Origin: Paracoccaceae bacterium
Lineage (GTDB): Bacteria > Pseudomonadota > Alphaproteobacteria > Rhodobacterales > Rhodobacteraceae
Reading direction: 5' to 3'
NCBI GenBank assembly: GCA_965208685.1
Contig: CBDBPL010000005.1
Location: 14,995-78,994 of the forward strand
Length of the DNA: 64,000 nucleotides
Part shown: one piece after another, positions 1 to 64,000 of the stretch
Numbering within the stretch: position 1 is the stretch's first letter
How the letters are laid out: each line of letters begins with the position of its first letter
Position numbers and translations under genes: made by a program
The notes under the pieces: generated by a model
Databases searched by the model: none
What the model saw: the letters and a program-made list of their open reading frames with translations, nothing else
What the model was told of the DNA's origin: nothing

Positions 1-240
1 GTCAAGCTCGCAGATGCCTTCGGGGCAAAGGGCATCATGATCGACGATGCGGCGGACCTGGACGATGGAATCAAGGAAATGCTTGCCCATGACGGACCTG
101 TCGTCGTTGACTGCGTGGTCGAGAAGCACGAAAACTGCTTTCCGATGATCCCGTCCGGCGAGCCGCACAACAAGATGCTGCTCGGCGAGAAGGCGGACAC
201 GGGCAACGCGATCAAGGAAGGTGGCGCCGTGCTGGTCTAG
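1..240 (+). CDS. ilvI: acetolactate synthase large (catalytic) subunit, C-terminal end; 5' part lies outside the window
   Basis: Frame is open to base 1 (VKLADAFGAKGIMIDD...VVDCVVEKHENCFPMIPSGEPHNKMLL), a typical ThDP-dependent AHAS C-terminus. The small-subunit gene follows directly. Confidence 0.8.
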   Translation, partial: VKLADAFGAKGIMIDDAADLDDGIKEMLAHDGPVVVDCVVEKHENCFPMIPSGEPHNKMLLGEKADTGNAIKEGGAVLV

Positions 241-323
241 GGCTTGCAGATGTGGCCAAAGCACGAGCGGCATCCTGTGCGCCTGCAACAGCACCGGGAC
301 TCCCTCAGGACGGAAGAGACGAC

Positions 324-908
324 ATGTCACCGCTGAACATCAAGAAAGGCTCGTCGAGCCATTCGGCCTACGACCTCCGCGACTACCATGAGCAGGGAAC
401 GGAACGGCACACGCTTGCCTTGATCGTTGACAACGAGGCTGGCGTCCTTGCGCGCGTCATCGGGCTGTTTTCGGGACGTGGCTACAACATCGAAAGCCTG
501 ACCGTCGCGGAGATCGATCACACCGGCCATCGCAGCCGGATCACCGTCGTCACCACCGGCACGCCATCGGTCATCGAGCAGATCAAGGCGCAGCTCGGCA
601 GGCTGGTGCCCGTTCACGACGTGCATGACCTGACGACCGAGGGCGTGGCGGTCGAACGGGAACTTGCCCTCTTCCGCGTTGTCGGAAGGGGCGATGTCCG
701 TGTCGAGGCCCTGCGGCTCGCGGACATCTTCCGCGCTCAGGTCGTGGATTCCACGCTCGACAGTTTCGTGTTCGAAGTGACCGGCACGTCCCAGAAGATA
801 GATGCATTCGCGGACCTCATGCGGCCCCTGGGCCTTGAGGAACTGGCACGCACCGGCGTGGTGGCCCTGGCGAGAGGTGAAATCGACGCGGAGACCGGGC
901 TGACCTGA
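324..908 (+). CDS. ilvH: acetolactate synthase small (regulatory) subunit
   Basis: ACT-domain N-terminus (HTLALIVDNEAGVLARVIGLFSGRGYNIESLTV) and IlvN/IlvH-type C-terminal domain. First ATG (MSPLNIKK) is at 324, inside ORF 252..908. Confidence 0.9.
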   Translation: MSPLNIKKGSSSHSAYDLRDYHEQGTERHTLALIVDNEAGVLARVIGLFSGRGYNIESLTVAEIDHTGHRSRITVVTTGTPSVIEQIKAQLGRLVPVHDVHDLTTEGVAVERELALFRVVGRGDVRVEALRLADIFRAQVVDSTLDSFVFEVTGTSQKIDAFADLMRPLGLEELARTGVVALARGEIDAETGLT

Positions 909-1082
909 GCGCGTCGCCAACGGCGTCCGGCACGCGGGAACTCCGCCCCGGAACCGTCATTCCCGCTTCCTTGAGCCTGCCTTCGGGTCTTGGGAGCGCT
1001 CCTTCCCAGCGGGACGTCCTGAGAGCCTCATGGAGATCGCCCCTTCAGTCCGGCAGCGTCGCTGCAATCAACGCAAGGAAAG

Positions 1083-1108
1083 CTGGGGGGCCATCGGCCC
1101 CCCAGTTT
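1083..1108. terminator. GC-rich hairpin between convergent ilvH and nrdJ; candidate bidirectional terminator
   Basis: ctggggggcc-atc-ggccccccag is a 10-bp perfect stem with a 3-nt loop. It is followed by ttt on the plus strand and by cttt on the minus strand. Confidence 0.5.
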
Positions 1109-1365
1109 CGCCAGTCAGGCCCACTTGTCGTACCGCCCGGTTTCCGCCTGCGGCCTGACCTGCGTTCAGTGCGAGCGCACCCGCCCCGTGTTCCGTCGAA
1201 CCGCAAGCCGCGATTCTCCGGGCGGGAGGAAGCCGGCCCAAGCTGTCGGCCGTGCCCCGCTTCTCGTCGCCGGGGCGGGAGATCCCCCGGCATCAAGGCG
1301 GCACTGCGCGGCAGCGCCACCCTGTCCTCGGAACAGGTTCCGATGCGCTGCCCTGCGACGCGTCA

Positions 1366-4300
1366 TCAACTGCACCCGCTCGTCGCGCCACACGTGTTGC
1401 ACTTCATGCATGTGCCGTTGCGCACCAAGGTGTAGTTGCCGCATTCGCTGCAAGGGTCTCCCTCATATCCCTGCATCCTGGCCTTCGCTCGGGCGTCAAT
1501 CCCGGCCGTGCCCTCGGCCGGCGACGCCCCGAAGGCCAATGCCGTTCCAACGTCCGGCAAAATCGCGTCAGCCGCTGCCGGAACGTCGGCACTGCCGAGC
1601 GCCACTGCGGCGCCGGCACCGCCTTCCACGAGCACCAGCTCTCTAGGCACGCGGCCACGGGTGTATCCTGCGGACGCGACACGCTTCAGCACCTCGACAT
1701 GGGTCGAGCCCCTTGCCGCAGGGGCCTCAGCCGTGGCGGGCTTGCCCTCTTCCTCGCCGCGGCCCACGTCGTCGAAGGTCGGGCCTTCCGGTTTCACGTG
1801 CGCGAGATCGATGCGATCCAGATAGCTTACTGCCAGCTCCCTGAAGATGTAGTCCAGTATCGAGGTCGCGTTCTTGATCGAGTCGTTGCCCTGCACCATT
1901 CCGGCCGGTTCGAAGCGAGTGAAGGTGAAAGCGTCCACAAACTCCTCCAAGGGCACGCCATACTGGAGGCCGACGGAGACGGCGATCGCGAAGTTGTTCA
2001 TCATGGCCCGGAATCCGGCGCCTTCCTTGTGCATGTCGATGAAGATCTCGCCCAGCGAACCGTCGCCGTACTCGCCTGTCCTCAGGTAGACCTTGTGCCC
2101 TCCGACAATGGCTTTCTGGGTGTATCCACGCCGCCGTTCCGGCATTCGATTGCGCACGCCTGCAAAGTCCTTGGCGATGACCCTTTCCACGACCTTCTCG
2201 GCCAGCACGACGGTCCTCTCATGCGGCGTGCCGGTCTCAAGCGTCTCGGCCGCCTCGTCGTCGTCCTCGACAAGTGCCGCCGACAACGGCTGCGAGAGCT
2301 TTGAGCCGTCACGATAGAGCGCATTGGCCTTGATCCCGAGCCGGTGCGACAGTTCGTAGGCCGCCTTGCAATCCTCGACGGTCGCGTCGTTCGGCATGTT
2401 GATCGTCTTGGAAATCGCGCCCGAAACGAACGACTGAGCGGCCGCCATCATCGTGATGTGGCTGTCGACCGGAAGAAACCGCTTGCCCGTGCGTCCGCAG
2501 GGATTCGCGCAGTCAAATACATGGTAGTGCTCCTGCGCCAGGTGAGGAGCGCCTTCCAGTGTCATGGAACCGCAGACGTGGTCGTTCGCGGCCTCGATGT
2601 CCGACTTGCTGAAACCGAGGCTGCGGAGAAGGTCAAATTCCGGATCGTTCAGCTTCTCGGGCGGGATCCCGAGGGTCGCCGAGCAGAACGCCTCGCCGAG
2701 CGTCCACTGGTTGAACACGAAGCGAATGTCGAACGCCGAGGGCAGGGATTCCTCGATCCTGTCGATCTCGGCCTGGCCGAACCCATGTCCAACCAGCGCT
2801 GCATGGTTGATTCCCGGAGCGTTCGCGAGCGTTCCGTGGCCGACGGCGTAGGAAACGATGTCCTGGATCTGGGAGGAAGAGTATCCAAGTGTCGCCAACG
2901 CCGCCGGCACCGAGCGGTTTATGATCTTGAAGTAACCGCCCCCGGCGAGCTTCTTGAACTTCACCAAGGCGAAGTCCGGCTCGATCCCTGTCGTGTCGCA
3001 ATCCATCACGAGGCCGATGGTGCCGGTCGGCGCGATGACCGTGGCCTGGGCGTTGCGGTATCCGTGCTTCATGCCCAGATCGAGCGCGTCATCCCATATC
3101 TTCGCAGCCAGCTCGACCAGCCTGCCGTCCGGGCAGTTGTCATGATCGAGCGGGACGGGAGGCACGTTCATCTCCTCGTATCCTGACGTCTCTCCGCGCG
3201 CCGCACGTCTATGGTTGCGAATGACGCGAAGCATGTGTTCGGAGTTCTCCTTGCACCCCTGGAACGGGCCCAGTTCGCGCGCGATCTCAGCCGATGTCAC
3301 GTAGGACGCCCCGGTCATGATCGCCGTGAGGGCACCCGCCAGGGCCCGGCCCTCGTCCGAATCGTATCCCAGGCCCATGGTCATGAGCAGGCCGCCAATG
3401 TTCGCGTAGCCGAGGCCGAGAGTCCTGAACTCGTAGGAGAGCTGCGCGATTTCCTTCGACGGGAACTGTGCCATCATGACGCTGATCTCAAGCGTCAGTG
3501 TCCAGAGACGCGTTGCATGGACATAGTCGTCGGCCTGAAACTCCCCATCGTCATGGAAGGTAAGGAGGTTCATGGATGCCAGGTTGCAGGCGGTATCGTC
3601 GAGGAACATGTACTCCGAGCAGGGGTTCGACGCGCGTATCGGCCCGGCCTCGGGGCATGTGTGCCAGGCATTGATCGTGTCATGGTACTGGATGCCGGGA
3701 TCCGCGCAGGCCCAGGCGGCATGGCCGACCTGCTCCCAAAGATCACGCGCCTTGACGGTCCTTTCCACCTTGCCGTCGGTCCGACGGAGCAGCTTCCAGT
3801 CTGCGTCGTCCTTCACCGCTTGCAGGAACGCGTCCGTGACCCGGATCGAGTTGTTGGAGTTCTGGCCCGAAACGCTTGAATAGGCTTCCGAATCCCAGTC
3901 CGTGTCATATGTCGGAAACTCGATCGATTCGTAGCCCTGTCTCGCGTAGTCAAGAACGCGCTTGATGTAGGTTTCCGGAATTGCGGCCGTCTTCGCGGAC
4001 CGGATCGCCGCCTTGAGGCTCTCGTTCCTCTCCGGATCAACCGCATCGGCTTCACCGCCGTCCCACGCCTTGATCGCCGCGAATATGCCGTTGAGCTCGC
4101 GTTCGTGAATCTTCGAGCCGGCGACGATGGAGGCGACCTTTTGCTCCTCGATGACTTTCCAGTTGATGAAGTCCTCGATGTCGGGGTGATCGGCGTCAAC
4201 GATCACCATCTTTGCGGCACGCCTGGTCGTGCCGCCGGACTTGATGGCGCCCGCCGCTCGGTCGCCGATCTTCAGAAAGCCCATCAGGCCCGATGACTTG

Positions 4301-5046
4301 CCGCCGCCGGACAGGTGCTCGCCCGCTGCGCGGAGGAGGCTGAAATTCGTCCCGGTGCCGGACCCGTATTTGAAGAGCCGTGACTCCCGGACCCACAGAT
4401 CCATGATGCCGCCGCTGTTCACGAGGTCGTCGGCGCAAGACTGAATGAAGCACGCGTGAGGCTGCGGATGCTCGTAGGCGCTTCGGGACTTGGTCAGCTT
4501 GCCGGTCTTGTAGTCCACGTAGTGGTGACCCTGGCTCGGTCCGTCGATGCCGTAGGCCCAGTGGAGGCCCGTGTTGAACCATTGCGGAGAGTTCGGCGCC
4601 CCGCGCTGCGTCGCAAGCATGTAGCGCATCTCGTCGAAATAGGCCCGCGCGTCCGCTTTCGAAGAGAAGTAGCCGCCCTTCCATCCCCAATACGCCCAGG
4701 CCCCCGCCAGGCGGTCGAAGACCTGCGTCGCCCGCGTTTCGCCGCCGTAGCGCTCTTCTTCAGGCAGGTCGGCGAGCGCGACCTCGTCCGCCACCGAACG
4801 CCAGAGGAATTCCGGGACGCCCTTCTCCTTCACCTTCTTCAGGCGCGCCGGCACTCCGGCCTTCCTGAAATACTTCTGCGCGATGACGTCTGACGCCACC
4901 TGGCTCCAGCCTTCGGGGACCTGAACGTCGTCGAGCCGGAACACGATTGTGCCGTCAGGATTCCTGATCTCGGATGATGTCGCCGTGAACTTGATGGACG
5001 CGTATGCGTCCCGCCCTGCCTTCGTGAAGCTGCGCCTGATTTTCAT
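1366..5046 (-). CDS. nrdJ: class II (adenosylcobalamin-dependent) ribonucleotide reductase
   Basis: About 1,226 aa from [15 protein letters not shown] (ATG at 5046, in frame with ORF 1366..5361). Long RNR core with NPCSEY and Cys-rich C-terminal tail [28 protein letters not shown]. Confidence 0.9.
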
Positions 5047-5239
5047 TTCTTGCCTGGACCCCGTTGTGTTCTTGTCTGAGCCAATTCCGTTTCCCTGTTC
5101 GCCTGCCTCAGTCAGGGCGACATTCAGTACGGCCAGGAGATGAGACAAGGACGCCTGTTCCGTGCACGGCGTTGCTTGAGCGCACGAACCCTTCTTTCCT
5201 GGCGGACCGAAGATGATCGAATGCTGTCCCTGTCGATGT

Positions 5240-5255
5240 CCACAACATGTTGTGG
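5240..5255 (-). promoter_or_regulatory. candidate NrdR box upstream of nrdJ
   Basis: Perfect 16-bp palindrome ccacaacatgttgtgg about 200 nt upstream of the nrdJ ATG. It resembles the NrdR-box consensus as I recall it (acaCwAtATaTwGtgt). A weaker CACAA-containing half-site lies at 5269..5283. Confidence 0.35.
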
Positions 5256-5812
5256 CCTCCCAACCGGCCTGCACAACTTGCAGCCTTTGCATGGGGTTCG
5301 TCAACAGCGAATTCTCACAAAGTTCTGCGGACTCGGGGCAAGGCTTCGATGCGCCGACCAATGAGTCCGCACGAAACTCCCGAATTCAGGAAACCGTCAA
5401 TCTAGATCAGGCGCTTACGCTGCCAAGCTAACCGTTCACGCAAGGTGCACAAAGGGTACGACCGCCGGCTTGGGCAATCGGACCAGCTCATCTTGAGCGG
5501 CACGATGGCCGGACTGTCGTTCCGCCTTTCGGCCATCAAAATAGAATCACCCCGCGGATCGAGTGCGACTCACGACACTGGCAGGCACGGGCACCAAGGA
5601 CGCCCTTGCTTCCCGATGAACGACAGCTGGGCACGTTGACGTTCCAGGTTCCTGTTGCCCCGGCTCCGGACATGCCTTTTCGCTGAATCCGGCAGGTGTC
5701 GTCGATGTCACCAGGCCGCATGTGCGATGCCGACAGGATTCCACGCGTTGCATGCAGGGAGCGCCGAGCCGGTTGCGGGCCAGTCTGCGCATTGCGAATG
5801 CCCTGCCGATGC

Positions 5813-5889
5813 TGGTCGGGGCGGAGAGATTCGAACTCCCGACCCCCTGTTCCCAAAACAGGTGCGCTACCAGACTGCGCTACGCCCCG
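5813..5889 (-). tRNA. tRNA-Pro (anticodon UGG)
   Basis: Reverse complement reads CGGGGCG-TA-GCGC-AGTCTGGTA-GCGC-A-CCTGT-TTTGGGA-ACAGG-GGGTC-GGGAG-TTCGAAT-CTCTC-CGCCCCG-A-CCA. This is a full 77-nt cloverleaf with UGG at positions 34-36 and an encoded CCA. Confidence 0.9.
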
Positions 5890-6124
5890 ACTCCGCCGCA
5901 TCCTTACCGCAAAGAAATTCCCCTTGGCAAATTGCTTGTGCATGAGATTGCGGACGTCCTTGCATGCAAGGGTCGGCGAATCGTCCGCAATCCATGAATT
6001 CTGCAATTGCGAACGCCACACGATCAGCTGGTGGAACCCGCCCGCATGCCTGGAGACATGCGCGCCGGCCCGCCGCGTTCCCGACCGAGCTCGTCGCGAC
6101 GTTTTCGGTCCTTCTTCCCGCAGG

Positions 6125-6586
6125 CTATTCGCAGGGCCAGGCCGGGTTCGGTCCGATGACCGGATGGCGAAGCTCGCTTCCTTCGTCTATGCCAAGCCTG
6201 CGGGACAGGCCGCCGTTGACTTCAAGCACGAACTTGACTCCCTCGCCGCCATCTATGTGAGTCTCGTCAAACGGAATCGCGTTCTCGTGGACCCTTGTCA
6301 CCGTTCCGGACGGTGTCATGAAAATCATGTCGAGCGGGATCCTCGTGTTCTTCATCCAGAACACCGCGCGCTGCGGCGCGTCGTATGCGAAGAGCATTCC
6401 GCTCCCCGAAGGCAGGAAGTCCCGGTGCATCAGTCCGAGCGAACGTTCGTCGGGGTCATTCGCGAGCTCGACCGTGAACCGCGCGCGGCCCCAGTCGCCG
6501 CGCAAGTCGACCTGATCAACCTTGCAATCCGCAGACGCGGTTCCGGCAAGTGCAAACAATGCCACGAATCCGAAACCTGCCCGCAT
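6125..6586 (-). CDS. DUF192-family protein with signal peptide
   Basis: N-terminal signal-like MRAGFGFVALFALAGTASA. Core matches the DUF192/COG1430 pattern as I recall it (GLMHR...MLFAYD...FWMKNTRIPLDMIFM). Confidence 0.7.
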   Translation of the reverse strand: MRAGFGFVALFALAGTASADCKVDQVDLRGDWGRARFTVELANDPDERSLGLMHRDFLPSGSGMLFAYDAPQRAVFWMKNTRIPLDMIFMTPSGTVTRVHENAIPFDETHIDGGEGVKFVLEVNGGLSRRLGIDEGSELRHPVIGPNPAWPCE

Positions 6587-6588
6587 CG

Positions 6589-7122
6589 CTACTCGGATCT
6601 AAGGCCCGCTTCCCACGACGTGATCTGAGTGGCCATGCGGCCTCGTTTGCCCTCCACGACCCGGATTGACACGGCCTCTCCAGGCTGAAGGTCGGCAAGC
6701 TCCGATCGCCTCAGGACTTCGATGTGAAGAAAGACATCCTCGTTGCAACCATAGACATTGGCAAATCCAAACCCCTTCGCCTTGTCGAACCACTTCACGC
6801 GCGCCGGCTCCAGCGGCAACGACAGGTCAACCGGTTCGTTGAACTCGCCGCCATCCGGGACGCCATCATCCGCCGCGGAAGCGGCCGGCGGATCTATCCG
6901 GAGCACTTCGGTCGCCTGAATTCCTCGTGCCGTTTCCTGAATCACGACTTCAATCCCCGCCGAATCCGCGACGGAGGACTGTCCGTAGTTGCGAAGCACG
7001 TTGGCATGAAGCAGGATGTCAGGCCCGCCCTCGTCGGAAACGACAAAGCCGAATCCCTTCGACGGATCAAACCACTTTACCGTTCCAGTGACGCGCGCGC
7101 CGCCTTTGCTGAGGTCGGTCAT
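6589..7122 (-). CDS. cold-shock protein with two cold-shock domains
   Basis: Two CSD cores: GTVKWFDPSKGFGFVVSDEGGPDILLH and ARVKWFDKAKGFGFANVYGCNEDVFLH. Confidence 0.85.
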   Translation of the reverse strand: MTDLSKGGARVTGTVKWFDPSKGFGFVVSDEGGPDILLHANVLRNYGQSSVADSAGIEVVIQETARGIQATEVLRIDPPAASAADDGVPDGGEFNEPVDLSLPLEPARVKWFDKAKGFGFANVYGCNEDVFLHIEVLRRSELADLQPGEAVSIRVVEGKRGRMATQITSWEAGLRSE

Positions 7123-7235
7123 CTAAGCATCATCCCTTGGGCTCTTGCCCAACATGCGCCTACTTTGAGCCGTTGGCACGATCACGCGCAACCCAAAAAA
7201 CCGACCAATTCTGCAACAATTTCGGCAGAAGCGCG

Positions 7236-7853
7236 CTAAGGATAAAGGCGTTCCACCTTCCAAGTGGCTTCAGGCGACGCTCTCGTCCAGCGGAATCGGT
7301 CGTGGAGCCGGAATTCGCCATCGGCCCAGAACTCGATCTCGACGGGCAAGATCCTGAAGCCGCCCCAGAACGGCGGGCGTTTCGGGTCGAGGCCGTGGAT
7401 GACGCCCATCTTTGCCGCCCTGGCCATCAAAGTCTTCCGGGACGACAACGGCTGGGACTGGCGCGAAGCCCATGCCCCTACCCGGCTCTGCACCCCTCGC
7501 GAGGCGAAGTAGCGGTCTGCAGGCGCGCCGTCCTCGACGGTCACGGATCCACGCACCCTGACCTGGCGGCGGAGGCTCTTCCAGTGGATGACGAAAGCCG
7601 CCTTCTCGGACGTCTTGAGTTCCCGCGCCTTCACGCTGCCGTAGTTGGTGTAGAAGACGAAGGTGCCGTTCTCGATCCCCTTGAGCAACACCATGCGCAC
7701 GTTCGGCAAGCCGGACTCGTCCACAGTTGCGAGTGCCATTGCGCCCGGGTCGTTCGGTTCGGTCCCCTCCGCCTCGTTCAGCCAACGGCTCACAATGACC
7801 AAGGGGTCGTTTCCTTCGAAAATTTCGCTTCTGTCCATCACGCCCGCCTTCAC
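7236..7853 (-). CDS. pdxH: pyridoxamine 5'-phosphate oxidase
   Basis: [27 protein letters not shown]...[13 protein letters not shown]...[22 protein letters not shown]...[14 protein letters not shown] are typical PdxH motifs. Confidence 0.9.
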
Positions 7854-7917
7854 GCCCTTGATGCATCTGACGTGATCGCATAGACCCGCTGCACGGTAAA
7901 CGGGCGAGGATCAGAAT

Positions 7918-8733
7918 ATGTCCGCAGGGCTTATGACAGGCAAACGAGGCCTGATCATGGGGCTGGCAAACGATAGATCGATCGCCTGGGGAATCGCCAA
8001 GGCGGTTGCCGATCACGGTGCCGAACTCGCATTCTCCTATCAGGGCGAAGCGCTCCTGAAGCGCGTCGGACCATTGTCCGAACAGCTGGGTTCGAACATC
8101 GTCCTGCCCTGCGACGTGGCGGACGTGAACAGCGTGGATTCCCTGTTCCGGGAACTCGATGACCGCTGGGGCAGGCTTGATTTCGTTGTTCACGCGATTG
8201 GATTTTCCGACAAGAGCGAGTTGCGTGGCCGCTATGTCGACACAAGCCGCGACAACTTCCTCATGTCCATGGACATATCGGTGTATTCCTTCACCGCGAT
8301 CGCAAAGCGGGCCGCCGCGATGATGCCAGATGGCGGGTCGCTCCTGACCCTGACCTACTACGGGGCCGAGCGCGTGATGCCGCACTACAACGTGATGGGG
8401 GTTTGCAAGGCTGCCCTGGAAGCCAGCGTGCGCTACATCGCCGAGGATCTCGGCAGGGACGGCATCCGCTGCAATGCCATCAGCGCGGGCACGATCAAGA
8501 CCTTGGCGGCATCCGGGATCGGCGACTTCCGCTACATCCTGAAGTGGAACGAGTACAATTCTCCGCTGAGACGCAACGTAAGCATCGAGGATGTCGGCAA
8601 CGCCGCGCTCTATCTTCTTTCCGATCTCGGTTCTGCCGTCACGGGCGAGGTTCATCACGTGGATGCCGGCTACCATGTCGTGGGCATGAAGGCGCTCGAC
8701 GCACCGGACATGACTTACGAAAGGAGGGAATGA
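7918..8733 (+). CDS. fabI: enoyl-ACP reductase (NADH)
   Basis: [22 protein letters not shown]-terminus, [17 protein letters not shown] catalytic Y/K region and [13 protein letters not shown]. Confidence 0.9.
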
Positions 8734-8878
8734 TGACTCTTGGCAATGGAAGAGCCATGCCATTTGGAAGTCGATTTCCGACCAGGTCCGGACGATGCCG
8801 TCACCCGAGGAACGGGTGCCCGGCATGGCGGTTGCGCCTGCCGGAGACGTTCCCTCCACCTGGACGGCATGCCGGACC

Positions 8879-9382
8879 ATGACAGAGCGACTGCCGCACG
8901 AGAAGGGTTTCCACGTCAGCTGGGACCAGATGCATCGCGACGCCCGTGCGCTTGCCTGGCGGCTGGACGGGCGCGGGCCGCTTGACGGCAGGTGGAAGGC
9001 GGTCGTGGCAATCACGCGTGGCGGCATGGCACCGGCAATGATCGTGGCCCGCGAACTCGACATTCGCATCGTGGATACAATCAGCGTGAAGAGCTACGAT
9101 CACCAGTCGCAGACCGATGCGAAGATCCTGAAATCTCCGGACGCGGGAATGATGGGCGACGGCGCCGGCATCCTCGTCGTGGATGACCTGGTCGATACCG
9201 GCCAGACGCTTGAACTCGTTCGACGACACTTTCCGCAGGCTCACTTCGCCACGGTCTACGCCAAGCCGATGGGCGAACAGCAGGTCGACACGTTCATTAC
9301 CGGCGTCAGCCAGGACACCTGGATTTTCTTTCCCTGGGACATGGCGCTTCAGTATGTCGAGCCATACCGGGGCACCGATTGA
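8879..9382 (+). CDS. gpt: xanthine-guanine phosphoribosyltransferase
   Basis: [17 protein letters not shown]...[20 protein letters not shown]... plus PRPP loop [16 protein letters not shown] at 8879 ([11 protein letters not shown]) lies inside ORF 8795..9382. Confidence 0.85.
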
Positions 9383-9392
9383 AGTCCGTCGT

Positions 9393-9646
9393 GCTCTCAC
9401 ATGACACTTGATTTATTCCGCAACGAGCGCAACATCGTCGCCCGCCGCCCGAAAACGGCCCAAGTTGCCGTGAAACGTGCATGGCATGAAGCCGAACACG
9501 CAAACGTCCATCAACGCGATGATCCGACTTGGATTTCGTCTTTTCCCGGGGTCGCGAAGCTCATACCCGAATCATCGAAACAAAGCTAGAACAATTTTGC
9601 CCGGTGTCCGAGAAATGTTGCTTATGTTGCTTGATCGTGAGGCAGT
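9393..9646 (+). repeat. R1: copy 1 of a ~250-bp non-coding dispersed repeat
   Basis: ctctcacatgacacttgatttattccgcaacgagcgcaacatcgtcgccc...gagaaatgttgcttatgttgcttgatcgtgaggcagt. Aligns end to end with R3 (7-nt indel plus about 20 mismatches by eye) and more loosely with R2. Confidence 0.85.
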
Positions 9647-10290
9647 TGAACCTGCCATTTCTGGTTCGGCCCGAACGCCCATGCAATCCGGTGCAATCAG
9701 AGGCGGCGATCCCCTGCACTACAAGATCGCGATCGCTCCCTTGCGTTCCGCGAGCGGACCGCGCTGGCTTCAGTCGTGTTCGTTCGCCGAGATCGACCGT
9801 GCCAGAGACTGAAGTCGATCGTGGGTCACTCGGACACGTGAACAACCGGCAATTGCCCGGCCCGATTGAGAGGCGATTGCTCCGGAGAAGCGCAATCGCC
9901 GACCTGGGTTCTCCTCCGCCTTTCCATGCGGCGGCGAGGTTTTCCTGCACTCGCTCCTCTCAAGCGCGAACAGGAACTCATCCACAAGATTCAGCCTTGC
10001 AGGGCTCTCAAAGCCTGAAGGACGCGGAGAATGGGCCGCAACGCACGCCAAGTCTCGGTTGATTCAAACGCGAAACACGGCAACGAAGCTCCACCGGGCA
10101 ACAAGATCCTTTGGAGCGGCTACAGCGCGCTTTCGATCTCCGCGTGGATCGTCCGCCCGGACGGCGGCCTTGGCGATCAGAGTCGACTTGGCCAACTCTC
10201 CAGGCGGGAAGCCGCTTGTGAAGAACGCGCAGCCGGCACCTTTGCATCATCGTGCCGGCCCCATGTCCTTGGCGCAAGAGTTGCAGCGAC

Positions 10291-10538
10291 ATCTGACTTG
10301 TTCCGCGATGAGCGCAACTTCTTCGCCCGCCGCCGGAAAGCGGCCCAAGTTGCCGTGAATCGTGCAAGGCACGAAGCCGTACACGCAAGCGTCAATCTTT
10401 GCGATGACCCGAGTTGGACTTCGTCTCTTTCACGCGCCGCGAAATGCATGCCCGCACCATCGAAACAGGGCAAGAAGAATGCACGTCTTCGGTCCTTGCC
10501 CGAGAAATGTTGCGCCTGCTGCTTGAGCGTGAGGCAGT
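10291..10538 (+). repeat. R2: diverged copy of the same repeat, same orientation
   Basis: atctgacttgttccgcgatgagcgcaacttcttcgcccgccgcc...gagaaatgttgcgcctgctgcttgagcgtgaggcagt. Roughly three quarters identical to R1 by eye. Ends 50 bp from the SWIM gene stop. Confidence 0.7.
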
Positions 10539-10587
10539 GCTTGACGCTCGATGGCGACAAGGCGCGCAGCGCGGTTTCCCGGATTGC

Positions 10588-11430
10588 CTACAGGGAATTC
10601 CGGTTCTTCTGCACAACGCGGGCGCACACGTCCTCCATGACTCCGATGAAGGACCGGTCCAGGTGCCAGAACGCCGGGAGATCTCCTCCTTTCTTGGCCA
10701 GAACGGCAGGCGTCGGCGGGGATCCGCTCAACGCGTCAACCGATGGAAGCGGCTGTTCACCTCGCCAATAGGACTTGACGTCAATGCCTGCTGCGGGCGT
10801 TTCACTCGGTTGGGTGTAGCGGTGCGCGGGAAGGTTGAGGCACCCTTCCTCTTCGGTCTGCTCGTCGATGAGCGCCTGCCCCAAGGGCGAACTTGCGAGC
10901 TTTTCGCGAAGCATGGAGTACTCGAGACCGCGCAACTCGAAGAGCAGCATCGGGTCGCGATCAAGCAACGAGGCGATCTTGTAGTAGACGCCTGCCACGT
11001 GCTTGCAGGGCGAAGCCCAGTCGGGGCACGAGCACTTGCTGATGAGGTCGTCCCGTGACCTTGGCAGCAGGGACTTGCCGGAATCCGAAAATGCATTCTC
11101 GATCGCCGTCGGCATTTCGTTCATGAGCAATTGGGACAGGCAGGCGGCGTTGCCGGAGATCATCTCCGAGATCCCGTGCCATTCGGCCGAGGTGAACTGT
11201 CGCAACTTCACTGTCACCTTGTATCGAGGCTCCTCGTAGATACCGAAATAATGATTGATGTTGCCACGCAAGGTGGCCCTGGCCACACCCTTGCTGATGG
11301 AGAATTTCAGGAGCCGGCTCGGGCCGGAATAGGCCCGACCCCGCTTGAGTCGACCCTCGTCCATGCTCATTGCCAGGACGCCAAGAAAGATCTCGCCCCA
11401 CCAGGTCCGGGTCATCCTGGCCATGATCAA
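10588..11430 (-). CDS. SWIM zinc-finger protein, partner of the upstream SNF2 helicase
   Basis: SWIM signature CSCPDWASPCKHVAGVYY (CxC..CxH). Its start overlaps the SNF2 stop by 4 nt, suggesting translational coupling. Confidence 0.85.
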   Translation of the reverse strand: MIMARMTRTWWGEIFLGVLAMSMDEGRLKRGRAYSGPSRLLKFSISKGVARATLRGNINHYFGIYEEPRYKVTVKLRQFTSAEWHGISEMISGNAACLSQLLMNEMPTAIENAFSDSGKSLLPRSRDDLISKCSCPDWASPCKHVAGVYYKIASLLDRDPMLLFELRGLEYSMLREKLASSPLGQALIDEQTEEEGCLNLPAHRYTQPSETPAAGIDVKSYWRGEQPLPSVDALSGSPPTPAVLAKKGGDLPAFWHLDRSFIGVMEDVCARVVQKNRNSL

Positions 11431-14400
11431 GCCTCCACAATGCTTTGGCGATTCAGGGAGATCAACTGCCGAAATGCGTCGTTATCCATCTCCGTCAGCC
11501 AGTTCTCGTCGGCGCCGACGATGTTCTCGGCAAGGGCCTTCTTCGCTTCGATCATTTCGTCGATGCGCTCTTCCAGCGTCCCCAGCGTGACCATCTTGTG
11601 TGCGAACACCGTCTTCTGCTGGCCGATCCTGTAGGCGCGGTCCGTGGCTTGGTCCTCGACCGCCGGGTTCCACCAACGGTCGAAGTGGAAGACATGACTT
11701 GCCTGAGTCAGCGTGATTCCGACTCCCCCCGCCCGCAGCGACAGAACAAAGATCCCGGCGGGCGAATCCGGATCCTGGAAGCTCTCGATCATCTTCTCCC
11801 GGCGTCGTCTGGTGGTGCCGCCATGCAGGTAATGCACAGGGCATGAATGTCGTTCCCGGAACAGGGCTTCCAGCCGCTCGCCGATTTCGGTGAACTGAGT
11901 GAACACAAGAAGGCTGGCGGATTCCACCAGGGCTTCCTCGATCATTTCGTTCATGCGGGCCAGCTTGTGCGAACGGCTTTCGTCAAAGGCGCTTTCGTCC
12001 TGGAGAAATTGCGCAGGATGATTGCAGACCTGCTTCAGCTTCATCAGCGTCGACAGGATCAACCCGCGCCGGGCCATCCCCTCGGACTCCGCGATCCTGT
12101 CCTCAACGTCTTCGACCACGGCCTGGTACAGCGATGCCTGCTCTTTGGTAAGGTTGCAGTAGACCTTCTGTTCGACCTTGTCGGGCAGGTCGTCAATGAT
12201 CGACTTGTCGGACTTCAGGCGACGGAGAATGAACGGCTGGACCAGTTGCTGCAGTTGTCGGGCGCGGACCTGGTCGTTCTCCCGCTGGATCGGCACTTCG
12301 TAAGCGCGCCTGAACTGCGCTTCCGTGCCAAGGTAGCCGGGGTTGAGAAACCGGAACAGGGACCACATGTCCATAAGCCTGTTCTCGATCGGCGTCCCCG
12401 TCATGGCGATGCGATGGGTGCCAGCAAGCGAAGAGATCGCCTTGGCCTGCGCAGATTTCGGGTTCTTGATGTTTTGCGCCTCGTCGATGACTACGCGCCG
12501 CCATCGCACGGCATTGAGAGTTTCCTTGTCCGAGCGGGCGAGGTTGAAAGATGTCACGATCAGGTCGAGGCCCGAAACCGACCTGGCGAAGTCTGCGCGG
12601 TCGCGAACCCTGTCCGGGCCATGGTGAATGTGACATTTCAGCTTGGGCGCGAACTTCTCCGCTTCCCTCTTCCAGTTGCTGAGCACGGATGTCGGGGCAA
12701 CCAGAAGCGTGGGCTGGATCCCGGAATCCGGCGCCCTTCCATCATGTTGCCTCTCGTGAAGCAGCAATGCAATCAACTGGACGGTCTTGCCCAGGCCCAT
12801 GTCATCGGCCAGGCACGGGTTCAGGCCGAGCCGTTCCTGCCGCGCCAGCCATGCAAGCCCCGCTTTCTGGTAAGCTCGCAGGTCGCCGCACATCCCGGCA
12901 GGGTTGTCCATGGGTTCAATGCTCTCCAGACTCTGCAGGCCCTTGAGGACTTCGCCCAGGACGTCATCGAAGACAAACTCCTCAGTGTCGGGGTCGGCTT
13001 CAGCCATGTCCTTGATCAACTGGCTGAATTCTACGCCAACGCCCCCTTCCCGGTTCCGCCAGAGTTCAAGCGTCTCGGACATTCGCCGATGGTCGATCTC
13101 CATCCATTCGCCGCGGAACTTCACGAGAGGCGACTTGGCTTCGAGCAGCGTCTTCCACTCGTCCTCGGTCACCGGTTCGCCGTCTATGGAGAGTTCGTAA
13201 TCGTACTGGATCAGGGAATCCAGGTTCAGCAGTCCTGAAGCGGGGCTTGCCTGCTGGGGCTGGCTGCCTGCACCGCTGGCCCTGACACGCAAACGCGCCC
13301 GTCGGCGTCCCTTCGGCGTCCACCAACTCGGCAGGACGATGCGGTAACCTGCGGATTCAAGCACTAGTGCATCGTCCTTCAGGAATTCGTATGCCGTGTC
13401 GAGGTCTATTTCGACCCCGGCCGGCGTCGCGGTTTCCATGCCCTGCCAGAGCAAGGGACAGATTCGTCCGGCCTGTCCAAGACTGACAAGCAGATTGCGT
13501 TCAAACTGCCGACCGAAGCGCTTCTGCCAGTCGCCCTTCTTGCGTTCAGACATCGGCCACCATTCCGAAAGGTCCACCGAAAGAGATGGGTCCTCGTTGC
13601 AGGACACGAAAAACCCGATGCGCCAACGATCGTCTTTGCTGCCTTCGTCCTGGCTCAAGCGAAATCCAAGCGAGAATCCCGTGCGCTGTGCCTGGCCGAG
13701 AATCTTCCTCTGCCACGCAAGCCAGCTGGCGACATCCGCTTCGTCAGGACTCGGGGGATCGATTCCCGCCGAAACCCGGCTTTCCAACGTCTGTGCCAAT
13801 GCTCCTGCGAACCAACTGTCCTTGAGCGGATTCAGGAACGACTTCGTGAAAGGGGTGCCGGAAACCAGCATGTCGACCTGCTGCTCGGAAAACTGCCGCA
13901 GCAGGTCGGTTCGGTCGAGGATCGACACTGGGGCCTTGCCGTTCGTGCGCCCGTTCCTTTCGCTCCCTACGAGCGTGCACACGGCAGGCATCGCGGCGGC
14001 AAACTCGTGCAGGTTGCGCTCATAGAGACTGTCGGCCGGAGCCCATCCGGCCACGTACTTTGGCTGCGTACGGCCCTTCCTGGGCTGGCGGCACTTCATG
14101 ACGGGCAGGAACTGGTGCTGGCGGACCATTGCGCGCAACTGCTGGGCGTACTTGATCCAGAAATTCAGGTCATGACCGATCCGGAATTCGGTTTCGGCAA
14201 AACTCGAAAGGAATTGCAGCTCGCGAAGGAAGGCAAGCGGATTGCCGAGGGCGATCCCGCTGATGTCCCAGTCGTTCCACTCGAACCTTTCGGGCAGGTA
14301 TTCGCCGGACAGCTGGGCCATCTCAAGGCTCGGCAGCGGCTTTCCGTTGGCGCTTGGCATTGTCGCACGGAACGCACCCGGTCCAGGACAGGCGGCTTCC

Positions 14401-14657
14401 ACGGCCGCCCGACCGAGTCTCAGGTCGGATGCAAGGAAACTGTCCAGACGGGTGGCATCGGAGAGATGGGAGGGGTGCTGTCCAGGCGTCGGCTTTCCCT
14501 TGCCGTGCTCCGACGTTTCAACCCAGAAGACGAATTGGCCAGGATTGTCAAACTCGTCTGCTGGCCGCGGAATCCAGGAGCCATGATAGATTTCGATATG
14601 ACGCTTCACTCGTTGCATCCCTTGAGAAGCTGCGACCCGTTCGGTGACGTGAGGCAT
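11427..14657 (-). CDS. SNF2-family DNA-dependent ATPase/helicase with long N-terminal SNF2-associated region
   Basis: Motifs DDMGLGKT (I), DEAQNIKN (II), TGTPIENRL (III) and QATDRAYRIGQ (VI). The ~600-aa N-terminal region resembles the bacterial SNF2-helicase-associated domain. Start is uncertain: ATG 14657, ATG 14618 or TTG 14675. Confidence 0.85.
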   Translation of the reverse strand: MPHVTERVAASQGMQRVKRHIEIYHGSWIPRPADEFDNPGQFVFWVETSEHGKGKPTPGQHPSHLSDATRLDSFLASDLRLGRAAVEAACPGPGAFRATMPSANGKPLPSLEMAQLSGEYLPERFEWNDWDISGIALGNPLAFLRELQFLSSFAETEFRIGHDLNFWIKYAQQLRAMVRQHQFLPVMKCRQPRKGRTQPKYVAGWAPADSLYERNLHEFAAAMPAVCTLVGSERNGRTNGKAPVSILDRTDLLRQFSEQQVDMLVSGTPFTKSFLNPLKDSWFAGALAQTLESRVSAGIDPPSPDEADVASWLAWQRKILGQAQRTGFSLGFRLSQDEGSKDDRWRIGFFVSCNEDPSLSVDLSEWWPMSERKKGDWQKRFGRQFERNLLVSLGQAGRICPLLWQGMETATPAGVEIDLDTAYEFLKDDALVLESAGYRIVLPSWWTPKGRRRARLRVRASGAGSQPQQASPASGLLNLDSLIQYDYELSIDGEPVTEDEWKTLLEAKSPLVKFRGEWMEIDHRRMSETLELWRNREGGVGVEFSQLIKDMAEADPDTEEFVFDDVLGEVLKGLQSLESIEPMDNPAGMCGDLRAYQKAGLAWLARQERLGLNPCLADDMGLGKTVQLIALLLHERQHDGRAPDSGIQPTLLVAPTSVLSNWKREAEKFAPKLKCHIHHGPDRVRDRADFARSVSGLDLIVTSFNLARSDKETLNAVRWRRVVIDEAQNIKNPKSAQAKAISSLAGTHRIAMTGTPIENRLMDMWSLFRFLNPGYLGTEAQFRRAYEVPIQRENDQVRARQLQQLVQPFILRRLKSDKSIIDDLPDKVEQKVYCNLTKEQASLYQAVVEDVEDRIAESEGMARRGLILSTLMKLKQVCNHPAQFLQDESAFDESRSHKLARMNEMIEEALVESASLLVFTQFTEIGERLEALFRERHSCPVHYLHGGTTRRRREKMIESFQDPDSPAGIFVLSLRAGGVGITLTQASHVFHFDRWWNPAVEDQATDRAYRIGQQKTVFAHKMVTLGTLEERIDEMIEAKKALAENIVGADENWLTEMDNDAFRQLISLNRQSIVEA

Positions 14658-14727
14658 GTGCAGGTCAGAATCCAATGATGATGGATTCCCTCTTTCGAGG
14701 GGATGCGCAATACCTTATTTTGGGTGC

Positions 14728-14757
14728 ATCGCAACTTTGGCCACAGAATGTTGCGAT
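14728..14757. promoter_or_regulatory. inverted repeat in the divergent intergenic region; candidate operator
   Basis: atcgcaac-N14-gttgcgat has perfect 8-bp arms. It lies in the relatively AT-rich 190-bp spacer between the SNF2 gene and ORF 14866..15288. Confidence 0.3.
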
Positions 14758-14865
14758 CAGGTCGGATGGTCTCGAAGATTCTTGTCGAACGTGCGGAACC
14801 TGACGGCCTTGTCGGCAGGCATCCGATCATACATTGCTGGATGAGGATGGGCATTGAGGCGCGCG

Positions 14866-15288
14866 ATGGTTGAAGACACCGAACTGAGGGCGGAACTTGC
14901 CAAGCTGGAGGCGCTGTTCCGGAGAGCGGGCAGCCTAGGGGTGAAGTCGGCTGCCGGTGTCGCCATCGAACGGCTTCGGGGACGCTTGACCAAGGCGGGA
15001 GAGCAGCCGGAGCCCGAGGTCGAGCTTCAGCATTCGCTACCGGACATCCGGTGCGTCGACCAGTTCTGCGCCGTGTGTCGCAAGCATGGCGTCCGGCCCT
15101 ACCGTTACAGGCGGCAACGCCGCACCACGGTCATGGTGCGCGTCCGGGAGGAGGAGTTCTATCGCGAGGCATGGCCGGAATACTGCCAGCTTCATGCCGA
15201 ACTGGCCAGCTACTTCAACGACGTGACTGACCACCTGATCTCACGTGTCATGGGGTCGGGAGGCAGCAGTACGCTCGACCTGAAATAG
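14866..15288 (+). CDS. hypothetical protein (140 aa), divergent from the SNF2 gene
   Basis: ATG at 14866 is preceded by gagg (6-nt spacer). Coiled N-terminus, then CVDQFCAVCRKHGVRPYRYRRQRR. No family recognised. Confidence 0.45.
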   Translation: MVEDTELRAELAKLEALFRRAGSLGVKSAAGVAIERLRGRLTKAGEQPEPEVELQHSLPDIRCVDQFCAVCRKHGVRPYRYRRQRRTTVMVRVREEEFYREAWPEYCQLHAELASYFNDVTDHLISRVMGSGGSSTLDLK

Positions 15289-15293
15289 ACGGT

Positions 15294-15716
15294 CTATGCG
15301 CTGTCTGAAGTGCTCTCGCAGCTGCTTTGCGCCAAGCCATGCCCTGGAAGGAGACAAAGGGGAAGAGGTCCAGCGAGGAGAATATGAAGCTTCTCAGGCC
15401 GTCCAGTTAACGAAACGTCCACCTGGCAAAGGTCAACCGGCCAACCGACCCATCTACGGGGCTCTGCCTGGCGCGCGGCAACTGCGTAGAAGGAAGACTT
15501 CATGACTTCCGGCGGCGCGAACCGTAGTCCCTTGGCGCCGATATCGGAATCTCCAAGTTCTCTCCCCGGACGGGCCGAAGCCAAGCCGATGGCTTACGGC
15601 AAGTCGGACTTGCCGCGTCCATTGCCGCCGAGAAAGAGGTTCGCCCTGACGAGATCCAGGCTTGATATCTCACGGAGCTGAACCGCGCTATCCTCATCTG
15701 TGACGGCATGGTGCAT
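15294..15716 (-). pseudogene. relic of a RecF/SMC-like P-loop ATPase N-terminus with an in-frame stop
   Basis: VQLREISSLDLVRANLFLGGNGRGKSDLP-TAA-AIGLASA... shows the Walker A GxNGxGKS followed by the usual AI..A helix, interrupted by TAA at 15594..15596. It stops after about 140 codons. Confidence 0.4.
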
Positions 15717-15836
15717 CCATCGGACGGATCGGAAGCCGATGCAAGGACTCACGTGCCGGCAGGAGCGCCATGGATGCACTCCGCCGACGGCGGACAGGAT
15801 CTGCCGAGACATTGAATGAACATGCGTCCGTGGGAC

Positions 15837-18800
15837 TCACGTTGCCCCAAACAGGTCCGCAAGGTCGTCTTCAGTCAAGGTCAGGGCGCCGCCCCCGGTA
15901 CCTTCGAAGAGCGCGTCGGCCAAAGCCTGCTTTCGCGCCTGCATGGCCTTGATCGCGGTTTCGACAGTATTCTCACTGTAGAGGCGGTAGACGAAGACAG
16001 GCTTGTCCTGCCCGATCCGGTGCGCACGGTCCATCGCCTGCCGTTCAACGGCGGGGTTCCACCACGGATCGTAGAGAATGACCGTGTCGGCCGCCGTCAG
16101 GTTCAGGCCCGTTCCTCCTGCCTTCAGGCTGATGAGGAACAGCTGCGCATCGCCGGACTGGAACCTCTCGATCACGGCCGCGCGATCCCGGGTCTGGCCG
16201 TGCAGCATTGCATAGGGCCATCCGCGGTTCCGAACGTCTGTCTCGATGAGGCGCAGCATTTCAACGAACTGGGAGAAGACAAGGACCTTGCGGTTCTCGC
16301 TCACGAGCTCTTCGAGCAATTCCATAAGGCGGTCGCGCTTGGCGCTTTCACTGACTTTTGCGGCCGCATCCAGCTTGACCAGCTTCGGGTCGCAGCAGAC
16401 CTGCCGGAGCTTCAGAAGCGCGTCGAGCACCGTAATGCGCGATCCCGAGAGACCCTTTTCCGCGATTGCCGCGCGCACTCGGGCGTCCATTGCGCTGCGT
16501 ACGCTCTCATAGAGCAGGGCCTGCTTGCCACCCAGCATCACGGTTTCGTCAATGACGGTCTTGGGGGGCAGGTCCTCCACGACCTCGTCCTTGGTGCGGC
16601 GCAGAAGAAAGGGCCTGACCCGGTCGGTCAAAAGACGCTGCCGCGCGCGGTCCCCCTGCTGCTCGATCGGCCTGCGATATTCCGCACCAAACCCCTTCCG
16701 ATCGCCAAGAAACCCCGGGATGAGCCAGTCGAACAAGGCCCAAAGCTCGGTGAGGTTGTTTTCCAGCGGCGTCCCAGTGAGCGCAATGCGTTGCCGTGCC
16801 GTGATCTGCCGGATGTGCCTGGCAACCGAAGCGGCGGGGTTCTTCACCGCCTGTGCCTCGTCCAGGATCGCCAGTTCGTATTCGCGGGCAAAGAGCGCGT
16901 CATGGTCCCGGTGGATCAACGGGTATGTCGTCAAGACCAGGTCATGCGCCCCGATCTGATCGAACCGCTGGTGCCGCTTCGTTCCATGCAGGCAAAGCAC
17001 CTTCAGGTCGGGCGCGAATCGTGCCGCCTCGTTCTGCCAGTTGCTGACGAGGCTGGTGGGTATCACCAGCAGGCTCGGACGGTCGGCATTCCTTTCGACA
17101 TGACAATGGAGCAGAAGGGACAGGGCCTGCACGGTCTTTCCAAGGCCCATGTCGTCGGCCAGGATGCCTCCAAATCCGCTGTCATTGAGGGCCTTGAGCC
17201 AGCCATAGCCTTGCGCCTGATACGGGCGAAGCTCGGCCTTCAGCGAGGCAGGCTGGTCCTCCTCCGACGCGGTCGCAAGGTTGCACAGCCGTTTGCCGAG
17301 TTCCAGGATCTCGGTCCCGCCGTCCCAAGGCGCGCCACATCCGTCCAGCGCCTCGATCAGGCGCGCCGCGCGGCCGGCGTCGGCCATGTGAAACCTGGTG
17401 AGGCCCTGCGCTTCGAGAAAGGCTTCGATGAATCCGGCCAGTTCGACGCCCTGTACCGGGACCATCGTTCCGTCGGAAAGGTTCAGGTAGAACGCGAAAT
17501 CCGCGAGGAACTCGTCCAGATCAAACCCATCGACAAGGTTTCCGGCGCTGTCGAGCGGCAGCGAAGCAACGACCTGAAGTATCGTGTTTGTCAGGTCCAG
17601 CGCCGTGCCATCCACATCCAGCTTCAATGCCAATGAGAACCAGTCGTTGTCGGACTGCTCGAAGACCGTCTGGAAACTCACGTCTCCGGAATAGAGGCGC
17701 GCGGGCCAGCTCGGATTGATGTCGACTTCCCATCCCAGCTCCCGCAGTCGGGGCAGCCCCTCGGCGTTGAAGTCGAGAACTTCGTGAAGGGAGTATGTGT
17801 CCCCAGGCACGACCGGGAGAAAGATGACGTGCGCTTCGCTCATCGCCTTCGGGAGCTGACCTCCGCTCACGCGCGCATACTCGGGAGACTCGCCGTCGAA
17901 TTCCGCTGCAATGCCCTCCAGGGCGAACAGCAAGTCCCTCTCGGCCGTGCGGTCTCGTCGAATGACGTGCACCCCTTCCTTGTCGGCATACCGAATGTCG
18001 GGTCCCGCAGCGGGAACCATGGGGTCGCTGCATCCCGCGTAACGAATCTCGGCACGAATGCAGGGATAGGTCACGGTTTCATGTCCGGTTCGGGTTCTTG
18101 GGCTCCACCAAGTGTCGTTCACCCTTTGCTTCCGACTGTGCCCGAACAGCTTCAAGGTCATCGTCGGCGCAAGGTCGGCCCTTTCGTGCACCGCGACGGG
18201 CTGGGGACGAGGCACCGCGTCGCCCAGTCGCCGCGCCAGGATGTCCGCCAGGGGCGCGACTGATTCTGCCGGGACCGTCGGAGCGCGTGCGAGCGCCGCC
18301 GCAACGCCGGGCGGAAGTGACGTGCGCGCGAAACCGGTCAGGCCGGACTCTTCATCGACAAAGACCGGGTCTGGAAACGGCAGGGCAGCCAAATGCTGCC
18401 GCTCCCCGTCCCTGGCCTGCAGGCTCTGATTGCCCAGGGCGTCAAGCACCCATTCAAAGCCGACATCTCTGGGTTCCGCCCAAGTCAGGCTCGGACCGTT
18501 GATGTCACGGAATCGCGCGCGACGGGTCGCGATTACCTCCTGCAAGAGCCGCTCCAGCGTTTCCCCGCCCGGCCAGTCTTGGCGGGTCGGGTACGAAACG
18601 GTGGAGAAGTACGCCAATTGCGCCAGGATGGCGGCATCTGACTGCGTGATGCCCGCACCGCCGGCGCCGTAGAGCTGCGGATTGAATTCGCGGACGTTCT
18701 TCCCGATGCTGCCGTCCTTCTTCACGTAGGCCCTGAACGACGCAATCTCGGCCCTTGCATGATCATGACTTCGCCGAAAGACATAGAATATGGCATCGCT

Positions 18801-19238
18801 GGATGTCGTCGGCGACAATGTCGCGGCTGAGGCGCCTTTCCCTTCGTCCAGGCTTGCGAGCCATGCCGTGATTTCGCCGGGCATTTCCTGCCGACCGAAG
18901 CCAGGCAGCGCGGGCGCCAAATCTCTGGTTGCGGTGGCGAGGGCAGGATCAGGACTCCGCTGTGCAAATTCGAGAAGAACCGCAACGACGTGCTTGCAAT
19001 TGTATCCGACGTCGCAGGTGCAGATGCCATCTACCGCAGACAAGCGGCCATTCGAGTCGGCATGCAGTCGAACTCGAACCGGAAAAGGGCTTCCGCCGCT
19101 GCCTTGGACACTGCCGGTCAGGATGTCGCAGTCCAACTGAACGGCTGTTACTCTCCTGGCAGAAAAAAGTGAAACACCACTCTGAAAGTGCGCCGCCTCG
19201 TCAATTGCACGGGAAATGCATTGCTTGGTCATCAACAT
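15837..19238 (-). CDS. fused SWIM zinc-finger / SNF2-family ATPase (about 1,133 aa)
   Basis: N-terminal SWIM CTCDVGYNCKHVVAVLLEF. C-terminal SNF2 motifs DDMGLGKT, DEAQAVKN, TGTPLENNL and QAMDRAHRIGQ. ATG 19238 (MLMTKQ) follows ggag with a 7-nt spacer. Confidence 0.85.
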   Translation of the reverse strand: MLMTKQCISRAIDEAAHFQSGVSLFSARRVTAVQLDCDILTGSVQGSGGSPFPVRVRLHADSNGRLSAVDGICTCDVGYNCKHVVAVLLEFAQRSPDPALATATRDLAPALPGFGRQEMPGEITAWLASLDEGKGASAATLSPTTSSDAIFYVFRRSHDHARAEIASFRAYVKKDGSIGKNVREFNPQLYGAGGAGITQSDAAILAQLAYFSTVSYPTRQDWPGGETLERLLQEVIATRRARFRDINGPSLTWAEPRDVGFEWVLDALGNQSLQARDGERQHLAALPFPDPVFVDEESGLTGFARTSLPPGVAAALARAPTVPAESVAPLADILARRLGDAVPRPQPVAVHERADLAPTMTLKLFGHSRKQRVNDTWWSPRTRTGHETVTYPCIRAEIRYAGCSDPMVPAAGPDIRYADKEGVHVIRRDRTAERDLLFALEGIAAEFDGESPEYARVSGGQLPKAMSEAHVIFLPVVPGDTYSLHEVLDFNAEGLPRLRELGWEVDINPSWPARLYSGDVSFQTVFEQSDNDWFSLALKLDVDGTALDLTNTILQVVASLPLDSAGNLVDGFDLDEFLADFAFYLNLSDGTMVPVQGVELAGFIEAFLEAQGLTRFHMADAGRAARLIEALDGCGAPWDGGTEILELGKRLCNLATASEEDQPASLKAELRPYQAQGYGWLKALNDSGFGGILADDMGLGKTVQALSLLLHCHVERNADRPSLLVIPTSLVSNWQNEAARFAPDLKVLCLHGTKRHQRFDQIGAHDLVLTTYPLIHRDHDALFAREYELAILDEAQAVKNPAASVARHIRQITARQRIALTGTPLENNLTELWALFDWLIPGFLGDRKGFGAEYRRPIEQQGDRARQRLLTDRVRPFLLRRTKDEVVEDLPPKTVIDETVMLGGKQALLYESVRSAMDARVRAAIAEKGLSGSRITVLDALLKLRQVCCDPKLVKLDAAAKVSESAKRDRLMELLEELVSENRKVLVFSQFVEMLRLIETDVRNRGWPYAMLHGQTRDRAAVIERFQSGDAQLFLISLKAGGTGLNLTAADTVILYDPWWNPAVERQAMDRAHRIGQDKPVFVYRLYSENTVETAIKAMQARKQALADALFEGTGGGALTLTEDDLADLFGAT

Positions 19239-19412
19239 GCCAAGGCTCCGCCTATCAACGTGCCGGTGCCGTGACAACCTCCGACGGCGGAGATGACGCC
19301 ACCCGCGCACCAAGGCCCGTCGGTCCGGCACCGCGTTCACACGCGTGCCGGCAACGCGCCTGGGCAGGGCCGGGGATCTGCTGCGTTCACAAAGGCAAAC
19401 GGCTTCCCGGAT

Positions 19413-19657
19413 CTCTCACTGCCACTTGATTTATTCCGCAACGAGCGCAACATCGTCGCCCGAAAACGGCCCAAGTTGCCGTGAAACGTGCATGGCATGA
19501 AGCCGAACACGCAAACGTCCATCAACGCGATGTTCCGACTTGGATTTCGTCCTTTCCCCGCGTCGCGCCGCTCATACCCGAATCATCGAAACAAAGCAAG
19601 AACATTTTTGATCCGCGCCCGAGAAATGTTGCGTTTGTTGCTTGATCGTGAGGCAGT
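19413..19657 (+). repeat. R3: third copy of the ~250-bp repeat, about 175 bp upstream of the fused SNF2 gene start
   Basis: ctctcactgccacttgatttattccgcaacgagcgcaacatcgtcgcccgaaaacggccc...cttgatcgtgaggcagt. Same orientation as R1 and R2. Confidence 0.85.
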
Positions 19658-19827
19658 CCGAAGCGCGACATTGGCCATTCCTGAACGGAGGCGCAGCCCG
19701 AGCGGAGGAAGTGGCCTGGCGATGGGGATCCCCGGCCTTCGGCCACCGACATCCTGCTCCGGAACAGGCTGAAATCCCATCGCGACGAAGAATAGCCGCG
19801 CCCTCCGTACGGTCCGGTGCGGTTTCG

Positions 19828-20045
19828 TCAAGGAGGCCGTGCCATTCGGAACGCCTCGGCCGGGTTCAGGCAGCCGAGCGCGTTCCTCGGGCGCGCGTCC
19901 ATCCGGTCCCGGACCGCCTTCGCCTGCGTGTCGGTCACCGGCCCGAAGAGTGCGTTTCCTTCGGGAAACACTCCTGCGCGAGGCCGGTCACGCGCTCGTT
20001 CGGAACGCTCGCAGGGCGCGATTCGGCAACGAACGACCGACGCGC
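19828..20045 (-). pseudogene. IS30-family transposase C-terminal relic (frameshifted)
   Basis: FVAESRPASVPNERVTGLAQECFPKET, then in another frame FGPVTDTQAKAVRDRMDARPRNALGCLNPAEAFRMA-stop. Compare the IS30 pattern [25 protein letters not shown]...LNxRPRKxLGxxTPAEVF. Confidence 0.5.
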
Positions 20046-20061
20046 GATGCGCACATGTTTC

Positions 20062-20823
20062 TCAGGTCCTGCGGGGCCAGTCCGGTGGGGACAACGCGGA
20101 CTGAAACCAGTTCACGAAGCTCACTTGCGAGAAGACCGGAAGTCCCGTGGCGTTTCGGACCGCAGCCGCGTAAGGCGTCATGTTGGTGCATTCGAGCACG
20201 ATTGCACCTGTGTCGGGATGTTCCGCAACTAGGTCTTCAGCGGCGCCCACGTTGTCCGCCTCGGCCATCACCGGATCGAGTTCAGGTGAATTGCCCAGGA
20301 TGGCTTCCGTGAAATGCGCACGGCCCTCGGTCGTGCCGATGGGCGTGCCCTCTGGCACACCTGCGGCAGCCAGGTGCGCCTCGGTCAGGGACGAACGCGA
20401 GACGGTAAGGATGCCCGCTCGGCGGCTTGAAGGCAGGAGCGCGTTGACCGCGCGAAGCTGCATCAACGACGAGGTCAGCACGGGAACGTTGACAGCTGCA
20501 GACAGCTCTTCCTGGAAAATCGAGAGGAACCCGCAATTCGTGGTGATTCCGTCCACGCCGTCCGCCTCAAGATCCTGCGCCGCGATCCTGAAGGCATCCA
20601 GCAGCCCCTTCGCGCCCTGCCGGACCACGCGACCCGGCGACGCATTGCGCACGACCTTGTAGTGCACCGGAAAGCCCCACGTGCCCGCATTGCCCATGTC
20701 GCCCAGGATGCGCGGAAACCGGGCTTCGAGCATGAGGATGCCCACCGAAGCCCCGTAGACCGATTTTCCGCCCTTGATCATGGCCGTTGCCTCTTCCCGG
20801 ACATCGCGATTCGCTGCTGCCAA
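20062..20823 (-). CDS. Asp/Glu/hydantoin-racemase-like family protein
   Basis: GILMLEARFPRILGDMGNAGTWGFPVHYKVV...ITTNCGFLSIFQ...IVLECTNM matches the pattern of this family as I recall it. The start may be the internal ATG at 20781. Confidence 0.65.
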   Translation of the reverse strand: MAAANRDVREEATAMIKGGKSVYGASVGILMLEARFPRILGDMGNAGTWGFPVHYKVVRNASPGRVVRQGAKGLLDAFRIAAQDLEADGVDGITTNCGFLSIFQEELSAAVNVPVLTSSLMQLRAVNALLPSSRRAGILTVSRSSLTEAHLAAAGVPEGTPIGTTEGRAHFTEAILGNSPELDPVMAEADNVGAAEDLVAEHPDTGAIVLECTNMTPYAAAVRNATGLPVFSQVSFVNWFQSALSPPDWPRRT

Positions 20824-21201
20824 TTGCCTGCAAGTTTATCCACCTTTGTCCGGCAATGAAGCATGGAGCGGATCCGGCCTCAACGCTATGGCGAGCGATG
20901 CGCTGTGCCGTCGCCTGGACAACATGGTTCGGATAGCGTGAACCTGACAACACCGCGTGCATTGAGGCCCGCACAGTCACGCCTGCCGGGGAAGCGGACT
21001 GTCCTTCGCCGTCCGGGCTTGGCTACAACATGACCCAGCATCTCAGGCACACGGGCGGCCAGCCACTGACAACGGCGCAAGGTGTCTCGGCGTCTGCCTG
21101 CAAGTTCGTTCCGGATCAGTCGGGGCATTGCCGGAAAGAAATTGCGGACCACGCTGCGCTGTTGCAGGCTCCGCACCCAGGGCGGCGGAGGTGCTGAAAA
21201 T

Positions 21202-22470
21202 ATGGAAGAACCCCGAAAGACAGTCGCGGTCATTGGCGCAGGGATTGTCGGCGTATCGACTGCCATCTGGTGCCTCCGCGACGGGCACGACGTCATCCTG
21301 ATCGACAGGAGGGGACCCGCCGAAGGCGCCAGCCACGGCAACGGCGGTGTCCTGGCATCCAACGGCATCATCCCGGTGTCCGTGCCGGGACTGCTCCGAA
21401 ACGTGCCCGGCCTGCTCCTCGGTCGTGACCAGCCGCTCTTTCTCAAGTGGCAGTATCTGCCGCGCCTCCTTCCCTGGCTGACTCGCTTTCTGGGCCACGC
21501 GAATGCAAGCGACGTCCGCAGGCGGGCGGCGGCGATGGCGCGAATCGTGGGCGACAGCCTGGCCGAGCACCAGGCCTTGGCGAAGGACACTGGCGCCGAG
21601 AAATGGATTTGCCCCGCAGACTATGTCTTCCTCTATCGCGACCGTGCCCATTTCGAGAGCGATTCGTTGGGTTGGCGGATTCGGGCGGAACACGGATACA
21701 CGTGGGAGGAACTCGAAGACACGGCATTGCGCGAATACGATCCCGCCTTTGGCCCGTCGATCGGCTTCGGAGTCCGATGCCCGGACCATGGGCGGATCAG
21801 CGATCCTGGTCGCTACGTGGAGGACCTGGCACGACATGCCGAAACCAGGGGTGCGCGACTCCTGATCGGCGAGGTCACGGACGTCGTCCATGAGAATGGG
21901 CAGGTCACCGGCCTTCGCGTCGACGGCGAGACGGTCCGGTGCGATTCGGCCGTCCTCGCGGCGGGCGCATGGTCCGGACCGCTGGCCCGAAAGCTCGGGG
22001 TCAAGGTGCCAATGGAGAGCGAGCGGGGATACCATCTGGAGCTCTGGGAACCCACGATCATGCCGCGGTCACCGGTCATGATTGCCGCCGCCAAGTTCGT
22101 GGCAACTCCCATGGAAGGCCGCCTGCGGCTTGCCGGCATTGTCGAGTTCGGCGGCCTGGACGCGCCACCGTCGCGGGCACCTTTCAGGCTGCTCGAGAGA
22201 CAGATTCGCAAAGCCATGCCGGGCATCGCCTGGAAGGAAACCGTCGAATGGATGGGGCACCGCCCCTCCGTCGCTGACAGCACGCCGCTCATCGGCCCTG
22301 TGCCGGGCGTCGCAGGGGCCTTGATGGCCTTCGGCCACGATCACGTGGGACTGACGGGCGGACCCCGGACGGGTCGCCTGGTCTCGCAGCTCATCACGGG
22401 AAGACAACCGAATCTTGAACTGACCCCCTATTCCCCTGCACGATACGCAAGTGCACGTCGTCCGACGTGA
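21202..22470 (+). CDS. FAD-dependent oxidoreductase (D-amino-acid dehydrogenase-like)
   Basis: Rossmann N-terminus VAVIGAGIVGVSTAIWCLRDGHDVILIDR with a DAO-family layout. ATG 21202 lies inside ORF 21082..22470. Confidence 0.8.
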   Translation: MEEPRKTVAVIGAGIVGVSTAIWCLRDGHDVILIDRRGPAEGASHGNGGVLASNGIIPVSVPGLLRNVPGLLLGRDQPLFLKWQYLPRLLPWLTRFLGHANASDVRRRAAAMARIVGDSLAEHQALAKDTGAEKWICPADYVFLYRDRAHFESDSLGWRIRAEHGYTWEELEDTALREYDPAFGPSIGFGVRCPDHGRISDPGRYVEDLARHAETRGARLLIGEVTDVVHENGQVTGLRVDGETVRCDSAVLAAGAWSGPLARKLGVKVPMESERGYHLELWEPTIMPRSPVMIAAAKFVATPMEGRLRLAGIVEFGGLDAPPSRAPFRLLERQIRKAMPGIAWKETVEWMGHRPSVADSTPLIGPVPGVAGALMAFGHDHVGLTGGPRTGRLVSQLITGRQPNLELTPYSPARYASARRPT

Positions 22471-22896
22471 TCCATCCAGGAGAACCTGCGAGGCATTGCC
22501 TCAGACCGACGAGACGGGTCGTCGGCGTGGTGAAGGACTCCGGTCGCTGTTCCGCTCCGCGGCCTGACCCGCCTGATTGAGCCACGTGGCCTGGCCGGCG
22601 CCGCAAAGCGCCGCGTGGGGAACCCATTGACCGGAGTCCAGGACATGATCTTGGCTCGTTCCGGCGGAAAGGCACTCAAGGATCACGTGACGCTGGAGCT
22701 TGAATGCTACGACAGGCTCCATTTCAACGCCTGCACCTCTCTTCTGCAAGGACCCCGGACGCATGTCGCCGATCGTCTGGAACTCCTCCCTGGCCCGGTC
22801 GCGGGCTTCGATGAGCGCGTCGAAGCGTGCCATGTGGACTGTCCTGCTCGGAGATCGCGGGACAAGGATCGTGCCCTGCAATCTTGTCCAGTTATT

Positions 22897-22936
22897 TTCC
22901 TCAAGGCGAAGGTGCATTCCTCAAGGCAAAGGTGCA
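22897..22936. repeat. tandem 20-bp direct repeat
   Basis: ttcctcaaggcgaaggtgca / ttcctcaaggcaaaggtgca with one mismatch, in an intergenic stretch of lower GC. Confidence 0.8.
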
Positions 22937-23567
22937 AAATTCGGTGCCCTCGTGATCACCTGGAAGTCCGAACGATTTTGTCGTGCACCGTCGCTTGCAA
23001 GCCGCGGTGACGCGGGTTAGCGTCTTCTCAATTTTGGGGAGATTCGGTGGTGGAGCACTTGAGGATTCCATTCGGCAACCTCGGCTTACTGCTGGTGCTC
23101 GCGCGGAGACTGGTGCATCTATGGCGCTGCAAGGCGGGCATCGAGCATCACTTAGGTGGATGGGCTGCTGGAAGCCTTGCGATCTTCTCGATCGGCACGC
23201 CGATCATGCTGTCCTTGACCATTGGCACGTGTTTCAGGGTGGTCGCAGTCCTCGGCTTCCCGAGTTGGGCCGGAATGCCGATTGCGGCGCCCGGCATCGA
23301 TAACTTCGACCGTTCATTGAACCGGTAGTCGGGAGGCTGCCGAGGAAAACTTGGAAATGGAGAGGGCCATGGTCAAGGAATCGCTTGTCAAGCCACACTG
23401 CTATCACCTGAAGATGGCCGAGATCGAAGAGGAGTTCATCATGCCCCTCACGCCGGAAGTGCTCGCCGGTCTCGTTCCCCGTCCTGTCAAGGTCGTCAAG
23501 GGTCCCGAAGCGTGACGGCCTTCAATCTGTGAATTTGCAAAATAACCCCCAATGATGAGGTGTCTAG

Positions 23568-24548
23568 ATGTCCAACTCAATGACTTTCCTGGCTGCGGGC
23601 GTTGTCGCCCTAACCATGACCGCAACGCCGGTCGTGGCCGAGAAGTGGGATATGCCCATGGCCTATTCCGGCTCCAACTTTCACTCGGTGACCGGTGCCG
23701 AGTTCGCGAAATGCGTGACGACCGGCACGGGAGGCGAGATCGAGATCGTGACCCACCCGAGCGGAAGTCTCTTCCCCGGAGCCCAGATCAAGCGTGCGAT
23801 CCAGACCGGTCAGGTGCCGATCGGCGAGCGCCTGCTTTCGGGCCACCAGAACGAGAATGCGCTGTTCGGCGTCGACTCCGTGCCGTTCCTCGCAACAAGC
23901 TTCGACGATGCAGACAAGCTATGGGAAGCTGCGAAACCCACCATCGCGAATACCTTGGCAGACCAGGGCCTGCACCTGCTCTATTCCGTCGCATGGCCGC
24001 CCCAAGGTCTCTATTTTCGCGATGCCGTTAGTTCGGTCGCGGACATGAAGGGCATCAAGTTCCGTTCGTACAACAATGCAACCTCGCGCCTTGCGGAGCT
24101 GACAGGCATGCTGCCAGTCACGATCGAAGCGGCCGAGATCAGCCAGGCCTTTGCCACCGGCGTGGCTGACGCGATGGTTTCGTCGGGCTCCACTGGCTAT
24201 GACCGGAAGGTCTGGGAATCGCTGAACTACTTCTACGAAGTGGACGCATGGTTGCCGCGCAACTATGTCCTGGTGAACTCCGCAGTCTGGGACGGCGTTT
24301 CGGACCAGAACAAGAACGTCATCAACGCCTGTGCGGGACTAGCCGAATATGCAGGCAACTGGAGGGCCAAGGAGTACACCGGCTTCACGCTCCAAGGCCT
24401 TCGGGACGGCGGCATGACGGTCGCGCCCGCTTCTGACCAGATGAAAGCCGAGTTGCAGGAAATCGGCAAGGTCATGACCGCCGAGTGGCTTGAAGCCGCC
24501 GGCGCCGAAGGTCAGGCAATTGTCGACAGGTTCATGTCGCTGAAGTGA
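23568..24548 (+). CDS. dctP: TRAP transporter substrate-binding protein (DctP family)
   Basis: Signal peptide plus a DctP-like fold pattern, followed by the two TRAP permease genes. Confidence 0.85.
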   Translation: MSNSMTFLAAGVVALTMTATPVVAEKWDMPMAYSGSNFHSVTGAEFAKCVTTGTGGEIEIVTHPSGSLFPGAQIKRAIQTGQVPIGERLLSGHQNENALFGVDSVPFLATSFDDADKLWEAAKPTIANTLADQGLHLLYSVAWPPQGLYFRDAVSSVADMKGIKFRSYNNATSRLAELTGMLPVTIEAAEISQAFATGVADAMVSSGSTGYDRKVWESLNYFYEVDAWLPRNYVLVNSAVWDGVSDQNKNVINACAGLAEYAGNWRAKEYTGFTLQGLRDGGMTVAPASDQMKAELQEIGKVMTAEWLEAAGAEGQAIVDRFMSLK

Positions 24549-24865
24549 TCAAGACGGACGGGCGCGCCTGTCGCGCCCGTTCACGCCAATTCTGAGCGAG
24601 GTGAAAGGTGTCGGCAGAGACGCGCTCCGTGAATCGCCCGACTGGCCGGGATTGGTTGACCGCTCGCGGGCTTGCGTGTGCGATCTTCGCAGGAACGGTA
24701 CGGTTGCCTTCAGTTGCGACAAGGGCGCAGAGGCCATCGAGAGTCGCGTCGGGGATGGCGACGCGCCCGAGCGGAGGGCATCTTGGTCCACAGCATGCAC
24801 TTGGTGCGGCGGGAATCGTGCAGATGTCGCCGCGCCCGCAAAGAAGTCAGTGACGGCGAGCCGCC

Positions 24866-25390
24866 ATGACGCTTGTCCGCCGTGCCCTTGATTCGGTCTA
24901 CGTTGCGGCAGGTGTTCTTGCCGCGTGTTGCCTCATTGCCATTCTGGGCCTCATCGTGATCCAGATGCTCGCGCGCTGGACCGGCGAGGTCTTTCCGGGC
25001 GCGCCCGAGTATGCCGGCTACTTCATGGCCGCCGCATCGTTTCTTGCCTTTGCCAACGCCCTCAGCAGGGGCAGCCATATCCGGGTTTCGATCGTGCTGA
25101 ACGCGCTCTCCCCTCGCCGGAGGCGTCTCCTGGAAATCTGGTGCTTCGCTATCGGCACCGTCACTGCATGGTATTTCGTCTACTTTGCGGTGCGCTTCGT
25201 CTACTGGTCCTGGAAATTCAATGACATCAGCCAGGGCCAGGACCGAACCGAACTCTGGATTCCCCAAAGCTTCGTTCTTGCCGGGGCGATCATCTTCGCG
25301 GTGGCGCTCACGGACAACCTCCTCAACCTGATCTTCAAGGGCGAACACCGCATTTCGCGGGACCAGATCGAACAAGGATTGGGAGGGTAG
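24866..25390 (+). CDS. dctQ: TRAP transporter small permease (DctQ family)
   Basis: 174 aa with four hydrophobic helices, lying between the DctP and DctM genes. Confidence 0.8.
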   Translation: MTLVRRALDSVYVAAGVLAACCLIAILGLIVIQMLARWTGEVFPGAPEYAGYFMAAASFLAFANALSRGSHIRVSIVLNALSPRRRRLLEIWCFAIGTVTAWYFVYFAVRFVYWSWKFNDISQGQDRTELWIPQSFVLAGAIIFAVALTDNLLNLIFKGEHRISRDQIEQGLGG

Positions 25391-25393
25391 TTC

Positions 25394-26701
25394 ATGGAAG
25401 ACGCCTCGATCATCGTCCTGTTCCTCTTCGTGCTCTTCCTGCTGCTGGGATCGGGCGTCTGGGTCGGCCTGTCGCTGATCGGCGTTGCGTGGGTCGGAAT
25501 GGAGCTGTTCACGACCAGGCCGGTTGGCGACACGATGCTCACGACGATCTGGTCCTCCTCATCCTCATGGACGCTGACCGCCCTGCCCCTGTTCATCTGG
25601 ATGGGAGAGATCCTCTACCGAACCCGCCTGTCAGAGGACATGTTTCGCGGTCTCAGCCCGTGGATGAAGTCGCTGCCGGGCGGCCTTGTCCACACCAACA
25701 TCGTCGGCTGCACGGTCTTTGCGGCCGTCTCGGGATCTTCGGCGGCAACGCTGACCACGGTTGGCAAAATGTCCATTCCTGAACTCAGGAAGCGGAACTA
25801 TCCTGAGCCGATGGTCATCGGCACTCTTGCCGGCGCCGCCACGCTGGGCCTCATGATCCCGCCATCGCTGACCCTCATCGTATACGGGGTCACGATCAAC
25901 GAATCGATCTCCAAGCTCTTCTTCGCCGGAATCGTGCCGGGGCTTGTGCTTGCCGCGATGTTCATGGCGTACGTGGCGATCTACAGCCGTGTGTCGCGGT
26001 CCTGGAAACCGGATGCCGAGCCGCCGATGACGTTTTCCGAACGCGTCGCGAATTCGCGCTTCCTGATCCCGGTGATCTGCCTGATCCTGGTGGTTATCGG
26101 CTCGATGTATCTTGGCTATGCCACGGCCACCGAAGCGGCCGCGTTCGGCGTGATCGGCGGCCTGATTCTTGCCGCCAGCCAAGGCTCGCTCAACTGGAAG
26201 ACCTTTACTGAAAGCCTGATGGGAGCGACCCGGACGAGCGCCATGATCGCGCTCATTCTCGCGGGCGCCGCGTTCCTCTCGCTCTCGATGGGGTTCACGG
26301 GGCTGCCGCGCGGACTCGCCGATCTCATTGCACAGTGGGAGCTGTCGCGGTTCGAATTGCTCATGGTGCTTCTTGTCTTCTACATCATCCTGGGCTGCTT
26401 TCTCGACGGCATTTCCTCTGTCGTGCTGACGATGGCGGTCGTGGAGCCCATGATTCGCGACGCCGGAATAGATCTCATCTGGTTCGGCATCTTCATCGTG
26501 GTTGTCGTTGAAATGGCCCAGATCACTCCGCCAATTGGTTTCAACCTGTTCGTGCTCCAGGGGATGACACATCACGAAATGAATTTCATCGCAAAGTCCG
26601 CGATCCCGATGTTCCTGATCATGGTGCTGATGGTCTTCGTGCTGATCGCCGTTCCGGATCTTGCGACCTGGCTGCCCGATCAAATGAGACAACGACCGTG
26701 A
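25394..26701 (+). CDS. dctM: TRAP transporter large permease (DctM family)
   Basis: 435-aa polytopic protein with typical DctM sequence (GLPRGLADLI..., ITPPIGFNLFVLQG). Confidence 0.9.
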   Translation: MEDASIIVLFLFVLFLLLGSGVWVGLSLIGVAWVGMELFTTRPVGDTMLTTIWSSSSSWTLTALPLFIWMGEILYRTRLSEDMFRGLSPWMKSLPGGLVHTNIVGCTVFAAVSGSSAATLTTVGKMSIPELRKRNYPEPMVIGTLAGAATLGLMIPPSLTLIVYGVTINESISKLFFAGIVPGLVLAAMFMAYVAIYSRVSRSWKPDAEPPMTFSERVANSRFLIPVICLILVVIGSMYLGYATATEAAAFGVIGGLILAASQGSLNWKTFTESLMGATRTSAMIALILAGAAFLSLSMGFTGLPRGLADLIAQWELSRFELLMVLLVFYIILGCFLDGISSVVLTMAVVEPMIRDAGIDLIWFGIFIVVVVEMAQITPPIGFNLFVLQGMTHHEMNFIAKSAIPMFLIMVLMVFVLIAVPDLATWLPDQMRQRP

Positions 26702-26912
26702 ATGCGGCGTAACGCCGAAGTTGCCGGCGACATTCCGGCGGGAAGAGATTCCTTTGGCTCAATGACTTGGTCAAGATCGAGAAGTGCGAACCGATTCGGG
26801 GCGATGAGCGAACCTGACTGCCTCTGGGCAACCTGGCTGCCCAGCATTCGCGGCGGATCAGCCGCGGGCACAGATTCATGCCTTGGAATCCTGTCGGATC
26901 TATCGTGGGTCG

Positions 26913-27908
26913 TCAGCAGTATTTTTGCGGTCCGATCCACTGCCGCGTGGAATAGCGGTCCCCATGGCACCAGCCGATCGGCAGCTGACGTTCGATCTCG
27001 GCCTTCAGGTCCGCACCCAAGTCCAAGTTGGCCCCTTCCACCAATTCGGCGAAATGGTCGCAGTTTCGGGTGCCAGGGATCACCAGCGTGGACGGGCTTT
27101 GGGCCAGAACCCAGGCTATCGCCAGCGCCGCGGTGGAACAACCTGCCTCACCCGCCAGATCGCGCAGCGGCTGGCTTGCGGCCAGGTTGCGTTCGAGGTT
27201 GCCGCCGGAAAACCGCGGATTGGACTTCATGAAAGCCGAGGCCTCCATCCCATCGGGCGTCGGCGGGGCATCGGTCAGCAATCCACGCCCGACCGGAGAG
27301 AACGCGACGAGCGAGATCCCGAGCCGTTCGCATGCCTGGACCAGCCCCAGCTCCGGCGACCGTGTCTGCAGCGAATACTCGGACTGCACCGCCGCGACTG
27401 GATGAATCTCCGACGCGCGCGCCAGAGTGGTCGGCGCGACTTCCGACAACCCGATCCGGCCAATCTTGCCGGCCTCAACCAGGCGCGCGTAGGTGCCGAC
27501 GACCTCCTCCACCGGCACGTCCGGATCGAGACGATGGAGGTAGAAGAGCGCGATCCGTTCAACGCCCAGCCGCGCAAGGCTCTTGTCCAGTTCGCCCTCG
27601 ATATGCGCAGGACTGTTGTCGAAGTTGCGCCCGGTCTCGGGGTCGCGTGAAATGCCAGCCTTGGTGGCCAGGACGAAAGGCGTCTCGCCCTTTCGGCGGG
27701 CAAGGTAGCTGCCGATGATTTCCTCCGAGCGTCCCATGCCGTAGACGTTGGCCGTGTCCAGATGAGTCACGCCGGCGTCGAGCGCGGCGTCCAGGATCGC
27801 GTGGCTCTCTTCCACGGTCGCGTTGCCATAGATGCCGGCAAAGGACATCGCGCCGACGCCAAGGACCGATACGGGCGGCCCGCCCTTACCCAATGTTCGC
27901 AATTTCAT
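26913..27908 (-). CDS. aldo/keto reductase
   Basis: MKLRTLGKGGPPVSVLGVGAMSFAGIYG...GVTHLDTANVYGMGRSEE. ATG 27908 lies inside ORF 26913..28034. Confidence 0.85.
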   Translation of the reverse strand: MKLRTLGKGGPPVSVLGVGAMSFAGIYGNATVEESHAILDAALDAGVTHLDTANVYGMGRSEEIIGSYLARRKGETPFVLATKAGISRDPETGRNFDNSPAHIEGELDKSLARLGVERIALFYLHRLDPDVPVEEVVGTYARLVEAGKIGRIGLSEVAPTTLARASEIHPVAAVQSEYSLQTRSPELGLVQACERLGISLVAFSPVGRGLLTDAPPTPDGMEASAFMKSNPRFSGGNLERNLAASQPLRDLAGEAGCSTAALAIAWVLAQSPSTLVIPGTRNCDHFAELVEGANLDLGADLKAEIERQLPIGWCHGDRYSTRQWIGPQKYC

Positions 27909-28350
27909 GATGCAAGATTCCTCGGAAAGATGCCTTTCGGTTGATTCTGGGATCAGACCTGCGCAAGGCACGGTGGATGGCATGCGTGCCGACGGAAGCC
28001 GGGATTGACTCGATTCTTCCGCTGCATGTGGCACGTCTCCATTCGCAAGTGTCGGTCGTCCGGCTGTTCAGGCTGCGACAACGCGGTGCCGTGATGACCG
28101 TTCCCTCCGACCGCATCAGCCGCAGGCGCAGGCCCAGATGCTTCTCGTGGTTCCCGTCTGCGCCTTTGACCGCCGGCAAGACCCCGACGTTCTTCACGCG
28201 TCTGCAATTCGTCGACCTGCACCGGACCTCGATCACGCGTGATCCCACGGACATGGCCTTAGCCCGACATTCGACCTTTCGCAACTTGCGTCTCAGTTCG
28301 CGAAATTCGCAAGCGGTTGCCGCCGAAATCCTGCTCCGGGTCTGCGGTCG

Positions 28351-29529
28351 TTAATTCAACAGGACCGGAAGGCAGGTGGGGCCATGGAAACCGAAGCCCC
28401 GCCAGATCACCGCACTGGGGTCCGGCAACGTCATGTCAGGAAACCGGTCGAACAAAATGGGCAGCATGATCTGTCCGATGGCGCGACGGGCAACATGCGC
28501 ACCCAGGCAGAAGTGCGGCCCGTTGCCAAAGGACTGGTGCGGATTCCATTCGCGGCCGACGATGAACGCCTCGCCGTCCTCGTAGAGGTCCTCGTCCCGG
28601 TTGGCGCTGGCCTGAATGGTCATGACCGTGTCTCCTCTCGGAATCAGGCAGCCTCGAATTTCGGTGTCCTCCGTGACAAGGCGCGACGACACCGAAATCG
28701 GCGCAACCCAGCGGATGCCCTCTTCGAAGGCCCTTTCCCAGTCGGCATTGCGCTTCACCTCCTCGAGCTGGTCTGGATTGGCCAGCAGTCCGTACAGTGT
28801 CGTGTTCAAGGCATCGCGCGGCTCGTTGATGCCACCGCCGATTGCGATCTTGATGTTGGCGTGAATCTGGGTCTCGGGGATCGGGTCGTCGGCGTTCAGC
28901 ATCACGGAGAACGCCGAACTGTTCGGTTCCGCCAAGTGCCTGCGACGCACACGGTCGAAGAGCGCGTGCATCTCCTCGTTGGCGCGGTCGACGCGCTCGA
29001 AGGGCTCGTCCCGCCACCCGAAATTTCCCGCCCCGTCGATCAGCGCCTGCGACCAGCGCTGCATCTCCTCGTCCGAGGCCTCCTCAAGACCGAGCAGAAT
29101 CGCCAGGCCACGCGCCGCATAGGGCCCGGAGAGCGCCGGAAACAGGTCAACGACTTCGCCGCGAGGCAGCCGCGCGACATAGTCTTCGGCAATTCCGCGA
29201 TACTGCGGCATCCATTCGTCCCGCATCACCTTGGGGGCAAAGGCGGGCGCCATGGCCATGCGCTCGCGCAGATGCGCGTCGCCGTCCTTGCGCATGAGCG
29301 TGTGCGCCCAGAAGGCGCGCTTCATCGGCGTGTTCGGATCGTCGGAACTGAACAGCTTCGGGTGGTCCTTTACGTATTTCGTGTCGGCGGCTTTCGTCAG
29401 GAACGTCCGTCCTGCCGCCTTGACCCGCAGCACCGGCGCCTCGCGGCGCAATCGCCGGTAGATCGGAAACGGGTCGCGGTTGAGCTGGTCAAGCGTGATC
29501 GCATCGTCGAGCGGCGCAAGGTCGGTCAT
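28351..29529 (-). CDS. cytochrome P450
   Basis: Heme-binding loop FGNGPHFCLGAHVARR and I-helix-like AIGGGINEPRD. ATG 29529 (MTDLAPLDD) lies inside ORF 28351..29646. Confidence 0.85.
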   Translation of the reverse strand: MTDLAPLDDAITLDQLNRDPFPIYRRLRREAPVLRVKAAGRTFLTKAADTKYVKDHPKLFSSDDPNTPMKRAFWAHTLMRKDGDAHLRERMAMAPAFAPKVMRDEWMPQYRGIAEDYVARLPRGEVVDLFPALSGPYAARGLAILLGLEEASDEEMQRWSQALIDGAGNFGWRDEPFERVDRANEEMHALFDRVRRRHLAEPNSSAFSVMLNADDPIPETQIHANIKIAIGGGINEPRDALNTTLYGLLANPDQLEEVKRNADWERAFEEGIRWVAPISVSSRLVTEDTEIRGCLIPRGDTVMTIQASANRDEDLYEDGEAFIVGREWNPHQSFGNGPHFCLGAHVARRAIGQIMLPILFDRFPDMTLPDPSAVIWRGFGFHGPTCLPVLLN

Positions 29530-30594
29530 TCTCGTCTCCCGTAGCTCCTTCGATTCCGGCACGCCCGACGGCGCATCGTGGCATGATGTGGTTCCTCGGC
29601 ACTCTGTCTCGCCAAGCAATCGACGCGCGCCTTCCTTTGGAACCAAGCGGCCGCACCCATTCCATGAACGACGACGCCTCGACGTCCTTCAGCCATCGGT
29701 CTGGCCCAAGTGCAAACCATTTGGAGTCGAACGGCGTCTTCTCCTCCAGAACCGAGTCGGCGCACCGGATGAACTTCTCCGGAAGGCGCTTCAAGGGCCA
29801 GCCAGTCATGTGATGGCAGACACTAGTCATATGCTGCGTGGTGGCCAACCCCTCCTCAGTCCATGGCAATGAAGGGCGGGAACGGGCAACGGGCATGCAA
29901 AGAAAATCCGCCGCCACGTCTCCCAGGCGCATCGGGCCGGAATACTCAAGCGAAATGTGCATTCCTTCCCGCGTTCCAGGGCGGAGCCCGTCGGCCCTGT
30001 ATGCGTGAGTGTGGCGAAGCCCGATATGCGACGGAGACCAAAGACGCCGCGACCATCGGGAATGTGAGCTGGGGATTCCGACATGGGCCGGCAGACACGC
30101 GCGTTGCCTTTGCTCGGGGAGGCGGACCGCCGCGTACCCTTGCTGCATGCGTGCCCATGCACGACTCGAAACGGGCGATAGGCGCTGCGGACAGGCAAAT
30201 CGCACGTTGTTCGCGGGCAAAGGGGCGCGACGCAAGCGGTCGGTGCAGCCTCCCTGGTTCGCGTTGCGGTGCGGGCGCACGACCGACCATAGTGCCGCGT
30301 GACGAATTCCGCATCGCGAACAGGGCATCCACGAGGACTTGGCCAGTGATGCTGACCCTTACCCGACGGGAAATGCGATGCGGAAGGAATGGCGGGTTCA
30401 GGAACGCTTCTTCCGGTTTCATTCATTGGCTCCGCAGCCAGCATTTCGGCAAGCGGTGCCGCGCGCTTGTACTTGAATTTCGCGCTGACAGGGCTAGCGT
30501 ACGCGGCAAGGGTGTTGGTGACGCCCTCACCCAAACGCTCGAACGAGGACCGACCGCGTGGCCATCGTCGCCACGCGTGGCCAAGGAGGACACC

Positions 30595-31452
30595 ATGACG
30601 GCACCGCTGTTCGAGGCCGTGGCGGAACGGGCGTTCCGTCGGCACGGCAGGAACTGGAAGCCGCGCACGCTCAAGAACAACCGGAACTATCTCCGCAGGC
30701 AGATCCTGCCCCGGTTCGCAGGACGGCAAATTGCCGAGATCACGCGGCGGGACGTGCGGGACTGGTTCGCCTCCCTGCACGCGACGCCGACGTCGGCGGA
30801 CCGGTCGATGCCCGTGCTGTCGGTCATCATGAAGGCGGCCGAGGCCGACGGCTTGCGTCCGGAGGGCAGCAATCCGTGCAAGGGGATCAGGAGATACAGG
30901 AGACGGAACCTGGACAGGTTCCTGTCAGACGCCGAGTTTGGAAAGCTCGGCAACGCGCTGCGCGAGGCGGGACCGTCCCCGGCGGTCCCGATGATCCGAC
31001 TGCTGGCGCTGACCGGCTGCCGGTCGAGCGAGATCAGGACCCTTCGCTGGAAGGAATTCCGCGACGGGCACGTCTACCTCAGCGACAGCAAGACGGGTCC
31101 CCGCACGGTGTGGCTGTCGTCTGCGGCCCGCGAGGTTCTCGACGGCCTTCCCCGCTCGTCGCCCTGGATGTTCCCGTCCGCGAGGTCCGACGGCCCGGTC
31201 TCAGAGACGGCGTTTCACAACGCCTGGCTCCGGATCCGGGCGGAGGCCGGCCTCGGGGACGTCCGCCTCCACGATCTGAGGCATTCGTACGCGAGCGCCG
31301 CCGTACGGAGCGGAGAGACAATCATCACGGTGGGGCGGTTGCTCGGGCACCGCGATCCGGAAACAACGCTCAGGTACGCCCACCATGCCGAGACGGAGGC
31401 GGAGAGGGCCGCCGTCGCGATGGGCGCCGTTCTCCTCGGGAGGCGGACATGA
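30595..31452 (+). CDS. tyrosine recombinase/integrase, short form lacking an N-terminal arm-binding domain
   Basis: aaggagga RBS then ATG 30595. Catalytic region LTGCRSSEI...HDLRHSYAS...LGHRDPETTLRYAH. Only 285 aa. Confidence 0.8.
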   Translation: MTAPLFEAVAERAFRRHGRNWKPRTLKNNRNYLRRQILPRFAGRQIAEITRRDVRDWFASLHATPTSADRSMPVLSVIMKAAEADGLRPEGSNPCKGIRRYRRRNLDRFLSDAEFGKLGNALREAGPSPAVPMIRLLALTGCRSSEIRTLRWKEFRDGHVYLSDSKTGPRTVWLSSAAREVLDGLPRSSPWMFPSARSDGPVSETAFHNAWLRIRAEAGLGDVRLHDLRHSYASAAVRSGETIITVGRLLGHRDPETTLRYAHHAETEAERAAVAMGAVLLGRRT

Positions 31453-32561
31453 CCCGGGCCAGGATGACGGATGCGCGCGCGCGCCGTCTCAAGCCGTCCG
31501 CAAGCGAATACTCCGTGCGAGACAGGGCCGTTCCGGCCCTGCGCGTCCGTGTCTACCCGTCCGGTACCAGGACATGGATCTGTGCCGTCGGCGGGCGCAA
31601 GGTGTCGCTCGGCCGGGTCGACCTGGTTTCCGTCGAGGACGCGCGCCGGGAATGCCTCCGGCTGCAGGTCGACGGGGCTTCACCAGTTCGGGACGTCCCG
31701 ACCTACCGGGAGTTCGCCCTGAACGACTGGAGAAGCTCGTGGATCGACAGATGCAAGCCGTCGACGATCAGGGGGCGGGACCATGTCCTGAAGCGCAGGC
31801 TCCTGCCCGCGTTCGGGTCGCTGCGCCTGGACCGGATCACGCGGCAGGCAATCCAAGAGTGGTTTGACGATTTCAGCAGGACCGCTCCCGGTGGCGCCAA
31901 CTCCGCGCTGCAAATCCTGCGCCAGAGCCTGAATTTCGCCATGGAGCGCGGCCTGCTCGCCTCCAATCCGGCAGCGTCCGTGCTCCCGAACCGACGGCCG
32001 AGGCTCTCGCGGTTCCTGTCCCGGGACGAGATACGGCGGCTGAACGAGGCCCTGAACAGGCATGCCGGCGGCCGCAAGGGCGCGCAGGCGGACGCCATTC
32101 GCCTGCTGTTGCTGACGGGCTGCCGCAAGAGCGAGATCCTCCGCCTGACGAGGCGCGAGGTCGACGGGGACTGCCTCAGGCTCGAGGACGCCAAGACGGG
32201 TCCGAGAACGGTGCATCTGAGCGCCGAAGCCCGTGAGATCGTGGAAAGGCGGATGGCCACACCCGGAGAGTTCCTCTTCCCTTCGCCGAAGGACCCGGAG
32301 AGACCGATTTCCGGGGATCTCGCCCTCTGGTACGGGGTCCGGCGGGAGATCGGAATCGAGGACGTGCGCCTGCACGATCTGCGACATTCGTACGCAAGCC
32401 AATGCGTGATCGAGGGCGTTCCGTTGCCGGTCGTGTCGAGGCTGCTTGGCCACCGCCAGACGTCGATGACGCTTCGCTACGCTCACGTCTCGGACCGGGA
32501 TGTCGAGGCGGCGGCGGAACGCATCGGCGGGCGGATTTCCGAATTGATGTCGAGCGGCTGA
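31449..32561 (+). CDS. tyrosine integrase (P4-like, with N-terminal DUF4102-like arm domain)
   Basis: ARARRLKPSASEYSVRDRAVPALRVRVYPSGTRTWIC N-terminus. Catalytic region LTGCRKSEI...HDLRHSYAS...LGHRQTSMTLRYAH. ATGA overlap with the upstream integrase. Confidence 0.85.
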   Translation: MTRARMTDARARRLKPSASEYSVRDRAVPALRVRVYPSGTRTWICAVGGRKVSLGRVDLVSVEDARRECLRLQVDGASPVRDVPTYREFALNDWRSSWIDRCKPSTIRGRDHVLKRRLLPAFGSLRLDRITRQAIQEWFDDFSRTAPGGANSALQILRQSLNFAMERGLLASNPAASVLPNRRPRLSRFLSRDEIRRLNEALNRHAGGRKGAQADAIRLLLLTGCRKSEILRLTRREVDGDCLRLEDAKTGPRTVHLSAEAREIVERRMATPGEFLFPSPKDPERPISGDLALWYGVRREIGIEDVRLHDLRHSYASQCVIEGVPLPVVSRLLGHRQTSMTLRYAHVSDRDVEAAAERIGGRISELMSSG

Positions 32562-32816
32562 TTTCGCCCAAGGATGGGAAAACTGCGAGGCTGGTGCGCG
32601 CAGGGCATGCATGCATGCCGTCAATGCAAGCGTGGAATTCTCCGGAATTGACATGCGCAGGTTCATGGTCGATGCCCAAGGCCCGATGCGATTTGGCAGG
32701 AGCCAAGATGGCAACGAGGTGCAAGCATGGCCAAGACGGCTGCGCCTCCCATCAGAATCGCACGCGATTTTGGGGCGTCGAGACTCCCTGGACGACGACT
32801 TTCCGGGCCCCAAATG

Positions 32817-32833
32817 CAGAGGTCCTGACCTCG
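32817..32833 (+). repeat. solo 17-bp copy of the terminal inverted repeat of the unclassified IS at 44307..62946
   Basis: cagaggtcctgacctcg is identical to the reverse complement of 62930..62946. Similarity stops after 17 bp. Confidence 0.6.
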
Positions 32834-33166
32834 GGAGGCGACCATAGGCTCTGAGTAGACCGCATTAGCCAGACAAAAAAGCTCCTTCGGGGACTTTGCT
32901 GACATTCCAGGCGCGTGGCGCACTGTTAAGATTCCATGAACCACGATGCAGGCGCTGAAGTCGCTGATCATTTTCCAAGAGGTATGAAAACAAGGGGTCG
33001 GGCATCCGAGCCGCCAGCGAAATCCAGGAAATGTGGTTCACGAGAGTTGCCAGCGTCAACCCTCGAGGTAAGGACGTCAGAAATGCCATAGCCTCATCGA
33101 AGGCGAGCGGGGATCCGGCTCGGTACCCGTCGAGCAAGTGGAAATGGATGGAAGGAGAGCAGGCGA

Positions 33167-33708
33167 ATGGCGCGCCTTGAGGTCGTTGACGAAGGAGACG
33201 CATGCATAATGACCGGAAGGATGCTCAGGCCGGCGACAGGCCTGCGCCGCGCGGCGGAGTTGCTCGACCGGGCGCGCAACGAGCCGGCGGAAGGCAGGAA
33301 CGAAGAGGACCTTCTCGCCGCGTTCCACGGCGCGCCGATCCTGCGGGCGCAGTCCGCGGAAATCGCGCTGAAGGCGCTCTGGCGCATTGGCCACAAGGCG
33401 GAACGTGGCGATCCCCCGCGACATCACCCCTGACAAGGCTGCATGACGACCTGACCGAGACGATCCAGCAGCTGCTGGCAGAGAGATTTCCCGAGAGGCC
33501 GGACCCGCTTTGTCCACACTCCCCTATCCCGCACCGCAAGGGACTGCGGGCGATCCTCAACGACCATGAAACCGCCCTCCAAGAGTGGCGCTACGTCTGC
33601 GAACACGGGAGTCTCCGGTTCGAGCACGTGTTCGACGAGGTGCTGGACGCGCTGATCGACGTGGGCTGGCGGCTGCACGGCCCGTGGCTCGCAAGGCTGC
33701 AGGAGTGA
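33167..33708 (+). pseudogene. HEPN-like protein, frameshifted
   Basis: N-part ...AEIALKALWRIGHKAERGDPPRHHP-stop (33431). The next frame continues LTRLHDDLTETIQQLL...ALQEWRY... The frames join at the cccc run 33427..33430, and adding one C restores one ORF. Confidence 0.5.
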
Positions 33709-33893
33709 TGCCCGGAGGCTCCGGGCCAGCCGTGAACCGGTCGAGGTCGTGTCCCGTCACAGGCACCGCGAAGGCGACGGTGCGGGCCGGGCAGCCCCGG
33801 GGTGCATGGCGCCGGGAGCACGGTGGAACCCGGCCGCCCGGGCTGCCTTACCGGTGACGGGAGGCAAGCCGGCAGTCAGGAGGCGCACGGGCC

Positions 33894-34649
33894 ATGCACG
33901 AAGAGGTCGCCAGCAGAAGCGAGGAGATCGCCGGGCTGTGCCGCAGCCACGGCGTTGTCCGGATCGAAGTCTTCGGCTCGGCCGCGCGCGGGACCGATTT
34001 CGACCCGGCCACCAGCGACGTGGATTTCCTTGTGGAGTACGAGTCGGATGATCCGGGCCCGTTCCTCCAGCGCCATTTCGCGCTGCAAGGCGAACTTGCC
34101 GAAGTCCTGGGCCGTGGAGTCGACCTGGTCATGGCACTGCCTGACAACAAGTACCTGCGGGCCAGCGTCAACCAGTGCCGCGAGGTCGTGTACGATGCGC
34201 GCGACGTGGAGAGCGATCCGCGGTGCCTGCGGGGCCCGGCGACGGCAAGTGCCGCGGGCCCGTTCATGAAGCGTGATCCCCGGGTCTGCCTGGAAACGGC
34301 GCAGCAGGCGGCCGGAGAAATCATGGACTTCGTCGAGGGAACCGATCTCGACGGATTCCTGGCCGATCTCCGGTTGCGCCGTGCCGTCGAGTGGTTGCTC
34401 GTGACCCTTGGCGCAGCATTGGCCAGCCTCGATGAGAATTCGCCAGAGCTGGCCGAGCGGATCCCGGACCTGGCGGAACCCGTTCGTCGCGGCAACCTCC
34501 TGGTCCGTGACCATCGCAGCGCCGATCCGACGGAAATCTGGCAAGCCGCCTTGCCGGTCCTTCCCGAACAGCGGCGGGTCGCCCTGTCCGTTCTCTCCGA
34601 ACTGAATCGCGAGGACGCCGCGCCGGAACCGTGCCCTGACGGGCCATGA
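33894..34649 (+). CDS. in-frame fusion of an MNT-type nucleotidyltransferase and a HepT/DUF86-like HEPN domain
   Basis: N-half VFGSAARGTDFDPATSDVDFLVEY (MNT motif). C-half from MKRDPRVCLETAQQAAGEIMDFVEG... is DUF86-like. No stop codon lies between the halves. Confidence 0.7.
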   Translation: MHEEVASRSEEIAGLCRSHGVVRIEVFGSAARGTDFDPATSDVDFLVEYESDDPGPFLQRHFALQGELAEVLGRGVDLVMALPDNKYLRASVNQCREVVYDARDVESDPRCLRGPATASAAGPFMKRDPRVCLETAQQAAGEIMDFVEGTDLDGFLADLRLRRAVEWLLVTLGAALASLDENSPELAERIPDLAEPVRRGNLLVRDHRSADPTEIWQAALPVLPEQRRVALSVLSELNREDAAPEPCPDGP

Positions 34650-35652
34650 CCGGATTGGCCGTGCCCGGCTGCGAGCACAGGCGGAGCGAAAGGGAGATCG
34701 TTCGGGTCTTCATGCAACGCGGACAATGGCAGCCAGGCAATGCGTCAGCGATTTCGGCTTGGGGTCGCACTTTCCAATGGGCATCGGCGAGAATCAGCAG
34801 GCTCGCGCAGCTAGGGCACTGGAACCCATGGAACGCCGGGCGGGACAGGCACCGCATGCCATGCGAGGGATCCCGCTGCAGGTGGCGATGCAGCATGGAC
34901 CCGGACATCGCTGCGGACGAACCGGCCCGAACCGCTGCGGGTCTGCATGCGACCCGCAGCGGACCGCTCCCTGGACGAGCGTTCAGGGACCGGACCTCGA
35001 TCTTCCGGGCAGACCGGCGCACGACGGACGGCTCCGGCCGGCCCCTCCTTTCTGACGGGCAGCCTGGAACCTGGGCATCGTCATTCCGCTGCGAAGGCAG
35101 CGTATTCTCTCGCGAATCGAACGACGGGGCTCTCCGGCTCGACATGCACGTCGCTCACGTTCGCGCGTTGCAGGAACTCCCGAAAGCGATCGGGCACGCC
35201 TGCATCGATGTCCACCACATGCACGGGAGCGTCCGCGTCCGGGACTGTTCCCGGCCAAGAACTGTGCCGCGGCCATGACCCAAACATACCAATACGGGAG
35301 AGCTTGTCGACAATCTGCGCCTCATCGGCTCGGATGCGGCTCGCGGCGGGATCCCAGTCTTGGGCTTATAGTGGAGTGCCATACCGCGAACACAACCAAG
35401 AGGCGTTCCCCGTAGCGTCTGCGTTGGACCAAACTTTGTCCTCCGGTTCTGGTTCGAATCGCGCATAGACCAGTGCTGCAATCTTCTTTCTTTCCTTTAA
35501 TGTCGAAGCTATTTTGCACACTCCTTGCAAACTCGTCGGTTTTATCTAGCAGTCGAAATATTTCTTCACCCTCTTCGGTAAGTGAAGTCACATGTATCCT
35601 GTCCTCGATGGTCGAGTCCAAAGCCCTAATGAATAGTGCAAGAGCTGTACCT

Positions 35653-36306
35653 CTAAACGTTTGCTCCCCTGGTTTCGCCACTTGGCTTTATTTCCCTGTA
35701 CAATCCCAATTGACCCTCTGTCGTAATTCCAATTGTTTTCATGCGTTCAAGATCCGCGTCGCTTACAGAAGATATTTCGTAGCCCATCTCGAAGTTGTCT
35801 GCATGAACGATCGAGTTGCCAAGGACATAGGGCGCAATATGGTCTAGCGTGCGAATGTCTTTTGATGACAACTCCCGAATTGTCGAGACGACCCGAGCAG
35901 GATAGTTCGATTGGTTTAGTTGAACTTCGGCAAGCAGCTGTTTCCAGATTGTCGGTATTTCATGATAGGCGTCAGTGGCCAAGAGAGGAAATTGTCGGCC
36001 TTCATCACCCAACGCGAATGTCGTAGGACTATCCCCAAGCAAACCTCGGACTCTAGTCCGAACGGTTTCGTCCGCTACTATCCAACTTAGCGCAAGCACG
36101 ATGCTCCAAACTACACAGGAAGTTAGGAAACCGAACAATTTGGCAGCTAACCAGTAAAGCAGCCCGGACCGACCTGCTACACCAACGAAATATCCACCTC
36201 TTCGATAAGTCTTCATTACTTCGCCCTCTGCGGAGAAAGTGGGACCGGAGTTAGCTGGTAACATGGAGTTATCATCACGTGACTCGGTTTCACTTCTCTT
36301 GTCCAT
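35653..36306 (-). CDS. hypothetical membrane-anchored protein (217 aa) in the low-GC block
   Basis: Hydrophobic segment GLLYWLAAKLFGFLTSCVVWSIVLALSWIV. Codon usage and GC differ from the surrounding DNA. No family recognised. ORF 35322..35681 overlaps its 3' end and may be a frameshifted continuation. Confidence 0.5.
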   Translation of the reverse strand: MDKRSETESRDDNSMLPANSGPTFSAEGEVMKTYRRGGYFVGVAGRSGLLYWLAAKLFGFLTSCVVWSIVLALSWIVADETVRTRVRGLLGDSPTTFALGDEGRQFPLLATDAYHEIPTIWKQLLAEVQLNQSNYPARVVSTIRELSSKDIRTLDHIAPYVLGNSIVHADNFEMGYEISSVSDADLERMKTIGITTEGQLGLYREIKPSGETRGANV

Positions 36307-36774
36307 TGTCTAAGGTCTCTTGGCTGATGGTTGATACTTGAAGATTTCCATCGGCGGCGCGTGAAAGGTAAGGTACCTGACATGCCGCTGATGGTCGCGC
36401 GCCGACGGCATTCCGGTCTGCAACGAGGCCGTTACTGAGCGCAGTGTTGGTCCACGAGAGTACCGCCTATCTCGTGCACGAGATAGCAGGCACTTTCCTC
36501 GGGTCGATTCCGGCTCGGTGCGAAATGACACTCTAAGCTTTTCGTGGCACAGTTCTGCGCCACCGGTATTCAAAGTCGCGCGGCCCGCTGCAGGACCCTC
36601 CATGCCAGTACGCCGTCCCCTTCATGCGTGAACATACCGGAAATCCCCGGAAATCAGGTTTTCTTCCATTTCCGGCCCAACTGGGGTTGCAAACAGCCCC
36701 AAGCTACAGCCAAAGGGACTGACTCAACTTCGTCTTCCTGTGGCGGATTCGGGACCTATGTTGGGAAAGGGCCT

Positions 36775-36894
36775 ATGTTGGGTTAGGGCCGATCTGGTGA
36801 AGGAAAAGATCCGGAACGGCGAGACGATCTCGTCAATCGCCCAGCAGTTCGGGACAAGCAGGCAGACCATCATGCGCGTCAGGAATCACGCATG
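36775..36894 (+). pseudogene. serine recombinase (resolvase/invertase) C-terminal HTH remnant
   Basis: ...RADLVKEKIRNGETISSIAQQFGTSRQTIMRVRNHA-stop matches the C-terminal HTH of resolvases (xxGxSxxxIAxxxGxSRxTxxR). No catalytic domain lies upstream. Confidence 0.5.
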
Positions 36895-36973
36895 ATCCTG
36901 TGGTGGGTTATGTATCCTTGTTAGGATAGACCCAATCATGCGATGAGGACATTTGCGATGATCAGTTCCGGAG

Positions 36974-39306
36974 CTATCAACCTGCCACACCTGTATAGGT
37001 GATCCTATTCCCGCCTTTTCTCGCCGATGGCGTCACGTACCTGTATCGCCCAGTTGAGCCTTTCGAGCCCTTGCCAGACTTTTTTCGCGCCCGGGAGCGG
37101 CTGGCGAGGGTTTGGATGGGAGCCGACGAGACGCCCGAGATCGATCACCACCGCGCGAATGTCGGGCACCTGCCCGGCGGGCATCCTCACCACGTTCCGG
37201 TGGCCCTGCGATTCCAGCATCGTGTGAAGCAGGTCGATGTCCTCCTCCGGAAACACCTCGGTCGCGGGGGTTTCCGGGCGCTCCCGCGCGAGGACGGTGA
37301 TGTCGGCGACGTGGACGGCGGTGACCGCGTCGAAGGCGAGGCACTTGCGCAGGTCGTCGGCGCTGTCCAGCCGGCGGTCCTTTATCCGGGTCCCGGTCTT
37401 GAGTGTTCGGAACCAGGTTTCAACTGTCCATCTCAAACGGTACCAGCCCAGCACGGTCGCGGCATGCACGGCGTCGGCCTCCCCCTCCGCAGGGCGCTCG
37501 GTGGTCAGCAGCAGCCAGTGCAGCGGGTCGTCGCCGTCGGCCTCGATCTCGGTGGCCGAGACGGCGAACATGGGCAGCGGGTCCGCGCCGCGGTCCCAGT
37601 GCGGCGGCACGATCTCCACCTCGGCCGTGCGGATCTCGAGGCGGGCCATGCGCTCCTTCCGCGCGCGGGGGCCGCCGGCGGCCGGGATCGTCAGTTCCGA
37701 CACCGCGACGGGCGGCCGGGCCGCGACGTGCTCCCACAGGCACGCCTTCCCGCCGCCGGGCACCGTCACGCGCTGCTGCGCCGAGCGGCTGGCGCGGACC
37801 AGCAGCGCGTCGCCGTCGTCCACGGCGTGGGCGAGCAGGTCCCAGAAGTCGCCCTCGCGGTCGCAGACCGAGACCACCCGCGTGTCCGGGCAGGCCGCCG
37901 CGAGTTCCCGCGCCCGCCCGAGGCCCTCGACCCAGCGCCGGCTGTCCTCCTCGGGATCCTCCCGGAAGGCCGCGTCCATCGCGAACAGGCCGAGCGGCCG
38001 GCCCTCGGACGTCACCGCGAGCCCGGCGTGGGCGAGGATGCCGACGCTGCCCTTGCCGCCGCCGCCGATCCCGTCCAAGCCCTTCGTGGCCTCCAGGCCG
38101 GTGTAGTTCAGGGCCGTCGTATCCTGTATCGCAAGGACCACGGGCTCCGCCCGGCAGCGGTCCGCGGTGGCCTCGAAATGCGGTTCCAGAACGTGCTCCA
38201 TGGATATCCTCGGGTTCGACAGCAGGCGGTACGCGGCCTTCTGCTCCGCCTTCGTCGGAAAGATGACCGGCAGGTCGTCCCCCATGTTCTTCAGCCAGGA
38301 CCGGCCCATGTCAACGATGCGCCGCCGCACCCGCCCGTCGGTGTGGCCCGTGCGACCGTACTCCCGCTCCGCCCAGTCCAGGTCCGCGCCGTCATAAGCG
38401 CCGGCCAGCGCCCCGACCGGGCGGCGTTGCACGCGACAAAGCGCCTTCCGCCAGCCTTCCTCCAGCGCCAGCACCCGCACCGTGCCGGCCTCGTTCCTGC
38501 GTCCTCCGGTCCGGCCGGCGACGGTCCAGCCCGCGCAATGGTAGCAGTAGCCGTCGTGCTCCGGGCCGACATGGGTGTAGGCCGCCACCGGGCGCACCGA
38601 ATAGCGGGCCTCCCAGTCGTCGGCGATCGTGTCCGCGGCCATGCGCAGGATCTCGGACGCGAGGCCGTAAACGCGCACGCCCGGGAGCAGGAGATAGCGA
38701 TGGTTGCAGATCACGCGCCCGATGTTGGCTGCGCGGGCGTCGGCGGACCATCCGATCCACTCGTCGCGCGCCCGGAGCTGCCAGGCCGCCGAACCGAAGC
38801 CGATCCCGCCGAGGACGCCGTGGCGCTCCGAGCGGATCCAGTAGCGCACCTGGCCGCCGGGAGGCCGCGCCCATCCCAGCGGATGATGCGTCTCCATCAT
38901 CGCCTCCCACAAGCGGCGGTCGTCGGCGTCGCCCACCAGGTCGAGCGAGACGGGGCCGAGATCCTCAAGCGCGCAGGCCAGCCTGGTGTCGGGAACGTCA
39001 CCGGCCGGAACGGCGGGCGCGGCGGCCGGATCCGGCATGTCGCGGGCGGGCGGAAGCTCGATCCCGATGCGCTCCGCGAGCGTCGGCAGCGCCTTCGCCG
39101 CCGCCGACAGGCACGGGTGGCCGAGGGCGTTGAGCCAGCCGGTGCGCTCGCACAGTTCGCGGGCCAGCGCATGCCGCGTGTGCTCGCCGGAGCGCAAGGC
39201 AACGGCGAGCCAGTCAAGCGTGCGCGAATCGAAATGGCGAAGGCCGACCTGCATGCCCGCGCCATACAGGAACCCGATCACCTATACAAGTATGGGGTCT
39301 TGAAAG
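36974..39306 (-). mobile_element. IS4/Tn5-like insertion sequence, copy 1 (2,333 bp) with a 9-bp target duplication
   Basis: 31-bp imperfect terminal IRs (ctatcaacctgccacacctgtataggtgatc versus the reverse complement of gatcacctatacaagtatggggtcttgaaag). Perfect 9-bp direct repeat gttccggag at 36965..36973 and 39307..39315. Confidence 0.85.
37005..39254 (-). CDS. IS4-family (Tn5-like) DDE transposase with a ~300-aa N-terminal DUF4338-like extension (749 aa)
   Basis: C-half has AIQDTT (D), VCDREGD (D) and YRLRWTVETWFRTLKTG (Y-R-E-K signature). N-half has HHPLGWARPPGGQVRYW...WIGWSADARAANIGRVICNHRYLLLPGVRVYGLAS...DDWEARY, as I recall for DUF4338. Confidence 0.8.
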   Translation of the reverse strand: MQVGLRHFDSRTLDWLAVALRSGEHTRHALARELCERTGWLNALGHPCLSAAAKALPTLAERIGIELPPARDMPDPAAAPAVPAGDVPDTRLACALEDLGPVSLDLVGDADDRRLWEAMMETHHPLGWARPPGGQVRYWIRSERHGVLGGIGFGSAAWQLRARDEWIGWSADARAANIGRVICNHRYLLLPGVRVYGLASEILRMAADTIADDWEARYSVRPVAAYTHVGPEHDGYCYHCAGWTVAGRTGGRRNEAGTVRVLALEEGWRKALCRVQRRPVGALAGAYDGADLDWAEREYGRTGHTDGRVRRRIVDMGRSWLKNMGDDLPVIFPTKAEQKAAYRLLSNPRISMEHVLEPHFEATADRCRAEPVVLAIQDTTALNYTGLEATKGLDGIGGGGKGSVGILAHAGLAVTSEGRPLGLFAMDAAFREDPEEDSRRWVEGLGRARELAAACPDTRVVSVCDREGDFWDLLAHAVDDGDALLVRASRSAQQRVTVPGGGKACLWEHVAARPPVAVSELTIPAAGGPRARKERMARLEIRTAEVEIVPPHWDRGADPLPMFAVSATEIEADGDDPLHWLLLTTERPAEGEADAVHAATVLGWYRLRWTVETWFRTLKTGTRIKDRRLDSADDLRKCLAFDAVTAVHVADITVLARERPETPATEVFPEEDIDLLHTMLESQGHRNVVRMPAGQVPDIRAVVIDLGRLVGSHPNPRQPLPGAKKVWQGLERLNWAIQVRDAIGEKRRE

Positions 39307-39858
39307 GTTCCGGAGCCACGCCCATTTGATCTTACTTGCTTCTCGCATTTGTAGGATCTCGTTTGGGCACTTTGACATGTCGAGCCACCCTATTTCTTTG
39401 AGCCTGCTGAATGTTTCAATGTACCATTCTTTGGATGGTGCCTTATCTTTGTCTTTGTAGCATTCGTCGTAGTATCGGAATAACCCATTCCTTATCATTT
39501 CAATTTCGTCAAAGGTGAGCCGAGAACTTCGACGAGATAGTACTTCGATCATGTTTTCCCGAAATGATTCGAACAAATTCTTTCGAAAACCATCCATGAT
39601 GACGGTGCTATCTACTCCGATATGAGACGTGTCGATGCTGAATAGTTCTAGCACAGCATAGGCACGAACCCATATCATATCGGAGATAAATTTTGCTTGT
39701 ACCTTTCTCTCGCGACGTCTTTGGAGAGCATCCATAATGCCAAAAGCTATCGCCAAAATGATGCCTGCTGCAACACCCGAAATGGCTTGGCTAACGATGT
39801 TGGCAAGTGTTCCGTCCATATCAATCACCCTAGGGTTTTCCGTAACTGCTCTCCACAA
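39214..39858 (-). CDS. hypothetical membrane-anchored protein whose 3' end now reads into IS copy 1
   Basis: TM helix ISGVAAGIILAIAFGIM in low-GC DNA. The ancestral ORF would end ...KWAWLRN-TGA, with the TGA now at 36962..36964 across the IS. The present ORF gains 30 IS-encoded codons. Confidence 0.5.
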   Translation of the reverse strand: MWRAVTENPRVIDMDGTLANIVSQAISGVAAGIILAIAFGIMDALQRRRERKVQAKFISDMIWVRAYAVLELFSIDTSHIGVDSTVIMDGFRKNLFESFRENMIEVLSRRSSRLTFDEIEMIRNGLFRYYDECYKDKDKAPSKEWYIETFSRLKEIGWLDMSKCPNEILQMREASKIKWAWLRNLSRPHTCIGDRVPVWRGHAGRPSPFRFAHA

Positions 39859-40109
39859 ATCATGCGATGACGCAAAAAAACGTTCCTAACTGGGTTTGCG
39901 CCTTTTCTGCCTTAGTCACGAATGACAATTCCACACCGACGATCGTGCCGATTGTAGCTTTCTGTGGTACTCACCAAGTGAATTCCGGTCTCGGAGTCAC
40001 GCCGTGAGTCACTTTCGTATTCAATGTCGGTTAACGCACAGGCCGGTGCGTGAAATTCACCCGGTTTTTTGCCATGTTCCCAAAAGGCCGGAATTAAATG
40101 GTTCTTGTT

Positions 40110-42442
40110 CTATCAACCTGCCACACCTGTATAGGTGATCCTATTCCCGCCTTTTCTCGCCGATGGCGTCACGCACCTGTATCGCCCAGTTGAGCCGTTC
40201 GAGCCCCTGCCAGACTTTCTTCGTGCCCGGAAGCGGCTGGCGAGGGTTTGGATGGGAGCCGACGAGGCGCCCGAGATCGATGACAACGGCGTGAATGTCG
40301 GGCACCTGCCCGGCGGGCATCCTGACGACATCCCGGTGGCCTTGAGATTCCAGCATCGTGTGAAGCAGGTCCACGTCCTCTTCAGGGAACACTTCGGTTG
40401 CCGGGGTTTCCGGGCGCTCCCGCGCGAGGACGGTGATGTCGGCGACGTGGACGGCGGTGACCGCGTCGAAGGCGAGGCACTTGCGCAGGTCGTCGGCGCT
40501 GTCCAGCCGGCGGTCCTTTATCCGGGTCCCGGTCTTGAGTGTCCGGAACCAGGTTTCAACTGTCCATCTCAGACGGTACCAGCCCAGCACGGTCGCGGCA
40601 TGCACGGCGTCGGCCTCGTCCTCCGCAGGGCGCTCGGTGGTCAGCAGCAGCCAGTGCAGCGGGTCGTCGCCGTCGGCCCCGGTCTCGGTGGCCGAGACGG
40701 CGAACATGGGCAGCGGGTCCGCGCCGCGGTCCCAGCGCGGCGGCACGATCCAGACTTCCGCCGTGCGGATCTCGAGGCGGGCCATGCGCTCCTTGCGCGC
40801 GCGGGGGCCGCCGGCGGCCGGGATCGTCAGCTCCGACACCGCGACGGGCGGCCGGGCCGCGACATGCTCCCACAGGCACGCCTTCCCGCCGCCGGGCACC
40901 GTCACGCGCTGCTGCGCCGAGCGGCTGGCGCGGACCAGCAGCGCGTCGCCGTCGTCCACGGCGTGGGCGAGCAGGTCCCAGAAGTCGCCCTCGCGGTCGC
41001 AGACGGAGACCACACGCGTGTCCGGGCAGGCCGCCGCGAGTTCCCGCGCCCGCCCGAGGCCCTCGACCCAGCGCCGGCTGTCCTCCTCGGGATCCTCCCG
41101 GAAGGCCGCGTCCATCGCGAACAGGCCGAGCGGCCGGCCCTCGGACGTCACCGCGAGCCCGGCGTGGGCGAGGATGCCGACGCTGCCCTTGCCGCCGCCG
41201 CCGATCCCGTCCAGGCCCGTCGTGGCCTCCAGGCCGGTGTAGTTCAGGGCCGTCGTGTCCTGTATCGCAAGGACCACGGGCTCCGCCCGGCAGCGGTCCG
41301 CGGTCGCCTCGAAATGCGGTTCCAGAACGTGCTCCATGGATATCCTCGGGTTCGACAGCAGGCGGTAGGCGGCCCTCTGCTCCGCCTTCGTCGGAAAGAT
41401 GACCGGCAGGTCTTCCCCCATGTTCTTCAGCCAGGACCGGCCCATGTCAACGATGCGTCGCCGCACCCGCCCGTCGGTGTGGCCCGTGCGACCGTACTCC
41501 CGCTCCGCCCAGTCCAGGTCCGTGCCGTCATACGCGCCGGCCAGCGCCCCGACCGGGCGGCGCACCGTCTTGCCGAGCGCCTTCCGCCAGCCGTCCTCGA
41601 GCGCCAGCACCCGCACCGTGCTGGCCTCGTTCCTGCGTCCGCCGGTCCGCCCGGCGACGGTCCAGCCCGCGCAATGGTAGCAGTAGCCGTCGTGCTCCGG
41701 GCCGACATGGGTGTAGGCCGCCACCGGGCGCACCGAATAGCGGGCCTCCCAGTCGTCAGCCACCCGCCGCGCGGCCATGCGCAGGATCTCGGACGCGAGG
41801 CCGTGGATACGCACGCCCGGGAGCAAAAGATAGCGATGGTTGCAGATCACGCGCCCGATGTTGGCGGCGCGGGCGTCGGCGGACCATCCGATCCACGCGT
41901 CGCGCGCCCGGAGCTGCCAGGCCGCCGAACCGAAGCCGATCCCGCCGAGGACGCCGTGGCGCTCCGAGCGGATCCAGTAGCGGACCTGGCCGCCTGGAGG
42001 CCGCGCCCATCCCAGCGGATGATGCGTCTCCATCATCGCCTCCCACAAGCGGCGGTCGTCGGCGTCGCCCACCAGGTCGAGCGAGACGGGGCCGAGATCC
42101 TCAAGCGCGCAGGCCAGCTTGGTGTCGGGAACGTCACCGGCCGGAACGGCGGGCGCGACGGCCGGATCCGGCACGTCGCGCGCCGGCGGAAGCTCGATCC
42201 CGATCCGCTCCGCGAGCGCCGGCAGCGCCGCCGCCGCCGCAGACAGGCACGGGCGGCCAAGGGCGTTGAGCCAGCCGGTGCGCTCGCACAGTTCGCGGGC
42301 CAGCGCATGCCGCGTGTGCTCGCCGGAGCGCAAGGCAACGGCCAGCCAGTCAAGCGTGCGCGAATCGAAATGGCGAAGGCCGACCTGCATGCCCGCGCCA
42401 TACAGGAATCGGATTACCTACACAAGTATGGCACTTTGAAAG
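40110..42442 (-). mobile_element. IS4/Tn5-like insertion sequence, copy 2 (2,333 bp), no target duplication
   Basis: Collinear with copy 1 with scattered substitutions; the right IR reads gattacctacacaagtatggcactttgaaag. The 9-bp flanks gttcttgtt and gccaacggc differ. Confidence 0.85.
40141..42390 (-). CDS. IS4-family transposase with DUF4338-like N-terminal extension, copy 2 (749 aa)
   Basis: Same architecture as 37005..39254 with a handful of amino-acid differences. Confidence 0.8.
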   Translation of the reverse strand: MQVGLRHFDSRTLDWLAVALRSGEHTRHALARELCERTGWLNALGRPCLSAAAAALPALAERIGIELPPARDVPDPAVAPAVPAGDVPDTKLACALEDLGPVSLDLVGDADDRRLWEAMMETHHPLGWARPPGGQVRYWIRSERHGVLGGIGFGSAAWQLRARDAWIGWSADARAANIGRVICNHRYLLLPGVRIHGLASEILRMAARRVADDWEARYSVRPVAAYTHVGPEHDGYCYHCAGWTVAGRTGGRRNEASTVRVLALEDGWRKALGKTVRRPVGALAGAYDGTDLDWAEREYGRTGHTDGRVRRRIVDMGRSWLKNMGEDLPVIFPTKAEQRAAYRLLSNPRISMEHVLEPHFEATADRCRAEPVVLAIQDTTALNYTGLEATTGLDGIGGGGKGSVGILAHAGLAVTSEGRPLGLFAMDAAFREDPEEDSRRWVEGLGRARELAAACPDTRVVSVCDREGDFWDLLAHAVDDGDALLVRASRSAQQRVTVPGGGKACLWEHVAARPPVAVSELTIPAAGGPRARKERMARLEIRTAEVWIVPPRWDRGADPLPMFAVSATETGADGDDPLHWLLLTTERPAEDEADAVHAATVLGWYRLRWTVETWFRTLKTGTRIKDRRLDSADDLRKCLAFDAVTAVHVADITVLARERPETPATEVFPEEDVDLLHTMLESQGHRDVVRMPAGQVPDIHAVVIDLGRLVGSHPNPRQPLPGTKKVWQGLERLNWAIQVRDAIGEKRRE

Positions 42443-42504
42443 GCCAACGGCACGGTCATCCCGGACAGTGTGTTCCCGCTATGGATGCCAACGGGCACTA
42501 GGCA

Positions 42505-43218
42505 TTAGAACGGGATTTCATCGTCGTCGCTGCTGTTGCTCTCATCACCATCAAAAGACCCTGGCAGTTCTTTTCGGGGCGGTTCGATCTCCCTTATCTT
42601 GATGGGCTTTGGGAGTTTTGGTTCGGCTTCTTTGGCATCGTCAATTAGGCCCATAATTTTCTCAAACCAAGGCCACCACGGTCGCGCACCTTCCCGTTCA
42701 AGAACAGCACTTAGGCCGGCAAGAGATCTCGCCAAATCAGCAAACCGATCAAATCGTGTTCGGTCTTTGCTGACCTCAACAGAAAGTTTGGCAAGTATTT
42801 CGAATAGGCTCTCCTTTTTCGATGGCGGCGCATTGGAATTCTCGACTTCGTCTCGAATCTTCTTGATGAAACGACGAATTTTCGTTTTTTGCACTTCAGT
42901 TAGACCGACAATCATGGCATTCTGGCGTCGGGATATTTCAATGCGAATTTGGACAATAACACTGTCAACTGCTCGCAAAAAATCATCAAAGTTGGCATTA
43001 TGAGCATTCAAATCCCTAGTGTCCACCGCAAAGCCCGATAAAGATTCAATCTCAAGCGCTTTCGCAGCAGCAAGAACCTTGTTCATGTAGTCGGCAGAAA
43101 GGTACGACCAGTTTGAGTTTTGGTCCTCTTGGCGATTTTCCAGTTCGTTGCGAAACTCGCGCTCAAGCTGCAGAAATGCAACATGATCATCGTCAGAAAT
43201 TTGTTCGTACAGGTCCAT
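42505..43218 (-). CDS. hypothetical helical protein ending in an SSB-type acidic C-terminal tip
   Basis: ATG 43218 (MDLYEQI) is preceded by ggaggga. Helical, charged body, then a Pro/Lys-rich linker AEPKLPKPIKIREIEPPRKELPGSFDGDESNSS and the terminal DDDEIPF-stop. Low-GC DNA. Confidence 0.55.
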   Translation of the reverse strand: MDLYEQISDDDHVAFLQLEREFRNELENRQEDQNSNWSYLSADYMNKVLAAAKALEIESLSGFAVDTRDLNAHNANFDDFLRAVDSVIVQIRIEISRRQNAMIVGLTEVQKTKIRRFIKKIRDEVENSNAPPSKKESLFEILAKLSVEVSKDRTRFDRFADLARSLAGLSAVLEREGARPWWPWFEKIMGLIDDAKEAEPKLPKPIKIREIEPPRKELPGSFDGDESNSSDDDEIPF

Positions 43219-43561
43219 CCATCGTCCCTCCATCCAATTCCAGACACCAATTTAAGGCAGAGGCGCGTTAGTGCAACAACGTTCCCTGCGCCGGTCCTAT
43301 GTGAATGTGATCGTCGCGAATCTTCGTGTGGTCCGTTGACCGACGACAATCTCCTTTCGAGTTGCTGCGCATGGCAAAGGCTCCGAATATCTCATTTGAT
43401 GGCGTTGCATGGTGTCCGCAAGCCAGGGCAGATGTTGAGTTTAGGACGCATGTTGCATGCAAGCGGAGGACGGACCACGTGCGGATGCAATGTGGTGACG
43501 CCATGGTTGGCACCAAGCCGCTAGTGCGACAATTAACGTGCGAGGTGTTGTTTGCGTTGTC

Positions 43562-43905
43562 CGCACCAGTCTGGGTTCCGCGTCGCTCGAACCGGAGGCC
43601 GCGATGGAGGATTGCAAGAGCGTTGCGGGCGTGGAGCGTGCCTTCCGAGTGCTCAAAGCATCCCGGCGGAAGCATCCGGCCGGTGCACGCCTATTCTGAG
43701 GATCATGTCCGCGTACACGTGTCCCTGTGCGTGCTGGCCTCCCATGTGCAGTGGCACGTGTGCAGGCGTCTTGCACCGCTCCTGTTCGAAGACGACGATC
43801 GCGAGGGTGCCCGGGTGCGGCGGAGGTCGCCAGTGGAGCTGGCTAGCGACCGGAACGGACGGTCGATCGGAATGTCGCCTGCACGGGGAGCTACGTCTTT
43901 ATCGT
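43562..43905 (+). pseudogene. IS1634/IS4-type transposase C-terminal relic (frameshifted)
   Basis: ...SVAGVERAFRVLKA..., then shifted IRPVHAYSEDHVRVHVSLCVLASHVQWHVCRRLAPLLFEDDD...SPVELA. Compare the pattern VERAFRSLK..IRPVxHxxxDRVRAHVFLCMLAYYVEWHMRxxLAPLLF. Confidence 0.45.
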
Positions 43906-44057
43906 TTGTAAATTCCGCTGCGCCTAGTTTGAAGTAATCCAGCGAGATTGGGTCGACCGTCAGATCACGGACATTCCATTCCGGTCCGGCGGCGCATCGC
44001 AGCCACATTCTTGATGGGTCCTGCGCTCGAATGATGAACACGTTGGGCAGGTCGATT

Positions 44058-44306
44058 TCACGCCCGATGCAGTTTCAGGTTCCCCGTGTACTCGCATGCC
44101 GGGTAGTTCGAGCATCCGAGGAAGCGACCGAACCTCCCCATCTTGGTCTCCAGCCAGCCTTCGCAGTCCGGGCATGCCTCGATCGAAGCCGCGCAGTCGC
44201 GGCAGCGAAACCCGTCGCCTGACCTGACAGGCAGGCCGGTGCCGCACTTCGGGCACGGGCGCCCCGTGTGCTCGCAATGGGGCCAGTTCGAACAGCCGTA
44301 GAAGAT
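44058..44306 (-). pseudogene. C-terminal fragment of the disrupted helicase IV-like gene (topoisomerase-type zinc fingers)
   Basis: (I)FYGCSNWPHCEHTGRPCPKCG...FLGCSNYPACEYTG. Joins in frame to ...ARDGTIF at 62947 once 44307..62946 and one copy of aagat are removed. Confidence 0.75.
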
Positions 44307-44343
44307 CACAGGTCCTGACCCCGCACCTTTCCCGGCTCATTTT

Positions 44344-45372
44344 TCATGAAGCATCTTCGCCGGGTTCGGCCCCGTTTTCGGGAAGCTCGTAGACCAGGCG
44401 CAGTCCGGTTCCGGGGAAGACCGTTCCGGTCCGGTTGAGCTCGTCGAGCAGCCCGGCGATCGCGGCGTCGCCGGCGTTGCTGGCGGTGCCGAGGATGCGC
44501 ACCCGCAGGATGCCGTTCTCCGGGTCCGGGACGATGTCGGCCTCCGACCGGAACAGCTCCGCGAGGGGACGGCGCGGTCGGCGCTTGCCGCCCTGGGCCG
44601 CCGCGACGGCGGGCATCATCCTGGTCTCGGCCCGGTAGGCGATCATGCGGATCACGTCGAGGAGCAGCCTCTCGCCGGAGGGCAGCGCGTCGAGCATCTC
44701 GTCCTCGCCGAGTTCCGCGGCCCTGACATGCGTGGGCACCTCCCTGCGCTGCAGCTTGAGCGCCTCGCGCTCGGCGTCGAGCGTCCCGATCTCGGCCGCG
44801 ACCCTTTCGGCCGACCTGGCGGCCGCGTCGGAGGGCGCGCCCCGGAGCAGGTCGGCGACGCGGTTGCGCAGCGTGCCGAGCCTGCTCCGCATCCGGTTGA
44901 TCCGGCGGTCCAGCTCGCGCCGGGCCGGGTTGACGACGCGCGCGTCGGGATCCAGCCCGGCCAGGCCGTGGACCGGCAACCCGTCCAGGTTGAACTCCTC
45001 GCGCATGTACTTGAAGAAGCTCTCCCGCGCCCATCGCGAGAACAGGGCGCCTGCGGCCTGTTCCATCGGCACGCCGAAGTCCGTGGTCACGAGCGGGACC
45101 TGCCGGCCCGTGTCCAGCAGGCGGCGGATCTGGCGCACCTCGGGCCCGTCCCTCAGACGGATCCGCCGCTCGGCGAGCCGGACCTCGGCGGACTGCACGC
45201 CGCCGGGGCCGTGGAGCGGCGCCGCGACGGCGCGGAACTCCTCCTCCGGCCAGTCCTCGCCCCTGAAGCCCTTGTGCCAGGTGATCACCGCGATGCCGCG
45301 GCGGGCGAGGCGCTTGAACAGCGCCGGGCTCCATCCCTCCCGGTCGAAGACCAGCGTCAGCGCGGGCGTGGC
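44344..45372 (-). pseudogene. C-terminal part of the outer IS transposase (split by the IS21-like element)
   Basis: ...ATPALTLVFDREGWSPALFKRL...LVTTDFGVPMEQAAGALFSRWARESFFKYMREEF... The codons for AT are duplicated at both junctions (TSD cgtggc). Confidence 0.7.
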
Positions 45373-45486
45373 TGTGGAGTCGCGTTGAAAATTGACCCAC
45401 TTCGGGGGGTGATTCGCGTCCAAATTTGACCCACCCCAAATCAGGTGGAAACGCCTGCCTCGCAACGAATCAGCGAGGCAGTGGAG

Positions 45487-46992
45487 ATGGTGTCAGTGGA
45501 GACGATCGGCAAGATACGGCGTGCGTGGCACGTTCACGGGAGGTCCATTCGCTCGATCGCGAGGTCGATGGGCGTTTCGCGCAACACGGTCCGCAAGGTG
45601 CTGCGGTCCGACGGGTCGGCGCCGAAGTACCAGCGTTCGGACCAGCCGCACGCGAAGCTCGGCGACTTCATTCCGGAGCTTGAGCGGAAGCTGGAGGCCA
45701 ACAAGGGGAAGAAGCCGCGCGACCGCCTGAGCATGAAGCGGATCTGGCGGCAGCTCGCGGACCAGGGATGCGACGCGAGCTACAGCGCGGTCTGCCGCTA
45801 CGCGGCCGCGTGGGACCGGCGCAATGGCGGCGGCGTGTCGGGCGCCCACGTTCCGCTGGAGTTCGATCCCGGGGAGGCCTTCCAGTTCGACTGGAGCCAT
45901 GAATGGGCGGTCATCGGCGGCACGACGATGCGGCTCAGGGTGGCGCACATGCGCCTTTGCCACAGCCGCATGAGCTACGTTCGGGCGTACCTGCGCGAGA
46001 CCCAGGAGATGGTCTTCGACGCCCACAACCGGGCGTTCGGGGCGTTCGGAGGCTCGTGCCAGCGGGGAATCTACGACAACATGAAGACGGTCGTGGACGT
46101 CATCTTCGCGGGGCGGACGCGCAAGTTCAACGCCCGCTTCCTGGAGATGTGCGGGCACTTCCTCGTGGAGCCGGTGGCCTGCACGCCGAACGCGGCGTGG
46201 GAGAAGGGCCAGGTCGAGAGCCAGGTCCGCGACGTTCGCGAACGGCTGTTCCGCGAGCCGCCGCGCTTCGACAGCCTCGACGACCTGAACGACTGGCTCG
46301 AGGAGAGCTGTCGCAGGCATGCGCGGGAGCATCCGCATCCCGAAGATCCGGAGATGACGGTCCGGGAGGTGTTCGCGTGCGAGGAGCGCCGCTGCCTGAT
46401 CCCCTTTCCGGGGGCCTTCGACGGCCATCGGTCGCTGGGCCGGAGCGTCTCGAAGACCTGCCTGGTGCACTTCGACGGCAACCGGTACAGCGTCGAGGCG
46501 CGCGCGTCCGAGCAGGCGGCGGAGGTGTTTGCCTACGCGGACCGGGTCGACATCCGCCTTGACGGCGAGCTGGTCGGCAGCCACCCGCGCAGCTTCGCTC
46601 GGGGCAGGACGGTCTACGACTGGCTCCACTACCTGCCCGTGCTCGAACGCAAGCCCGGCGCGCTGCGCAACGGCGCCCCGTTCCGGAACGGGGCCCTGCC
46701 GGAGGCGCTGGAGGCGGTGAGGGGCCGGCTCGGCGCCTTCGAGGACGGCGACCGGCAGATGGTGCGAATCCTCGCGGCGGTGTCCGAGGACGGGCTCGAC
46801 GAGGTGTGCGCGGCCTGCGCCGACGCGCTGGACGGCGGCGCCGTCTCCGCCGACGTGGTCCTGAACATCCTGTCGCGACGGCGCGATCCCGGTCCGGCGC
46901 CAAGGATCGAGCTTCCCGAGCGCTTTCGCCTGAGCGTCGAGCCGGAAGCCGACTGCAGCCGCTATGACAGCCTGAGGGAGATGCGGGAATGA
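45487..46992 (+). CDS. istA: IS21-family transposase IstA
   Basis: N-terminal HTH ([19 protein letters not shown]), DDE core and typical IstA length. Overlaps istB by 4 nt. Confidence 0.9.
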
Positions 46993-47717
46993 GACGCAAG
47001 GACATCCTGGAACTGATGGGCGCGCTCGGCCTGAAAGGCATGAAGGCCGCCTACGACGAGGTGCTCGCCGACGCCGCCAGGCGCAGCCATCCCCCGGAGC
47101 GGGTTCTCGGCACGCTGCTGAAGGCGGAGGTCGCGGACAAGAAGGCGCGCTCGATCAAGTACCAGCTGTCTGTCGCCAAGCTGCCGACGGCGAAGGAGCT
47201 CGACGGGTTCGACTTCACGCAGAGCCTTGTCGAGGAGCGGCCGCTGCGCCAGCTCGCGGACGGTTCCTTCCTCGATCCGCCGCGCAACATTGTCGCGATC
47301 GGCGGAACCGGCACGGGCAAGAGTCATATTGCCGTGGCCATCGCACGGGCCTGCATCCGCCGCGGCTGCCGGGGCCGATTCTTCAACGCCGTCGAGCTGG
47401 TCAACCTCCTGGAGCAGGAGCAGCGCGACGGCCGCCAGGGCCGTCTCGCCGACGCCATGCGCCGGCGGGACTTCATCATCATTGACGAACTCGGCTACCT
47501 GCCCTTCGCCCGCACCGGCGGGCACCTCCTGTTCCACTTCGTCTCCTGCCTCTACGAGCACACGCCGATGGTCATCACCACGAACCTCCCGTTCAAGGAA
47601 TGGGCCGAGGTGTTCGGGGACCCGCGGATGACCACGGCCCTGCTCGACCGGCTCACCCATCACTGCGACATAATCGAGACCGGGAACGAGAGCTGGCGGT
47701 TCCGGCACCGCAGCTGA
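46989..47717 (+). CDS. istB: IS21-family helper ATPase IstB
   Basis: Walker [16 protein letters not shown], Walker [13 protein letters not shown] and a typical IstB C-terminus. Confidence 0.9.
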
Positions 47718-47753
47718 ACGCCCGCCGCGGGATCGCGGGCGGGGCGGCACCCG

Positions 47754-48707
47754 TCACGCCTCGCCTTCGGGCCGTTCGCTCCAGACCGGCTCGCCCGCCG
47801 TCTCCCGCACGAGCAGGTCGTTCCAGTCCTCGCCCTCGACCGCCGGACGGCAGCGGACGACCCGGGGATCGGTCCGGGCGAGCCTGGCGGCGGCCGCGTC
47901 CCCCGCCCGGTCGGCGTCGTAGCCGCAGAGGATCCGGCGCAGGCGCCAGCCGTCCAGCCAGCGCGGGACCGATGTCGCGACGCCGGCGGCGGACACCGCC
48001 GCGAAGCCGCCGGATCCGGCCCACGGGAAGCTCCGCAGCGTCAGCACCGACAGCGCGTCGATCGCGCTCTCGACGAGAACCGCACGCTCCGGAGGAGCGC
48101 CGTCCAGCGCCATCCAGAACCCGCCCGACGCCTTCGACGATCCCGGCGCCATGGCCTTGAACGCGGCATCGCCGCCGCGGCGCCGGAGGCCGACGATCTC
48201 CGCTCCGGCCGCCTTGCCCGAGACGTCGCGGGAAACGAAGACCGCGTTCCCGCGGCGGTCCGCGTAGACCAGCCCGCGGGCGTGGCAGACCTGGAGCAGC
48301 ATCCCGCCGATGCCGCGTTCCGTGACGAGGTGATCGCGCACCTCGGGCCAGGAGGCCTGCGACCGGGCCGGGAGGTCGAGCCGCCGCCGGACTGCCGGAG
48401 CAGCCGCGCCGTCCCGGCGGTGCGGGCTGCAGAAGCGAAGCCCCTGCGCCGACAGGAAGGCGACGGCATCGCGGAAACCGTCACCGTGAGCGTGCATCAC
48501 CAGGCTGATCGCACCGCCGCCGCCCGTCCCGGACATGTGGTCGAAATACTTCTCGCCGTTGATGCTCAGGACGGATCCCGGCCGCTTCCAGCGCGCCTTG
48601 TCCCTCACGTCGCGGCGGTAGCCAAGCGCCGTCGCGACCCTGTCCAGAGGCAGCGATCGCGCGGTCGCCACCAGTCCATGCCAGTCAGCCTGGTCAAGCG
48701 TTCCCAT
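47754..48707 (-). CDS. DUF3991/Toprim-domain protein (TraC-primase-like), passenger inside the IS21-like element
   Basis: WKRPGSVLSINGEKYFDHMSGTGGGGAISLVMH (DUF3991-like) and AVLVESAIDALSV...CGYDADRAGD (Toprim). Lies between istB and the IS21 right-end repeats. Confidence 0.7.
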   Translation of the reverse strand: MGTLDQADWHGLVATARSLPLDRVATALGYRRDVRDKARWKRPGSVLSINGEKYFDHMSGTGGGGAISLVMHAHGDGFRDAVAFLSAQGLRFCSPHRRDGAAAPAVRRRLDLPARSQASWPEVRDHLVTERGIGGMLLQVCHARGLVYADRRGNAVFVSRDVSGKAAGAEIVGLRRRGGDAAFKAMAPGSSKASGGFWMALDGAPPERAVLVESAIDALSVLTLRSFPWAGSGGFAAVSAAGVATSVPRWLDGWRLRRILCGYDADRAGDAAAARLARTDPRVVRCRPAVEGEDWNDLLVRETAGEPVWSERPEGEA

Positions 48708-48830
48708 CTTCCCGTTCTCCCCGAGCCAAAACCCAACGCCGGAGCGGAATGCCCGGCAGGAGAATTGCTACTTGGAAAGGGAAGAGGCGGAAGGTGGGTC
48801 AAAATTGAACGCGATTCCTGGGTCAGTTTT

Positions 48831-48921
48831 GAACTTAATCTGAACTGCATTCTAATGTTGAGTAAGTGAGCTTAAGCCTCTGGAATCCCGAGATTCCAGA
48901 GGCTGATTTCTTGCCATTACG
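48831..48921 (+). repeat. RIT-1 left terminal inverted repeat (91 bp)
   Basis: Exact reverse complement of 61403..61493. Contains the hairpin cctctggaatc-ccga-gattccagagg. Confidence 0.9.
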
Positions 48922-49008
48922 GATTGCTTGCTGAGCCTGACAAATGGAAGGTTCCTCTGTTGATGGGCGTGGCCGCTTCCAGGCCATGTCACTTTTGAGG
49001 AGGACAAC

Positions 49009-49920
49009 ATGTCAGCGACACAACTTCCTGGTTCTGTCATTCTTGCCGGATTTCGACACTGGCTCGTGCAGCACCGTGGCATTTGCAGCAAATCGGTTGG
49101 GGTCCACCTGAGATACGCTGAAGATCTCATGGCCCTGTTCGGCGTTGCGATCGACGATCTTGACGCTGCTAGCGTACGCCATGGATTGCTCCTTCGCATC
49201 GAAGGTCTCAGCCAGTCGACGGCGCGCAGTATTTCCGCTTCTTTGCGATTGCTTTTGCGTTATCTCGCCTGTGCCGGGCTCTGTTCCGCCAGCCTTGAAG
49301 GTGCAGTGCCCCGTATCCCCGTCCATCGCCTTGCGGCATTGCCACAGTACATTTCGCCCGAGGACGTGGAAAAGACCATCGCAGCCTGCGATGCTGGCCG
49401 GCCGACGGGCATGCGCGACCACGCGATCATCCTGTTGCTGGCCAGACTGGGGCTTCGCGCCGGCGACATCATCGATCTGCGCATCGAGGATGTTGATCTG
49501 CGCAACGCCCTGGTGCGGGTCTCCGGCAAGTCTGGCCGAGAGACGGCGCTGCCACTGCCGCAGGATGCCGGTGACGCGTTGGTGGATTACATCGTGAACC
49601 ATCGCCCGAAGGTCGCAGAGTCGCATGTGTTTCTGAGTCATTTCGCACCATTTCGTCCATTTTCCGGCCCCAGTTGCGTTTCGAAGCTGGTGCGCCGCTG
49701 CTTCGACCGGGCTGGTGTCCAGACACCCGGCAGGCGGGGCGCCCACGTACTCAGGCATTCGGTGGCGACGAACCTGTTGCGATCAGGTGCATCGCTGGAT
49801 GCCGTCGGCGCCTTGCTGCGGCATCGGTTCCCGGCCACTACCGCGATCTACGCCAAAGTGGATGTGACCATGCTGGCCGAGGTTGCCGAACCCTGGATCG
49901 AGGGGGACGGCTCATGTTGA
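49009..49920 (+). CDS. tyrosine recombinase, first gene of RIT-1 (RitA position)
   Basis: ARLGLRAGDI...GAHVLRHSVAT...LRHRFPATTAIYAKV. ATGTTGA overlap with the next recombinase gene. Confidence 0.85.
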   Translation: MSATQLPGSVILAGFRHWLVQHRGICSKSVGVHLRYAEDLMALFGVAIDDLDAASVRHGLLLRIEGLSQSTARSISASLRLLLRYLACAGLCSASLEGAVPRIPVHRLAALPQYISPEDVEKTIAACDAGRPTGMRDHAIILLLARLGLRAGDIIDLRIEDVDLRNALVRVSGKSGRETALPLPQDAGDALVDYIVNHRPKVAESHVFLSHFAPFRPFSGPSCVSKLVRRCFDRAGVQTPGRRGAHVLRHSVATNLLRSGASLDAVGALLRHRFPATTAIYAKVDVTMLAEVAEPWIEGDGSC

Positions 49921-50741
49921 GGGAGGGTGTCGAGAGATACGTCGCCTTGAACCGGAAACTCGGCCGAAAATATCACCGGGAAGAAAGGCTGCTGCTGGAT
50001 TTTGCGAACTTCGCCGAGACAAAAGGTGACAGATTCGTTCACCCGGCGACCGCCGTCGCCTGGGCAGAGAGACCGTCCGCGCACCATTCGAAGATCAGGC
50101 TGCGTATCGTGCACAATTTCGCCGTGGCGATGAAGGCGGAGGACACGCGCCACGAGATCCCGCCCAAAGGCCTCTTTGGCGATGTCCGGTATCGGCGACC
50201 TTCTCCGTTCCCGTTCACTCGAGAGCAGGTTGCCCTCCTGATGAGTGCGGCGCTTTTGTTGCCAAACACCAAACCCTTTACACGTCGCACCTGGCATTGC
50301 CTGATCGGCCTGATGGCGGTTACCGGCATGCGGGTGTCGGAAGCCGTAGGCCTCCGTCTTGGCGATCTCACGGCCGATGGAGTGATCGTCCGCGACACGA
50401 AATTCGCGAAGACCCGGTTGCTTCCGCTGCATCCATCAACATGGAAGGCGCTGGATGCATACCTCATCGCGAGACTCGCCATGCCGACCTGCGACGACCA
50501 CCTGTTCGTTACCGCAGCCGGCACCCCGCCGACGACCGGAAACATCCGCAAGGCGTTCATCGCGATTGGCCGCCGCTGCGGATTGCGCGGCGGACCGGGG
50601 ACGGCGGGACCGCGCCTGCAGGATCTAAGGCACGGATTCGCGATTCGCGCTCTTGAGCGCCTGCCGGCAGGCGCGGATGTCGGCCGACACACACTGGCCC
50701 TGTCCACATATTTAGGCCATGCCAACGTGCAGGGCACGTTC
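49914..50741 (+). pseudogene. tyrosine recombinase, second gene of RIT-1 (RitB position), N-terminal 276 codons; interrupted by RIT-2
   Basis: ...MAVTGMRVSEAVGL...LRHGFAIRAL...YLGHANVQGTF, then reads into RIT-2 DNA. The frame resumes as FWYLDATPTIMRG... at 60318. Confidence 0.8.
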
Positions 50742-50910
50742 TGTCATGCCGCGCTCGGCATGACACTGCGAATGCCGACAATCCGGTAATGCCGAGCAAG
50801 GCGTGACGGAGCGTTGAATCAAAGGGGCTCAGGGCCGCTTTCGCTCGGCATTACTCCCGCAGCGATTCCGGGCAGGGTACGGCTCTCACTCAACAAACGG
50901 AGAGCATGCA

Positions 50911-52482
50911 ATGCCTGCAACATCCAAGTGCCGCGCCCTTGCGGAGACCCTTCTGGCCGAGTTCGACGGCCTCTCCCGTTCCTTCGCCGACGAGCGTCGG
51001 CGTCAGCGCGAGGGAAAGCTCTCGGAGAGCCGGCTCGACAACTACCGGTGCACAGCCCGTCACTTCCTGATCTGGCTCAGCCTCGCCGGGATCGAGCTGC
51101 GGGCGGTCGACGGCTCGATCATCCAGCGTTTCCTGCAGCACGAATGTCGTTGCGGTGCGTCCTGTGCGTCCGTCCGTGTCAGGCGTTGGAACAGGCGCCG
51201 CACGTCGGCCGAACTCATGTGGTTCGTCCGTTTCCTCGAGAGTGCGGGACACATCGAGACAACCGGCGAACTGGAAGACAACCTGCGTCTGCTGGATGCG
51301 TTCCTCGCCGGCTTGGGCGACGAAGGCTATACGGCCAACAGCGTCAAGTCCTTCCGCTACGCATGCACCGGTTTCATCGTCTGGCTGCATCTGTCCCGCA
51401 TCCGGCTCCGGGACCTGACACCGGATGTCTTCACGCAGTACCTGAACAAGGAATTCGTCTGCTCGATCCCCGGACTGTACAGCAGCCGCCGGAAGCGGGG
51501 CACGGAAGCCTGCCATGGCCAGCTGCGCGGTTTCCTCAGGCATCTCGTCTCGATCGGACGGATCGCCCCGCTGGAGCCCGTTCCGCTCGAGCCGGCGCTG
51601 CCCGCAAGGCTCGAGCGGTTCGCCCTCTGGCTTGAGCGCCATCGCGGCATCGCGCCGAGGAGCATACGCCAGCATGTCCGGGCAATCACGCGAATGCTGC
51701 CCGCGCTTGGGGACGATCCAGGCACATATGACGCATCGCTGATCCGGTGCGCACTGCTCGACGCGATGCGGCCCTGGTCGCACAGCACCGCCCAGCATCT
51801 GGCGACCTCCGTGCGCATGTATCTCCGGTTCCTGGTCTCGGAGGACAGCGTGCCCGCCACGCTGGTCGCGGCCGTGCCGTCGGCGGCCCAACGGCGCCTG
51901 TCCGGCCTGCCACGGCACATCCCGCCCGACGACGTCGAGCGTGCCATCGCCAGCTGCGGCGGGAATCCGGCCGGCCTGCGCGACCGGGCGATCCTGCTTC
52001 TGCTCGCCCGGCTCGCGCTGCGGGCGGGTGACGTTGCCGCCCTGCGCCTCGGGGACATCGACTGGGACAGGGCCGAGATCCGTGTCGCCGGAAAGTCGCG
52101 TCGGCAAGCGGCACTCCCGCTGCCGCAGGATGTTGGCGACGCCCTGCATGCCTACATCGCCAAGGCAAGGCCGGCGACCGATGAAGACAAGGTGTTCCTG
52201 CGCGCCATGGCCCCGGCGCGCGCCCTCGCGGCTCCAAGCACTGTCAGTGGCGTTGCGAAGCGCGCGCTCGACCGTGCCGGCGTCACGACCCTCGCGGGAC
52301 GCGGGGCGCACGTGTTTCGCCACAGCCAGGCCACCGGCCTGCTCCGGTCGGGGGCCGATCTCGATGTCATCCAGGCCCTTCTGCGTCACGCCTCGCCGGG
52401 CACCACCGCGATCTATGCCAAGACGGACACGGTCATGCTGCAGGAGGTTGCCCAACCCTGGATCGGGGGGAGCGCACGATGA
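50911..52482 (+). CDS. tyrosine recombinase, first gene of RIT-2 (523 aa, extended N-terminus)
   Basis: acggagag RBS. C-terminal catalytic region ARLALRAGDV...GAHVFRHSQAT...LRHASPGTTAIYAKT. About 200 aa longer at the N-terminus than its RIT-1 counterpart. Confidence 0.85.
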   Translation: MPATSKCRALAETLLAEFDGLSRSFADERRRQREGKLSESRLDNYRCTARHFLIWLSLAGIELRAVDGSIIQRFLQHECRCGASCASVRVRRWNRRRTSAELMWFVRFLESAGHIETTGELEDNLRLLDAFLAGLGDEGYTANSVKSFRYACTGFIVWLHLSRIRLRDLTPDVFTQYLNKEFVCSIPGLYSSRRKRGTEACHGQLRGFLRHLVSIGRIAPLEPVPLEPALPARLERFALWLERHRGIAPRSIRQHVRAITRMLPALGDDPGTYDASLIRCALLDAMRPWSHSTAQHLATSVRMYLRFLVSEDSVPATLVAAVPSAAQRRLSGLPRHIPPDDVERAIASCGGNPAGLRDRAILLLLARLALRAGDVAALRLGDIDWDRAEIRVAGKSRRQAALPLPQDVGDALHAYIAKARPATDEDKVFLRAMAPARALAAPSTVSGVAKRALDRAGVTTLAGRGAHVFRHSQATGLLRSGADLDVIQALLRHASPGTTAIYAKTDTVMLQEVAQPWIGGSAR

Positions 52483-53411
52483 CCGCCAGCATCAGCGACA
52501 ATGTCGCCCGCTTCGTCGAGACGAAGCAGGCGCTCGGCTACCGGTTCACGCAGAACGAACGGATTCTCAAGAGGTTCGCGCGCTTCGCCGAGGCCCGGGG
52601 CGAGACCTTCATCCGGGCCGCGACCGTGCTCGAATGGGCATCGTCGTCAAGGACGGCATCCTCGACGACGAAGATCAGGCTGCTGCGCTTCGTGCACGAC
52701 TTCGCCCTTTGGCTGCACGCAGAGGACGAACGCCACGAAGTGCCGCATCGCGATGCGCTGGGCCGCCGGCCCTCGTGGAGACCGCGACCCTTCCCGATGC
52801 CGGTTCCGGACATCCGGAAGCTGCTGGACGCGGCGCTGTCCCGGGGTCCGGCCGGGACCATCGCGCCGCTGACCTGGCACTACTTGTTCGGTCTCATGGC
52901 CTCGACCGGCCTGCGCATCGGAGAGGCGCTCGCATTGACGCTGGAGGACGTCACCGATGACGGTCTCGTCATCCGGGACACGAAGTTCGGGAAGACAAGG
53001 CTGGTCGTGCTGCACCCCACGAGCCGGGAGGCCCTGGATCTCTACCTGGCGGCACGTCTCAGGGAGAGGACTCCGGACCGGCATCTGTTCGTGATCGCGA
53101 CCGGCCGACCTCCCCAACGCGAACACGCGGACGTCGTGTTCCGCGAGCTTGCGGAACGGGCAGGCCTTCGAAAGCCCGGCGAAAGACGCGGACCGACCCC
53201 GCACTCGCTGCGGCACGCCTTTGCCGTCAGGTCCCTTGAGAACATGCCGCCCGGCGCCCGACCCGGGCGTCACATGCTCGCCCTCTCCACCACGCTTGGC
53301 CATGCTGAACTCATGAGCACGTTCTGGTACCTGGAGGCGACCCCTGTCCTTCTGCGCGGCATTGCCGAGGCCACGGAGCGCGCATTCGTGAACGGAGGGG
53401 CCGATGACTGA
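52479..53411 (+). CDS. tyrosine recombinase, second gene of RIT-2
   Basis: ...MASTGLRIGEALAL...LRHAFAVRSL...LGHAELMSTFWYLEATPVLL. 4-nt overlap upstream and 8-nt overlap downstream. Confidence 0.85.
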   Translation: MTASISDNVARFVETKQALGYRFTQNERILKRFARFAEARGETFIRAATVLEWASSSRTASSTTKIRLLRFVHDFALWLHAEDERHEVPHRDALGRRPSWRPRPFPMPVPDIRKLLDAALSRGPAGTIAPLTWHYLFGLMASTGLRIGEALALTLEDVTDDGLVIRDTKFGKTRLVVLHPTSREALDLYLAARLRERTPDRHLFVIATGRPPQREHADVVFRELAERAGLRKPGERRGPTPHSLRHAFAVRSLENMPPGARPGRHMLALSTTLGHAELMSTFWYLEATPVLLRGIAEATERAFVNGGADD

Positions 53412-53754
53412 TCTTGCCCCCCACCTCACGGCCTTCCTGCTGGAGCACCTTCCTGTCGAGCGGCGCTTCAGCCGCCATACCGTGCAGAGCTACAGGGAAT
53501 GCTTCCGGCTGCTCGTCCCCTACGCTGCCAAACGGGTCAAGACCCGTCCCTGCACACTGAAGATCGAGCACCTTACGGCCGCGCTCGTTCTGGCTTTCCT
53601 CGACTTCCTGGAAAGCGAACGCGGAAACGGCGTCAGCACCCGCAACAATCGTCTCGCCGCGATAAAGTCTTTTTTTCGCTACCTGGAGTACCGTGTCCCG
53701 GAGTGCCTCGATCTGGCGTTCGCAGGTGCGCGCGATTCTGCGCAGCAATGATGC
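53404..53754 (+). pseudogene. third recombinase gene of RIT-2, N-terminal fragment (frameshifted, then cut by IS66-A)
   Basis: MTDLAPHLTAFLLEHLP...NRLAAIKSFFRYLEY parallels RIT-1 60401... After ECLDLA the homologous reading (SQVRAILRS) is in another frame. Confidence 0.7.
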
Positions 53755-53830
53755 GTAAGCGTCATTTTAAGCCCATACCGGGATTTGCTTGACGGCAAAC
53801 AGGTTTCGGGATCCGGGCTGAAGGCCGCTT

Positions 53831-55522
53831 TCAGCGATTCCCTGCGCGGGCGTCGAAGTTCCAGGGCAGCAGCTCGTGGATCCTCGACATCGGGTGTCCG
53901 GCGGCGATCCTCTCCAGCACGTGCCTGAGCCAGGCATACGGCTCGACGCCGTTCATCTTGCAGGTCTCGATCAGCGTCGCGGCGCGGGCCCACGAGACCG
54001 CGCCTTCGTCGTGGCCGGCGAACAATGCGTTCTTTTTCGTCAGCTTCAGCGGCCGGATTCGATTCTCCACGAAGTTCGTGTCCATCTCGACGCGGCCGTC
54101 GTGCAGGAACACCAGAAGGCCGTCCCAGTGGTTGGCGAAGTAGGCCAGCTTCTCGCCGAGGCGCGAGCGCGGAGACACCCGCGAGCGCTGCTCGTCGAGC
54201 CAGACCCCGAAGGCGTTGACCAGCGGCGCCGACTCCGTCCACCGCACGAACTGGCGCGTTGCCGGATGCTCGCCACGGATCCTGTCCTCGATCGCGTAGA
54301 GCTGCGCGATCCGGGCCAAACCCTCCCTGGCGATCGGCGAGCCGCTGGAATCGTGGACCTCCTTGATTCCGCGTCTACCGTGGGTCCAGCAATACGCAAG
54401 GGTGAGCGCCCCGCCGGGCCGGTCATGCCGGCGCAGCCGGTTGTACCCGGAATAGCCGTCCACCTGCAGCGTTCCGGAGAACCCTTCGAGCAGGGCCTCG
54501 CCATGCTTGCCGCCGCGCCCGGGCGCGTAGCCGTAGACGACGCCCGGCGGGTCCGAGCCCGACCATGGCCGCTCGTCGCGCACCATCGTCCACATGTAGC
54601 CCTGCTTGGTCTTGCCGCGCCCGGGGTCGAGAACCGGAACCGGCGTCTCGTCCATGCCGAGCTTGCCCGACGCCTTCAGGTCAGCCGCCAGGCAGTCCAC
54701 CAGCGGGCGGAGATGGAACGACGCCTTGCCGACCCAGTCGGCAAGCGTCGCGCGGTTGATCTCGATCCCCTGGCGCGCGAAGATCTGCCCCTGGCGGTAA
54801 AGCGGCAGGTGGTCCGCGAACTTCGACACGATCACGTGCGCCAGCAGCGCCTCGGTCGGAAGCCCGCCCTCGATCAGCGCGGGCGGGGCCGGTGCCTGGA
54901 CCACGCCGCCGCCCTTGCACCTGTTGCAGGCGTAGCGCGGGCGAACCGTCTCGATCACGACGCACTTCGCGGGGACGAAGTCCAGCCGCTCGCTGCGGTC
55001 CTCGCCGATCTTTGCCATCTCGCCGCAGCCGCAGGGGCAGAGCGTGCTCTCGGGCTCGATCACCTCGGTGCGGCGCTCGACATGCTCCGGAAAGCGGAGC
55101 CCGGAGCGGGCCGGGCGCTTCCGCCGGCGGCGGGTCGCGCTTCCCTCGTCCTCGCAGTCTTCGGCGGGAGGCTCGACGTCGGCCTCGGCGGCCGCGATCC
55201 CGAGGTCCTCGAACGACAGCTGGCGATCGTCGGGAGGGAGCTTCTCCGACTTCTTGCCGAACAGGAGCTTCCGGAACTCGTCGTTGAGATGCTCGAGGCG
55301 ACGGACCTGTTCGGAGAGGTCCGCGTTCTCGGCTCCAAGCCGCGCCGTCTCAGATGCAAGGCGCTCGGCTTCAACCTTCTGGCGCTTCGCGCGTTCCTGC
55401 GCCGTCCGGCGCGCCGAGCGCTCCTCGTCCAGCCGGGATTCCATCTCGGCAAGGGCTGCGGAGACAACCGCCATGGGAACCGAGCCGTCGGCGCCGGGGA
55501 TGATGGAAGGCAGGGTCGTCAT
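53831..55522 (-). CDS. tnpC: IS66-family transposase TnpC (copy A)
   Basis: Leucine-zipper N-terminus, zinc-finger CPCGCG...C..C and a DDE core. Typical IS66 Orf3 length. Confidence 0.9.
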   Translation of the reverse strand: MTTLPSIIPGADGSVPMAVVSAALAEMESRLDEERSARRTAQERAKRQKVEAERLASETARLGAENADLSEQVRRLEHLNDEFRKLLFGKKSEKLPPDDRQLSFEDLGIAAAEADVEPPAEDCEDEGSATRRRRKRPARSGLRFPEHVERRTEVIEPESTLCPCGCGEMAKIGEDRSERLDFVPAKCVVIETVRPRYACNRCKGGGVVQAPAPPALIEGGLPTEALLAHVIVSKFADHLPLYRQGQIFARQGIEINRATLADWVGKASFHLRPLVDCLAADLKASGKLGMDETPVPVLDPGRGKTKQGYMWTMVRDERPWSGSDPPGVVYGYAPGRGGKHGEALLEGFSGTLQVDGYSGYNRLRRHDRPGGALTLAYCWTHGRRGIKEVHDSSGSPIAREGLARIAQLYAIEDRIRGEHPATRQFVRWTESAPLVNAFGVWLDEQRSRVSPRSRLGEKLAYFANHWDGLLVFLHDGRVEMDTNFVENRIRPLKLTKKNALFAGHDEGAVSWARAATLIETCKMNGVEPYAWLRHVLERIAAGHPMSRIHELLPWNFDARAGNR

Positions 55523-55591
55523 GCCGCCACATGTAGCGTAACGGCGCCTGCCTGGCAACAGGATGTGCCGGTTTTTCGCTTGCTTTCGAGG

Positions 55592-55942
55592 CTATTCCGC
55601 CGCAAGCGGGCGGATGGCCGGCGGCGCATGGACGCGGCGCCAGTCCAGCCCCTCGAACAGCGCCTCGAACTGGCCGCGCGTGAGCCGCATCGCGCCGTCC
55701 CTGATCCCGGGCCAGGCGAAGCGGCCCTGCTCCAGCCGCTTGTAGACAAGCACAAGGCCGGTCCCGTCCCAGGCCAGCATCTTCAGCCTGTCGCCCCGCT
55801 TCGACCGGAACACCACGATCACGCCGGTATGGATGTCGACGCCGAGCTCCAGCGCCGCCGTCGCGGCAAGCGCGTCGTGGCCGCGGCGAAAGTCCACGGG
55901 CCGGGTCGCCAGCAGGATCCGCTGCGAGCCGGGAATGATCAT
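55592..55942 (-). CDS. tnpB: IS66 Orf2 / TnpB (copy A)
   Basis: MIIPGSQRILLATRPVDFRRGHDALAA...RGDRLKMLAWDGTGLVLVYKRLEQGRFAWP (116 aa). ATGA overlap with tnpA. Confidence 0.9.
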   Translation of the reverse strand: MIIPGSQRILLATRPVDFRRGHDALAATAALELGVDIHTGVIVVFRSKRGDRLKMLAWDGTGLVLVYKRLEQGRFAWPGIRDGAMRLTRGQFEALFEGLDWRRVHAPPAIRPLAAE

Positions 55943-56643
55943 CGCGCCCGCTCCAGCCCCGAGGCCACCGCGACGATGCGCTCCACGGGGCAGTCCCAGG
56001 GAAGCCGCACCACGACCTCCCCGGCCTCGACGGTGACCGAAGGCGACGGGGCCGGACCATCGATGCGCGGGGCCGCGTCCACGGCCGCGCCGGCCGGGGG
56101 CGTTCGGGTCGCCGGCGCCGCAGCCTCCGGAACGGGCCCGAGCTTGCCCTCCCGCGCCAGGACGCGCCATTCGGAGAGCGTTGACCGGGCCACGCCGTGA
56201 CGCCTCGCCGCCGACCTGAGCGAGCCGCCGGGCGCGAAGCTCTCCGCGACGATCCGGGCCTTCTCGGATACAGGCCAGCGCCGTTGCGCCCGATGGCTGC
56301 CGGCCTTGGAAGCGGCGACCGAAGCGGACGTCGTGGGGTCGGCGTCTTCGCCGACGACAACGGGCACCACGGCGGGCACTGCAGGAACCCCCGGCACGGG
56401 GCCAAGCTCGCCCCGCGCCGCCTGCTTGCGCCAAAATCTCAGGGTTGACTCGGCCACGCCGTGGCGGATCGCCACGGCATTGATCGAGGTGCCGGACAGG
56501 TAAGTCTCCGACACGAGCCGGGCCTTCTCGGAATCAGGCCAGTGACGGCGCATCTGGAAAGGGTCAGGTTGGCTTGGAGACGCCGGCGCCGCGCAATGCT
56601 CGGCTGCGGCATGGCCCGTAGCGGCCGGGGAAACATCCGTCAT
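55939..56643 (-). CDS. tnpA: IS66 Orf1 / TnpA-like protein with duplicated HTH module (copy A)
   Basis: Two repeats of the RRxWPxSEKARIV..S...G.S....ARRHGVA.STL..WR pattern. Start taken as ATG 56643; the ORF is open to 56682. Confidence 0.75.
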   Translation of the reverse strand: MTDVSPAATGHAAAEHCAAPASPSQPDPFQMRRHWPDSEKARLVSETYLSGTSINAVAIRHGVAESTLRFWRKQAARGELGPVPGVPAVPAVVPVVVGEDADPTTSASVAASKAGSHRAQRRWPVSEKARIVAESFAPGGSLRSAARRHGVARSTLSEWRVLAREGKLGPVPEAAAPATRTPPAGAAVDAAPRIDGPAPSPSVTVEAGEVVVRLPWDCPVERIVAVASGLERAR

Positions 56644-56743
56644 CGAAATCCTCCTGGGAAAGTTCAGCTTCGTGGCGAACACTGAACGTGAAAATCCCCG
56701 GGCGGGAAACGGCGCAGAGGTATGGGCTTAAAATGACGCTTAC

Positions 56744-56884
56744 GCAGAAGCGCTGCCGACAGGCCAGCTGATCGACTGGCTCGACCGGACGGAGATGCAG
56801 GCGATCTGGATGCACCGGACACCGGGACCGTGGCAGGACTGCGCGACCGCGCAATGATGCACCGGCGCTGCGCCGCAAGGCTCC
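56744..56884 (+). pseudogene. 141-bp internal fragment of the third RIT-2 recombinase gene, trapped between the IS66 copies
   Basis: Reads QLIDWLDRTEMQAI in one frame and LDAPDTGTVAGLRDRAMMH in another. Compare RIT-1 KLVDWLERDELQALLDAPSLSTRGGLRDRAMMH. Confidence 0.65.
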
Positions 56885-56960
56885 GTAAGCGTCATTTTAA
56901 GCCCATACCGGGATTTGCTTGACGGCAAACAGGTTTCGGGATCCGGGCTGAAGGCCGCTT

Positions 56961-58652
56961 TCAGCGATTCCCTGCGCGGGCGTCGAAGTTCCAGGGCAGC
57001 AGCTCGTGGATCCTCGACATCGGGTGTCCGGCGGCGATCCTCTCCAGCACGTGCCTGAGCCAGGCATACGGCTCGACGCCGTTCATCTTGCAGGTCTCGA
57101 TCAGCGTCGCGGCGCGGGCCCACGAGACCGCGCCTTCGTCGTGGCCGGCGAACAATGCGTTCTTTTTCGTCAGCTTCAGCGGCCGGATTCGATTCTCCAC
57201 GAAGTTCGTGTCCATCTCGACGCGGCCGTCGTGCAGGAACACCAGAAGGCCGTCCCAGTGGTTGGCGAAGTAGGCCAGCTTCTCGCCGAGGCGCGAGCGC
57301 GGAGACACCCGCGAGCGCTGCTCGTCGAGCCAGACCCCGAAGGCGTTGACCAGCGGCGCCGACTCCGTCCACCGCACGAACTGGCGCGTTGCCGGATGCT
57401 CGCCACGGATCCTGTCCTCGATCGCGTAGAGCTGCGCGATCCGGGCCAAACCCTCCCTGGCGATCGGCGAGCCGCTGGAATCGTGGACCTCCTTGATTCC
57501 GCGTCTACCGTGGGTCCAGCAATACGCAAGGGTGAGCGCCCCGCCGGGCCGGTCATGCCGGCGCAGCCGGTTGTACCCGGAATAGCCGTCCACCTGCAGC
57601 GTTCCGGAGAACCCTTCGAGCAGGGCCTCGCCATGCTTGCCGCCGCGCCCGGGCGCGTAGCCGTAGACGACGCCCGGCGGGTCCGAGCCCGACCATGGCC
57701 GCTCGTCGCGCACCATCGTCCACATGTAGCCCTGCTTGGTCTTGCCGCGCCCGGGGTCGAGAACCGGAACCGGCGTCTCGTCCATGCCGAGCTTGCCCGA
57801 CGCCTTCAGGTCAGCCGCCAGGCAGTCCACCAGCGGGCGGAGATGGAACGACGCCTTGCCGACCCAGTCGGCAAGCGTCGCGCGGTTGATCTCGATCCCC
57901 TGGCGCGCGAAGATCTGCCCCTGGCGGTAAAGCGGCAGGTGGTCCGCGAACTTCGACACGATCACGTGCGCCAGCAGCGCCTCGGTCGGAAGCCCGCCCT
58001 CGATCAGCGCGGGCGGGGCCGGTGCCTGGACCACGCCGCCGCCCTTGCACCTGTTGCAGGCGTAGCGCGGGCGAACCGTCTCGATCACGACGCACTTCGC
58101 GGGGACGAAGTCCAGCCGCTCGCTGCGGTCCTCGCCGATCTTTGCCATCTCGCCGCAGCCGCAGGGGCAGAGCGTGCTCTCGGGCTCGATCACCTCGGTG
58201 CGGCGCTCGACATGCTCCGGAAAGCGGAGCCCGGAGCGGGCCGGGCGCTTCCGCCGGCGGCGGGTCGCGCTTCCCTCGTCCTCGCAGTCTTCGGCGGGAG
58301 GCTCGACGTCGGCCTCGGCGGCCGCGATCCCGAGGTCCTCGAACGACAGCTGGCGATCGTCGGGAGGGAGCTTCTCCGACTTCTTGCCGAACAGGAGCTT
58401 CCGGAACTCGTCGTTGAGATGCTCGAGGCGACGGACCTGTTCGGAGAGGTCCGCGTTCTCGGCTCCAAGCCGCGCCGTCTCAGATGCAAGGCGCTCGGCT
58501 TCAACCTTCTGGCGCTTCGCGCGTTCCTGCGCCGTCCGGCGCGCCGAGCGCTCCTCGTCCAGCCGGGATTCCATCTCGGCAAGGGCTGCGGAGACAACCG
58601 CCATGGGAACCGAGCCGTCGGCGCCGGGGATGATGGAAGGCAGGGTCGTCAT
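56961..58652 (-). CDS. tnpC: IS66-family transposase TnpC (copy B)
   Basis: Identical translation to 53831..55522. Confidence 0.9.
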   Translation of the reverse strand: MTTLPSIIPGADGSVPMAVVSAALAEMESRLDEERSARRTAQERAKRQKVEAERLASETARLGAENADLSEQVRRLEHLNDEFRKLLFGKKSEKLPPDDRQLSFEDLGIAAAEADVEPPAEDCEDEGSATRRRRKRPARSGLRFPEHVERRTEVIEPESTLCPCGCGEMAKIGEDRSERLDFVPAKCVVIETVRPRYACNRCKGGGVVQAPAPPALIEGGLPTEALLAHVIVSKFADHLPLYRQGQIFARQGIEINRATLADWVGKASFHLRPLVDCLAADLKASGKLGMDETPVPVLDPGRGKTKQGYMWTMVRDERPWSGSDPPGVVYGYAPGRGGKHGEALLEGFSGTLQVDGYSGYNRLRRHDRPGGALTLAYCWTHGRRGIKEVHDSSGSPIAREGLARIAQLYAIEDRIRGEHPATRQFVRWTESAPLVNAFGVWLDEQRSRVSPRSRLGEKLAYFANHWDGLLVFLHDGRVEMDTNFVENRIRPLKLTKKNALFAGHDEGAVSWARAATLIETCKMNGVEPYAWLRHVLERIAAGHPMSRIHELLPWNFDARAGNR

Positions 58653-58721
58653 GCCGCCACATGTAGCGTAACGGCGCCTGCCTGGCAACAGGATGTGCCG
58701 GTTTTTCGCTTGCTTTCGAGG

Positions 58722-59072
58722 CTATTCCGCCGCAAGCGGGCGGATGGCCGGCGGCGCATGGACGCGGCGCCAGTCCAGCCCCTCGAACAGCGCCTCGAAC
58801 TGGCCGCGCGTGAGCCGCATCGCGCCGTCCCTGATCCCGGGCCAGGCGAAGCGGCCCTGCTCCAGCCGCTTGTAGACAAGCACAAGGCCGGTCCCGTCCC
58901 AGGCCAGCATCTTCAGCCTGTCGCCCCGCTTCGACCGGAACACCACGATCACGCCGGTATGGATGTCGACGCCGAGCTCCAGCGCCGCCGTCGCGGCAAG
59001 CGCGTCGTGGCCGCGGCGAAAGTCCACGGGCCGGGTCGCCAGCAGGATCCGCTGCGAGCCGGGAATGATCAT
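58722..59072 (-). CDS. tnpB: IS66 Orf2 / TnpB (copy B)
   Basis: Identical translation to 55592..55942. Confidence 0.9.
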   Translation of the reverse strand: MIIPGSQRILLATRPVDFRRGHDALAATAALELGVDIHTGVIVVFRSKRGDRLKMLAWDGTGLVLVYKRLEQGRFAWPGIRDGAMRLTRGQFEALFEGLDWRRVHAPPAIRPLAAE

Positions 59073-59773
59073 CGCGCCCGCTCCAGCCCCGAGGCCACCG
59101 CGACGATGCGCTCCACGGGGCAGTCCCAGGGAAGCCGCACCACGACCTCCCCGGCCTCGACGGTGACCGAAGGCGACGGGGCCGGACCATCGATGCGCGG
59201 GGCCGCGTCCACGGCCGCGCCGGCCGGGGGCGTTCGGGTCGCCGGCGCCGCAGCCTCCGGAACGGGCCCGAGCTTGCCCTCCCGCGCCAGGACGCGCCAT
59301 TCGGAGAGCGTTGACCGGGCCACGCCGTGACGCCTCGCCGCCGACCTGAGCGAGCCGCCGGGCGCGAAGCTCTCCGCGACGATCCGGGCCTTCTCGGATA
59401 CAGGCCAGCGCCGTTGCGCCCGATGGCTGCCGGCCTTGGAAGCGGCGACCGAAGCGGACGTCGTGGGGTCGGCGTCTTCGCCGACGACAACGGGCACCAC
59501 GGCGGGCACTGCAGGAACCCCCGGCACGGGGCCAAGCTCGCCCCGCGCCGCCTGCTTGCGCCAAAATCTCAGGGTTGACTCGGCCACGCCGTGGCGGATC
59601 GCCACGGCATTGATCGAGGTGCCGGACAGGTAAGTCTCCGACACGAGCCGGGCCTTCTCGGAATCAGGCCAGTGACGGCGCATCTGGAAAGGGTCAGGTT
59701 GGCTTGGAGACGCCGGCGCCGCGCAATGCTCGGCTGCGGCATGGCCCGTAGCGGCCGGGGAAACATCCGTCAT
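59069..59773 (-). CDS. tnpA: IS66 Orf1 / TnpA-like protein (copy B)
   Basis: Identical translation to 55939..56643. Confidence 0.75.
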   Translation of the reverse strand: MTDVSPAATGHAAAEHCAAPASPSQPDPFQMRRHWPDSEKARLVSETYLSGTSINAVAIRHGVAESTLRFWRKQAARGELGPVPGVPAVPAVVPVVVGEDADPTTSASVAASKAGSHRAQRRWPVSEKARIVAESFAPGGSLRSAARRHGVARSTLSEWRVLAREGKLGPVPEAAAPATRTPPAGAAVDAAPRIDGPAPSPSVTVEAGEVVVRLPWDCPVERIVAVASGLERAR

Positions 59774-59873
59774 CGAAATCCTCCTGGGAAAGTTCAGCTT
59801 CGTGGCGAACACTGAACGTGAAAATCCCCGGGCGGGAAACGGCGCAGAGGTATGGGCTTAAAATGACGCTTAC

Positions 59874-60222
59874 CTTCCTGAGCGCCCGCGGACGGGCGTT
59901 GAGCACGGACGGCTTTGCCTACATTCTCGACCGGCATGTCGCCAAGGCGGTCCTGGAGACTCCGTCGCTGGCGGGCAAGCGGGTGACCCCGCATGTGCTG
60001 CGCCACGCAACGGCAATGAGCGTCCTGCATGCCTGTCGGGGAGACCCGCGCAAGGTCTCGCTGTGGCTCGGCCATGCCGATGTCAGGACCACCGAAGACT
60101 ATCTCAGGGCGTGTCCTGCCGAGAAGATGGAAATCCTTGAAGCCCATGCGCCGCCCTCCATCCGGCGGGGGAGCTTCAAGGGCGTGAAGGACAGCCTGAT
60201 GAAGGTCCTGGAAGGCAAGTGA
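59874..60222 (+). pseudogene. third recombinase gene of RIT-2, C-terminal fragment
   Basis: ...FLSARGRALSTDGFAYILDRH...RVTPHVLRHATAMSVL...LWLGHADVRTTEDYLRA parallels the RIT-1 third gene. About 60 codons between this and the 141-bp fragment are missing. Confidence 0.75.
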
Positions 60223-60317
60223 CCGTCGGGAGTAATGCCGAGCGAAAGCGGCCCTGAGCCCCTTTGATTCAACGCTCCGTCACGCCTCGCTCGGCATTAC
60301 CGGATTGTCGGCATTCT

Positions 60318-60404
60318 TTTTGGTACCTTGACGCAACGCCGACCATCATGCGGGGAATCGCCGACGATGCCGAGAGAATGCACCTTGGGCAGGTGTCGTC
60401 ATGA
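60318..60404 (+). pseudogene. C-terminal 28 codons of the RIT-1 second recombinase gene
   Basis: FWYLDATPTIMRGIADDAERMHLGQVSS-stop. ATGA overlap with the third gene at 60401. Confidence 0.75.
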
Positions 60405-61402
60405 CGGCCATCGCCCCGCACGTGAGCGCGTTTCTGCTCGAGCACCTGCCACATGTTCGTGGCGCAAGTGTCCACACGGTCAAGAGCTATGCCCATGCGA
60501 TCAAGCTGTTTGTCGTGTTCGCCGGCGAACGGCTCGAACGGCAGCCTGCGCTGATCGACATCGGACAACTTGATGCTCAACTGGTGCTGGACTGGCTTGA
60601 CTGTCTGGAAAACGACCGGGCCAACAGCGCGAGCTCGCGCAATGTCCGTCTCGCGGCAATCAAGTCCATGTTCCGCTTCCTCGAGTTGCGGATGCCGGAA
60701 AGTCTCGGCCTGTCCCGACAGATCCATGCCATCCCGGCAAAGCGTTGCGAAAACAAGCTCGTCGACTGGCTTGAACGCGATGAGTTGCAGGCTTTGCTCG
60801 ATGCCCCGAGTCTCAGCACACGTGGCGGTCTGCGCGACCGTGCCATGATGCACCTGACCTATGCCTGTGGGCTTCGGGTCTCGGAGTTGACATCTCTCAC
60901 ACTTGCCAGCCTGAACTGGCCGGGTCCGCAAAGTGTCCGGATCAGAGGCAAGGGTCGGCGAGAAAGAGTGATGCCGCTGTGGCATGCAACCCAGGAGATT
61001 CTCGGTCTGTGGATCGACCGTCGGCCTCCTCTCAAGCACGACGGCTTGTTCCCGAATGCTCGTGGCGGGATCATGAACCGACACGGCTTCGCGTCCCGTC
61101 TCGCAGTCCACGTCGAGGCCGCCAGTCGTGCATGTCCGTCCTTGGCCCGCAAGAATGTCACTCCTCATGTACTTCGACACAGCTGCGCGATTCACGTCCT
61201 GCAGGCCACCGGCGACATTCGGAAGGTATCGATATGGCTTGGACACGCCTCGGTGACGTCCACGGAAACCTATCTTCGAGCGCTTCCGGACGAGAAACTC
61301 TCCATTCTGAACAGCCACCCTGCACCGAATCTGGAGAAGGGACAGTTCGGCGACGTCGAGGACTCTCTGATCTCGTTACTCGACAGCCTCCGGACCGGTT
61401 AA
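60401..61402 (+). CDS. tyrosine recombinase, third gene of RIT-1 (RitC position)
   Basis: ...YACGLRVSELTSL...VTPHVLRHSCAIHVL...IWLGHASVTSTETYLRA. The stop abuts the right IR. Confidence 0.85.
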   Translation: MTAIAPHVSAFLLEHLPHVRGASVHTVKSYAHAIKLFVVFAGERLERQPALIDIGQLDAQLVLDWLDCLENDRANSASSRNVRLAAIKSMFRFLELRMPESLGLSRQIHAIPAKRCENKLVDWLERDELQALLDAPSLSTRGGLRDRAMMHLTYACGLRVSELTSLTLASLNWPGPQSVRIRGKGRRERVMPLWHATQEILGLWIDRRPPLKHDGLFPNARGGIMNRHGFASRLAVHVEAASRACPSLARKNVTPHVLRHSCAIHVLQATGDIRKVSIWLGHASVTSTETYLRALPDEKLSILNSHPAPNLEKGQFGDVEDSLISLLDSLRTG

Positions 61403-61493
61403 CGTAATGGCAAGAAATCAGCCTCTGGAATCTCGGGATTCCAGAGGCTTAAGCTCACTTACTCAACATTAGAATGCAGTTCAGATTAAGTTC
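61403..61493 (-). repeat. RIT-1 right terminal inverted repeat (91 bp)
   Basis: Exact reverse complement of 48831..48921. Confidence 0.9.
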
Positions 61494-61530
61494 AGAATGT
61501 TGAGCTCAACATTCTGAACTGGACTTGACA

Positions 61531-62799
61531 CGTGGCGTCCTCCGATGCCGTGAGGTCCGGCGCATCCGGTCCCGGCAGGCCGATCCGTTCCAGCGCCGGC
61601 AGCACGTCCTGCTCCAGCGCCCTGGCCATGCCGGGGTCGAGATCCTTGTGCAGGCACAGGAGCGGCCTGCCGCCGAGCGCGTTGACCCAGTAGCTCGTCG
61701 AGGCGGGCAGGCAGAGCTTCTGCCGCGACACGAAGTGCTTCGGAAGCCGTCCCTTCCGGCCCGCGTAGACCTTCACGTGCCCGTCCACCGCCAGCGTGGC
61801 GACCGTGTCGCCGCCGTCCGCCATCCAGTCCCGCGCGAGCGCGTCCTGCCAGCCCTTCACCCGCCGCTCGTCCGCCGCGAGCGCCCGGACCTTGCGCCGC
61901 AGCGTCTTCGCCTCCGGGCAGCGGTCCAGTCCGAGGACCGCGCCCCACTCCCCCGGCGCCTCGTGGCGGAGCGCCTCGGGGTTGCGGACCCGGGCCAGGA
62001 ACAGGAACGCGAGAAGGAGAAGCGTGCTCGTCAGCCCGTAGTAGCCCTTCGGCAGCGACAGGAACCTGTCCGCGTGCTGCAGGAGGCCCTCCTCCAGCAG
62101 CGCCGGCAGCGCGGCCAGGACGCCGCCGCAGGCGACCGCCGACAGCGGCTCGTCGAAGCGCGGCTGCGCCTCCGCCATCGCCCCCGCCGAGGCCGCGACG
62201 CGGCCCGCGCTGTCGCGCGCGGCCCGGCCCATCGGCGCCGCCCGGTCGCGCCGGTCCCGCCCGCTGCGGCCGAGCGGGGCTTCACGGACGGCGGACGCCG
62301 TGCCGGTTTCCGTCTCCGCAACCTCCGGTTCGGGCCGCGGCCTGGCGCCGCCGGGCATTCCGTCGCCGATGAAGCCCCGCCGGCGGTTGTGGTTGAGCGT
62401 CGCGACGGAGACCCCGAGCTCCCTGGCGGCGGCCGCGCCGCTCATGCCCTCGGCCAGGAGACGGTTCGCCGCGTCCGCCGTCTCCCCGGTTATCGCGCTG
62501 GTGCCCCGGCCCCGGCGCGGCTCGTGGAACGCCGCCTCGCCCCTGTCCCGGAGCTTGTCCAGCGCCCTGTGCACCGTCGTGCGGCTGATGCCGAACGCCG
62601 CCTGCAGGTCCCTGTGGGGGATGCCGTGCCTGGCGAACCTGGCGACCCGCAGCAGCATCGCCGGGCGGTCGTCCTCGCCGTGGCAGTCGAAGGGCTCGAG
62701 GTTGGAGAAGTAGACGGTCTGGCCGTCGTCGGACGCGAAGGAGAAGCATGAGGCGCCGATCTGGGCGGCTTCCGGGGGGCTGACGGGGAGTGTGTTCAT
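61531..62799 (-). pseudogene. N-terminal part of the outer IS transposase (423 codons)
   Basis: HTH modules (FGISRTTVHRALDKLR; ARELGVSVATLNHNRR), then ...ATLAVDGHVKVYAG...LTASEDAT before reading into the IS21 end. Rejoined with 44344..45366 it gives about 763 aa. Confidence 0.7.
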
Positions 62800-62946
62800 G
62801 AGGCTCTGGCCTGAAATGATGTTTCATATTATATTATCAGACCTTGGCCGCGCCTGTCAAGCCGGAAATCCGGAAAAACTCCTTGTCTTGCGGGGAAAAC
62901 CGGCCCTCCCGACACACGAAATCAAGTCACGAGGTCAGGACCTCTG

Positions 62947-64000
62947 AAGATGGTCCCGTCGCGGGCGTTTTCGCGGCGTTCCAGGCGTCCCTCCTTGCAC
63001 TGCGGACACGCCACGTCGCCTTCGGGCGGACGGCCGAATACGGTCACCCGTTCCTTGTCCTCGATCAGTTCCGTCGCGAACGCGGAAAGGGCGCCGCCCT
63101 CGGCAAGCAGGAACACCTGTCGGCGCGCGCGGGTCAGCGCCACGTAGAGCAGTCGCCTTTCCTCGGCGTTGGGATGCTCCTCGGGCGCCGCCATCACCAG
63201 GTCCAGCAGTGGGTCGTCCGCGATCTCGGCCGGAAACCCGAGCCTGCCGGCGCACAGCCCGAGCACCACCACGTAGTCGGCTTCCAGACCCTTAGCGCGA
63301 TGCACCGTCATGTAACTGAGGCGCAGGCGTGGATGTCGACTTCCCAGTTCGCCGAGATTGCGGGGCTTCAAGCGCCAGTAGCGGCCCAGCAGCAGCACCT
63401 TGGCACTCCCTTCGTGCCCCTTGGCATCCTCGTCGATCCGGTCGAGCGCCTCATTCAGCAACGAGAGTCCGCCTTCGCCCGGAAGGCCCACATGCACGGC
63501 TGGCCCGTCCGACTTCCGCACCGCGCGCACCGTCTTGGCGACCTGCGCGGGGTTGCGCAGCACGAAATCCGTCGCGACGGCGGAGATGCGGTCCGCGCAA
63601 CGGAACGTGGTTCCCAGGTCGATGCGCTCGAACGCGCCGAACCGTTCCCCGAATTCCCGCATCACCGCGATGTCCGATCCGCCGAATCTGTAGATCGCCT
63701 GCCAGTCGTCGCCGACCGCGAGCAGCTGCGTCCCAGGAGAGCCGTCGAGCAGCGCCTTCAGCAGGCGTGCTTGGGCAGGGGAGATATCCTGGAACTCGTC
63801 GACCAAGATGTAGCCGAAGGGGCTCCTGTACCGGCCGGACTCCACGTGTTCCGCCGCCCTGCTGATCATGTCGTCGAAGTCGATCTCCCTCGCCCGGTCC
63901 AGCGTCTCCTGGTAGCGTTCGAAAACCGGACCGAACACCTCCAGGAACACATTCGCCCGCCCGCCGTCATCAAGGGAGCGGGCCCGCCTGATGACTTCTT
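62947..64000 (-). pseudogene. helicase IV (HelD)-like UvrD-family helicase, disrupted; N-terminus lies beyond the window end
   Basis: YILVDEFQDISPAQARLLKALL...LLAVGDDWQAIYRFGGSD...MTVHRAKGLEADYVVVLG...AEERRLLYVALTRARRQV closely parallels E. coli HelD motifs. The frame is open to base 64000. ...ACPQCKEGRLERRENARDGTIF is cut at 62947. Confidence 0.8.

What the first reader, a model, noticed from the sequence alone, without database searches (positions are those of the whole stretch)
10291..19657. Two adjacent SNF2-helicase/SWIM-zinc-finger modules, one split and one fused, bracketed by direct copies of a 250-bp repeat
Seen: a 280-aa SWIM protein (CSCPDWASPCKH) is translationally coupled (4-nt overlap) to a ~1,080-aa SNF2 ATPase. 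About 1.2 kb away on the same strand sits a second, clearly diverged ~1,133-aa SNF2 ATPase with its own N-terminal SWIM (CTCDVGYNCKH). Between them lie a divergent 140-aa ORF and a decayed P-loop ATPase. The block is bounded by repeat copies R2 and R3 in direct orientation, and R3 abuts an IS30-type relic. Known: the SWIM/bacterial SNF2 association (fused or neighbouring, e.g. B. subtilis ywqA/ywqB) was noted when SWIM was defined, but I know of no assigned function. Inference: this is an accessory, probably horizontally acquired, DNA-translocase system present in both gene architectures side by side. A defence, anti-plasmid or repair role is speculation.
Basis: partly seen in the sequence, partly recalled or inferred. 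Interest (0 to 1): 0.65.

Follow-up and report, generated by a model that had tools for sequence, protein, structure and literature searches.

The report
Two SWIM–Snf2 DNA translocase modules
Two intact DNA-motor gene modules of a long-known but still uncharacterised bacterial type (a Snf2 ATPase working with a SWIM zinc finger) sit side by side in a variable spot of a marine alphaproteobacterial chromosome; the repeats around them are small mobile elements that landed later, so the locus is a good specimen of a known puzzle, not a new kind of system.

Summary
The block contains:
- a 278-aa SWIM protein gene placed 2 nt after a ~1,060-1,082-aa Snf2 ATPase (SNF2a, with DUF3670);
- a 1,133-aa Snf2 ATPase with an N-terminal SWIM (SNF2b);
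- a 140-aa divergent ORF;
- a P-loop ATPase relic;
- three direct copies of a ~270-bp repeat.

Two details fail: there is no 4-nt overlap, and no IS30 relic could be found.

The two closest relatives (Boseongicola-like Paracoccaceae) carry the same block between gpt and the racemase-like gene without any R copy. R is therefore a MITE-like element inserted three times, not the border of a mobile unit.

The two modules are independent. A third relative has SNF2b alone at this site, with SNF2a-SWIM inside its ribosomal-protein operon. A fourth has SNF2a-SWIM in yet another place. Eighty species-level relatives lack both genes next to gpt.

All genes are under purifying selection, and the SNF2b segment was exchanged laterally very recently.

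Both motors are closest to Sulfolobus SsoRad54. No nuclease or other effector domain was detected.

The site also holds relics of a candidate defence pair (PDC-M31). However, 80 distant SNF2a-SWIM loci sit among ordinary genes.

Best reading: accessory, nuclease-free, SWIM-associated dsDNA translocases of unknown role. They are new members of a known kind.

The parts
8795..9382 (+). gpt (xanthine-guanine phosphoribosyltransferase-like). It is the last gene of the conserved DUF192-csp-pdxH-fabI-gpt backbone and marks the left edge of the variable site.
   Evidence: Pfam Pribosyltran 5e-23. The backbone is conserved in the 80 related loci.
9401..9678 (+). R1, a copy of a ~270-bp MITE-like non-coding repeat inserted just after gpt.
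   Evidence: nhmmer 2.5e-97. Absent from L084 and L088 at this position. Inverted-repeat core GCAACRARCGCAACAT on both arms.
9773..10045 (-). Relic of the C-terminal part (residues 135-226) of a PDC-M31B-like gene.
   Evidence: tblastn 53% identity, 1e-21, to the intact 226-aa protein of L084. That protein hits PADLOC PDC-M31B at 1.6e-5.
10286..10565 (+). R2, the older and more diverged copy of the repeat, 23 bp downstream of the SWIM gene stop.
   Evidence: nhmmer 4e-88. About 75% identical to R1 and R3, with 7-nt indels. Absent in L084 and L088; its right half is present in L081.
10588..11424 (-). SWIM-domain partner protein, 278 aa, placed 2 nt after the SNF2a stop (possible translational coupling).
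   Evidence: Pfam SWIM 7e-5. A family of 278-aa proteins is conserved over the full length. dN/dS 0.13-0.23. AF2 pLDDT 78, with no PDB fold match.
11427..14675 (-). SNF2a: Snf2 ATPase with an unknown N-terminal ~420 aa, DUF3670 and the motor. The start codon is uncertain within 14609-14675.
   Evidence: Pfam. Best PDB match 1z63 SsoRad54, 5e-132. NCBIfam helic_SCO1167 670 bits, below its cut-off. dN/dS 0.16-0.19.
14854..15288 (+). orf144 (probably 140 aa from ATG 14866), divergent from SNF2a; function unknown.
   Evidence: GC3 0.78. 88% identical in L088 and frameshifted in L084; partly retained in L081, whose match to the window ends at 15105. dN/dS 0.28. No Pfam, PADLOC or PHROG hit.
15489..15662 (-). 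Relic of a PDC-M31A-like AAA_15/AAA_21 P-loop ATPase (residues 17-74, with an in-frame stop).
   Evidence: tblastn 72% identity, 3e-18. The intact homologue in L084 hits PADLOC PDC-M31A at 5.8e-87.
15837..19238 (-). SNF2b: single-chain SWIM, ~400-aa region of unknown function, DUF3670-like region and Snf2 motor; 1,133 aa.
   Evidence: Pfam. hhalign to the SNF2a family over 482-1129. N-terminal region: 1,083 representatives at E<=1e-3. dN/dS 0.13-0.26.
15050..19749 (.). Tract 95-100% identical to relative L084, a recent lateral exchange of the SNF2b segment (R3 excluded).
   Evidence: Sliding identity. dS 0.053, against 0.34-0.38 for the flanks. 19654-19749 is 98% identical.
19419..19688 (+). 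R3, a recent insertion of the repeat ~180 bp upstream of the SNF2b start.
   Evidence: nhmmer 2.5e-93. The empty site in L084 is contiguous.
20062..20823 (-). Asp/Glu racemase-like gene, the right edge of the variable site.
   Evidence: Pfam Asp_Glu_race 7e-10. The race-DAO-DctPQM backbone is shared with L084, L087 and L088.

Best explanation
The block is a variable insertion and recombination hot spot between gpt and a racemase-like gene in a Boseongicola-like Paracoccaceae chromosome. It holds two independent, intact SWIM-associated Snf2 modules that are under purifying selection.

Module 1 is a two-gene operon. SNF2a consists of an unknown N-terminal region, DUF3670 and an SsoRad54-like motor. 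It is followed 2 nt later by a 278-aa SWIM protein, which probably forms a complex with it (inferred). A divergent 140-aa ORF is linked to this operon.

Module 2 is a single chain: SWIM, a region of unknown function, a DUF3670-like domain and the motor.

The three R copies are later insertions of a ~270-bp MITE-like element and do not delimit a mobile unit.

Mechanism (inferred from the family): each module is an ATP-driven double-stranded-DNA translocase with no detectable nuclease domain. The SWIM zinc module would act as the sensor or regulator that couples a DNA or protein cue to the motor. The output would be displacement or remodelling of protein-DNA or recombination intermediates, following Rad54 or RapA logic, rather than DNA cleavage.

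Biological role: most likely an accessory genome-maintenance or recombination-control function that moves laterally. An anti-mobile-element role is the main rival.
For: Shown:
- Domain content.
- Both motors are best matched by Sulfolobus SsoRad54, PDB 1z63: 445 bits for SNF2a against 247 for the next match, and 308 bits for SNF2b.
- SNF2a directly upstream of SWIM, with about an 8-nt gap, is conserved in most of 80 metagenomic loci at 43-60% identity. No third gene is conserved; the largest neighbour cluster covers 4 of 80 loci.
- No nuclease or effector domain was found by Pfam, NCBIfam, PADLOC or PHROGs, or by Foldseek on AF2 models of the SWIM protein and the SNF2a N-terminus.
- dN/dS is 0.13-0.26.
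- Synteny: the same block is present without R in L084 and L088; SNF2b is alone at this site in L087; SNF2a-SWIM lies elsewhere in L081 and L091.
- The neighbours of distant homologues are ordinary metabolic, transport and regulatory genes.
- No relative of the SWIM protein occurs in 2.9 M viral contigs.
- R: it has 7-nt indels, so it is non-coding; a ~16-nt inverted-repeat core occurs only in R copies; a further copy lies in another context in L087; empty sites exist.

From the literature: SsoRad54 is a dsDNA translocase that remodels DNA and stimulates RadA strand exchange (PMC2677860). SWIM-associated SWI2/SNF2 ATPases are recognised as a prokaryotic group (PMC5512222).
Against: - No experiment exists on any bacterial member, so translocase activity, complex formation with SWIM and the cellular role are all inferred.
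- In this clade the modules sit beside defence-type material: intact PDC-M31A/B in L084 and L088 with relics in the window, a type I methyltransferase relic in L091, type I-F CRISPR-Cas next to a 64%-identical SNF2b homologue in L090, and many IS elements. They also move between sites like defence cargo.
- The best PADLOC models are 'DpdE' (640 bits for SNF2b) and ZorD.
- The ~400-aa N-terminal regions have no fold match, so a novel effector cannot be excluded.
Confidence: 0.5

Rival explanations
1. One or both modules are anti-phage or anti-plasmid defence systems. The SWIM module senses foreign DNA or a foreign protein, and the Snf2 motor then blocks replication, strips proteins, or recruits a host nuclease. 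The hot spot would be a small defence island.
For: - The site carries a PADLOC candidate defence pair: PDC-M31A 5.8e-87 and PDC-M31B 1.6e-5 in L084, also present in L088, with relics in the window.
- An SNF2b homologue lies directly after type I-F cas genes in an IS-rich region.
- SNF2a-SWIM in L091 travels with a type I methyltransferase relic and an IS fragment, and is inserted inside the ribosomal-protein operon.
- Distribution is patchy, and the SNF2b tract was exchanged recently.
- Snf2 ATPases are components of Zorya, DISARM, Dpd and Hma (PADLOC hits; PMC11232893).
Against: - The SWIM protein has no PADLOC hit.
- All curated defence models fall below their cut-offs: ZorD 282 and 276 bits against 1500, DpdE 39 and 55 against 500, DrmD below 100 against 610-950.
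- No partner genes of those systems occur in the block.
- No nuclease was found.
- The 148 neighbours of 80 distant SNF2a-SWIM loci show no defence enrichment.
- Other SNF2b homologues sit among metabolic genes.
Confidence: 0.3
2. R2 and R3 are the ends of a composite mobile element that brought the whole two-module block in as one unit.
For: R2 and R3 are direct copies that flank exactly the two modules. The genome is rich in IS elements.
Against: - L084 and L088 have the same block at the same site with no R copy, and the sequence is contiguous across each R position.
- R2 is about 75% identical to R3, and part of it is shared with L081, so it is much older than R3.
- R3 lies inside a tract 95-100% identical to L084, which lacks it.
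- The two modules occur separately in other genomes.
Confidence: 0.03
3. The genes are decaying passengers of a degrading island and have no current function.
For: Their neighbours are relics (M31A, M31B). orf144 is frameshifted in L084. The window is dense in IS elements and MITE-like repeats.
Against: The full-length ORFs have all Snf2 motifs and SWIM ligands intact. dN/dS is 0.13-0.26 over dS up to 2.
Confidence: 0.04

Closest known systems
SsoRad54 / SSO1653-like Snf2 subfamily (Sulfolobus solfataricus, PDB 1Z63/1Z6A)
   Same: It is the best solved relative of both motors (445 and 308 bits). [quoted passage not shown] It is a dsDNA translocase without a nuclease (PMC2677860).
   Different: It is archaeal. 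Only its catalytic core has been solved. The bacterial N-terminal regions, DUF3670 and the separate 278-aa SWIM partner have no solved or characterised counterpart.
Actinobacterial SCO1167/SCO6262-type (HelZ-like) and cyanobacterial sll1366-type Snf2 helicases
   Same: SNF2a aligns over residues 212-1074 to NF058637 (670 bits) and over 29-630 to the sll1366 N-terminal model (219 bits). It has the same DUF3670-plus-motor layout.
   Different: Both scores are below the curated cut-offs of 1200 and 550, so SNF2a is a sister lineage and not an equivalog. None of these proteins has an assigned function. That Rv2101/Rv2102 are a SWIM-paired example is my recollection and was not tested.
Fused SWIM-Snf2 proteins of bacteria
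   Same: SNF2b has an N-terminal SWIM followed by an Snf2 motor. It belongs to a large family of 1,100-1,170-aa proteins (1,083 representatives at E<=1e-3).
   Different: SNF2_assoc is detected in only 2 of 35 family members and not in SNF2b itself. The relation to B. subtilis YwqA was not tested.
RapA/HepA (RNA-polymerase recycling Snf2 ATPase)
   Same: A bacterial Snf2 motor regulated by its own N-terminal domain. This is a plausible functional analogy.
   Different: NF003426 scores 31.6 and 51.7 bits against a 576-bit cut-off. RapA has no SWIM.
Defence-system Snf2 proteins: ZorD, DrmD, DpdE, HmaA
   Same: Motor-level similarity: PADLOC DpdE and ZorD models score 300-640 bits.
   Different: All curated models are below their cut-offs. 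The block has no ZorABC, Drm, Dpd or HmaBC partners and no Mrr or PD-(D/E)xK nuclease domain.
Eukaryotic SWIM proteins of the Shu complex (Shu2/SWS1), which act with Rad51 paralogues
   Same: They have a CxC...CxH SWIM zinc module and work in the same pathway as a Rad54-type motor (general knowledge). This is the basis of the recombination idea.
   Different: There is no detectable homology beyond the SWIM motif, and nothing was tested here.

Membership tests
Snf2 family ATPase (SSO1653/SsoRad54-like) | Snf2-type two-lobe motor with helicase motifs I-VI (DxxGLGKT, DEAQ, GTPxEN, QxxDRxHRIGQ). | tested here: met
   Pfam SNF2-rel_dom 1e-72 and 4e-66, Helicase_C 8e-19 and 2e-25. The motifs are visible in the alignment. 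The best PDB hit for both is 1z63.
Snf2 family ATPase (SSO1653/SsoRad54-like) | dsDNA-stimulated ATPase and translocation without strand separation. | not testable with these tools
   This is biochemistry, known only for SsoRad54 (PMC2677860).
SWIM-associated bacterial Snf2 (split type) | DUF3670 immediately N-terminal to the motor. | tested here: met
   PF12419 3e-37 in SNF2a, residues 417-553.
SWIM-associated bacterial Snf2 (split type) | A SWIM zinc-finger gene adjacent on the same strand, with the CxCxnCxH ligands intact. | tested here: met
   PF04434 7e-5. C131, C133, C140 and H142 are invariant in 38 homologues. Adjacency is conserved in most of 80 loci.
NCBIfam NF058637 SCO1167/SCO6262 family helicase (equivalog) | Score at or above the curated cut-off of 1200 bits. 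| tested here: not met
   670.5 bits (SNF2a) and 511.6 bits (SNF2b).
Fused SWIM-Snf2 (SNF2_assoc / YwqA type) | N-terminal SWIM in the same chain as the motor. | tested here: met
   PF04434 4.6e-4 at residues 73-89 of SNF2b. SWIM is detected in 20 of 35 family members.
Fused SWIM-Snf2 (SNF2_assoc / YwqA type) | Pfam SNF2_assoc (PF08455) domain. | tested here: not met
   No hit in SNF2b even at E<=1. Detected in 2 of 35 family members.
RapA | NF003426 at or above 576 bits. | tested here: not met
   31.6 and 51.7 bits.
Zorya (ZorD) | ZorD equivalog score at or above 1500 bits, plus zorA/zorB/zorC neighbours. | tested here: not met
   282 and 276 bits. The block contains only the genes listed under parts.
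Dpd (DpdE) | NF041062 at or above 500 bits, plus the dpdA-C/dpdD-K cluster. | tested here: not met
   39 and 55 bits. PADLOC 'DpdE' PDLC02842 scores 640 bits but covers only the pre-motor and motor part. No dpd genes occur in the block.
DISARM (DrmD) | DrmD equivalog score, plus drmA/B/C/M neighbours. | tested here: not met
   All scores are 94 bits or less against cut-offs of 610-950.
MITE-like non-autonomous element (for R) | Short, non-coding, multi-copy, with empty sites in relatives. | tested here: met
   Three copies in the window and one in L087. 7-nt indels. Empty sites in L084 and L088.
MITE-like non-autonomous element (for R) | Terminal inverted repeats, target-site duplication, and a parent IS with the same ends. 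| tested here: inconclusive
   A sub-terminal ~16-nt inverted repeat is present. The target-site duplication is ambiguous, at most GCCA/GGCA at R3. No IS in the window shares the repeat. No match in plasmid records or Rfam.

The most novel reading that the evidence does not exclude
SWIM-Snf2 modules, both the two-gene and the single-chain form, are a widespread, nuclease-free class of anti-mobile-element (or counter-defence) systems. They hop between chromosomal hot spots, and carrying both forms side by side gives complementary specificities.
Probability: 0.2. Interest if true: 0.7.

Novelty: new member of a known kind. Interest (0 to 1): 0.3.

Why it matters
The pairing of SWIM zinc fingers with bacterial Snf2 ATPases was noted when SWIM was defined. 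Seven literature searches here still found no assigned function.

This locus and its relatives give three things:
- clean natural 'knock-in and knock-out' comparisons: the same site with both modules, with one, or with neither;
- evidence that each module is self-contained;
- evidence that each module is under selection and laterally exchanged.

That makes this clade a reasonable place to test defence against genome maintenance. The locus itself does not change what is known.

Tried and rejected
- Plasmid origin: megablast of the block against PLSDB gave only trivial hits.
- Exact-protein look-up of the window's SWIM protein: not on record.
- R as a structured RNA: RNAalifold gives a long-range helix that is simply the inverted repeat, with 3 sequences and little covariation. 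Rfam found nothing.
- R as coding sequence: rejected because of the 7-nt indels.
- R or the R3-flanking DNA in plasmid records: no match.
- IS30 relic: no Pfam hit.
- Structure searches: AF2 models of the SWIM protein (pLDDT 78) and the SNF2a N-terminus (pLDDT 75) have no Foldseek PDB match at E<=0.001. The sequence search of the SWIM protein against PDB was empty.
- A conserved third gene next to SNF2a-SWIM: none. The ORF downstream of the L089/L090 SNF2b homologues is unrelated to orf144.
- Phage origin: no SWIM-protein relative in IMG/VR. One PHROG (29996, a 1,189-position profile) shares the first 175 residues.
- 'Druantia fragment' in L087: probably an IS relic, because the same DruA domain is fused to a Tn5-type DNA-binding domain in the window's 3.1-kb repeats.
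- Literature searches for a function of bacterial SWIM-Snf2, DUF3670 or HelZ returned nothing specific.
Full report
**Observation**

All main features are present at the stated coordinates.
- A 278-aa SWIM protein lies at 10588-11424(-), with Pfam SWIM 7e-5 and the motif CSCPDWASPCKH.
- It follows SNF2a at 11427-14675(-), which carries DUF3670 (3e-37), SNF2-rel_dom (1e-72) and Helicase_C.
- The junction reads GGAGGCTTGATCATGG. The SNF2a stop TGA is followed by 2 nt and then ATG, and a Shine-Dalgarno sequence lies 7 nt upstream of that ATG. Coupling is therefore plausible, but there is no 4-nt overlap.
- The ATG start is confirmed by a family of 278-aa homologues that align end to end.
- SNF2b lies 1,161 bp further on the same strand, at 15837-19238. 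It is 1,133 aa with an N-terminal SWIM (CTCDVGYNCKH) and an Snf2 motor.
- Between the two Snf2 genes are a 140/144-aa divergent ORF and a P-loop relic. The relic has GGNGRGKS with an in-frame stop and is 72% identical to residues 17-74 of an intact ATPase in a relative.
- The repeat is real and has three direct copies: R1 9401-9678, R2 10286-10565 and R3 19419-19688. nhmmer E-values are 1e-88 to 1e-97.
- The 'IS30 relic' beside R3 could not be substantiated.

**Organism and backbone**

- Upstream genes are a class II ribonucleotide reductase, tRNA-Pro, DUF192, a cold-shock protein, pdxH, fabI and gpt.
- gpt relatives place the window in Rhodobacterales/Paracoccaceae, with a best identity of 86%.
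- All 80 species-representative loci show pdxH-fabI-gpt wherever the contig reaches them (most also csp and DUF192). None has an SNF2, SWIM or racemase gene within 10 kb downstream.
- Nothing from window 9.4-64 kb occurs downstream of gpt in those loci. Most of them instead share three other conserved genes there.
- The closest genomes came from exact-protein look-ups of SWIM and SNF2b homologues. L084 is a Boseongicola sp. MAG; L087 and L088 are metagenome-assembled chromosomes. They share the DctPQM-DAO-racemase ... gpt backbone with the window.

**What the repeats are**

- L084 and L088 carry racemase-SNF2b-orf140-SNF2a-SWIM-...-gpt in the same order. They have no R copy, and their sequence is contiguous exactly where R1, R2 and R3 sit in the window.
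- R has 7-nt indels between copies, so it does not code for protein.
- It has a sub-terminal ~16-nt inverted repeat, GCAACRARCGCAACAT, found only in R copies. The pattern gives 5 hits against 0.13 expected.
- A fourth copy lies in an unrelated position in L087.
- It has no Rfam or plasmid match.
- R2 is old: about 75% identical to the others, with its right half shared with L081. R3 is very recent.
- R is therefore a MITE-like element that inserted three times in this lineage. It is not the border of a mobile block.
- Its target duplication and parent IS remain unresolved.

**The two modules are independent and mobile**

- L087 has SNF2b alone at the gpt/racemase site.
- The same 4.86-Mb contig carries SNF2a-SWIM elsewhere, inside the ribosomal-protein operon between rplP and rpmC. 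It travels there with an IS fragment and a type I methyltransferase relic.
- L081 has SNF2a-SWIM (90% identical) in a third context.
- SNF2b homologues at 54-64% identity are solo genes. One lies after type I-F cas genes in IS-rich DNA, and one lies among metabolic genes.
- Window against L084 is 77-89% identical across SNF2a-SWIM, and the flanks are 86-89%. Identity is 95-100% from about 15050 to 19749.
- SNF2b dS is 0.053, against 0.34-0.38 for gpt, the racemase gene, SNF2a and SWIM. The SNF2b segment was therefore exchanged laterally very recently.
- All four genes are under purifying selection, with dN/dS 0.13-0.28.

**History of the site**

- L084 and L088 have, between SWIM and gpt, an intact AAA_15/AAA_21 ATPase plus a 226-267-aa protein. 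These match the PADLOC candidate defence pair PDC-M31A (5.8e-87) and PDC-M31B (1.6e-5).
- L084 and L088 also keep a collapsed second SNF2b copy there.
- The window keeps only the M31B C-terminal relic (9773-10045) and, after SNF2b, the M31A N-terminal relic.
- The simplest reading (inference) is that orf144-SNF2a-SWIM replaced the middle of an M31A/B pair that followed SNF2b, and that later deletions followed.

**How the two modules relate**

- The motors are 40% identical.
- Profile comparison extends the homology through the DUF3670 region: SNF2a 423-1073 aligns with SNF2b 482-1129.
- The SWIM protein and SNF2b share only the extended SWIM module: residues 22-152 against 14-93, probability 92.8%.
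- The ~400-aa N-terminal or middle regions are unrelated and match nothing in Pfam. The SNF2a N-terminus also has no PDB fold match.
- The fused family is large: 1,083 representatives at 50% clustering with E<=1e-3. It rarely shows SNF2_assoc (2 of 35 members).
- The split family is also large: 2,707 hits with E<=1e-3. It has a strictly conserved SNF2a-then-SWIM order and no third partner.

**Function**

- Both motors are closest to Sulfolobus SsoRad54. SsoRad54 is a dsDNA translocase that remodels DNA and stimulates RadA strand exchange (PMC2677860).
- Curated models for RapA, ZorD, DpdE and DrmD are all far below their cut-offs.
- The SWIM protein has no PADLOC hit, and no nuclease domain was found anywhere.
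- The 148 neighbours of 80 distant SNF2a-SWIM loci are ordinary metabolic, transport and regulatory genes, with five transposases and no defence signal.
- No relative of the SWIM protein occurs in IMG/VR.
- Against this, within this clade the modules sit among defence-type relics and IS elements and move like island cargo.
- I therefore favour nuclease-free, SWIM-gated dsDNA translocases with an accessory genome-maintenance or recombination-control role (about 0.5). An anti-mobile-element role is the main rival (about 0.3). No bacterial member has been tested experimentally in anything I could find.

**Verdict**

The modules are new members of known, uncharacterised families. Interest is modest.

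Noticed in passing
window 36965-42500: Two tandem ~3.1-kb copies (91-93% identical) of an element with alternating GC content (0.53 and 0.71). Each encodes a 749-758-aa protein with a Pfam DruA domain fused to a Tn5-type transposase DNA-binding domain, with GC3 of 0.9. It looks like an IS4/Tn5-like transposase whose N-terminus carries the 'Druantia DruA' domain.
   Followed up: partly
window 44344-62799: A dense IS field: IS21 istA/istB (45445-47717), two 99%-identical IS66 copies (53831-55558 and 56961-58688), two Transposase_29 genes (44344-45465 and 61492-62799), and 90-95-nt inverted repeats at 48827/61403 and 50770/60227.
   Followed up: partly
L091 7098-15733 (4.86-Mb ENA contig ctg125755_91x_l): In a close relative, an ~8.9-kb insertion splits the ribosomal-protein operon between rplP (L16) and rpmC (L29). 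It carries SNF2a-SWIM, an IS fragment, a 2OG-Fe(II) oxygenase, a type I methyltransferase relic and a 371-aa protein of unknown function.
   Followed up: partly
window 15050-19749 vs L084 1902-6400: This tract is 95-100% identical to the Boseongicola MAG while the flanks are 77-89%. SNF2b dS is 0.053 against about 0.36. This indicates a recent homologous-recombination import of the SNF2b segment. R3 was inserted afterwards.
   Followed up: yes
window 9382/9401 (gpt 3' end): Synteny with 80 other Rhodobacterales species breaks immediately after gpt. They share three conserved genes there that are absent from the whole window. This clade therefore has a rearranged backbone (gpt next to racemase-DAO-DctPQM).
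   Followed up: partly
window 19750-19930: A unique 181-bp segment is absent from L084. It is flanked by GGCCACCGA and GGTCACCGG, so it may be a deletion in L084 between short direct repeats. No other copy was found anywhere.
   Followed up: partly
L084 12028-14060; L088 19819-21974: An intact AAA_15/AAA_21 ATPase plus a small protein match the PADLOC candidate system PDC-M31A/B, between SWIM and gpt. The same site in L087 instead holds AAA_30 and DruA-domain fragments.
   Followed up: partly
PHROG 29996 vs window 10588-11424: A phage protein family with a 1,189-position profile matches residues 2-175 of the split-type SWIM protein at its own N-terminus (9.7e-27). A fused version of the split-type SWIM therefore exists in phages or prophages.
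   Followed up: no

Follow-up and report, generated by a model that had tools for sequence, protein, structure and literature searches.

Introduction

In bacterial genome maintenance, the C-terminal tip of SSB serves as the central docking site, with at least 17 partner enzymes reported in E. coli, and it has been proposed as an antibiotic target. Phage SSBs of the T7 gp2.5 and Enc34 types coat DNA and recruit host enzymes through their tips. The SSB tip of the host is also the docking site for many phage proteins of recombination and replication, for example, the annealing proteins of the Red-beta/RecT type. Bacterial SSB (PF00436), a homotetramer with high affinity for ssDNA and the product of an essential gene, is composed of an N-terminal OB-fold domain for ssDNA binding and oligomerisation, a flexible linker in the form of a low-complexity Gly/Gln/Pro tract and the acidic tip. 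It is precisely on this tip that the partners dock (PMC10164576). The last 7-8 residues of R. sphaeroides SSB are LDDEIPF/DLDDEIPF, and the SSB C8 DLDDEIPF is present in 4352 alphaproteobacterial assemblies and the C7 in 5795 of 18841 (PMC13490951).

The host SSB tip is also carried by the SSBs of phages and plasmids (classical OB, PF21265, PF10991 and Bas52_0087 of the DRT10 study), which are OB-type ssDNA binders encoded in replication modules and are thought to engage SSB partners by means of it. Deinococcus DdrB is a non-OB protein, a beta-rich pentamer that binds and anneals ssDNA, with a disordered C-terminus that was once called an SSB-like motif, and this purported motif is dispensable for radioresistance (PMC3834827). 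The RecBCD inhibitors gp5.9 and Abc2 represent the concept of a mobile-element protein manipulating a host genome-maintenance hub (PMC9836394), and the mimicry of short linear motifs by viruses is the same in concept.

Here, we report a gene in a 64-kb window (the whole stretch of DNA that was analysed), the product of which belongs to a previously undescribed family of all-alpha proteins with an SSB-type tip at the C-terminus. The overall layout of the family resembles that of bacterial SSB (a folded domain, a flexible linker and an acidic tip), with the last 7-8 residues being identical to those of alphaproteobacterial SSB (DLDDEIPF), and some members also have in common with it a Gly/Tyr-rich spacer and an Arg at -9. 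In contrast to SSB, however, the body is an all-alpha bundle without a sequence or structural relative, the linker is a conserved Pro/Lys motif, and the gene is accessory, low-GC and mobile. Unlike the phage and plasmid SSBs, which bind ssDNA, the family has another fold, a body without a detectable DNA-binding domain and a moron-like gene location. It differs from DdrB, with which no homology was detected, in being alpha-helical and in ending in an exact copy of the SSB-Ct that is under strong selection. Whereas gp5.9 and Abc2, which have no sequence or fold similarity to the family, act by DNA mimicry or direct RecBCD binding, the putative handle of the family is a copied docking peptide. 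Thus, with a copy of the SSB tip on an all-helical mobile protein, this large undescribed family probably plugs into, or interferes with, the SSB enzyme network.

Results and Discussion

The gene and its product

A preliminary description of this DNA had proposed a 237-aa ORF with the SSB-type tail SSDDDEIPF, and ORF calling and translation placed it at exactly 42505-43218 on the minus strand (Table 1), the plus-strand frame across these positions being full of stops. The minus-strand location of the gene is an addition to that description. The ATG start codon at 43218 is preceded by GGAGGG at 43231-43226 with a 7-nt spacer. An alternative in-frame ATG at 43233 would give a product of 242 aa, but the homologues begin at the MD(P/L)YE position. 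The product ends in PGSFDGDESNSSDDDEIPF, directly before the stop codon, and is the only one in the window, as searched in six frames over the whole 64 kb, to end in [DE][DEG]x[ILVM]PF. It is acidic as a whole (pI 4.85, net charge -12), as is the folded body alone (pI 5.07, net -7), in which residues 81-120 are basic (net +7). The GC content of the gene is 46.6% vs 64% for the window.

Comparison by blastn with the island carrying the closest homologue (L004) gave a match of 78% over 929 bp, which comprises the gene and about 210 bp upstream, and the gene presumably has its own promoter within the upstream region listed in Table 1. A sigma-70 consensus scan upstream of the gene gave no convincing site, a promoter/terminator consensus scan gave nothing convincing on either side of it, and no LexA boxes of the alphaproteobacterial or E. 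coli type were found in the 400 bp upstream of 16 family members.

Table 1. Features of the gene, its product and its surroundings in the window.
Feature	Position	Strand	Evidence or remark
Complete CDS	42505..43218	-	237 aa plus TAA stop at 42505-42507; ORF, translation, homologous clusters
Folded helical body, residues 1-198	42625..43218	-	AlphaFold2 models, column conservation
Conserved Pro-rich linker, residues 199-221	42556..42624	-	Alignments, information content
Variable, disordered spacer, residues 222-229 (FDGDESNS)	42532..42555	-	0.41 bits per column; pLDDT about 57
C-terminal tip, residues 230-237 (S-D-D-D-E-I-P-F)	42508..42531	-	Tail statistics; SSB-Ct-type short linear motif
Upstream region moving with the gene	43219..43428	-	Includes Shine-Dalgarno GGAGGG at 43226-43231; blastn vs L004
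IS4-type element	40110..42443	-	Context only; its end lies 61 bp past the stop codon of the gene
IS4-type transposase, N-terminal DruA-like domain	40141-42390	-	Within the 40110..42443 element
Second IS4-type copy, 95% identical	36974-39307		Context only
UvrD-type helicase C-terminal Zn-ribbon remnant	44064..44306	-	Context only; tblastn of the L004 helicase, Pfam

An all-helical body

AlphaFold2 gave a pLDDT of 77.8 with a 32-sequence alignment and a pLDDT of 90.8 with a pTM of 0.75 with a 108-sequence alignment. In the model, residues 11-198 form seven long helices (11-30, 37-54, 70-101, 108-126, 132-150, 156-174 and 182-198) and a two-strand mini-sheet (beta-bridge 103-105/153-155), and the best-conserved residues of the body, by column conservation, are F15, Y44, K111, K134, E148, R153 and T154. 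The earlier impression of a helical protein with no OB fold is thus borne out by a confident all-alpha model, and the check for a divergent OB-fold SSB came out negative, there being no fold, Pfam or PDB-profile match.

No OB fold of the bacterial SSB type (PF00436) was present in the AlphaFold2 model, and the protein and 108 relatives had no Pfam match to SSB, T7-SSB or Enc34. The search for alternative phage SSBs (T7 gp2.5 PF21265, Enc34 PF10991 and phrog_9002) gave no Pfam, PHROG or BFVD-fold match; other tip-bearing ORFs do match the PF21265, PF10991 and phrog_9002 models in the same kind of search. Foldseek of the low- and high-confidence models against PDB, and against BFVD, gave nothing below an E of 0.03 or above a TM of 0.33, and PDB sequences searched with the family profile (hmmsearch) gave nothing below an E of 0.01. 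As predicted by the model, the protein itself is therefore not an SSB, with an all-alpha body and no OB or SSB family match. In the library scans with the protein and its distant relatives, ACP_SdgA_C and Mediator subunits appeared as sub-threshold helical noise and were dismissed, as was Cas8a, the sole PADLOC-DB v2 match (17 bits, E 9e-4), which lies over a helical stretch.

These results bear on the idea that the protein is a non-OB, helical analogue of SSB that binds ssDNA or another nucleic acid, coats the DNA of the element and recruits host enzymes via the tip. The succession of domain, flexible linker and acidic tip copies the SSB layout, residues 81-120 are basic, and many of the tip-bearing proteins in the viral-contig census described below are ssDNA binders of various folds. 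Such an analogue is improbable, however, in that the body as a whole is acidic and has no likeness to any known ssDNA-binding fold, and the gene is found at prophage ends, in islands or solo in chromosomes, outside replication or recombination modules.

The linker, the spacer and the C-terminal tip

The Pro/Lys-rich segment pointed out in the preliminary description corresponds to residues 199-221 (EPKLPKPIKIREIEPPRKELPGS), which have the consensus E-P-x-L-P-x-P...K/R-x-I-E-P-P-R-K-x-L-P, with L202, P203 and P214 conserved in >83% of the representatives. The information content of this linker is 1.98 bits per column, as high as that of the body, and its pLDDT of about 80-87 in the deep-alignment model suggests that it packs onto the body. 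With respect to an SSB-like low-complexity linker, residues 199-221 are Pro/Lys-rich yet conserved, and the variable disordered part is confined to residues 222-229. This spacer differs in length and sequence across the family, with indels in the alignment of close relatives (A1), and is short and Gly/Tyr-rich in the Rhodobacterales subfamily, resembling the end of the SSB linker when set against phage SSB termini.

Of 126 full-length representatives at 50% identity, which were chosen without regard to the tail, 103 (82%) end in PF. The last eight residues carry 2.69 bits per column, the corresponding values being 1.82 in the folded body and 0.41 in the spacer before the tip, and the conservation spans exactly these eight residues and collapses at -9. 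Because it is conserved in this manner, the tip is not a chance occurrence and, as judged from the alignments, is under strong family-wide selection. It is retained in relatives with 23-34% body identity (P0264, P0076), so that the tail, the loss of which among homologues had been named in advance as an argument against an SSB-type role, is kept down to 23% body identity. The C8 seen most often among the family members (49 of 209) is DLDDEIPF, which is the alphaproteobacterial SSB C-terminus, and the window protein ends in DDDEIPF. As in a mimic of the SSB-Ct, the motif is identical to that of the host lineage, is located at a free C-terminus, is preceded by a disordered spacer and is conserved above its surroundings.

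A tail without any function, left behind, for instance, by an old fusion to an ssb 3' end, is highly improbable, as is one that acts only as an intramolecular latch. Although the spacer and tip of the Rhodobacterales subfamily (GGYGSGRDLDDEIPF) resemble the very end of SSB and about 18% of the full-length representatives are without the tip, the tip ranks with the best-conserved 8-residue windows of the protein at about 25% identity, with the adjacent spacer varying freely, and the tail-less variants are scattered, their nearest relatives still keeping it. In the comparison for recent capture, the DNA similarity to ssb 3' ends stopped at the 25-35 nt that encode the tip. Some of the tail-less representatives are probably frameshifts or assembly errors. 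The presence of about 18% without the tip also means that the body and linker may function alone.

Family distribution and mobile-element context

Homologues of the protein fall into 76 clusters at 90% identity. At 50% identity, the family has 493 representatives (E<=1e-3), all of which are unnamed, and its divergence reaches about 25% identity. The protein has no family in Pfam, NCBIfam, PHROGs or PADLOC, and the earlier statement that no family of this kind has been described holds within these libraries and the literature searched, the full text of which yielded no described non-SSB family with an SSB tip and no SSB-tip mimicry or decoys. No Pfam domains were found in the extensions of longer members (P0202, P0084, P0189 and others), which are probably mis-called starts or frameshifts. 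The named hosts are Rhodobacterales and Hyphomicrobiales, and all members with a named host belong to lineages sharing the same SSB tip. A pattern scan of 185,579 species genomes, which finds only relatives matching the patterns taken from alignment A1, gave 9 loci, and four IMG/VR viral contigs carry a family member. Cultured phages (INPHARED) and PLSDB plasmids gave no family match by tblastn, and the link to mobile elements is therefore based on the prophage, island and metagenome contexts.

No fixed partner gene was found in an all-vs-all comparison of the neighbours at 16 loci. The DNA homology does not extend beyond the gene and its flanks of roughly 80-260 bp on the upstream and 60-170 bp on the downstream side, and the gene moves as a low-GC cassette of roughly 1 kb without a fixed neighbour, its GC content being 46-53% in hosts of 50-67%. 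It adjoins a large serine recombinase, terminase and tail genes (L013 and L049), PrimPol-VapE and a GpA terminase (L017) or PrimPol and a tape measure gene (L007); has phage lysozyme, Fic and GmrSD as neighbours (L020) or a MobA/TraI relaxase on a plasmid-like contig (L019); lies in a defence island with an integrase, EcoRII and HATPase (L004); or overlaps a resolvase (L005). Thus, with its patchy distribution, atypical composition, variable neighbours and location in prophages, plasmids and islands, the gene is accessory, moron-type cargo of mobile elements, often at prophage ends. In contrast, two loci (L001 and L021) are found among housekeeping genes, with few unknown ORFs around. The status of the gene as mobile-element cargo had not been part of the preliminary description.

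A moron with such neighbours could serve in defence, with the tip trapping proteins of other mobile elements, such as those for Red-beta/RecT-type annealing, and thereby excluding superinfecting phages. This role would agree with the location of the gene at prophage ends by integrases and among the defence genes for Fic, GmrSD and EcoRII, and with the dependence of phage SSAP compatibility on the C-terminal 7-8 residues of the host SSB (PMC13490951 and PMC6393309). We nevertheless regard it as quite improbable, in that PADLOC gives nothing beyond the weak Cas8a match and the plasmid-relaxase and compact phage-like contexts make an offensive role equally plausible.

A possible mechanism

On balance, we lean slightly toward the view that the protein, which is carried by mobile elements, is an adaptor or tethered inhibitor of two parts and docks by its tip on the SSB-partner enzymes of the host. 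The all-alpha body would be followed by the conserved Pro-rich linker, the variable disordered spacer and the peptide copying the host SSB tip, and this peptide would enter the pocket in which at least one of the SSB-interacting enzymes of the host binds the SSB-Ct. The candidates in alphaproteobacteria are PriA, RecG, RecO, RecJ, RecQ, the Pol III chi subunit, DnaG and Ung. The conserved body may engage a second target via the invariant polar cluster of K111, K134, E148, R153 and T154, and the protein may thereby redirect or block part of the SSB interactome to the benefit of the carrier element. We infer that the tip binds to SSB partners, with a choice among them and with either recruitment or competition as the net effect. 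The lack of a conserved neighbour is as expected if the partners are conserved host proteins that are not co-encoded, and the invariant polar residues, together with the conserved linker, argue that the body does more than display a peptide. The second target is purely hypothetical, since no binding or catalytic domain can be recognised in the body, which is acidic.

The same peptide could also act as a pure decoy, the body being a scaffold that presents SSB tips, perhaps several per oligomer, and titrates enzymes off SSB-coated ssDNA. The DNA of the element, on entry or during replication, would then be shielded from host nucleases and helicases, or an immune sensor dependent on an SSB partner would be disabled. 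This role is in line with a gene that stands alone, has an upstream region of its own and is located at the ends of prophages and near defence or anti-defence genes, as well as with the identity of the tip with that of the host SSB and an acidic body unlikely to bind DNA, and an FDDDIPF-tipped phage SSB-like protein has been proposed as an SbcB competitor in DRT10 activation (bioRxiv 10.64898/2026.04.29.721553). However, a scaffold needs neither the invariant polar cluster nor a Pro-rich linker kept across 493 clusters, and constant titration of PriA, RecG or chi should burden the lysogen, so that a decoy function by itself seems unlikely to us.

If the tip works in the manner of an adaptor or tethered inhibitor, mobile elements would be using motif mimicry to exploit the SSB hub, much as eukaryotic viruses mimic the short linear motifs of their hosts. 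In addition, the family would serve as a natural tool for learning which SSB partner matters in phage infection, lysogeny and conjugation in alphaproteobacteria, and it offers ready-made natural scaffolds for presenting the tip.

The same tip on other mobile-element proteins

A census of viral contigs revealed the same tip on an SF2 helicase (L040), Arc/RHH proteins (L028, L046 and L089), the SSAP annealing protein phrog_3290 (L054), DUF6511 (L050) and 21 classical OB SSBs, and the tip-bearing proteins include ssDNA binders of various folds (PF21265, PF10991 and phrog_9002). The non-SSB proteins among them resemble the present family in having C-terminal LDDEIPF on a non-SSB body and in their occurrence on viral contigs, but their bodies are unrelated and, except for DUF6511, have recognisable DNA-handling domains, whereas the body of the family has no known domain. 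The all-alpha family is therefore one case of a wider phenomenon, since several kinds of non-SSB phage proteins have the same tip, and as it is appended in viral contigs to proteins with DNA-handling activities of their own (SF2 helicase, SSAP, Arc/RHH and T7-type SSB), the tip appears to plug them into the host network. Mobile elements thus seem to make general use of tip grafting, a strategy not described so far. We put forward, as a tentative possibility short of being likely, that this strategy serves to wire or jam the genome-maintenance hub and that the all-alpha family is its purest example, a "hub hijacker" for one SSB partner. If this is true, a novel fold delivers or blocks a specific SSB partner, for example, protecting incoming DNA or excluding rival phages. 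The census suggests that helicases, regulators and annealing proteins are also within the reach of the tip, a point that bears on recombineering portability and on defence systems by which SSB-like proteins are sensed.

Surroundings of the gene in the window

In the window, the gene is located in an IS-riddled island (Table 1). A low-GC ORF between the two IS4-type copies (39214-39858) was tested as a paralogue and is not one. The UvrD-type helicase, of which the Zn-ribbon remnant lies upstream of the gene, continues at 62940-63986, with nested insertions of IS elements and recombinases separating the two parts by about 18.6 kb. A UvrD-type helicase also precedes the gene in the island of the closest homologue, and this neighbour is shared only with that locus.

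A non-OB family with an SSB-type tip

The open reading frame that the preliminary description placed at window positions 42505-43218 is real and its coordinates are exact, but it lies on the minus strand, the plus-strand frame being crowded with stops. Its start codon is the ATG at 43218, 7 bases past the Shine-Dalgarno sequence GGAGGG, and its 3' end reads ...EPKLPKPIKIREIEPPRKELPGSFDGDESNSSDDDEIPF-TAA. Another in-frame ATG lies five codons further upstream but is the weaker start candidate, because the homologues begin at the MD(P/L)YE position. The gene has a GC content of 46.6%, compared with 64% for the window, and encodes an acidic product (pI 4.85); no other ORF in the six frames of the window has an SSB-like ending of the form [DE][DEG]x[ILVM]PF. 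The protein consists of a body (residues 1-198), a conserved Pro-rich linker (199-221), a variable spacer (222-229) and the tip (230-237).

AlphaFold2 modeled the protein as all-alpha with a pLDDT of 77.8 from an alignment of 32 sequences, and the model turned confident, with a pLDDT of 90.8 and a pTM of 0.75, from a 108-sequence alignment of distant relatives. Residues 11-198 were modeled as seven helices and a two-strand mini-sheet (103-105/153-155), and the pLDDT was about 80-87 for the Pro-rich segment 201-220 and low, about 57, for the C-terminal 17 or so residues. Neither model had a structural relative in PDB (best match, E 0.15 and TM < 0.3) or BFVD (best match, E 0.03). SSB families of any fold were not matched in Pfam by the protein or any of the 108 aligned relatives, nor were they found in NCBIfam, PHROGs or PADLOC or by profile search of PDB sequences. 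A divergent OB-fold SSB as the body was rejected because no SSB family was matched and no structural relative was found, in addition to the all-alpha prediction. Thus, the protein is predicted to be non-OB, in agreement with the earlier impression of a helical-looking product with no recognizable OB fold. The body carries a net charge of -7, and its being a helical ssDNA binder is improbable.

Conservation of the tip and its identity with the host SSB tip

A word-indexed search returned 76 clusters at 90% identity, every one annotated as hypothetical, with named hosts in Rhodobacterales (Sagittula, Roseivivax, Rhodovulum, Paracoccus, Ruegeria, Sulfitobacter and Roseobacter) and Breoghania. HMMER, run exhaustively against 1.84 billion representatives, gave 493 clusters at 50% identity (E<=1e-3), 211 of them at E<=1e-10, and profile search added Pseudorhodoplanes and Rhodobium to the hosts.

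We assessed conservation of the tail among homologues, as the preliminary description had suggested, using 126 full-length representatives chosen irrespective of the C-terminus. The PF ending was present in 103 (82%). The last eight residues averaged 2.69 bits of information per column, the Pro-rich linker 1.98, the body 1.82 and the spacer that joins linker to tip 0.41; an unconserved tail was thereby ruled out. In the 209 PF-ending members, where F and P are 100% by construction of the subset, positions -1 to -6 were almost invariant (I 93%, E/D 99%, D 92% and D 89%), L at -7 and D at -8 were kept in about half, and no signal was left at -9. Members with only 23-34% body identity, such as P0264 and P0076, also retained the tip. 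The tip is under selection, and a functionless relic tail is highly improbable. The 23 representatives without a tail were dispersed through the family, and the tip was kept by most of their closest relatives; it is therefore ancestral, with sporadic loss or mis-assembly.

The most frequent C-terminal eight residues in the family were DLDDEIPF. LDDEIPF is the C-terminal 7-mer of Rhodobacter sphaeroides SSB and is found in SSBs of 5795, and DLDDEIPF in 4352, of 18,841 alphaproteobacterial assemblies (2026 NAR, PMC13490951). By sequence comparison, the tip is identical to the SSB-Ct, the C-terminal docking tip of SSB, of the host lineage. The Rhodobacterales branch of the family ends in ...PDGGYGSGRDLDDEIPF and 21 classical OB-fold SSBs from viral contigs in ...GGYGG(A/G)RDLDDEIPF; the resemblance is thus not confined to the tip but takes in the Arg at -9 and the Gly/Tyr spacer. 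In a check for recent capture of the tail from ssb, DNA similarity of the family gene to ssb 3' ends was confined to the 25-35 nt coding for the tip.

Occurrence of the tip in viral contigs

IMG/VR contigs were scanned for the exact coding pattern L-D-D-E-I-P-F-stop, which occurred in at least 120 stretches against a chance expectation of about two or fewer by our estimate of pattern frequency. The 81 LDDEIPF-ending ORFs listed, in 80 loci, formed 35 sequence clusters. Among the matches listed, 21 of the 81 were classical OB SSBs, 9 were T7 gp2.5 or Enc34-type SSBs, 2 were phrog_9002 SSBs, 2 belonged to the studied gene's family (L049 and L048; matched without the tail at E 3e-55 and 1e-16), 3 were Arc/ribbon-helix-helix (RHH) proteins (L028, L046 and L089), and 1 was a DUF6511 protein (L050), for which the Pfam model extends to the extreme C-terminus, tip included; two further classes are given in the table. 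The remaining tip ORFs among the matches listed, in many clusters, had no Pfam match where scanned and no PHROG annotation where tested. Present on many unrelated ORF classes, the tip is thus a portable module that numerous phage proteins carry, and we found no description of this in the literature searched.

A putative SSB-Ct mimic

The SSB-Ct is an established docking element for SSB partners (PMC10164576). By extension from SSB biology, the tip of the studied protein would dock into the SSB-Ct pockets of host genome-maintenance enzymes, and it probably works in trans as a functional mimic of the SSB-Ct. The invariant polar body residues K111, K134, E148, R153 and T154 adjoin the mini-sheet. 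Because of these residues and the conserved linker, and because tips in the census typically sit on proteins with activities of their own, we lean slightly toward a two-part adaptor or tethered inhibitor, and a pure decoy is unlikely. Docking could result in recruitment, inhibition, or counter-defence or superinfection exclusion; it is quite improbable that the protein serves to trap proteins of rival phages that rely on the host SSB tip.

The docking motif of SSB is already known, as are SSBs with host-like tips that mobile elements encode. The earlier remark that no such family was known held, in that a widespread, unnamed, non-OB family with the exact host tip was absent from the libraries and literature searched. 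The family offers a concrete, testable entry into the proposed exploitation of the SSB hub by mobile elements.

Mobility of the family gene

The family gene is mobile and, in the 16 family loci compared, has no fixed partner gene. Across these loci, no neighbor gene was conserved, nucleotide homology was limited to the gene and short flanks (about 80-260 bp on the 5' side and 60-170 bp on the 3' side), and the GC content of the gene was below that of its surroundings in every case (46-53% vs 50-67%). These features point to a solo mobile cassette of about 1 kb, presumably with its own promoter. Its landing sites are mostly mobile elements (table). Family members were found in neither cultured phages nor PLSDB plasmids, and a scan of 185,579 species genomes with patterns derived from the close-relative alignment A1 gave only 9 loci.

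A strongly conserved block located some 75 nt before the start codon (...GTTCAGGCGGTGACAATGCCCAAGCGCCGCGCTACCGTGGCGAAAAGTAAATGGCTTGAGGGGCAGTAAATG) accompanies the gene in one subfamily (L001 9926-10000, L008, L009, L017 and L020), and the window and L004, the locus of the closest homologue, share a conserved block that differs from it. Such blocks probably hold promoters or regulatory sites. A search of 400 bp upstream of 16 members turned up no LexA box. Same-strand ORFs of 192-264 aa follow the family gene in L019 (7285-8079), L001 (10933-11511 and 11675-12370) and L005 (10878-11492 and 12268-12978), with no kinship among them by BLASTP and no Pfam match for that of L019.

Features of the window, of loci with family members and of two census loci
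Locus	Feature	Coordinates	Strand	Remark
Window	IS4-type element	40110-42443		ends 61 bp past the studied gene's stop codon
Window	second IS4-type copy, 2.3 kb	36974-39307		95.4% identical to 40110-42443
Window	UvrD/Zn-ribbon helicase, residues 857-937	44306-44064	minus	matched to L004 helicase
Window	UvrD/Zn-ribbon helicase, residues 512-860	63986-62940	minus	matched to L004 helicase
Window	Transposase_29 (PF21804), profile positions 234-560	44344-45465	minus
Window	Transposase_29 (PF21804), profile positions 8-213	61492-62799	minus
Window	IS21-type istA/istB	45445-47717		inside split Transposase_29
Window	tyrosine-recombinase-like ORFs	about 50911-53751, 60401-61402		inside split Transposase_29
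L013 (Sulfitobacter)	tail and terminase genes; large serine recombinase			on opposite sides
L049 (viral contig)	large serine recombinase			upstream of family gene
L017 (viral contig)	GpA terminase			directly before family gene; compact PrimPol-VapE element
L007 (Ruegeria conchae)	PrimPol/DUF927, tape-measure gene			adjoining
L020 (Rhodovulum)	phage lysozyme, Fic, GmrSD, D12 methylase			adjoining
L019 (plasmid-like contig)	MobA/TraI relaxase, DUF6118			followed by family gene
L004 (closest homologue)	two integrases, UvrD/Zn-ribbon helicase, EcoRII + Dcm + HATPase_c_3 block			flanking
L005	resolvase gene			overlapped by family gene
L001, L021	housekeeping genes			family gene in small insertions
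L040 (census)	SF2 helicase, 586 aa (ResIII/DEAD/Helicase_C)	10323-12083	minus	1/81 tip ORFs among the matches listed
L054 (census)	single-strand annealing protein (phrog_3290)	507-1325	minus	1/81 tip ORFs among the matches listed

The island in the window

The studied gene is surrounded by a badly scrambled island. The two IS4-type copies, whose transposase (749-758 aa) has an N-terminal DruA (Druantia, PF14236) domain followed by Tnp_DNA_bind and DDE_Tnp_1, are separated by a low-GC segment of 802 bp. The UvrD-type helicase, which has a topoisomerase-type Zn ribbon at its C-terminus, is intact in L004 (938 aa), where it precedes the family gene; in the window it is in two pieces about 18.6 kb apart with nested insertions between them, and the window end falls inside the gene, cutting off its N-terminal part. 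The split was caused by the Transposase_29 element, the halves of which are about 16 kb apart, split by the IS21-type and recombinase insertions, together with further elements. The tip-bearing gene is intact amid these helicase, transposase and IS disruptions.

A tandem direct duplication (53738-55558/55939-56682 and 56868-58688/59069-59812; 3130 bp spacing, 99% identity) comprises 575-aa and 247-aa ORFs with very high GC3. Downstream of the studied gene, but cut off from it by the two IS copies, minus-strand ORFs at 35322-36306 and 39308-39858 with a GC3 of about 0.47 had no Pfam match and may be leftovers of the gene's acquired island; a hydrophobic helix is predicted for one or more of them, and the 214-aa ORF of this set was rejected as a paralogue of the gene. 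A B12-dependent ribonucleotide reductase gene (1366-5361), about 74% identical in DNA sequence to replicons of Sinorhizobium and Shinella, and tRNA-Pro (TGG; 5813-5889), the only tRNA gene in the window, indicate an alphaproteobacterial chromosome or chromid.

Follow-up and report, generated by a model that had tools for sequence, protein, structure and literature searches.

The 64-kb window, by which we mean the whole stretch of DNA analysed, contains two nested RIT (recombinase-in-trio) transposons, with RIT-2 located inside the ritB gene of RIT-1 and RIT-1 located in the end of an IS21-like element. The features of the locus are as follows, where M0, M1 and M2 are copies of one 10-bp motif and X is a 6-bp hexamer.

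45367-45372: left copy of the IS21-like target duplication, CGTGGC, within a Transposase_29 gene; single in the intact gene (G000:C7, L007)
45373-45399: IS21-like left terminal repeat, beginning TGTGGAG; 21/27 gapless match to the reconstituted right terminal repeat
45445-47717, plus strand: IS21-like istA (45445-46992; rve, Mu-transpos_C_2) and istB (46989-47717; IstB_IS21)
48803-48829: inner part of the IS21-like outer right terminal repeat, the target left of RIT-1 (sequence comparison)
48830-48835: RIT-1 far-junction hexamer X, TGAACT, same as 61515-61520
48836-48921: RIT-1 left inverted repeat (IR), with M1 at 48836-48845, M2 at 48853-48862 and an internal hairpin at ~48876-48903
49009-49920, plus strand: RIT-1 ritA, 303 aa (Pfam)
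49914-50743, plus strand: 5' part of RIT-1 ritB, broken in Thr-Phe-Trp codons (Pfam)
50738-50743: RIT-2 outer junction hexamer X, GTTCTG (comparison with relatives)
50744-50763: RIT-2 palindrome, M0 TCATGCCGCG and inverted M0 CTCGGCATGA; 9/10 complementary, perfect in relative L139
50764-50769: RIT-2 inner hexamer X, CACTGC (register)
50770-50859: RIT-2 left IR, with M1 at 50770-50779, M2 at 50787-50796 and an inverted motif copy at 50841-50850
50911-52482, plus strand: RIT-2 ritA, 523 aa (Pfam)
52479-53411, plus strand: RIT-2 ritB, 310 aa, with its own Thr-Phe-Trp-Tyr site at ~53324
53404-53754, plus strand: 5' part of RIT-2 ritC (Pfam)
53755-56743, minus strand: IS66-family element copy 1 with its transposase; skipped by contigs of runs X1 and X9
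56744-56884, plus strand: middle piece of RIT-2 ritC, 141 bp, between the IS66 copies (sequence comparison)
56885-59873, minus strand: second copy of the IS66-family element, with ~2990 bases identical to those of copy 1
59874-60222, plus strand: 3' part of RIT-2 ritC; ~48 codons absent before this piece
60227-60316: RIT-2 right IR, with M2 at 60290-60299 and M1 at 60307-60316
60317-60322: RIT-2 far-junction hexamer X, TTTTTG, equal to the uninterrupted allele of L150
60323-60403, plus strand: 3' part of RIT-1 ritB, catalytic Tyr codon to stop; ATGA overlap with ritC
60401-61402, plus strand: RIT-1 ritC, 333 aa (Pfam)
61403-61488: RIT-1 right IR, with M2 at 61462-61471 and M1 at 61479-61488
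61489-61494: RIT-1 inner hexamer X, AGTTCA (register)
61495-61514: RIT-1 palindrome, M0 GAATGTTGAG and inverted M0 CTCAACATTC (register)
61515-61520: RIT-1 outer junction hexamer X, TGAACT, same as 48830-48835
61521-61530: final 10 bases of the right end of the IS21-like element, GGACTTGACA, the target right of RIT-1 (sequence comparison)
61531-61536: right copy of the IS21-like target duplication, CGTGGC, matching 45367-45372

A RIT is described as a trio of tyrosine-recombinase genes that adjoin and overlap one another in A-B-C order between inverted repeats (PMC3414803, PMC2864759, PMC8138268); the closest described counterparts are the ritABC elements found in Cupriavidus metallidurans CH34 and on C. 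necator pHG1 (Van Houdt 2009, 2012; Janssen 2010; Ricker 2013; Smyshlyaev 2021). Both elements of the window have this organization. All six rit genes or gene pieces match Phage_integrase or, in the broken ritC head, the SAM-like N-terminal domain in Pfam, and the three genes of each trio are adjacent with short overlaps of 4-8 bp (ritA/ritB 7 bp and ritB/ritC ATGA in RIT-1; 4 bp and 8 bp, respectively, in RIT-2). The proteins of the two elements pair gene for gene (A-A 51%, B-B 45%, C-C 49-53%), and the A-B-C order is kept in relatives. Inverted repeats flank both trios, with arms of 95 nt in RIT-1 (48827-48921 and 61403-61497) and 90 nt in RIT-2 (50770-50859 and 60227-60316), each pair 99% complementary. 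The HxxRH and tyrosine motifs were seen in both RitA proteins, in RitC of RIT-1, in RitB of RIT-2 and in the RitC tail of RIT-2. RIT-1 RitB contains LQDLRH, in which Gln replaces the first His.

Both RITs of the window are dead, i.e., broken copies. The RIT-2 ritC gene is interrupted by the two identical IS66-family copies and lacks the codons noted above between its middle and 3' pieces. When contigs of four runs were compared, those of runs X1 and X9 carried ritC without IS66, and a contig of run X5 contained RIT-1 without RIT-2. The preliminary description of this DNA had placed RIT-2 within the second recombinase gene of RIT-1, and this is correct: ritB is split in its Thr-Phe-Trp-Tyr-Leu codons, and its reading frame is restored by joining 50743 to 60323. 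The placement of RIT-1 in the IS21-like end also holds, as the latter element spans 45373-61530 and is bordered by the 6-bp target duplication CGTGGC (45367-45372 and 61531-61536), a hexamer present once only in the intact copy of that transposase gene on contig C7 of the same genome. Rejoining the two parts of the split IS21-like end leaves no gap, all 27/27 positions being collinear with the uninterrupted end in genome G602, and the reconstituted right end is also collinear with the left end of the element. G602 was used for this comparison; the same-genome C7 copy ends 13 bases before the site. The empty site of RIT-2 was taken from relatives: in the close RIT-1 relatives L148, L149, L150 and L151 the uninterrupted ritB reads ggcac-TTTCTG/TTTTTG-gtacc, with one hexamer and no palindrome. 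Similarly, the reconstituted IS91 and IS66 targets of other RITs show in-frame read-through.

Each RIT has a palindrome at one junction. The 8-6-8 palindrome noted previously at 61494-61515 sits centrally in a perfect palindrome of 32 bp (61489-61520) at the right end of RIT-1, which is the longest perfect palindrome within the window and occurs once in the 5.1-Mb genome. The 9-6-9 palindrome at 50742-50765 is also real and is, more exactly, 10-4-10. RIT-2 begins with an imperfect palindrome, 50738-50769, in which the general register described below delimits a 20-bp unit, 50744-50763, with 9/10 pairs complementary. The 28 bp that had seemed unexplained at this junction are present (50742-50769), but in the present register the extra DNA amounts to the 26 bp of 50744-50769, preceded by a hexamer copy. 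The reported recurrence of the palindrome motifs inside the IRs was borne out, with TAATGTTGAG at 48853-48862 in RIT-1 and TAATGCCGAG at 50787-50796 in RIT-2.

The palindromes might be features of the targets, beside which RITs insert as IS110/IS1111 or IS200/IS605 do at REP-like hairpins. Indeed, REP-like palindromes form a family in the genome, and one member adjoins a ritC remnant. However, the palindromes are absent from the uninterrupted ritB genes and the uninterrupted IS21-like end, so that pre-existence in the targets, which the preliminary description had named as refuting its reading, does not hold, and the palindrome-bearing empty targets of IS110/IS1111 and of IS200/IS605 in REP have no counterpart here. 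Moreover, the arms track the element's own motif, and the same palindrome is found with relatives in unrelated targets. The central 18-mer of the single-copy RIT-1 palindrome was not found at up to 1 mismatch in 400 other genomes of the class, which excludes a common target motif; the same search brought no relatives to light. A target origin is thus refuted for both cases in the window and is scarcely tenable in general; the palindromes evidently belong to the elements, not to the targets.

Near and distant BLAST searches against plasmids with both RITs and the IS21-like end gave no match. Scanning the genome contigs with RitC revealed one distant locus only, and at the DNA level 200 genomes of the family yielded weak matches only. 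One of these weak matches, L012, has an IR-like stretch and a palindrome with no obvious trio. A further 20-bp palindrome in the window, 36467-36486, was considered as a solo RIT scar and rejected, being a member of the REP-like repeat family.

Collecting RIT junctions, as the preliminary description had proposed, showed one-ended palindromes in most related RITs. Our comparison set comprised about 40 relatives, 30 of them with both flanks, and 28 elements were parsed for register. A 20-bp palindrome with at least 9/10 complementary pairs lies at exactly one end, left or right, in 19 of the 30 (22 when three cases of odd geometry are added), and 8 of the 30 have no clear palindrome. The corresponding null rate is 0.25% per end, and 10/10 pairs occurred at 0 of 8050 random places. 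The 28 parsed elements share a constant register: flank, X (6 bp), M0-M0' (10 + 10 bp), X (6 bp), M1, 7 bp, M2. The opposite end begins at X-M1, without any M0. M0, M1 and M2 are copies of one 10-bp motif with consensus TWATGYNGAG, and the palindrome arms follow each lineage's own IR motif (ATGTTGAG, ATGCCGAG, ATGCGGAG, ATGGGGAG).

The two junction hexamers form a direct repeat, with a mean identity of 4.78/6 compared with 1.78 in permuted pairs (maximum 2.71 in 2000). The 6-bp register depends on the 10-bp motif definition and may shift one base either side. The pairs match at 6/6 positions in 13 of 27 elements and are unequal in 14, and these direct repeats are partly confounded with the IR/palindrome symmetry, all three hexamers being identical in 8 elements. 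Because M0, M1 and M2 share a motif and the hexamers repeat directly, the palindrome is made up of the two outermost recombinase-type motifs placed back to back. As the 6-bp X separates M0 from M1, M1-X-M0 constitutes an inverted arm pair around 6 bp, the geometry of a tyrosine-recombinase core, and this 10-6-10 arrangement, which adjoins the palindrome and is present twice, is found in 28/28 parsed elements. We therefore consider it likely that the two M0 motifs are part of the element's own recombination site and that exchange takes place in X, as set out below.

The earlier proposal that the junction palindromes are core sites stands insofar as they are element-owned, built from the IR motif and recurrent, and yield a testable model of insertion; a crossover in the GNGCTC centre is not supported, as the palindrome is never split in integrated copies. 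Exchange in the 6-bp centre (GAGCTC or GCGCTC) between 8-9-bp arms would be lox- or dif-like, and the 8-6-8 and 9-6-9 palindromes do resemble lox or dif, with arms that carry the recombinase-type motif. Such exchange, however, should leave half a palindrome at each end, whereas 22/30 elements carry an intact palindrome at one end and none at the opposite end. On one side, 16 bp separate the centre from the joint with the target; at the far end, the joint falls on the hexamer before the first IR motif. In addition, the centre consists of the three bases that end the motif (GAG, GTG, GAT) and their complement, and M1 and M2 end in GAG without forming a palindrome. The centre also varies between lineages (GAGCTC, GTGCAC, GATATC), allows 0-3 extra bases and shows no likeness to the targets. 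Central exchange is thus very unlikely, and the crossover would most likely fall in the flanking 6-bp spacers.

Alternatively, the palindrome could act as a DNA structure, with exchange still occurring beside it: one end might be marked or protected by a hairpin or cruciform, or the palindrome might be what is left of a hairpin intermediate. The halves are perfectly complementary in 18/28 elements, although M0 differs among the close relatives RIT-2, L137 and L138, in which M1 and M2 are conserved; this drift of M0 with retained self-complementarity would suit a structural role as well as a protein-binding role. Hairpin intermediates were proposed by Nielsen et al. (2017), who found RIT DNA enriched after exonuclease treatment and no circular joint (PMC5737581). 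Against this reading, M0 holds the motif consensus at 7-8/10 positions across lineages, and the far end lacks M0 altogether. Moreover, if the palindrome were a fold-back copy of one end, the outer hexamer should always be complementary to the inner one, but in L065, L077, L080 and L083 it matches the far junction more closely than the inner one. We regard a purely structural role as unlikely.

The palindrome lies on the right in 17 of the 28 parsed elements and on the left in 11. That of RIT-1 is on the right, whereas in L049 (RitC identity 81%) it is on the left with the same centre; conversely, that of RIT-2 is on the left and that of L139 (RitB identity 95%) on the right. The palindrome thus evidently travels with the element and switches sides. 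Near-identical RITs among the relatives occupy different sites, which speaks indirectly for mobility as a unit. Its side is constant relative to the target and variable relative to the rit genes, as seen in four target families (an IS91 zinc finger, an unidentified conserved gene, IS66 tnpB and ritB). Copies with identical RitB show all four combinations of side and palindrome orientation. Further, the palindrome-less copies L075, L110 and L136 have the same target half on both sides, and L149 and L159 carry two palindromes. The palindrome-less, two-palindrome and inverted copies fit what recombination at the proposed sites would predict.

In the model of exchange in X, excision would join the two junction hexamers to give a circle with the joint M2-M1-X-M0/M0-X-M1-M2, a mirror-symmetric attachment site in which two complete cores have the palindrome in common. 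Integration would then proceed by strand exchange between one of the two X spacers and a 6-bp target stretch, and the 6-bp direct repeats would reflect staggered cleavage at the spacer borders. Because exchange would be confined to one X, both M0 motifs would stay at one end and X would flank the insert as a direct repeat. The choice of core, or inversion of the body between inverted cores, would set whether the palindrome precedes ritA or follows ritC. The circle, like the cleavage positions and the binding of particular motifs by particular Rit proteins, belongs to the model we infer; no circular contigs were found among the loci, and no circular joint, excision-made empty site or cleavage was seen. 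If exchange tolerates mismatches in X, one junction can retain the hexamer of the donor site. The hexamers of RIT-2 are unequal, GTTCTG and TTTTTG, both encoding Thr-Phe-Trp; TTTTTG is the empty-site allele of L150, the alleles in relatives being TTTCTG and TTTTTG, and the pair fits what would be expected if GTTCTG derived from another ritB.

Target choice would be lineage-specific, with RIT-1 in an IS21-like terminal repeat and the RIT-2 lineage at NTWCTG/GTAC, corresponding to the Thr-Phe/Tyr-Trp-Tyr codons of other RITs' ritB. The RitB family motif T-[YFH]-W-Y-L gave 94 matches in 53 distinct DNA versions. Repeated insertions of the RIT-2 sub-lineage lie at Thr-Phe/Tyr-Trp codons in the ritB genes of other RITs, and the nesting of RIT-2 in RIT-1 thus reflects homing. 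The likeness of the target arms to M0 and M1 was unconvincing, RIT-1 reaching 7/9 only after a 1-base shift. Taken as a whole, we lean toward a picture in which a mirror-symmetric double attachment site allows integration in either orientation, in-place flipping, and loss or gain of the palindrome, in which the X spacers record the previous site, and in which single lineages home to short, conserved codon strings in genes of other mobile elements, one of them parasitising RITs beside the RitB catalytic tyrosine.

Like known RITs, those described here are IR-bounded A-B-C trios within other mobile DNA, and earlier work already records RITs inserted within IS66 tnpA and within radC, as well as a pHG1 "maze" of recombinase genes (PMC3414803, PMC2864759, PMC8138268). 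These three papers define neither an attachment site nor a crossover position nor a target rule for RITs, and a 2023 table lists RIT target specificity and movement as not tested (PMC10214605). The one-sided 20-bp palindrome, the 6-bp spacers and ritB homing are missing from the same three papers; our comparison did not extend to Ricker et al. (2013), so that part of this may already have been described. The homing of the RIT-2 lineage to ritB is new here.

Xer/dif, Cre/lox and FLP/FRT sites have two inverted arms around a 6-8-bp spacer, as does M1-X-M0 (10-6-10). RITs would differ in having two cores set back to back, whose shared arms meet without a spacer, and they have further direct M2 copies 7 bp inside. 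In Tn916 and CTnDOT, with their coupling sequences, and in Tn554 and SE (strand-biased circularizing integrative elements), a 6-bp exchange region need not match the target, and the new site thus receives a hexamer from the donor site. For SE and Tn554, a 6-bp footprint has been described (PMC10214605). All of these are, like RITs, tyrosine-recombinase transposons, and the unequal RIT-2 hexamers fit such a carry-over of a donor hexamer. However, Tn916, CTnDOT, Tn554 and SE have asymmetric ends and one joint core, whereas RITs have long IRs, three recombinases and no Xis, Tfp or TnpC-like partner, and would have two mirror-image cores sharing a palindrome. As in FimB/FimE-type switches, inverted end sites could flip the body, in keeping with the four orientation states at identical RitB; unlike in those switches, inversion would be a side reaction of a transposon, without known regulatory output.

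RITs are widespread, their presence being reported in many phyla, and we know of no case in which their movement has been reproduced. The anatomy described here makes that movement testable, as it names the 6 bp predicted to be cut, the 10-bp words predicted to be bound, the predicted circle joint and the short target strings. It also explains why RITs are frequently located inside other mobile elements and each other, and it predicts that RITs rearrange their surroundings through inversions and flank exchange.

Nested mobile elements fill 45373-61530 of the window, and six nest levels can be read between 44300 and 63998: a UvrD-type helicase gene, a Transposase_29 element, an IS21-like element, RIT-1, RIT-2 and two IS66 copies. 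Four of these levels are set out as follows:

62922-63998, minus strand: UvrD-type helicase gene
45373-61530: IS21-like element, carrying istA, istB and a Toprim-domain gene
48827-48921 and 61403-61497: inverted repeats (IRs) of RIT-1 (a recombinase in trio, with ritA, ritB and ritC), which interrupts the right terminal repeat of the IS21-like element
50770-50859 and 60227-60316: IRs of RIT-2, which interrupts ritB of RIT-1

The IS21-like element inserted into the Transposase_29 gene and duplicated 6 bp there, CGTGGC, a string present once in an intact copy of this gene on another contig (~G000:C7:98,000). The ritC gene of RIT-2 is interrupted by two IS66 copies, identical to each other and separated by 141 bp, and ~48 of its codons are also missing. 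Because RIT-2 splits ritB of RIT-1 and IS66 splits ritC of RIT-2, both RITs are dead, and the genome contains no other complete RIT. The IS66 copies (53755-59873) share one orientation and both lack an 8-bp target duplication; the missing ritC codons are those right of copy 2, and to the left of copy 1 lie 16 odd bases similar to ritC sequence near copy 2. Contigs from sequencing runs X1 and X9 contain a related ritC without the first IS66 copy (joint 53720 to 56768). RitB of RIT-1 (49914-50743) reads LQDLRH, compared with HxxRH in other Rit proteins, so that box II has Gln in place of its first His. Each RIT-1 IR also harbors a conserved 12-bp-stem hairpin (cctctggaatc...gattccagagg; 48876-48903 and 61421-61448), which is found as well in an 81% relative (L049, 1270-1297).

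The preliminary description had reported that each RIT is adjoined on one side by a GNGCTC-centred palindrome and proposed these as crossover or core sites. Both palindromes are present where they were reported, and that of RIT-1 is larger than described, being a perfect 32-bp palindrome (61489-61520), the longest in the window. It occurs once in the genome, and its centre was not found in 400 other genomes of the class. The RIT-2 palindrome is imperfect: within the central 20 bp (50744-50763), 9/10 pairs are complementary.

The palindromes are part of the elements, not of their targets. In four close RIT-1 relatives, whose RitC falls in the same 90% cluster, ritB is uninterrupted; it reads ggcac-TTTCTG-gtacc in L148, L149 and L151 and ggcac-TTTTTG-gtacc in L150 and holds no palindrome in any of the four. 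The window ritB reads ggcac-GTTCTG, then 26 bp, RIT-2 and TTTTTG-gtacc, and once RIT-2 is taken out together with the 26 bp and a single hexamer, the sequence is back in frame (GTFWYLDATP) and is collinear with intact RitB proteins. Moreover, a contig from run X5 contains RIT-1 at ~99% identity and continues beyond 50737 into non-RIT-2 DNA, and RIT-2 read depth in this run is almost nil. Similarly, when 48835 is joined to 61521, the result is a 27-bp terminal repeat of the IS21-like element that aligns without gaps to the element's left end (21/27 positions) and, in another genome (G602), to a related element's uninterrupted end (21/27 positions).

Junction palindromes recur in other RITs, which we gathered by protein, ignoring palindromes, as 80 metagenome loci (RitC profile) and the loci of close relatives. 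Among the 30 elements flanked on each side by 32 bp or more, a 20-bp palindrome (at least 9/10 pairs) lies at exactly one end in 19 and at both ends in none; 3 further elements have a palindrome with a 2-3-base centre or one within the BLAST-called IR. Random positions in the same loci gave 9/10 pairs in 0.25% of trials and 10/10 never. All 28 parsed elements share a common register, in which the position of the hexamer is set by motif boundaries chosen in this analysis. Reading inward, the palindrome end consists of flank, a hexamer X (6 bp), motif M0 (10), inverted M0 (10), X (6), M1 (10), 7 bp and M2 (10), and the other end of flank, X, M1, 7 bp and M2. M0, M1 and M2 have the common consensus TWATGYNGAG, the middle of which is lineage-specific, and the palindrome arms track the motif of their lineage. 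The palindrome could, less probably, have a role in DNA structure, which would fit the observation that M0 drifts yet its two halves remain complementary.

With regard to a role in exchange, element and target meet at X, which lies 10-16 bp away from the centre of the palindrome at one end and just ahead of M1 at the opposite end. The joints are placed there because the outer hexamer of the palindrome end and that of the opposite end are direct repeats (mean identity 4.78/6 vs 1.78 permuted; identical in 13/27 elements, unequal in 14/27) and targets rebuilt with a single hexamer read continuously through conserved codons, for example AYNSC-RNRHCPKC in IS91 transposases and TDMRKGFDGLA in IS66 TnpB. 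M1-X-M0 is an inverted arm pair around 6 bp. Inverted arms around a short spacer are the usual form of tyrosine-recombinase cores, as in Cre/lox and Xer/dif, which the RIT arrangement resembles in this respect. Exit by exchange between the two junction hexamers would create the joint M1-X-M0/M0-X-M1, which would hold two mirror-image cores with a common palindrome, and the choice of core would lead to either observed palindrome side. The papers examined define RITs by gene content and IRs and record insertions in radC and IS66 tnpA, with mechanism and target specificity given as untested (PMC10214605); after exonuclease treatment, Nielsen et al. 2017 saw an enrichment of RIT DNA but detected no circular joint (PMC5737581). 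No circular contig turned up among the loci analysed here.

The RIT-2 hexamers are GTTCTG at the palindrome and TTTTTG, the empty-site allele of L150, at the far end. They show two differences, both third-codon and synonymous, and GTTCTG is the string in RIT-2's own ritB. The simplest reading of this one case is that RIT-2 brought GTTCTG along from a previous insertion site in a different ritB. Tn916 has donor-derived junction sequence of the same kind. A donor-derived RIT-2 hexamer would likewise resemble those known for SE and Tn554 (PMC10214605).

Relative to the genes, the palindrome is on the right in 17 and on the left in 11 of the 28 elements, and it differs in side between RIT-1 (right) and L049 (left), which have the same centre, and between RIT-2 (left) and its relative L139 (right). 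As seen from the target, the exchange model would predict one constant side, and the side is constant in all four multi-member target families (IS91 zinc finger, 4/4; a further conserved gene, 4/4; IS66 tnpB, 3/3; ritB, 3/3). Palindrome-less copies (L075, L110, L136) have one same target half on both sides, in inverted order, and two-palindrome copies (L149, L159) are flanked at each end by the other half; these are the reciprocal products expected of exchange between two copies, or between an inner core and a second target. The two-palindrome copies lie at 2700-5920 in L149 and 2200-6100 in L159, and behind each palindrome in L149 come only the 10 terminal bases of an IS21-like end and then unrelated DNA. 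Across the ten places where one element with identical RitB was found, side and orientation occur in all four pairings, orientation being readable because the palindrome of this element is slightly asymmetric. To account for these pairings, the body must invert between the inverted cores and, in addition, either core must be used.

Relics and look-alikes were also seen. A 43-bp RIT-2-like end relic (hexamer, M1, 7 bp, M2) directly follows a class II aldolase stop codon at G000:C2:10803-10845 and G000:C7:1611557-1611603 (L003, L004), with the whole region duplicated across the two contigs. A REP-like palindrome family of ~44 bp, with core CTATCTCGTG/CACGAGATAG, has at least 8 copies (window 36467-36486; G000:C7:1396986, 1401098, 1412266, 4124365 and others), one of which adjoins a ritC remnant (C7:4124139-4124414) exactly at its Arg-His codons. 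In L012 (G016:C32), 1500-1610 contains a stretch resembling an IR, with 77% identity to the right IR of RIT-1, and then a near-palindrome, AATGTTGAA/CTCAACAT, with no obvious recombinase trio upstream.

Target choice can be read from the same loci. Close relatives of RIT-1 occupy the same IS21-like repeat, possibly not as independent events, and the L049 site has a similar string, GGGTCASTTT then TGRAC. RIT-2 relatives (at least 84% RitB identity) are at the same ritB codons in L137, where ritB is split at DTYW/YLEATP and its upstream half bears the palindrome, in L136, which has the 3′ end of a different ritB gene on each side, and in L139, which adjoins a recombinase gene broken at LGHRSIRSTYW; L138 occupies the look-alike string TTACTG/GTACAT of an unrelated gene. 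More distantly related elements target YAcAr genes and the IS91 zinc finger. Within L152-L161 and L162-L167, one RIT lineage lies in YAcAr-domain genes beside Toprim genes, and another lies in IS91 transposases, between their zinc-finger and Y2 domains, with a separate integrase gene upstream. Because RIT-2 relatives sit at the same codons and the T-[YFH]-W-Y-L string is near-universal in RitB, the nesting of RIT-2 in RIT-1 is homing to NTWCTG/GTAC.
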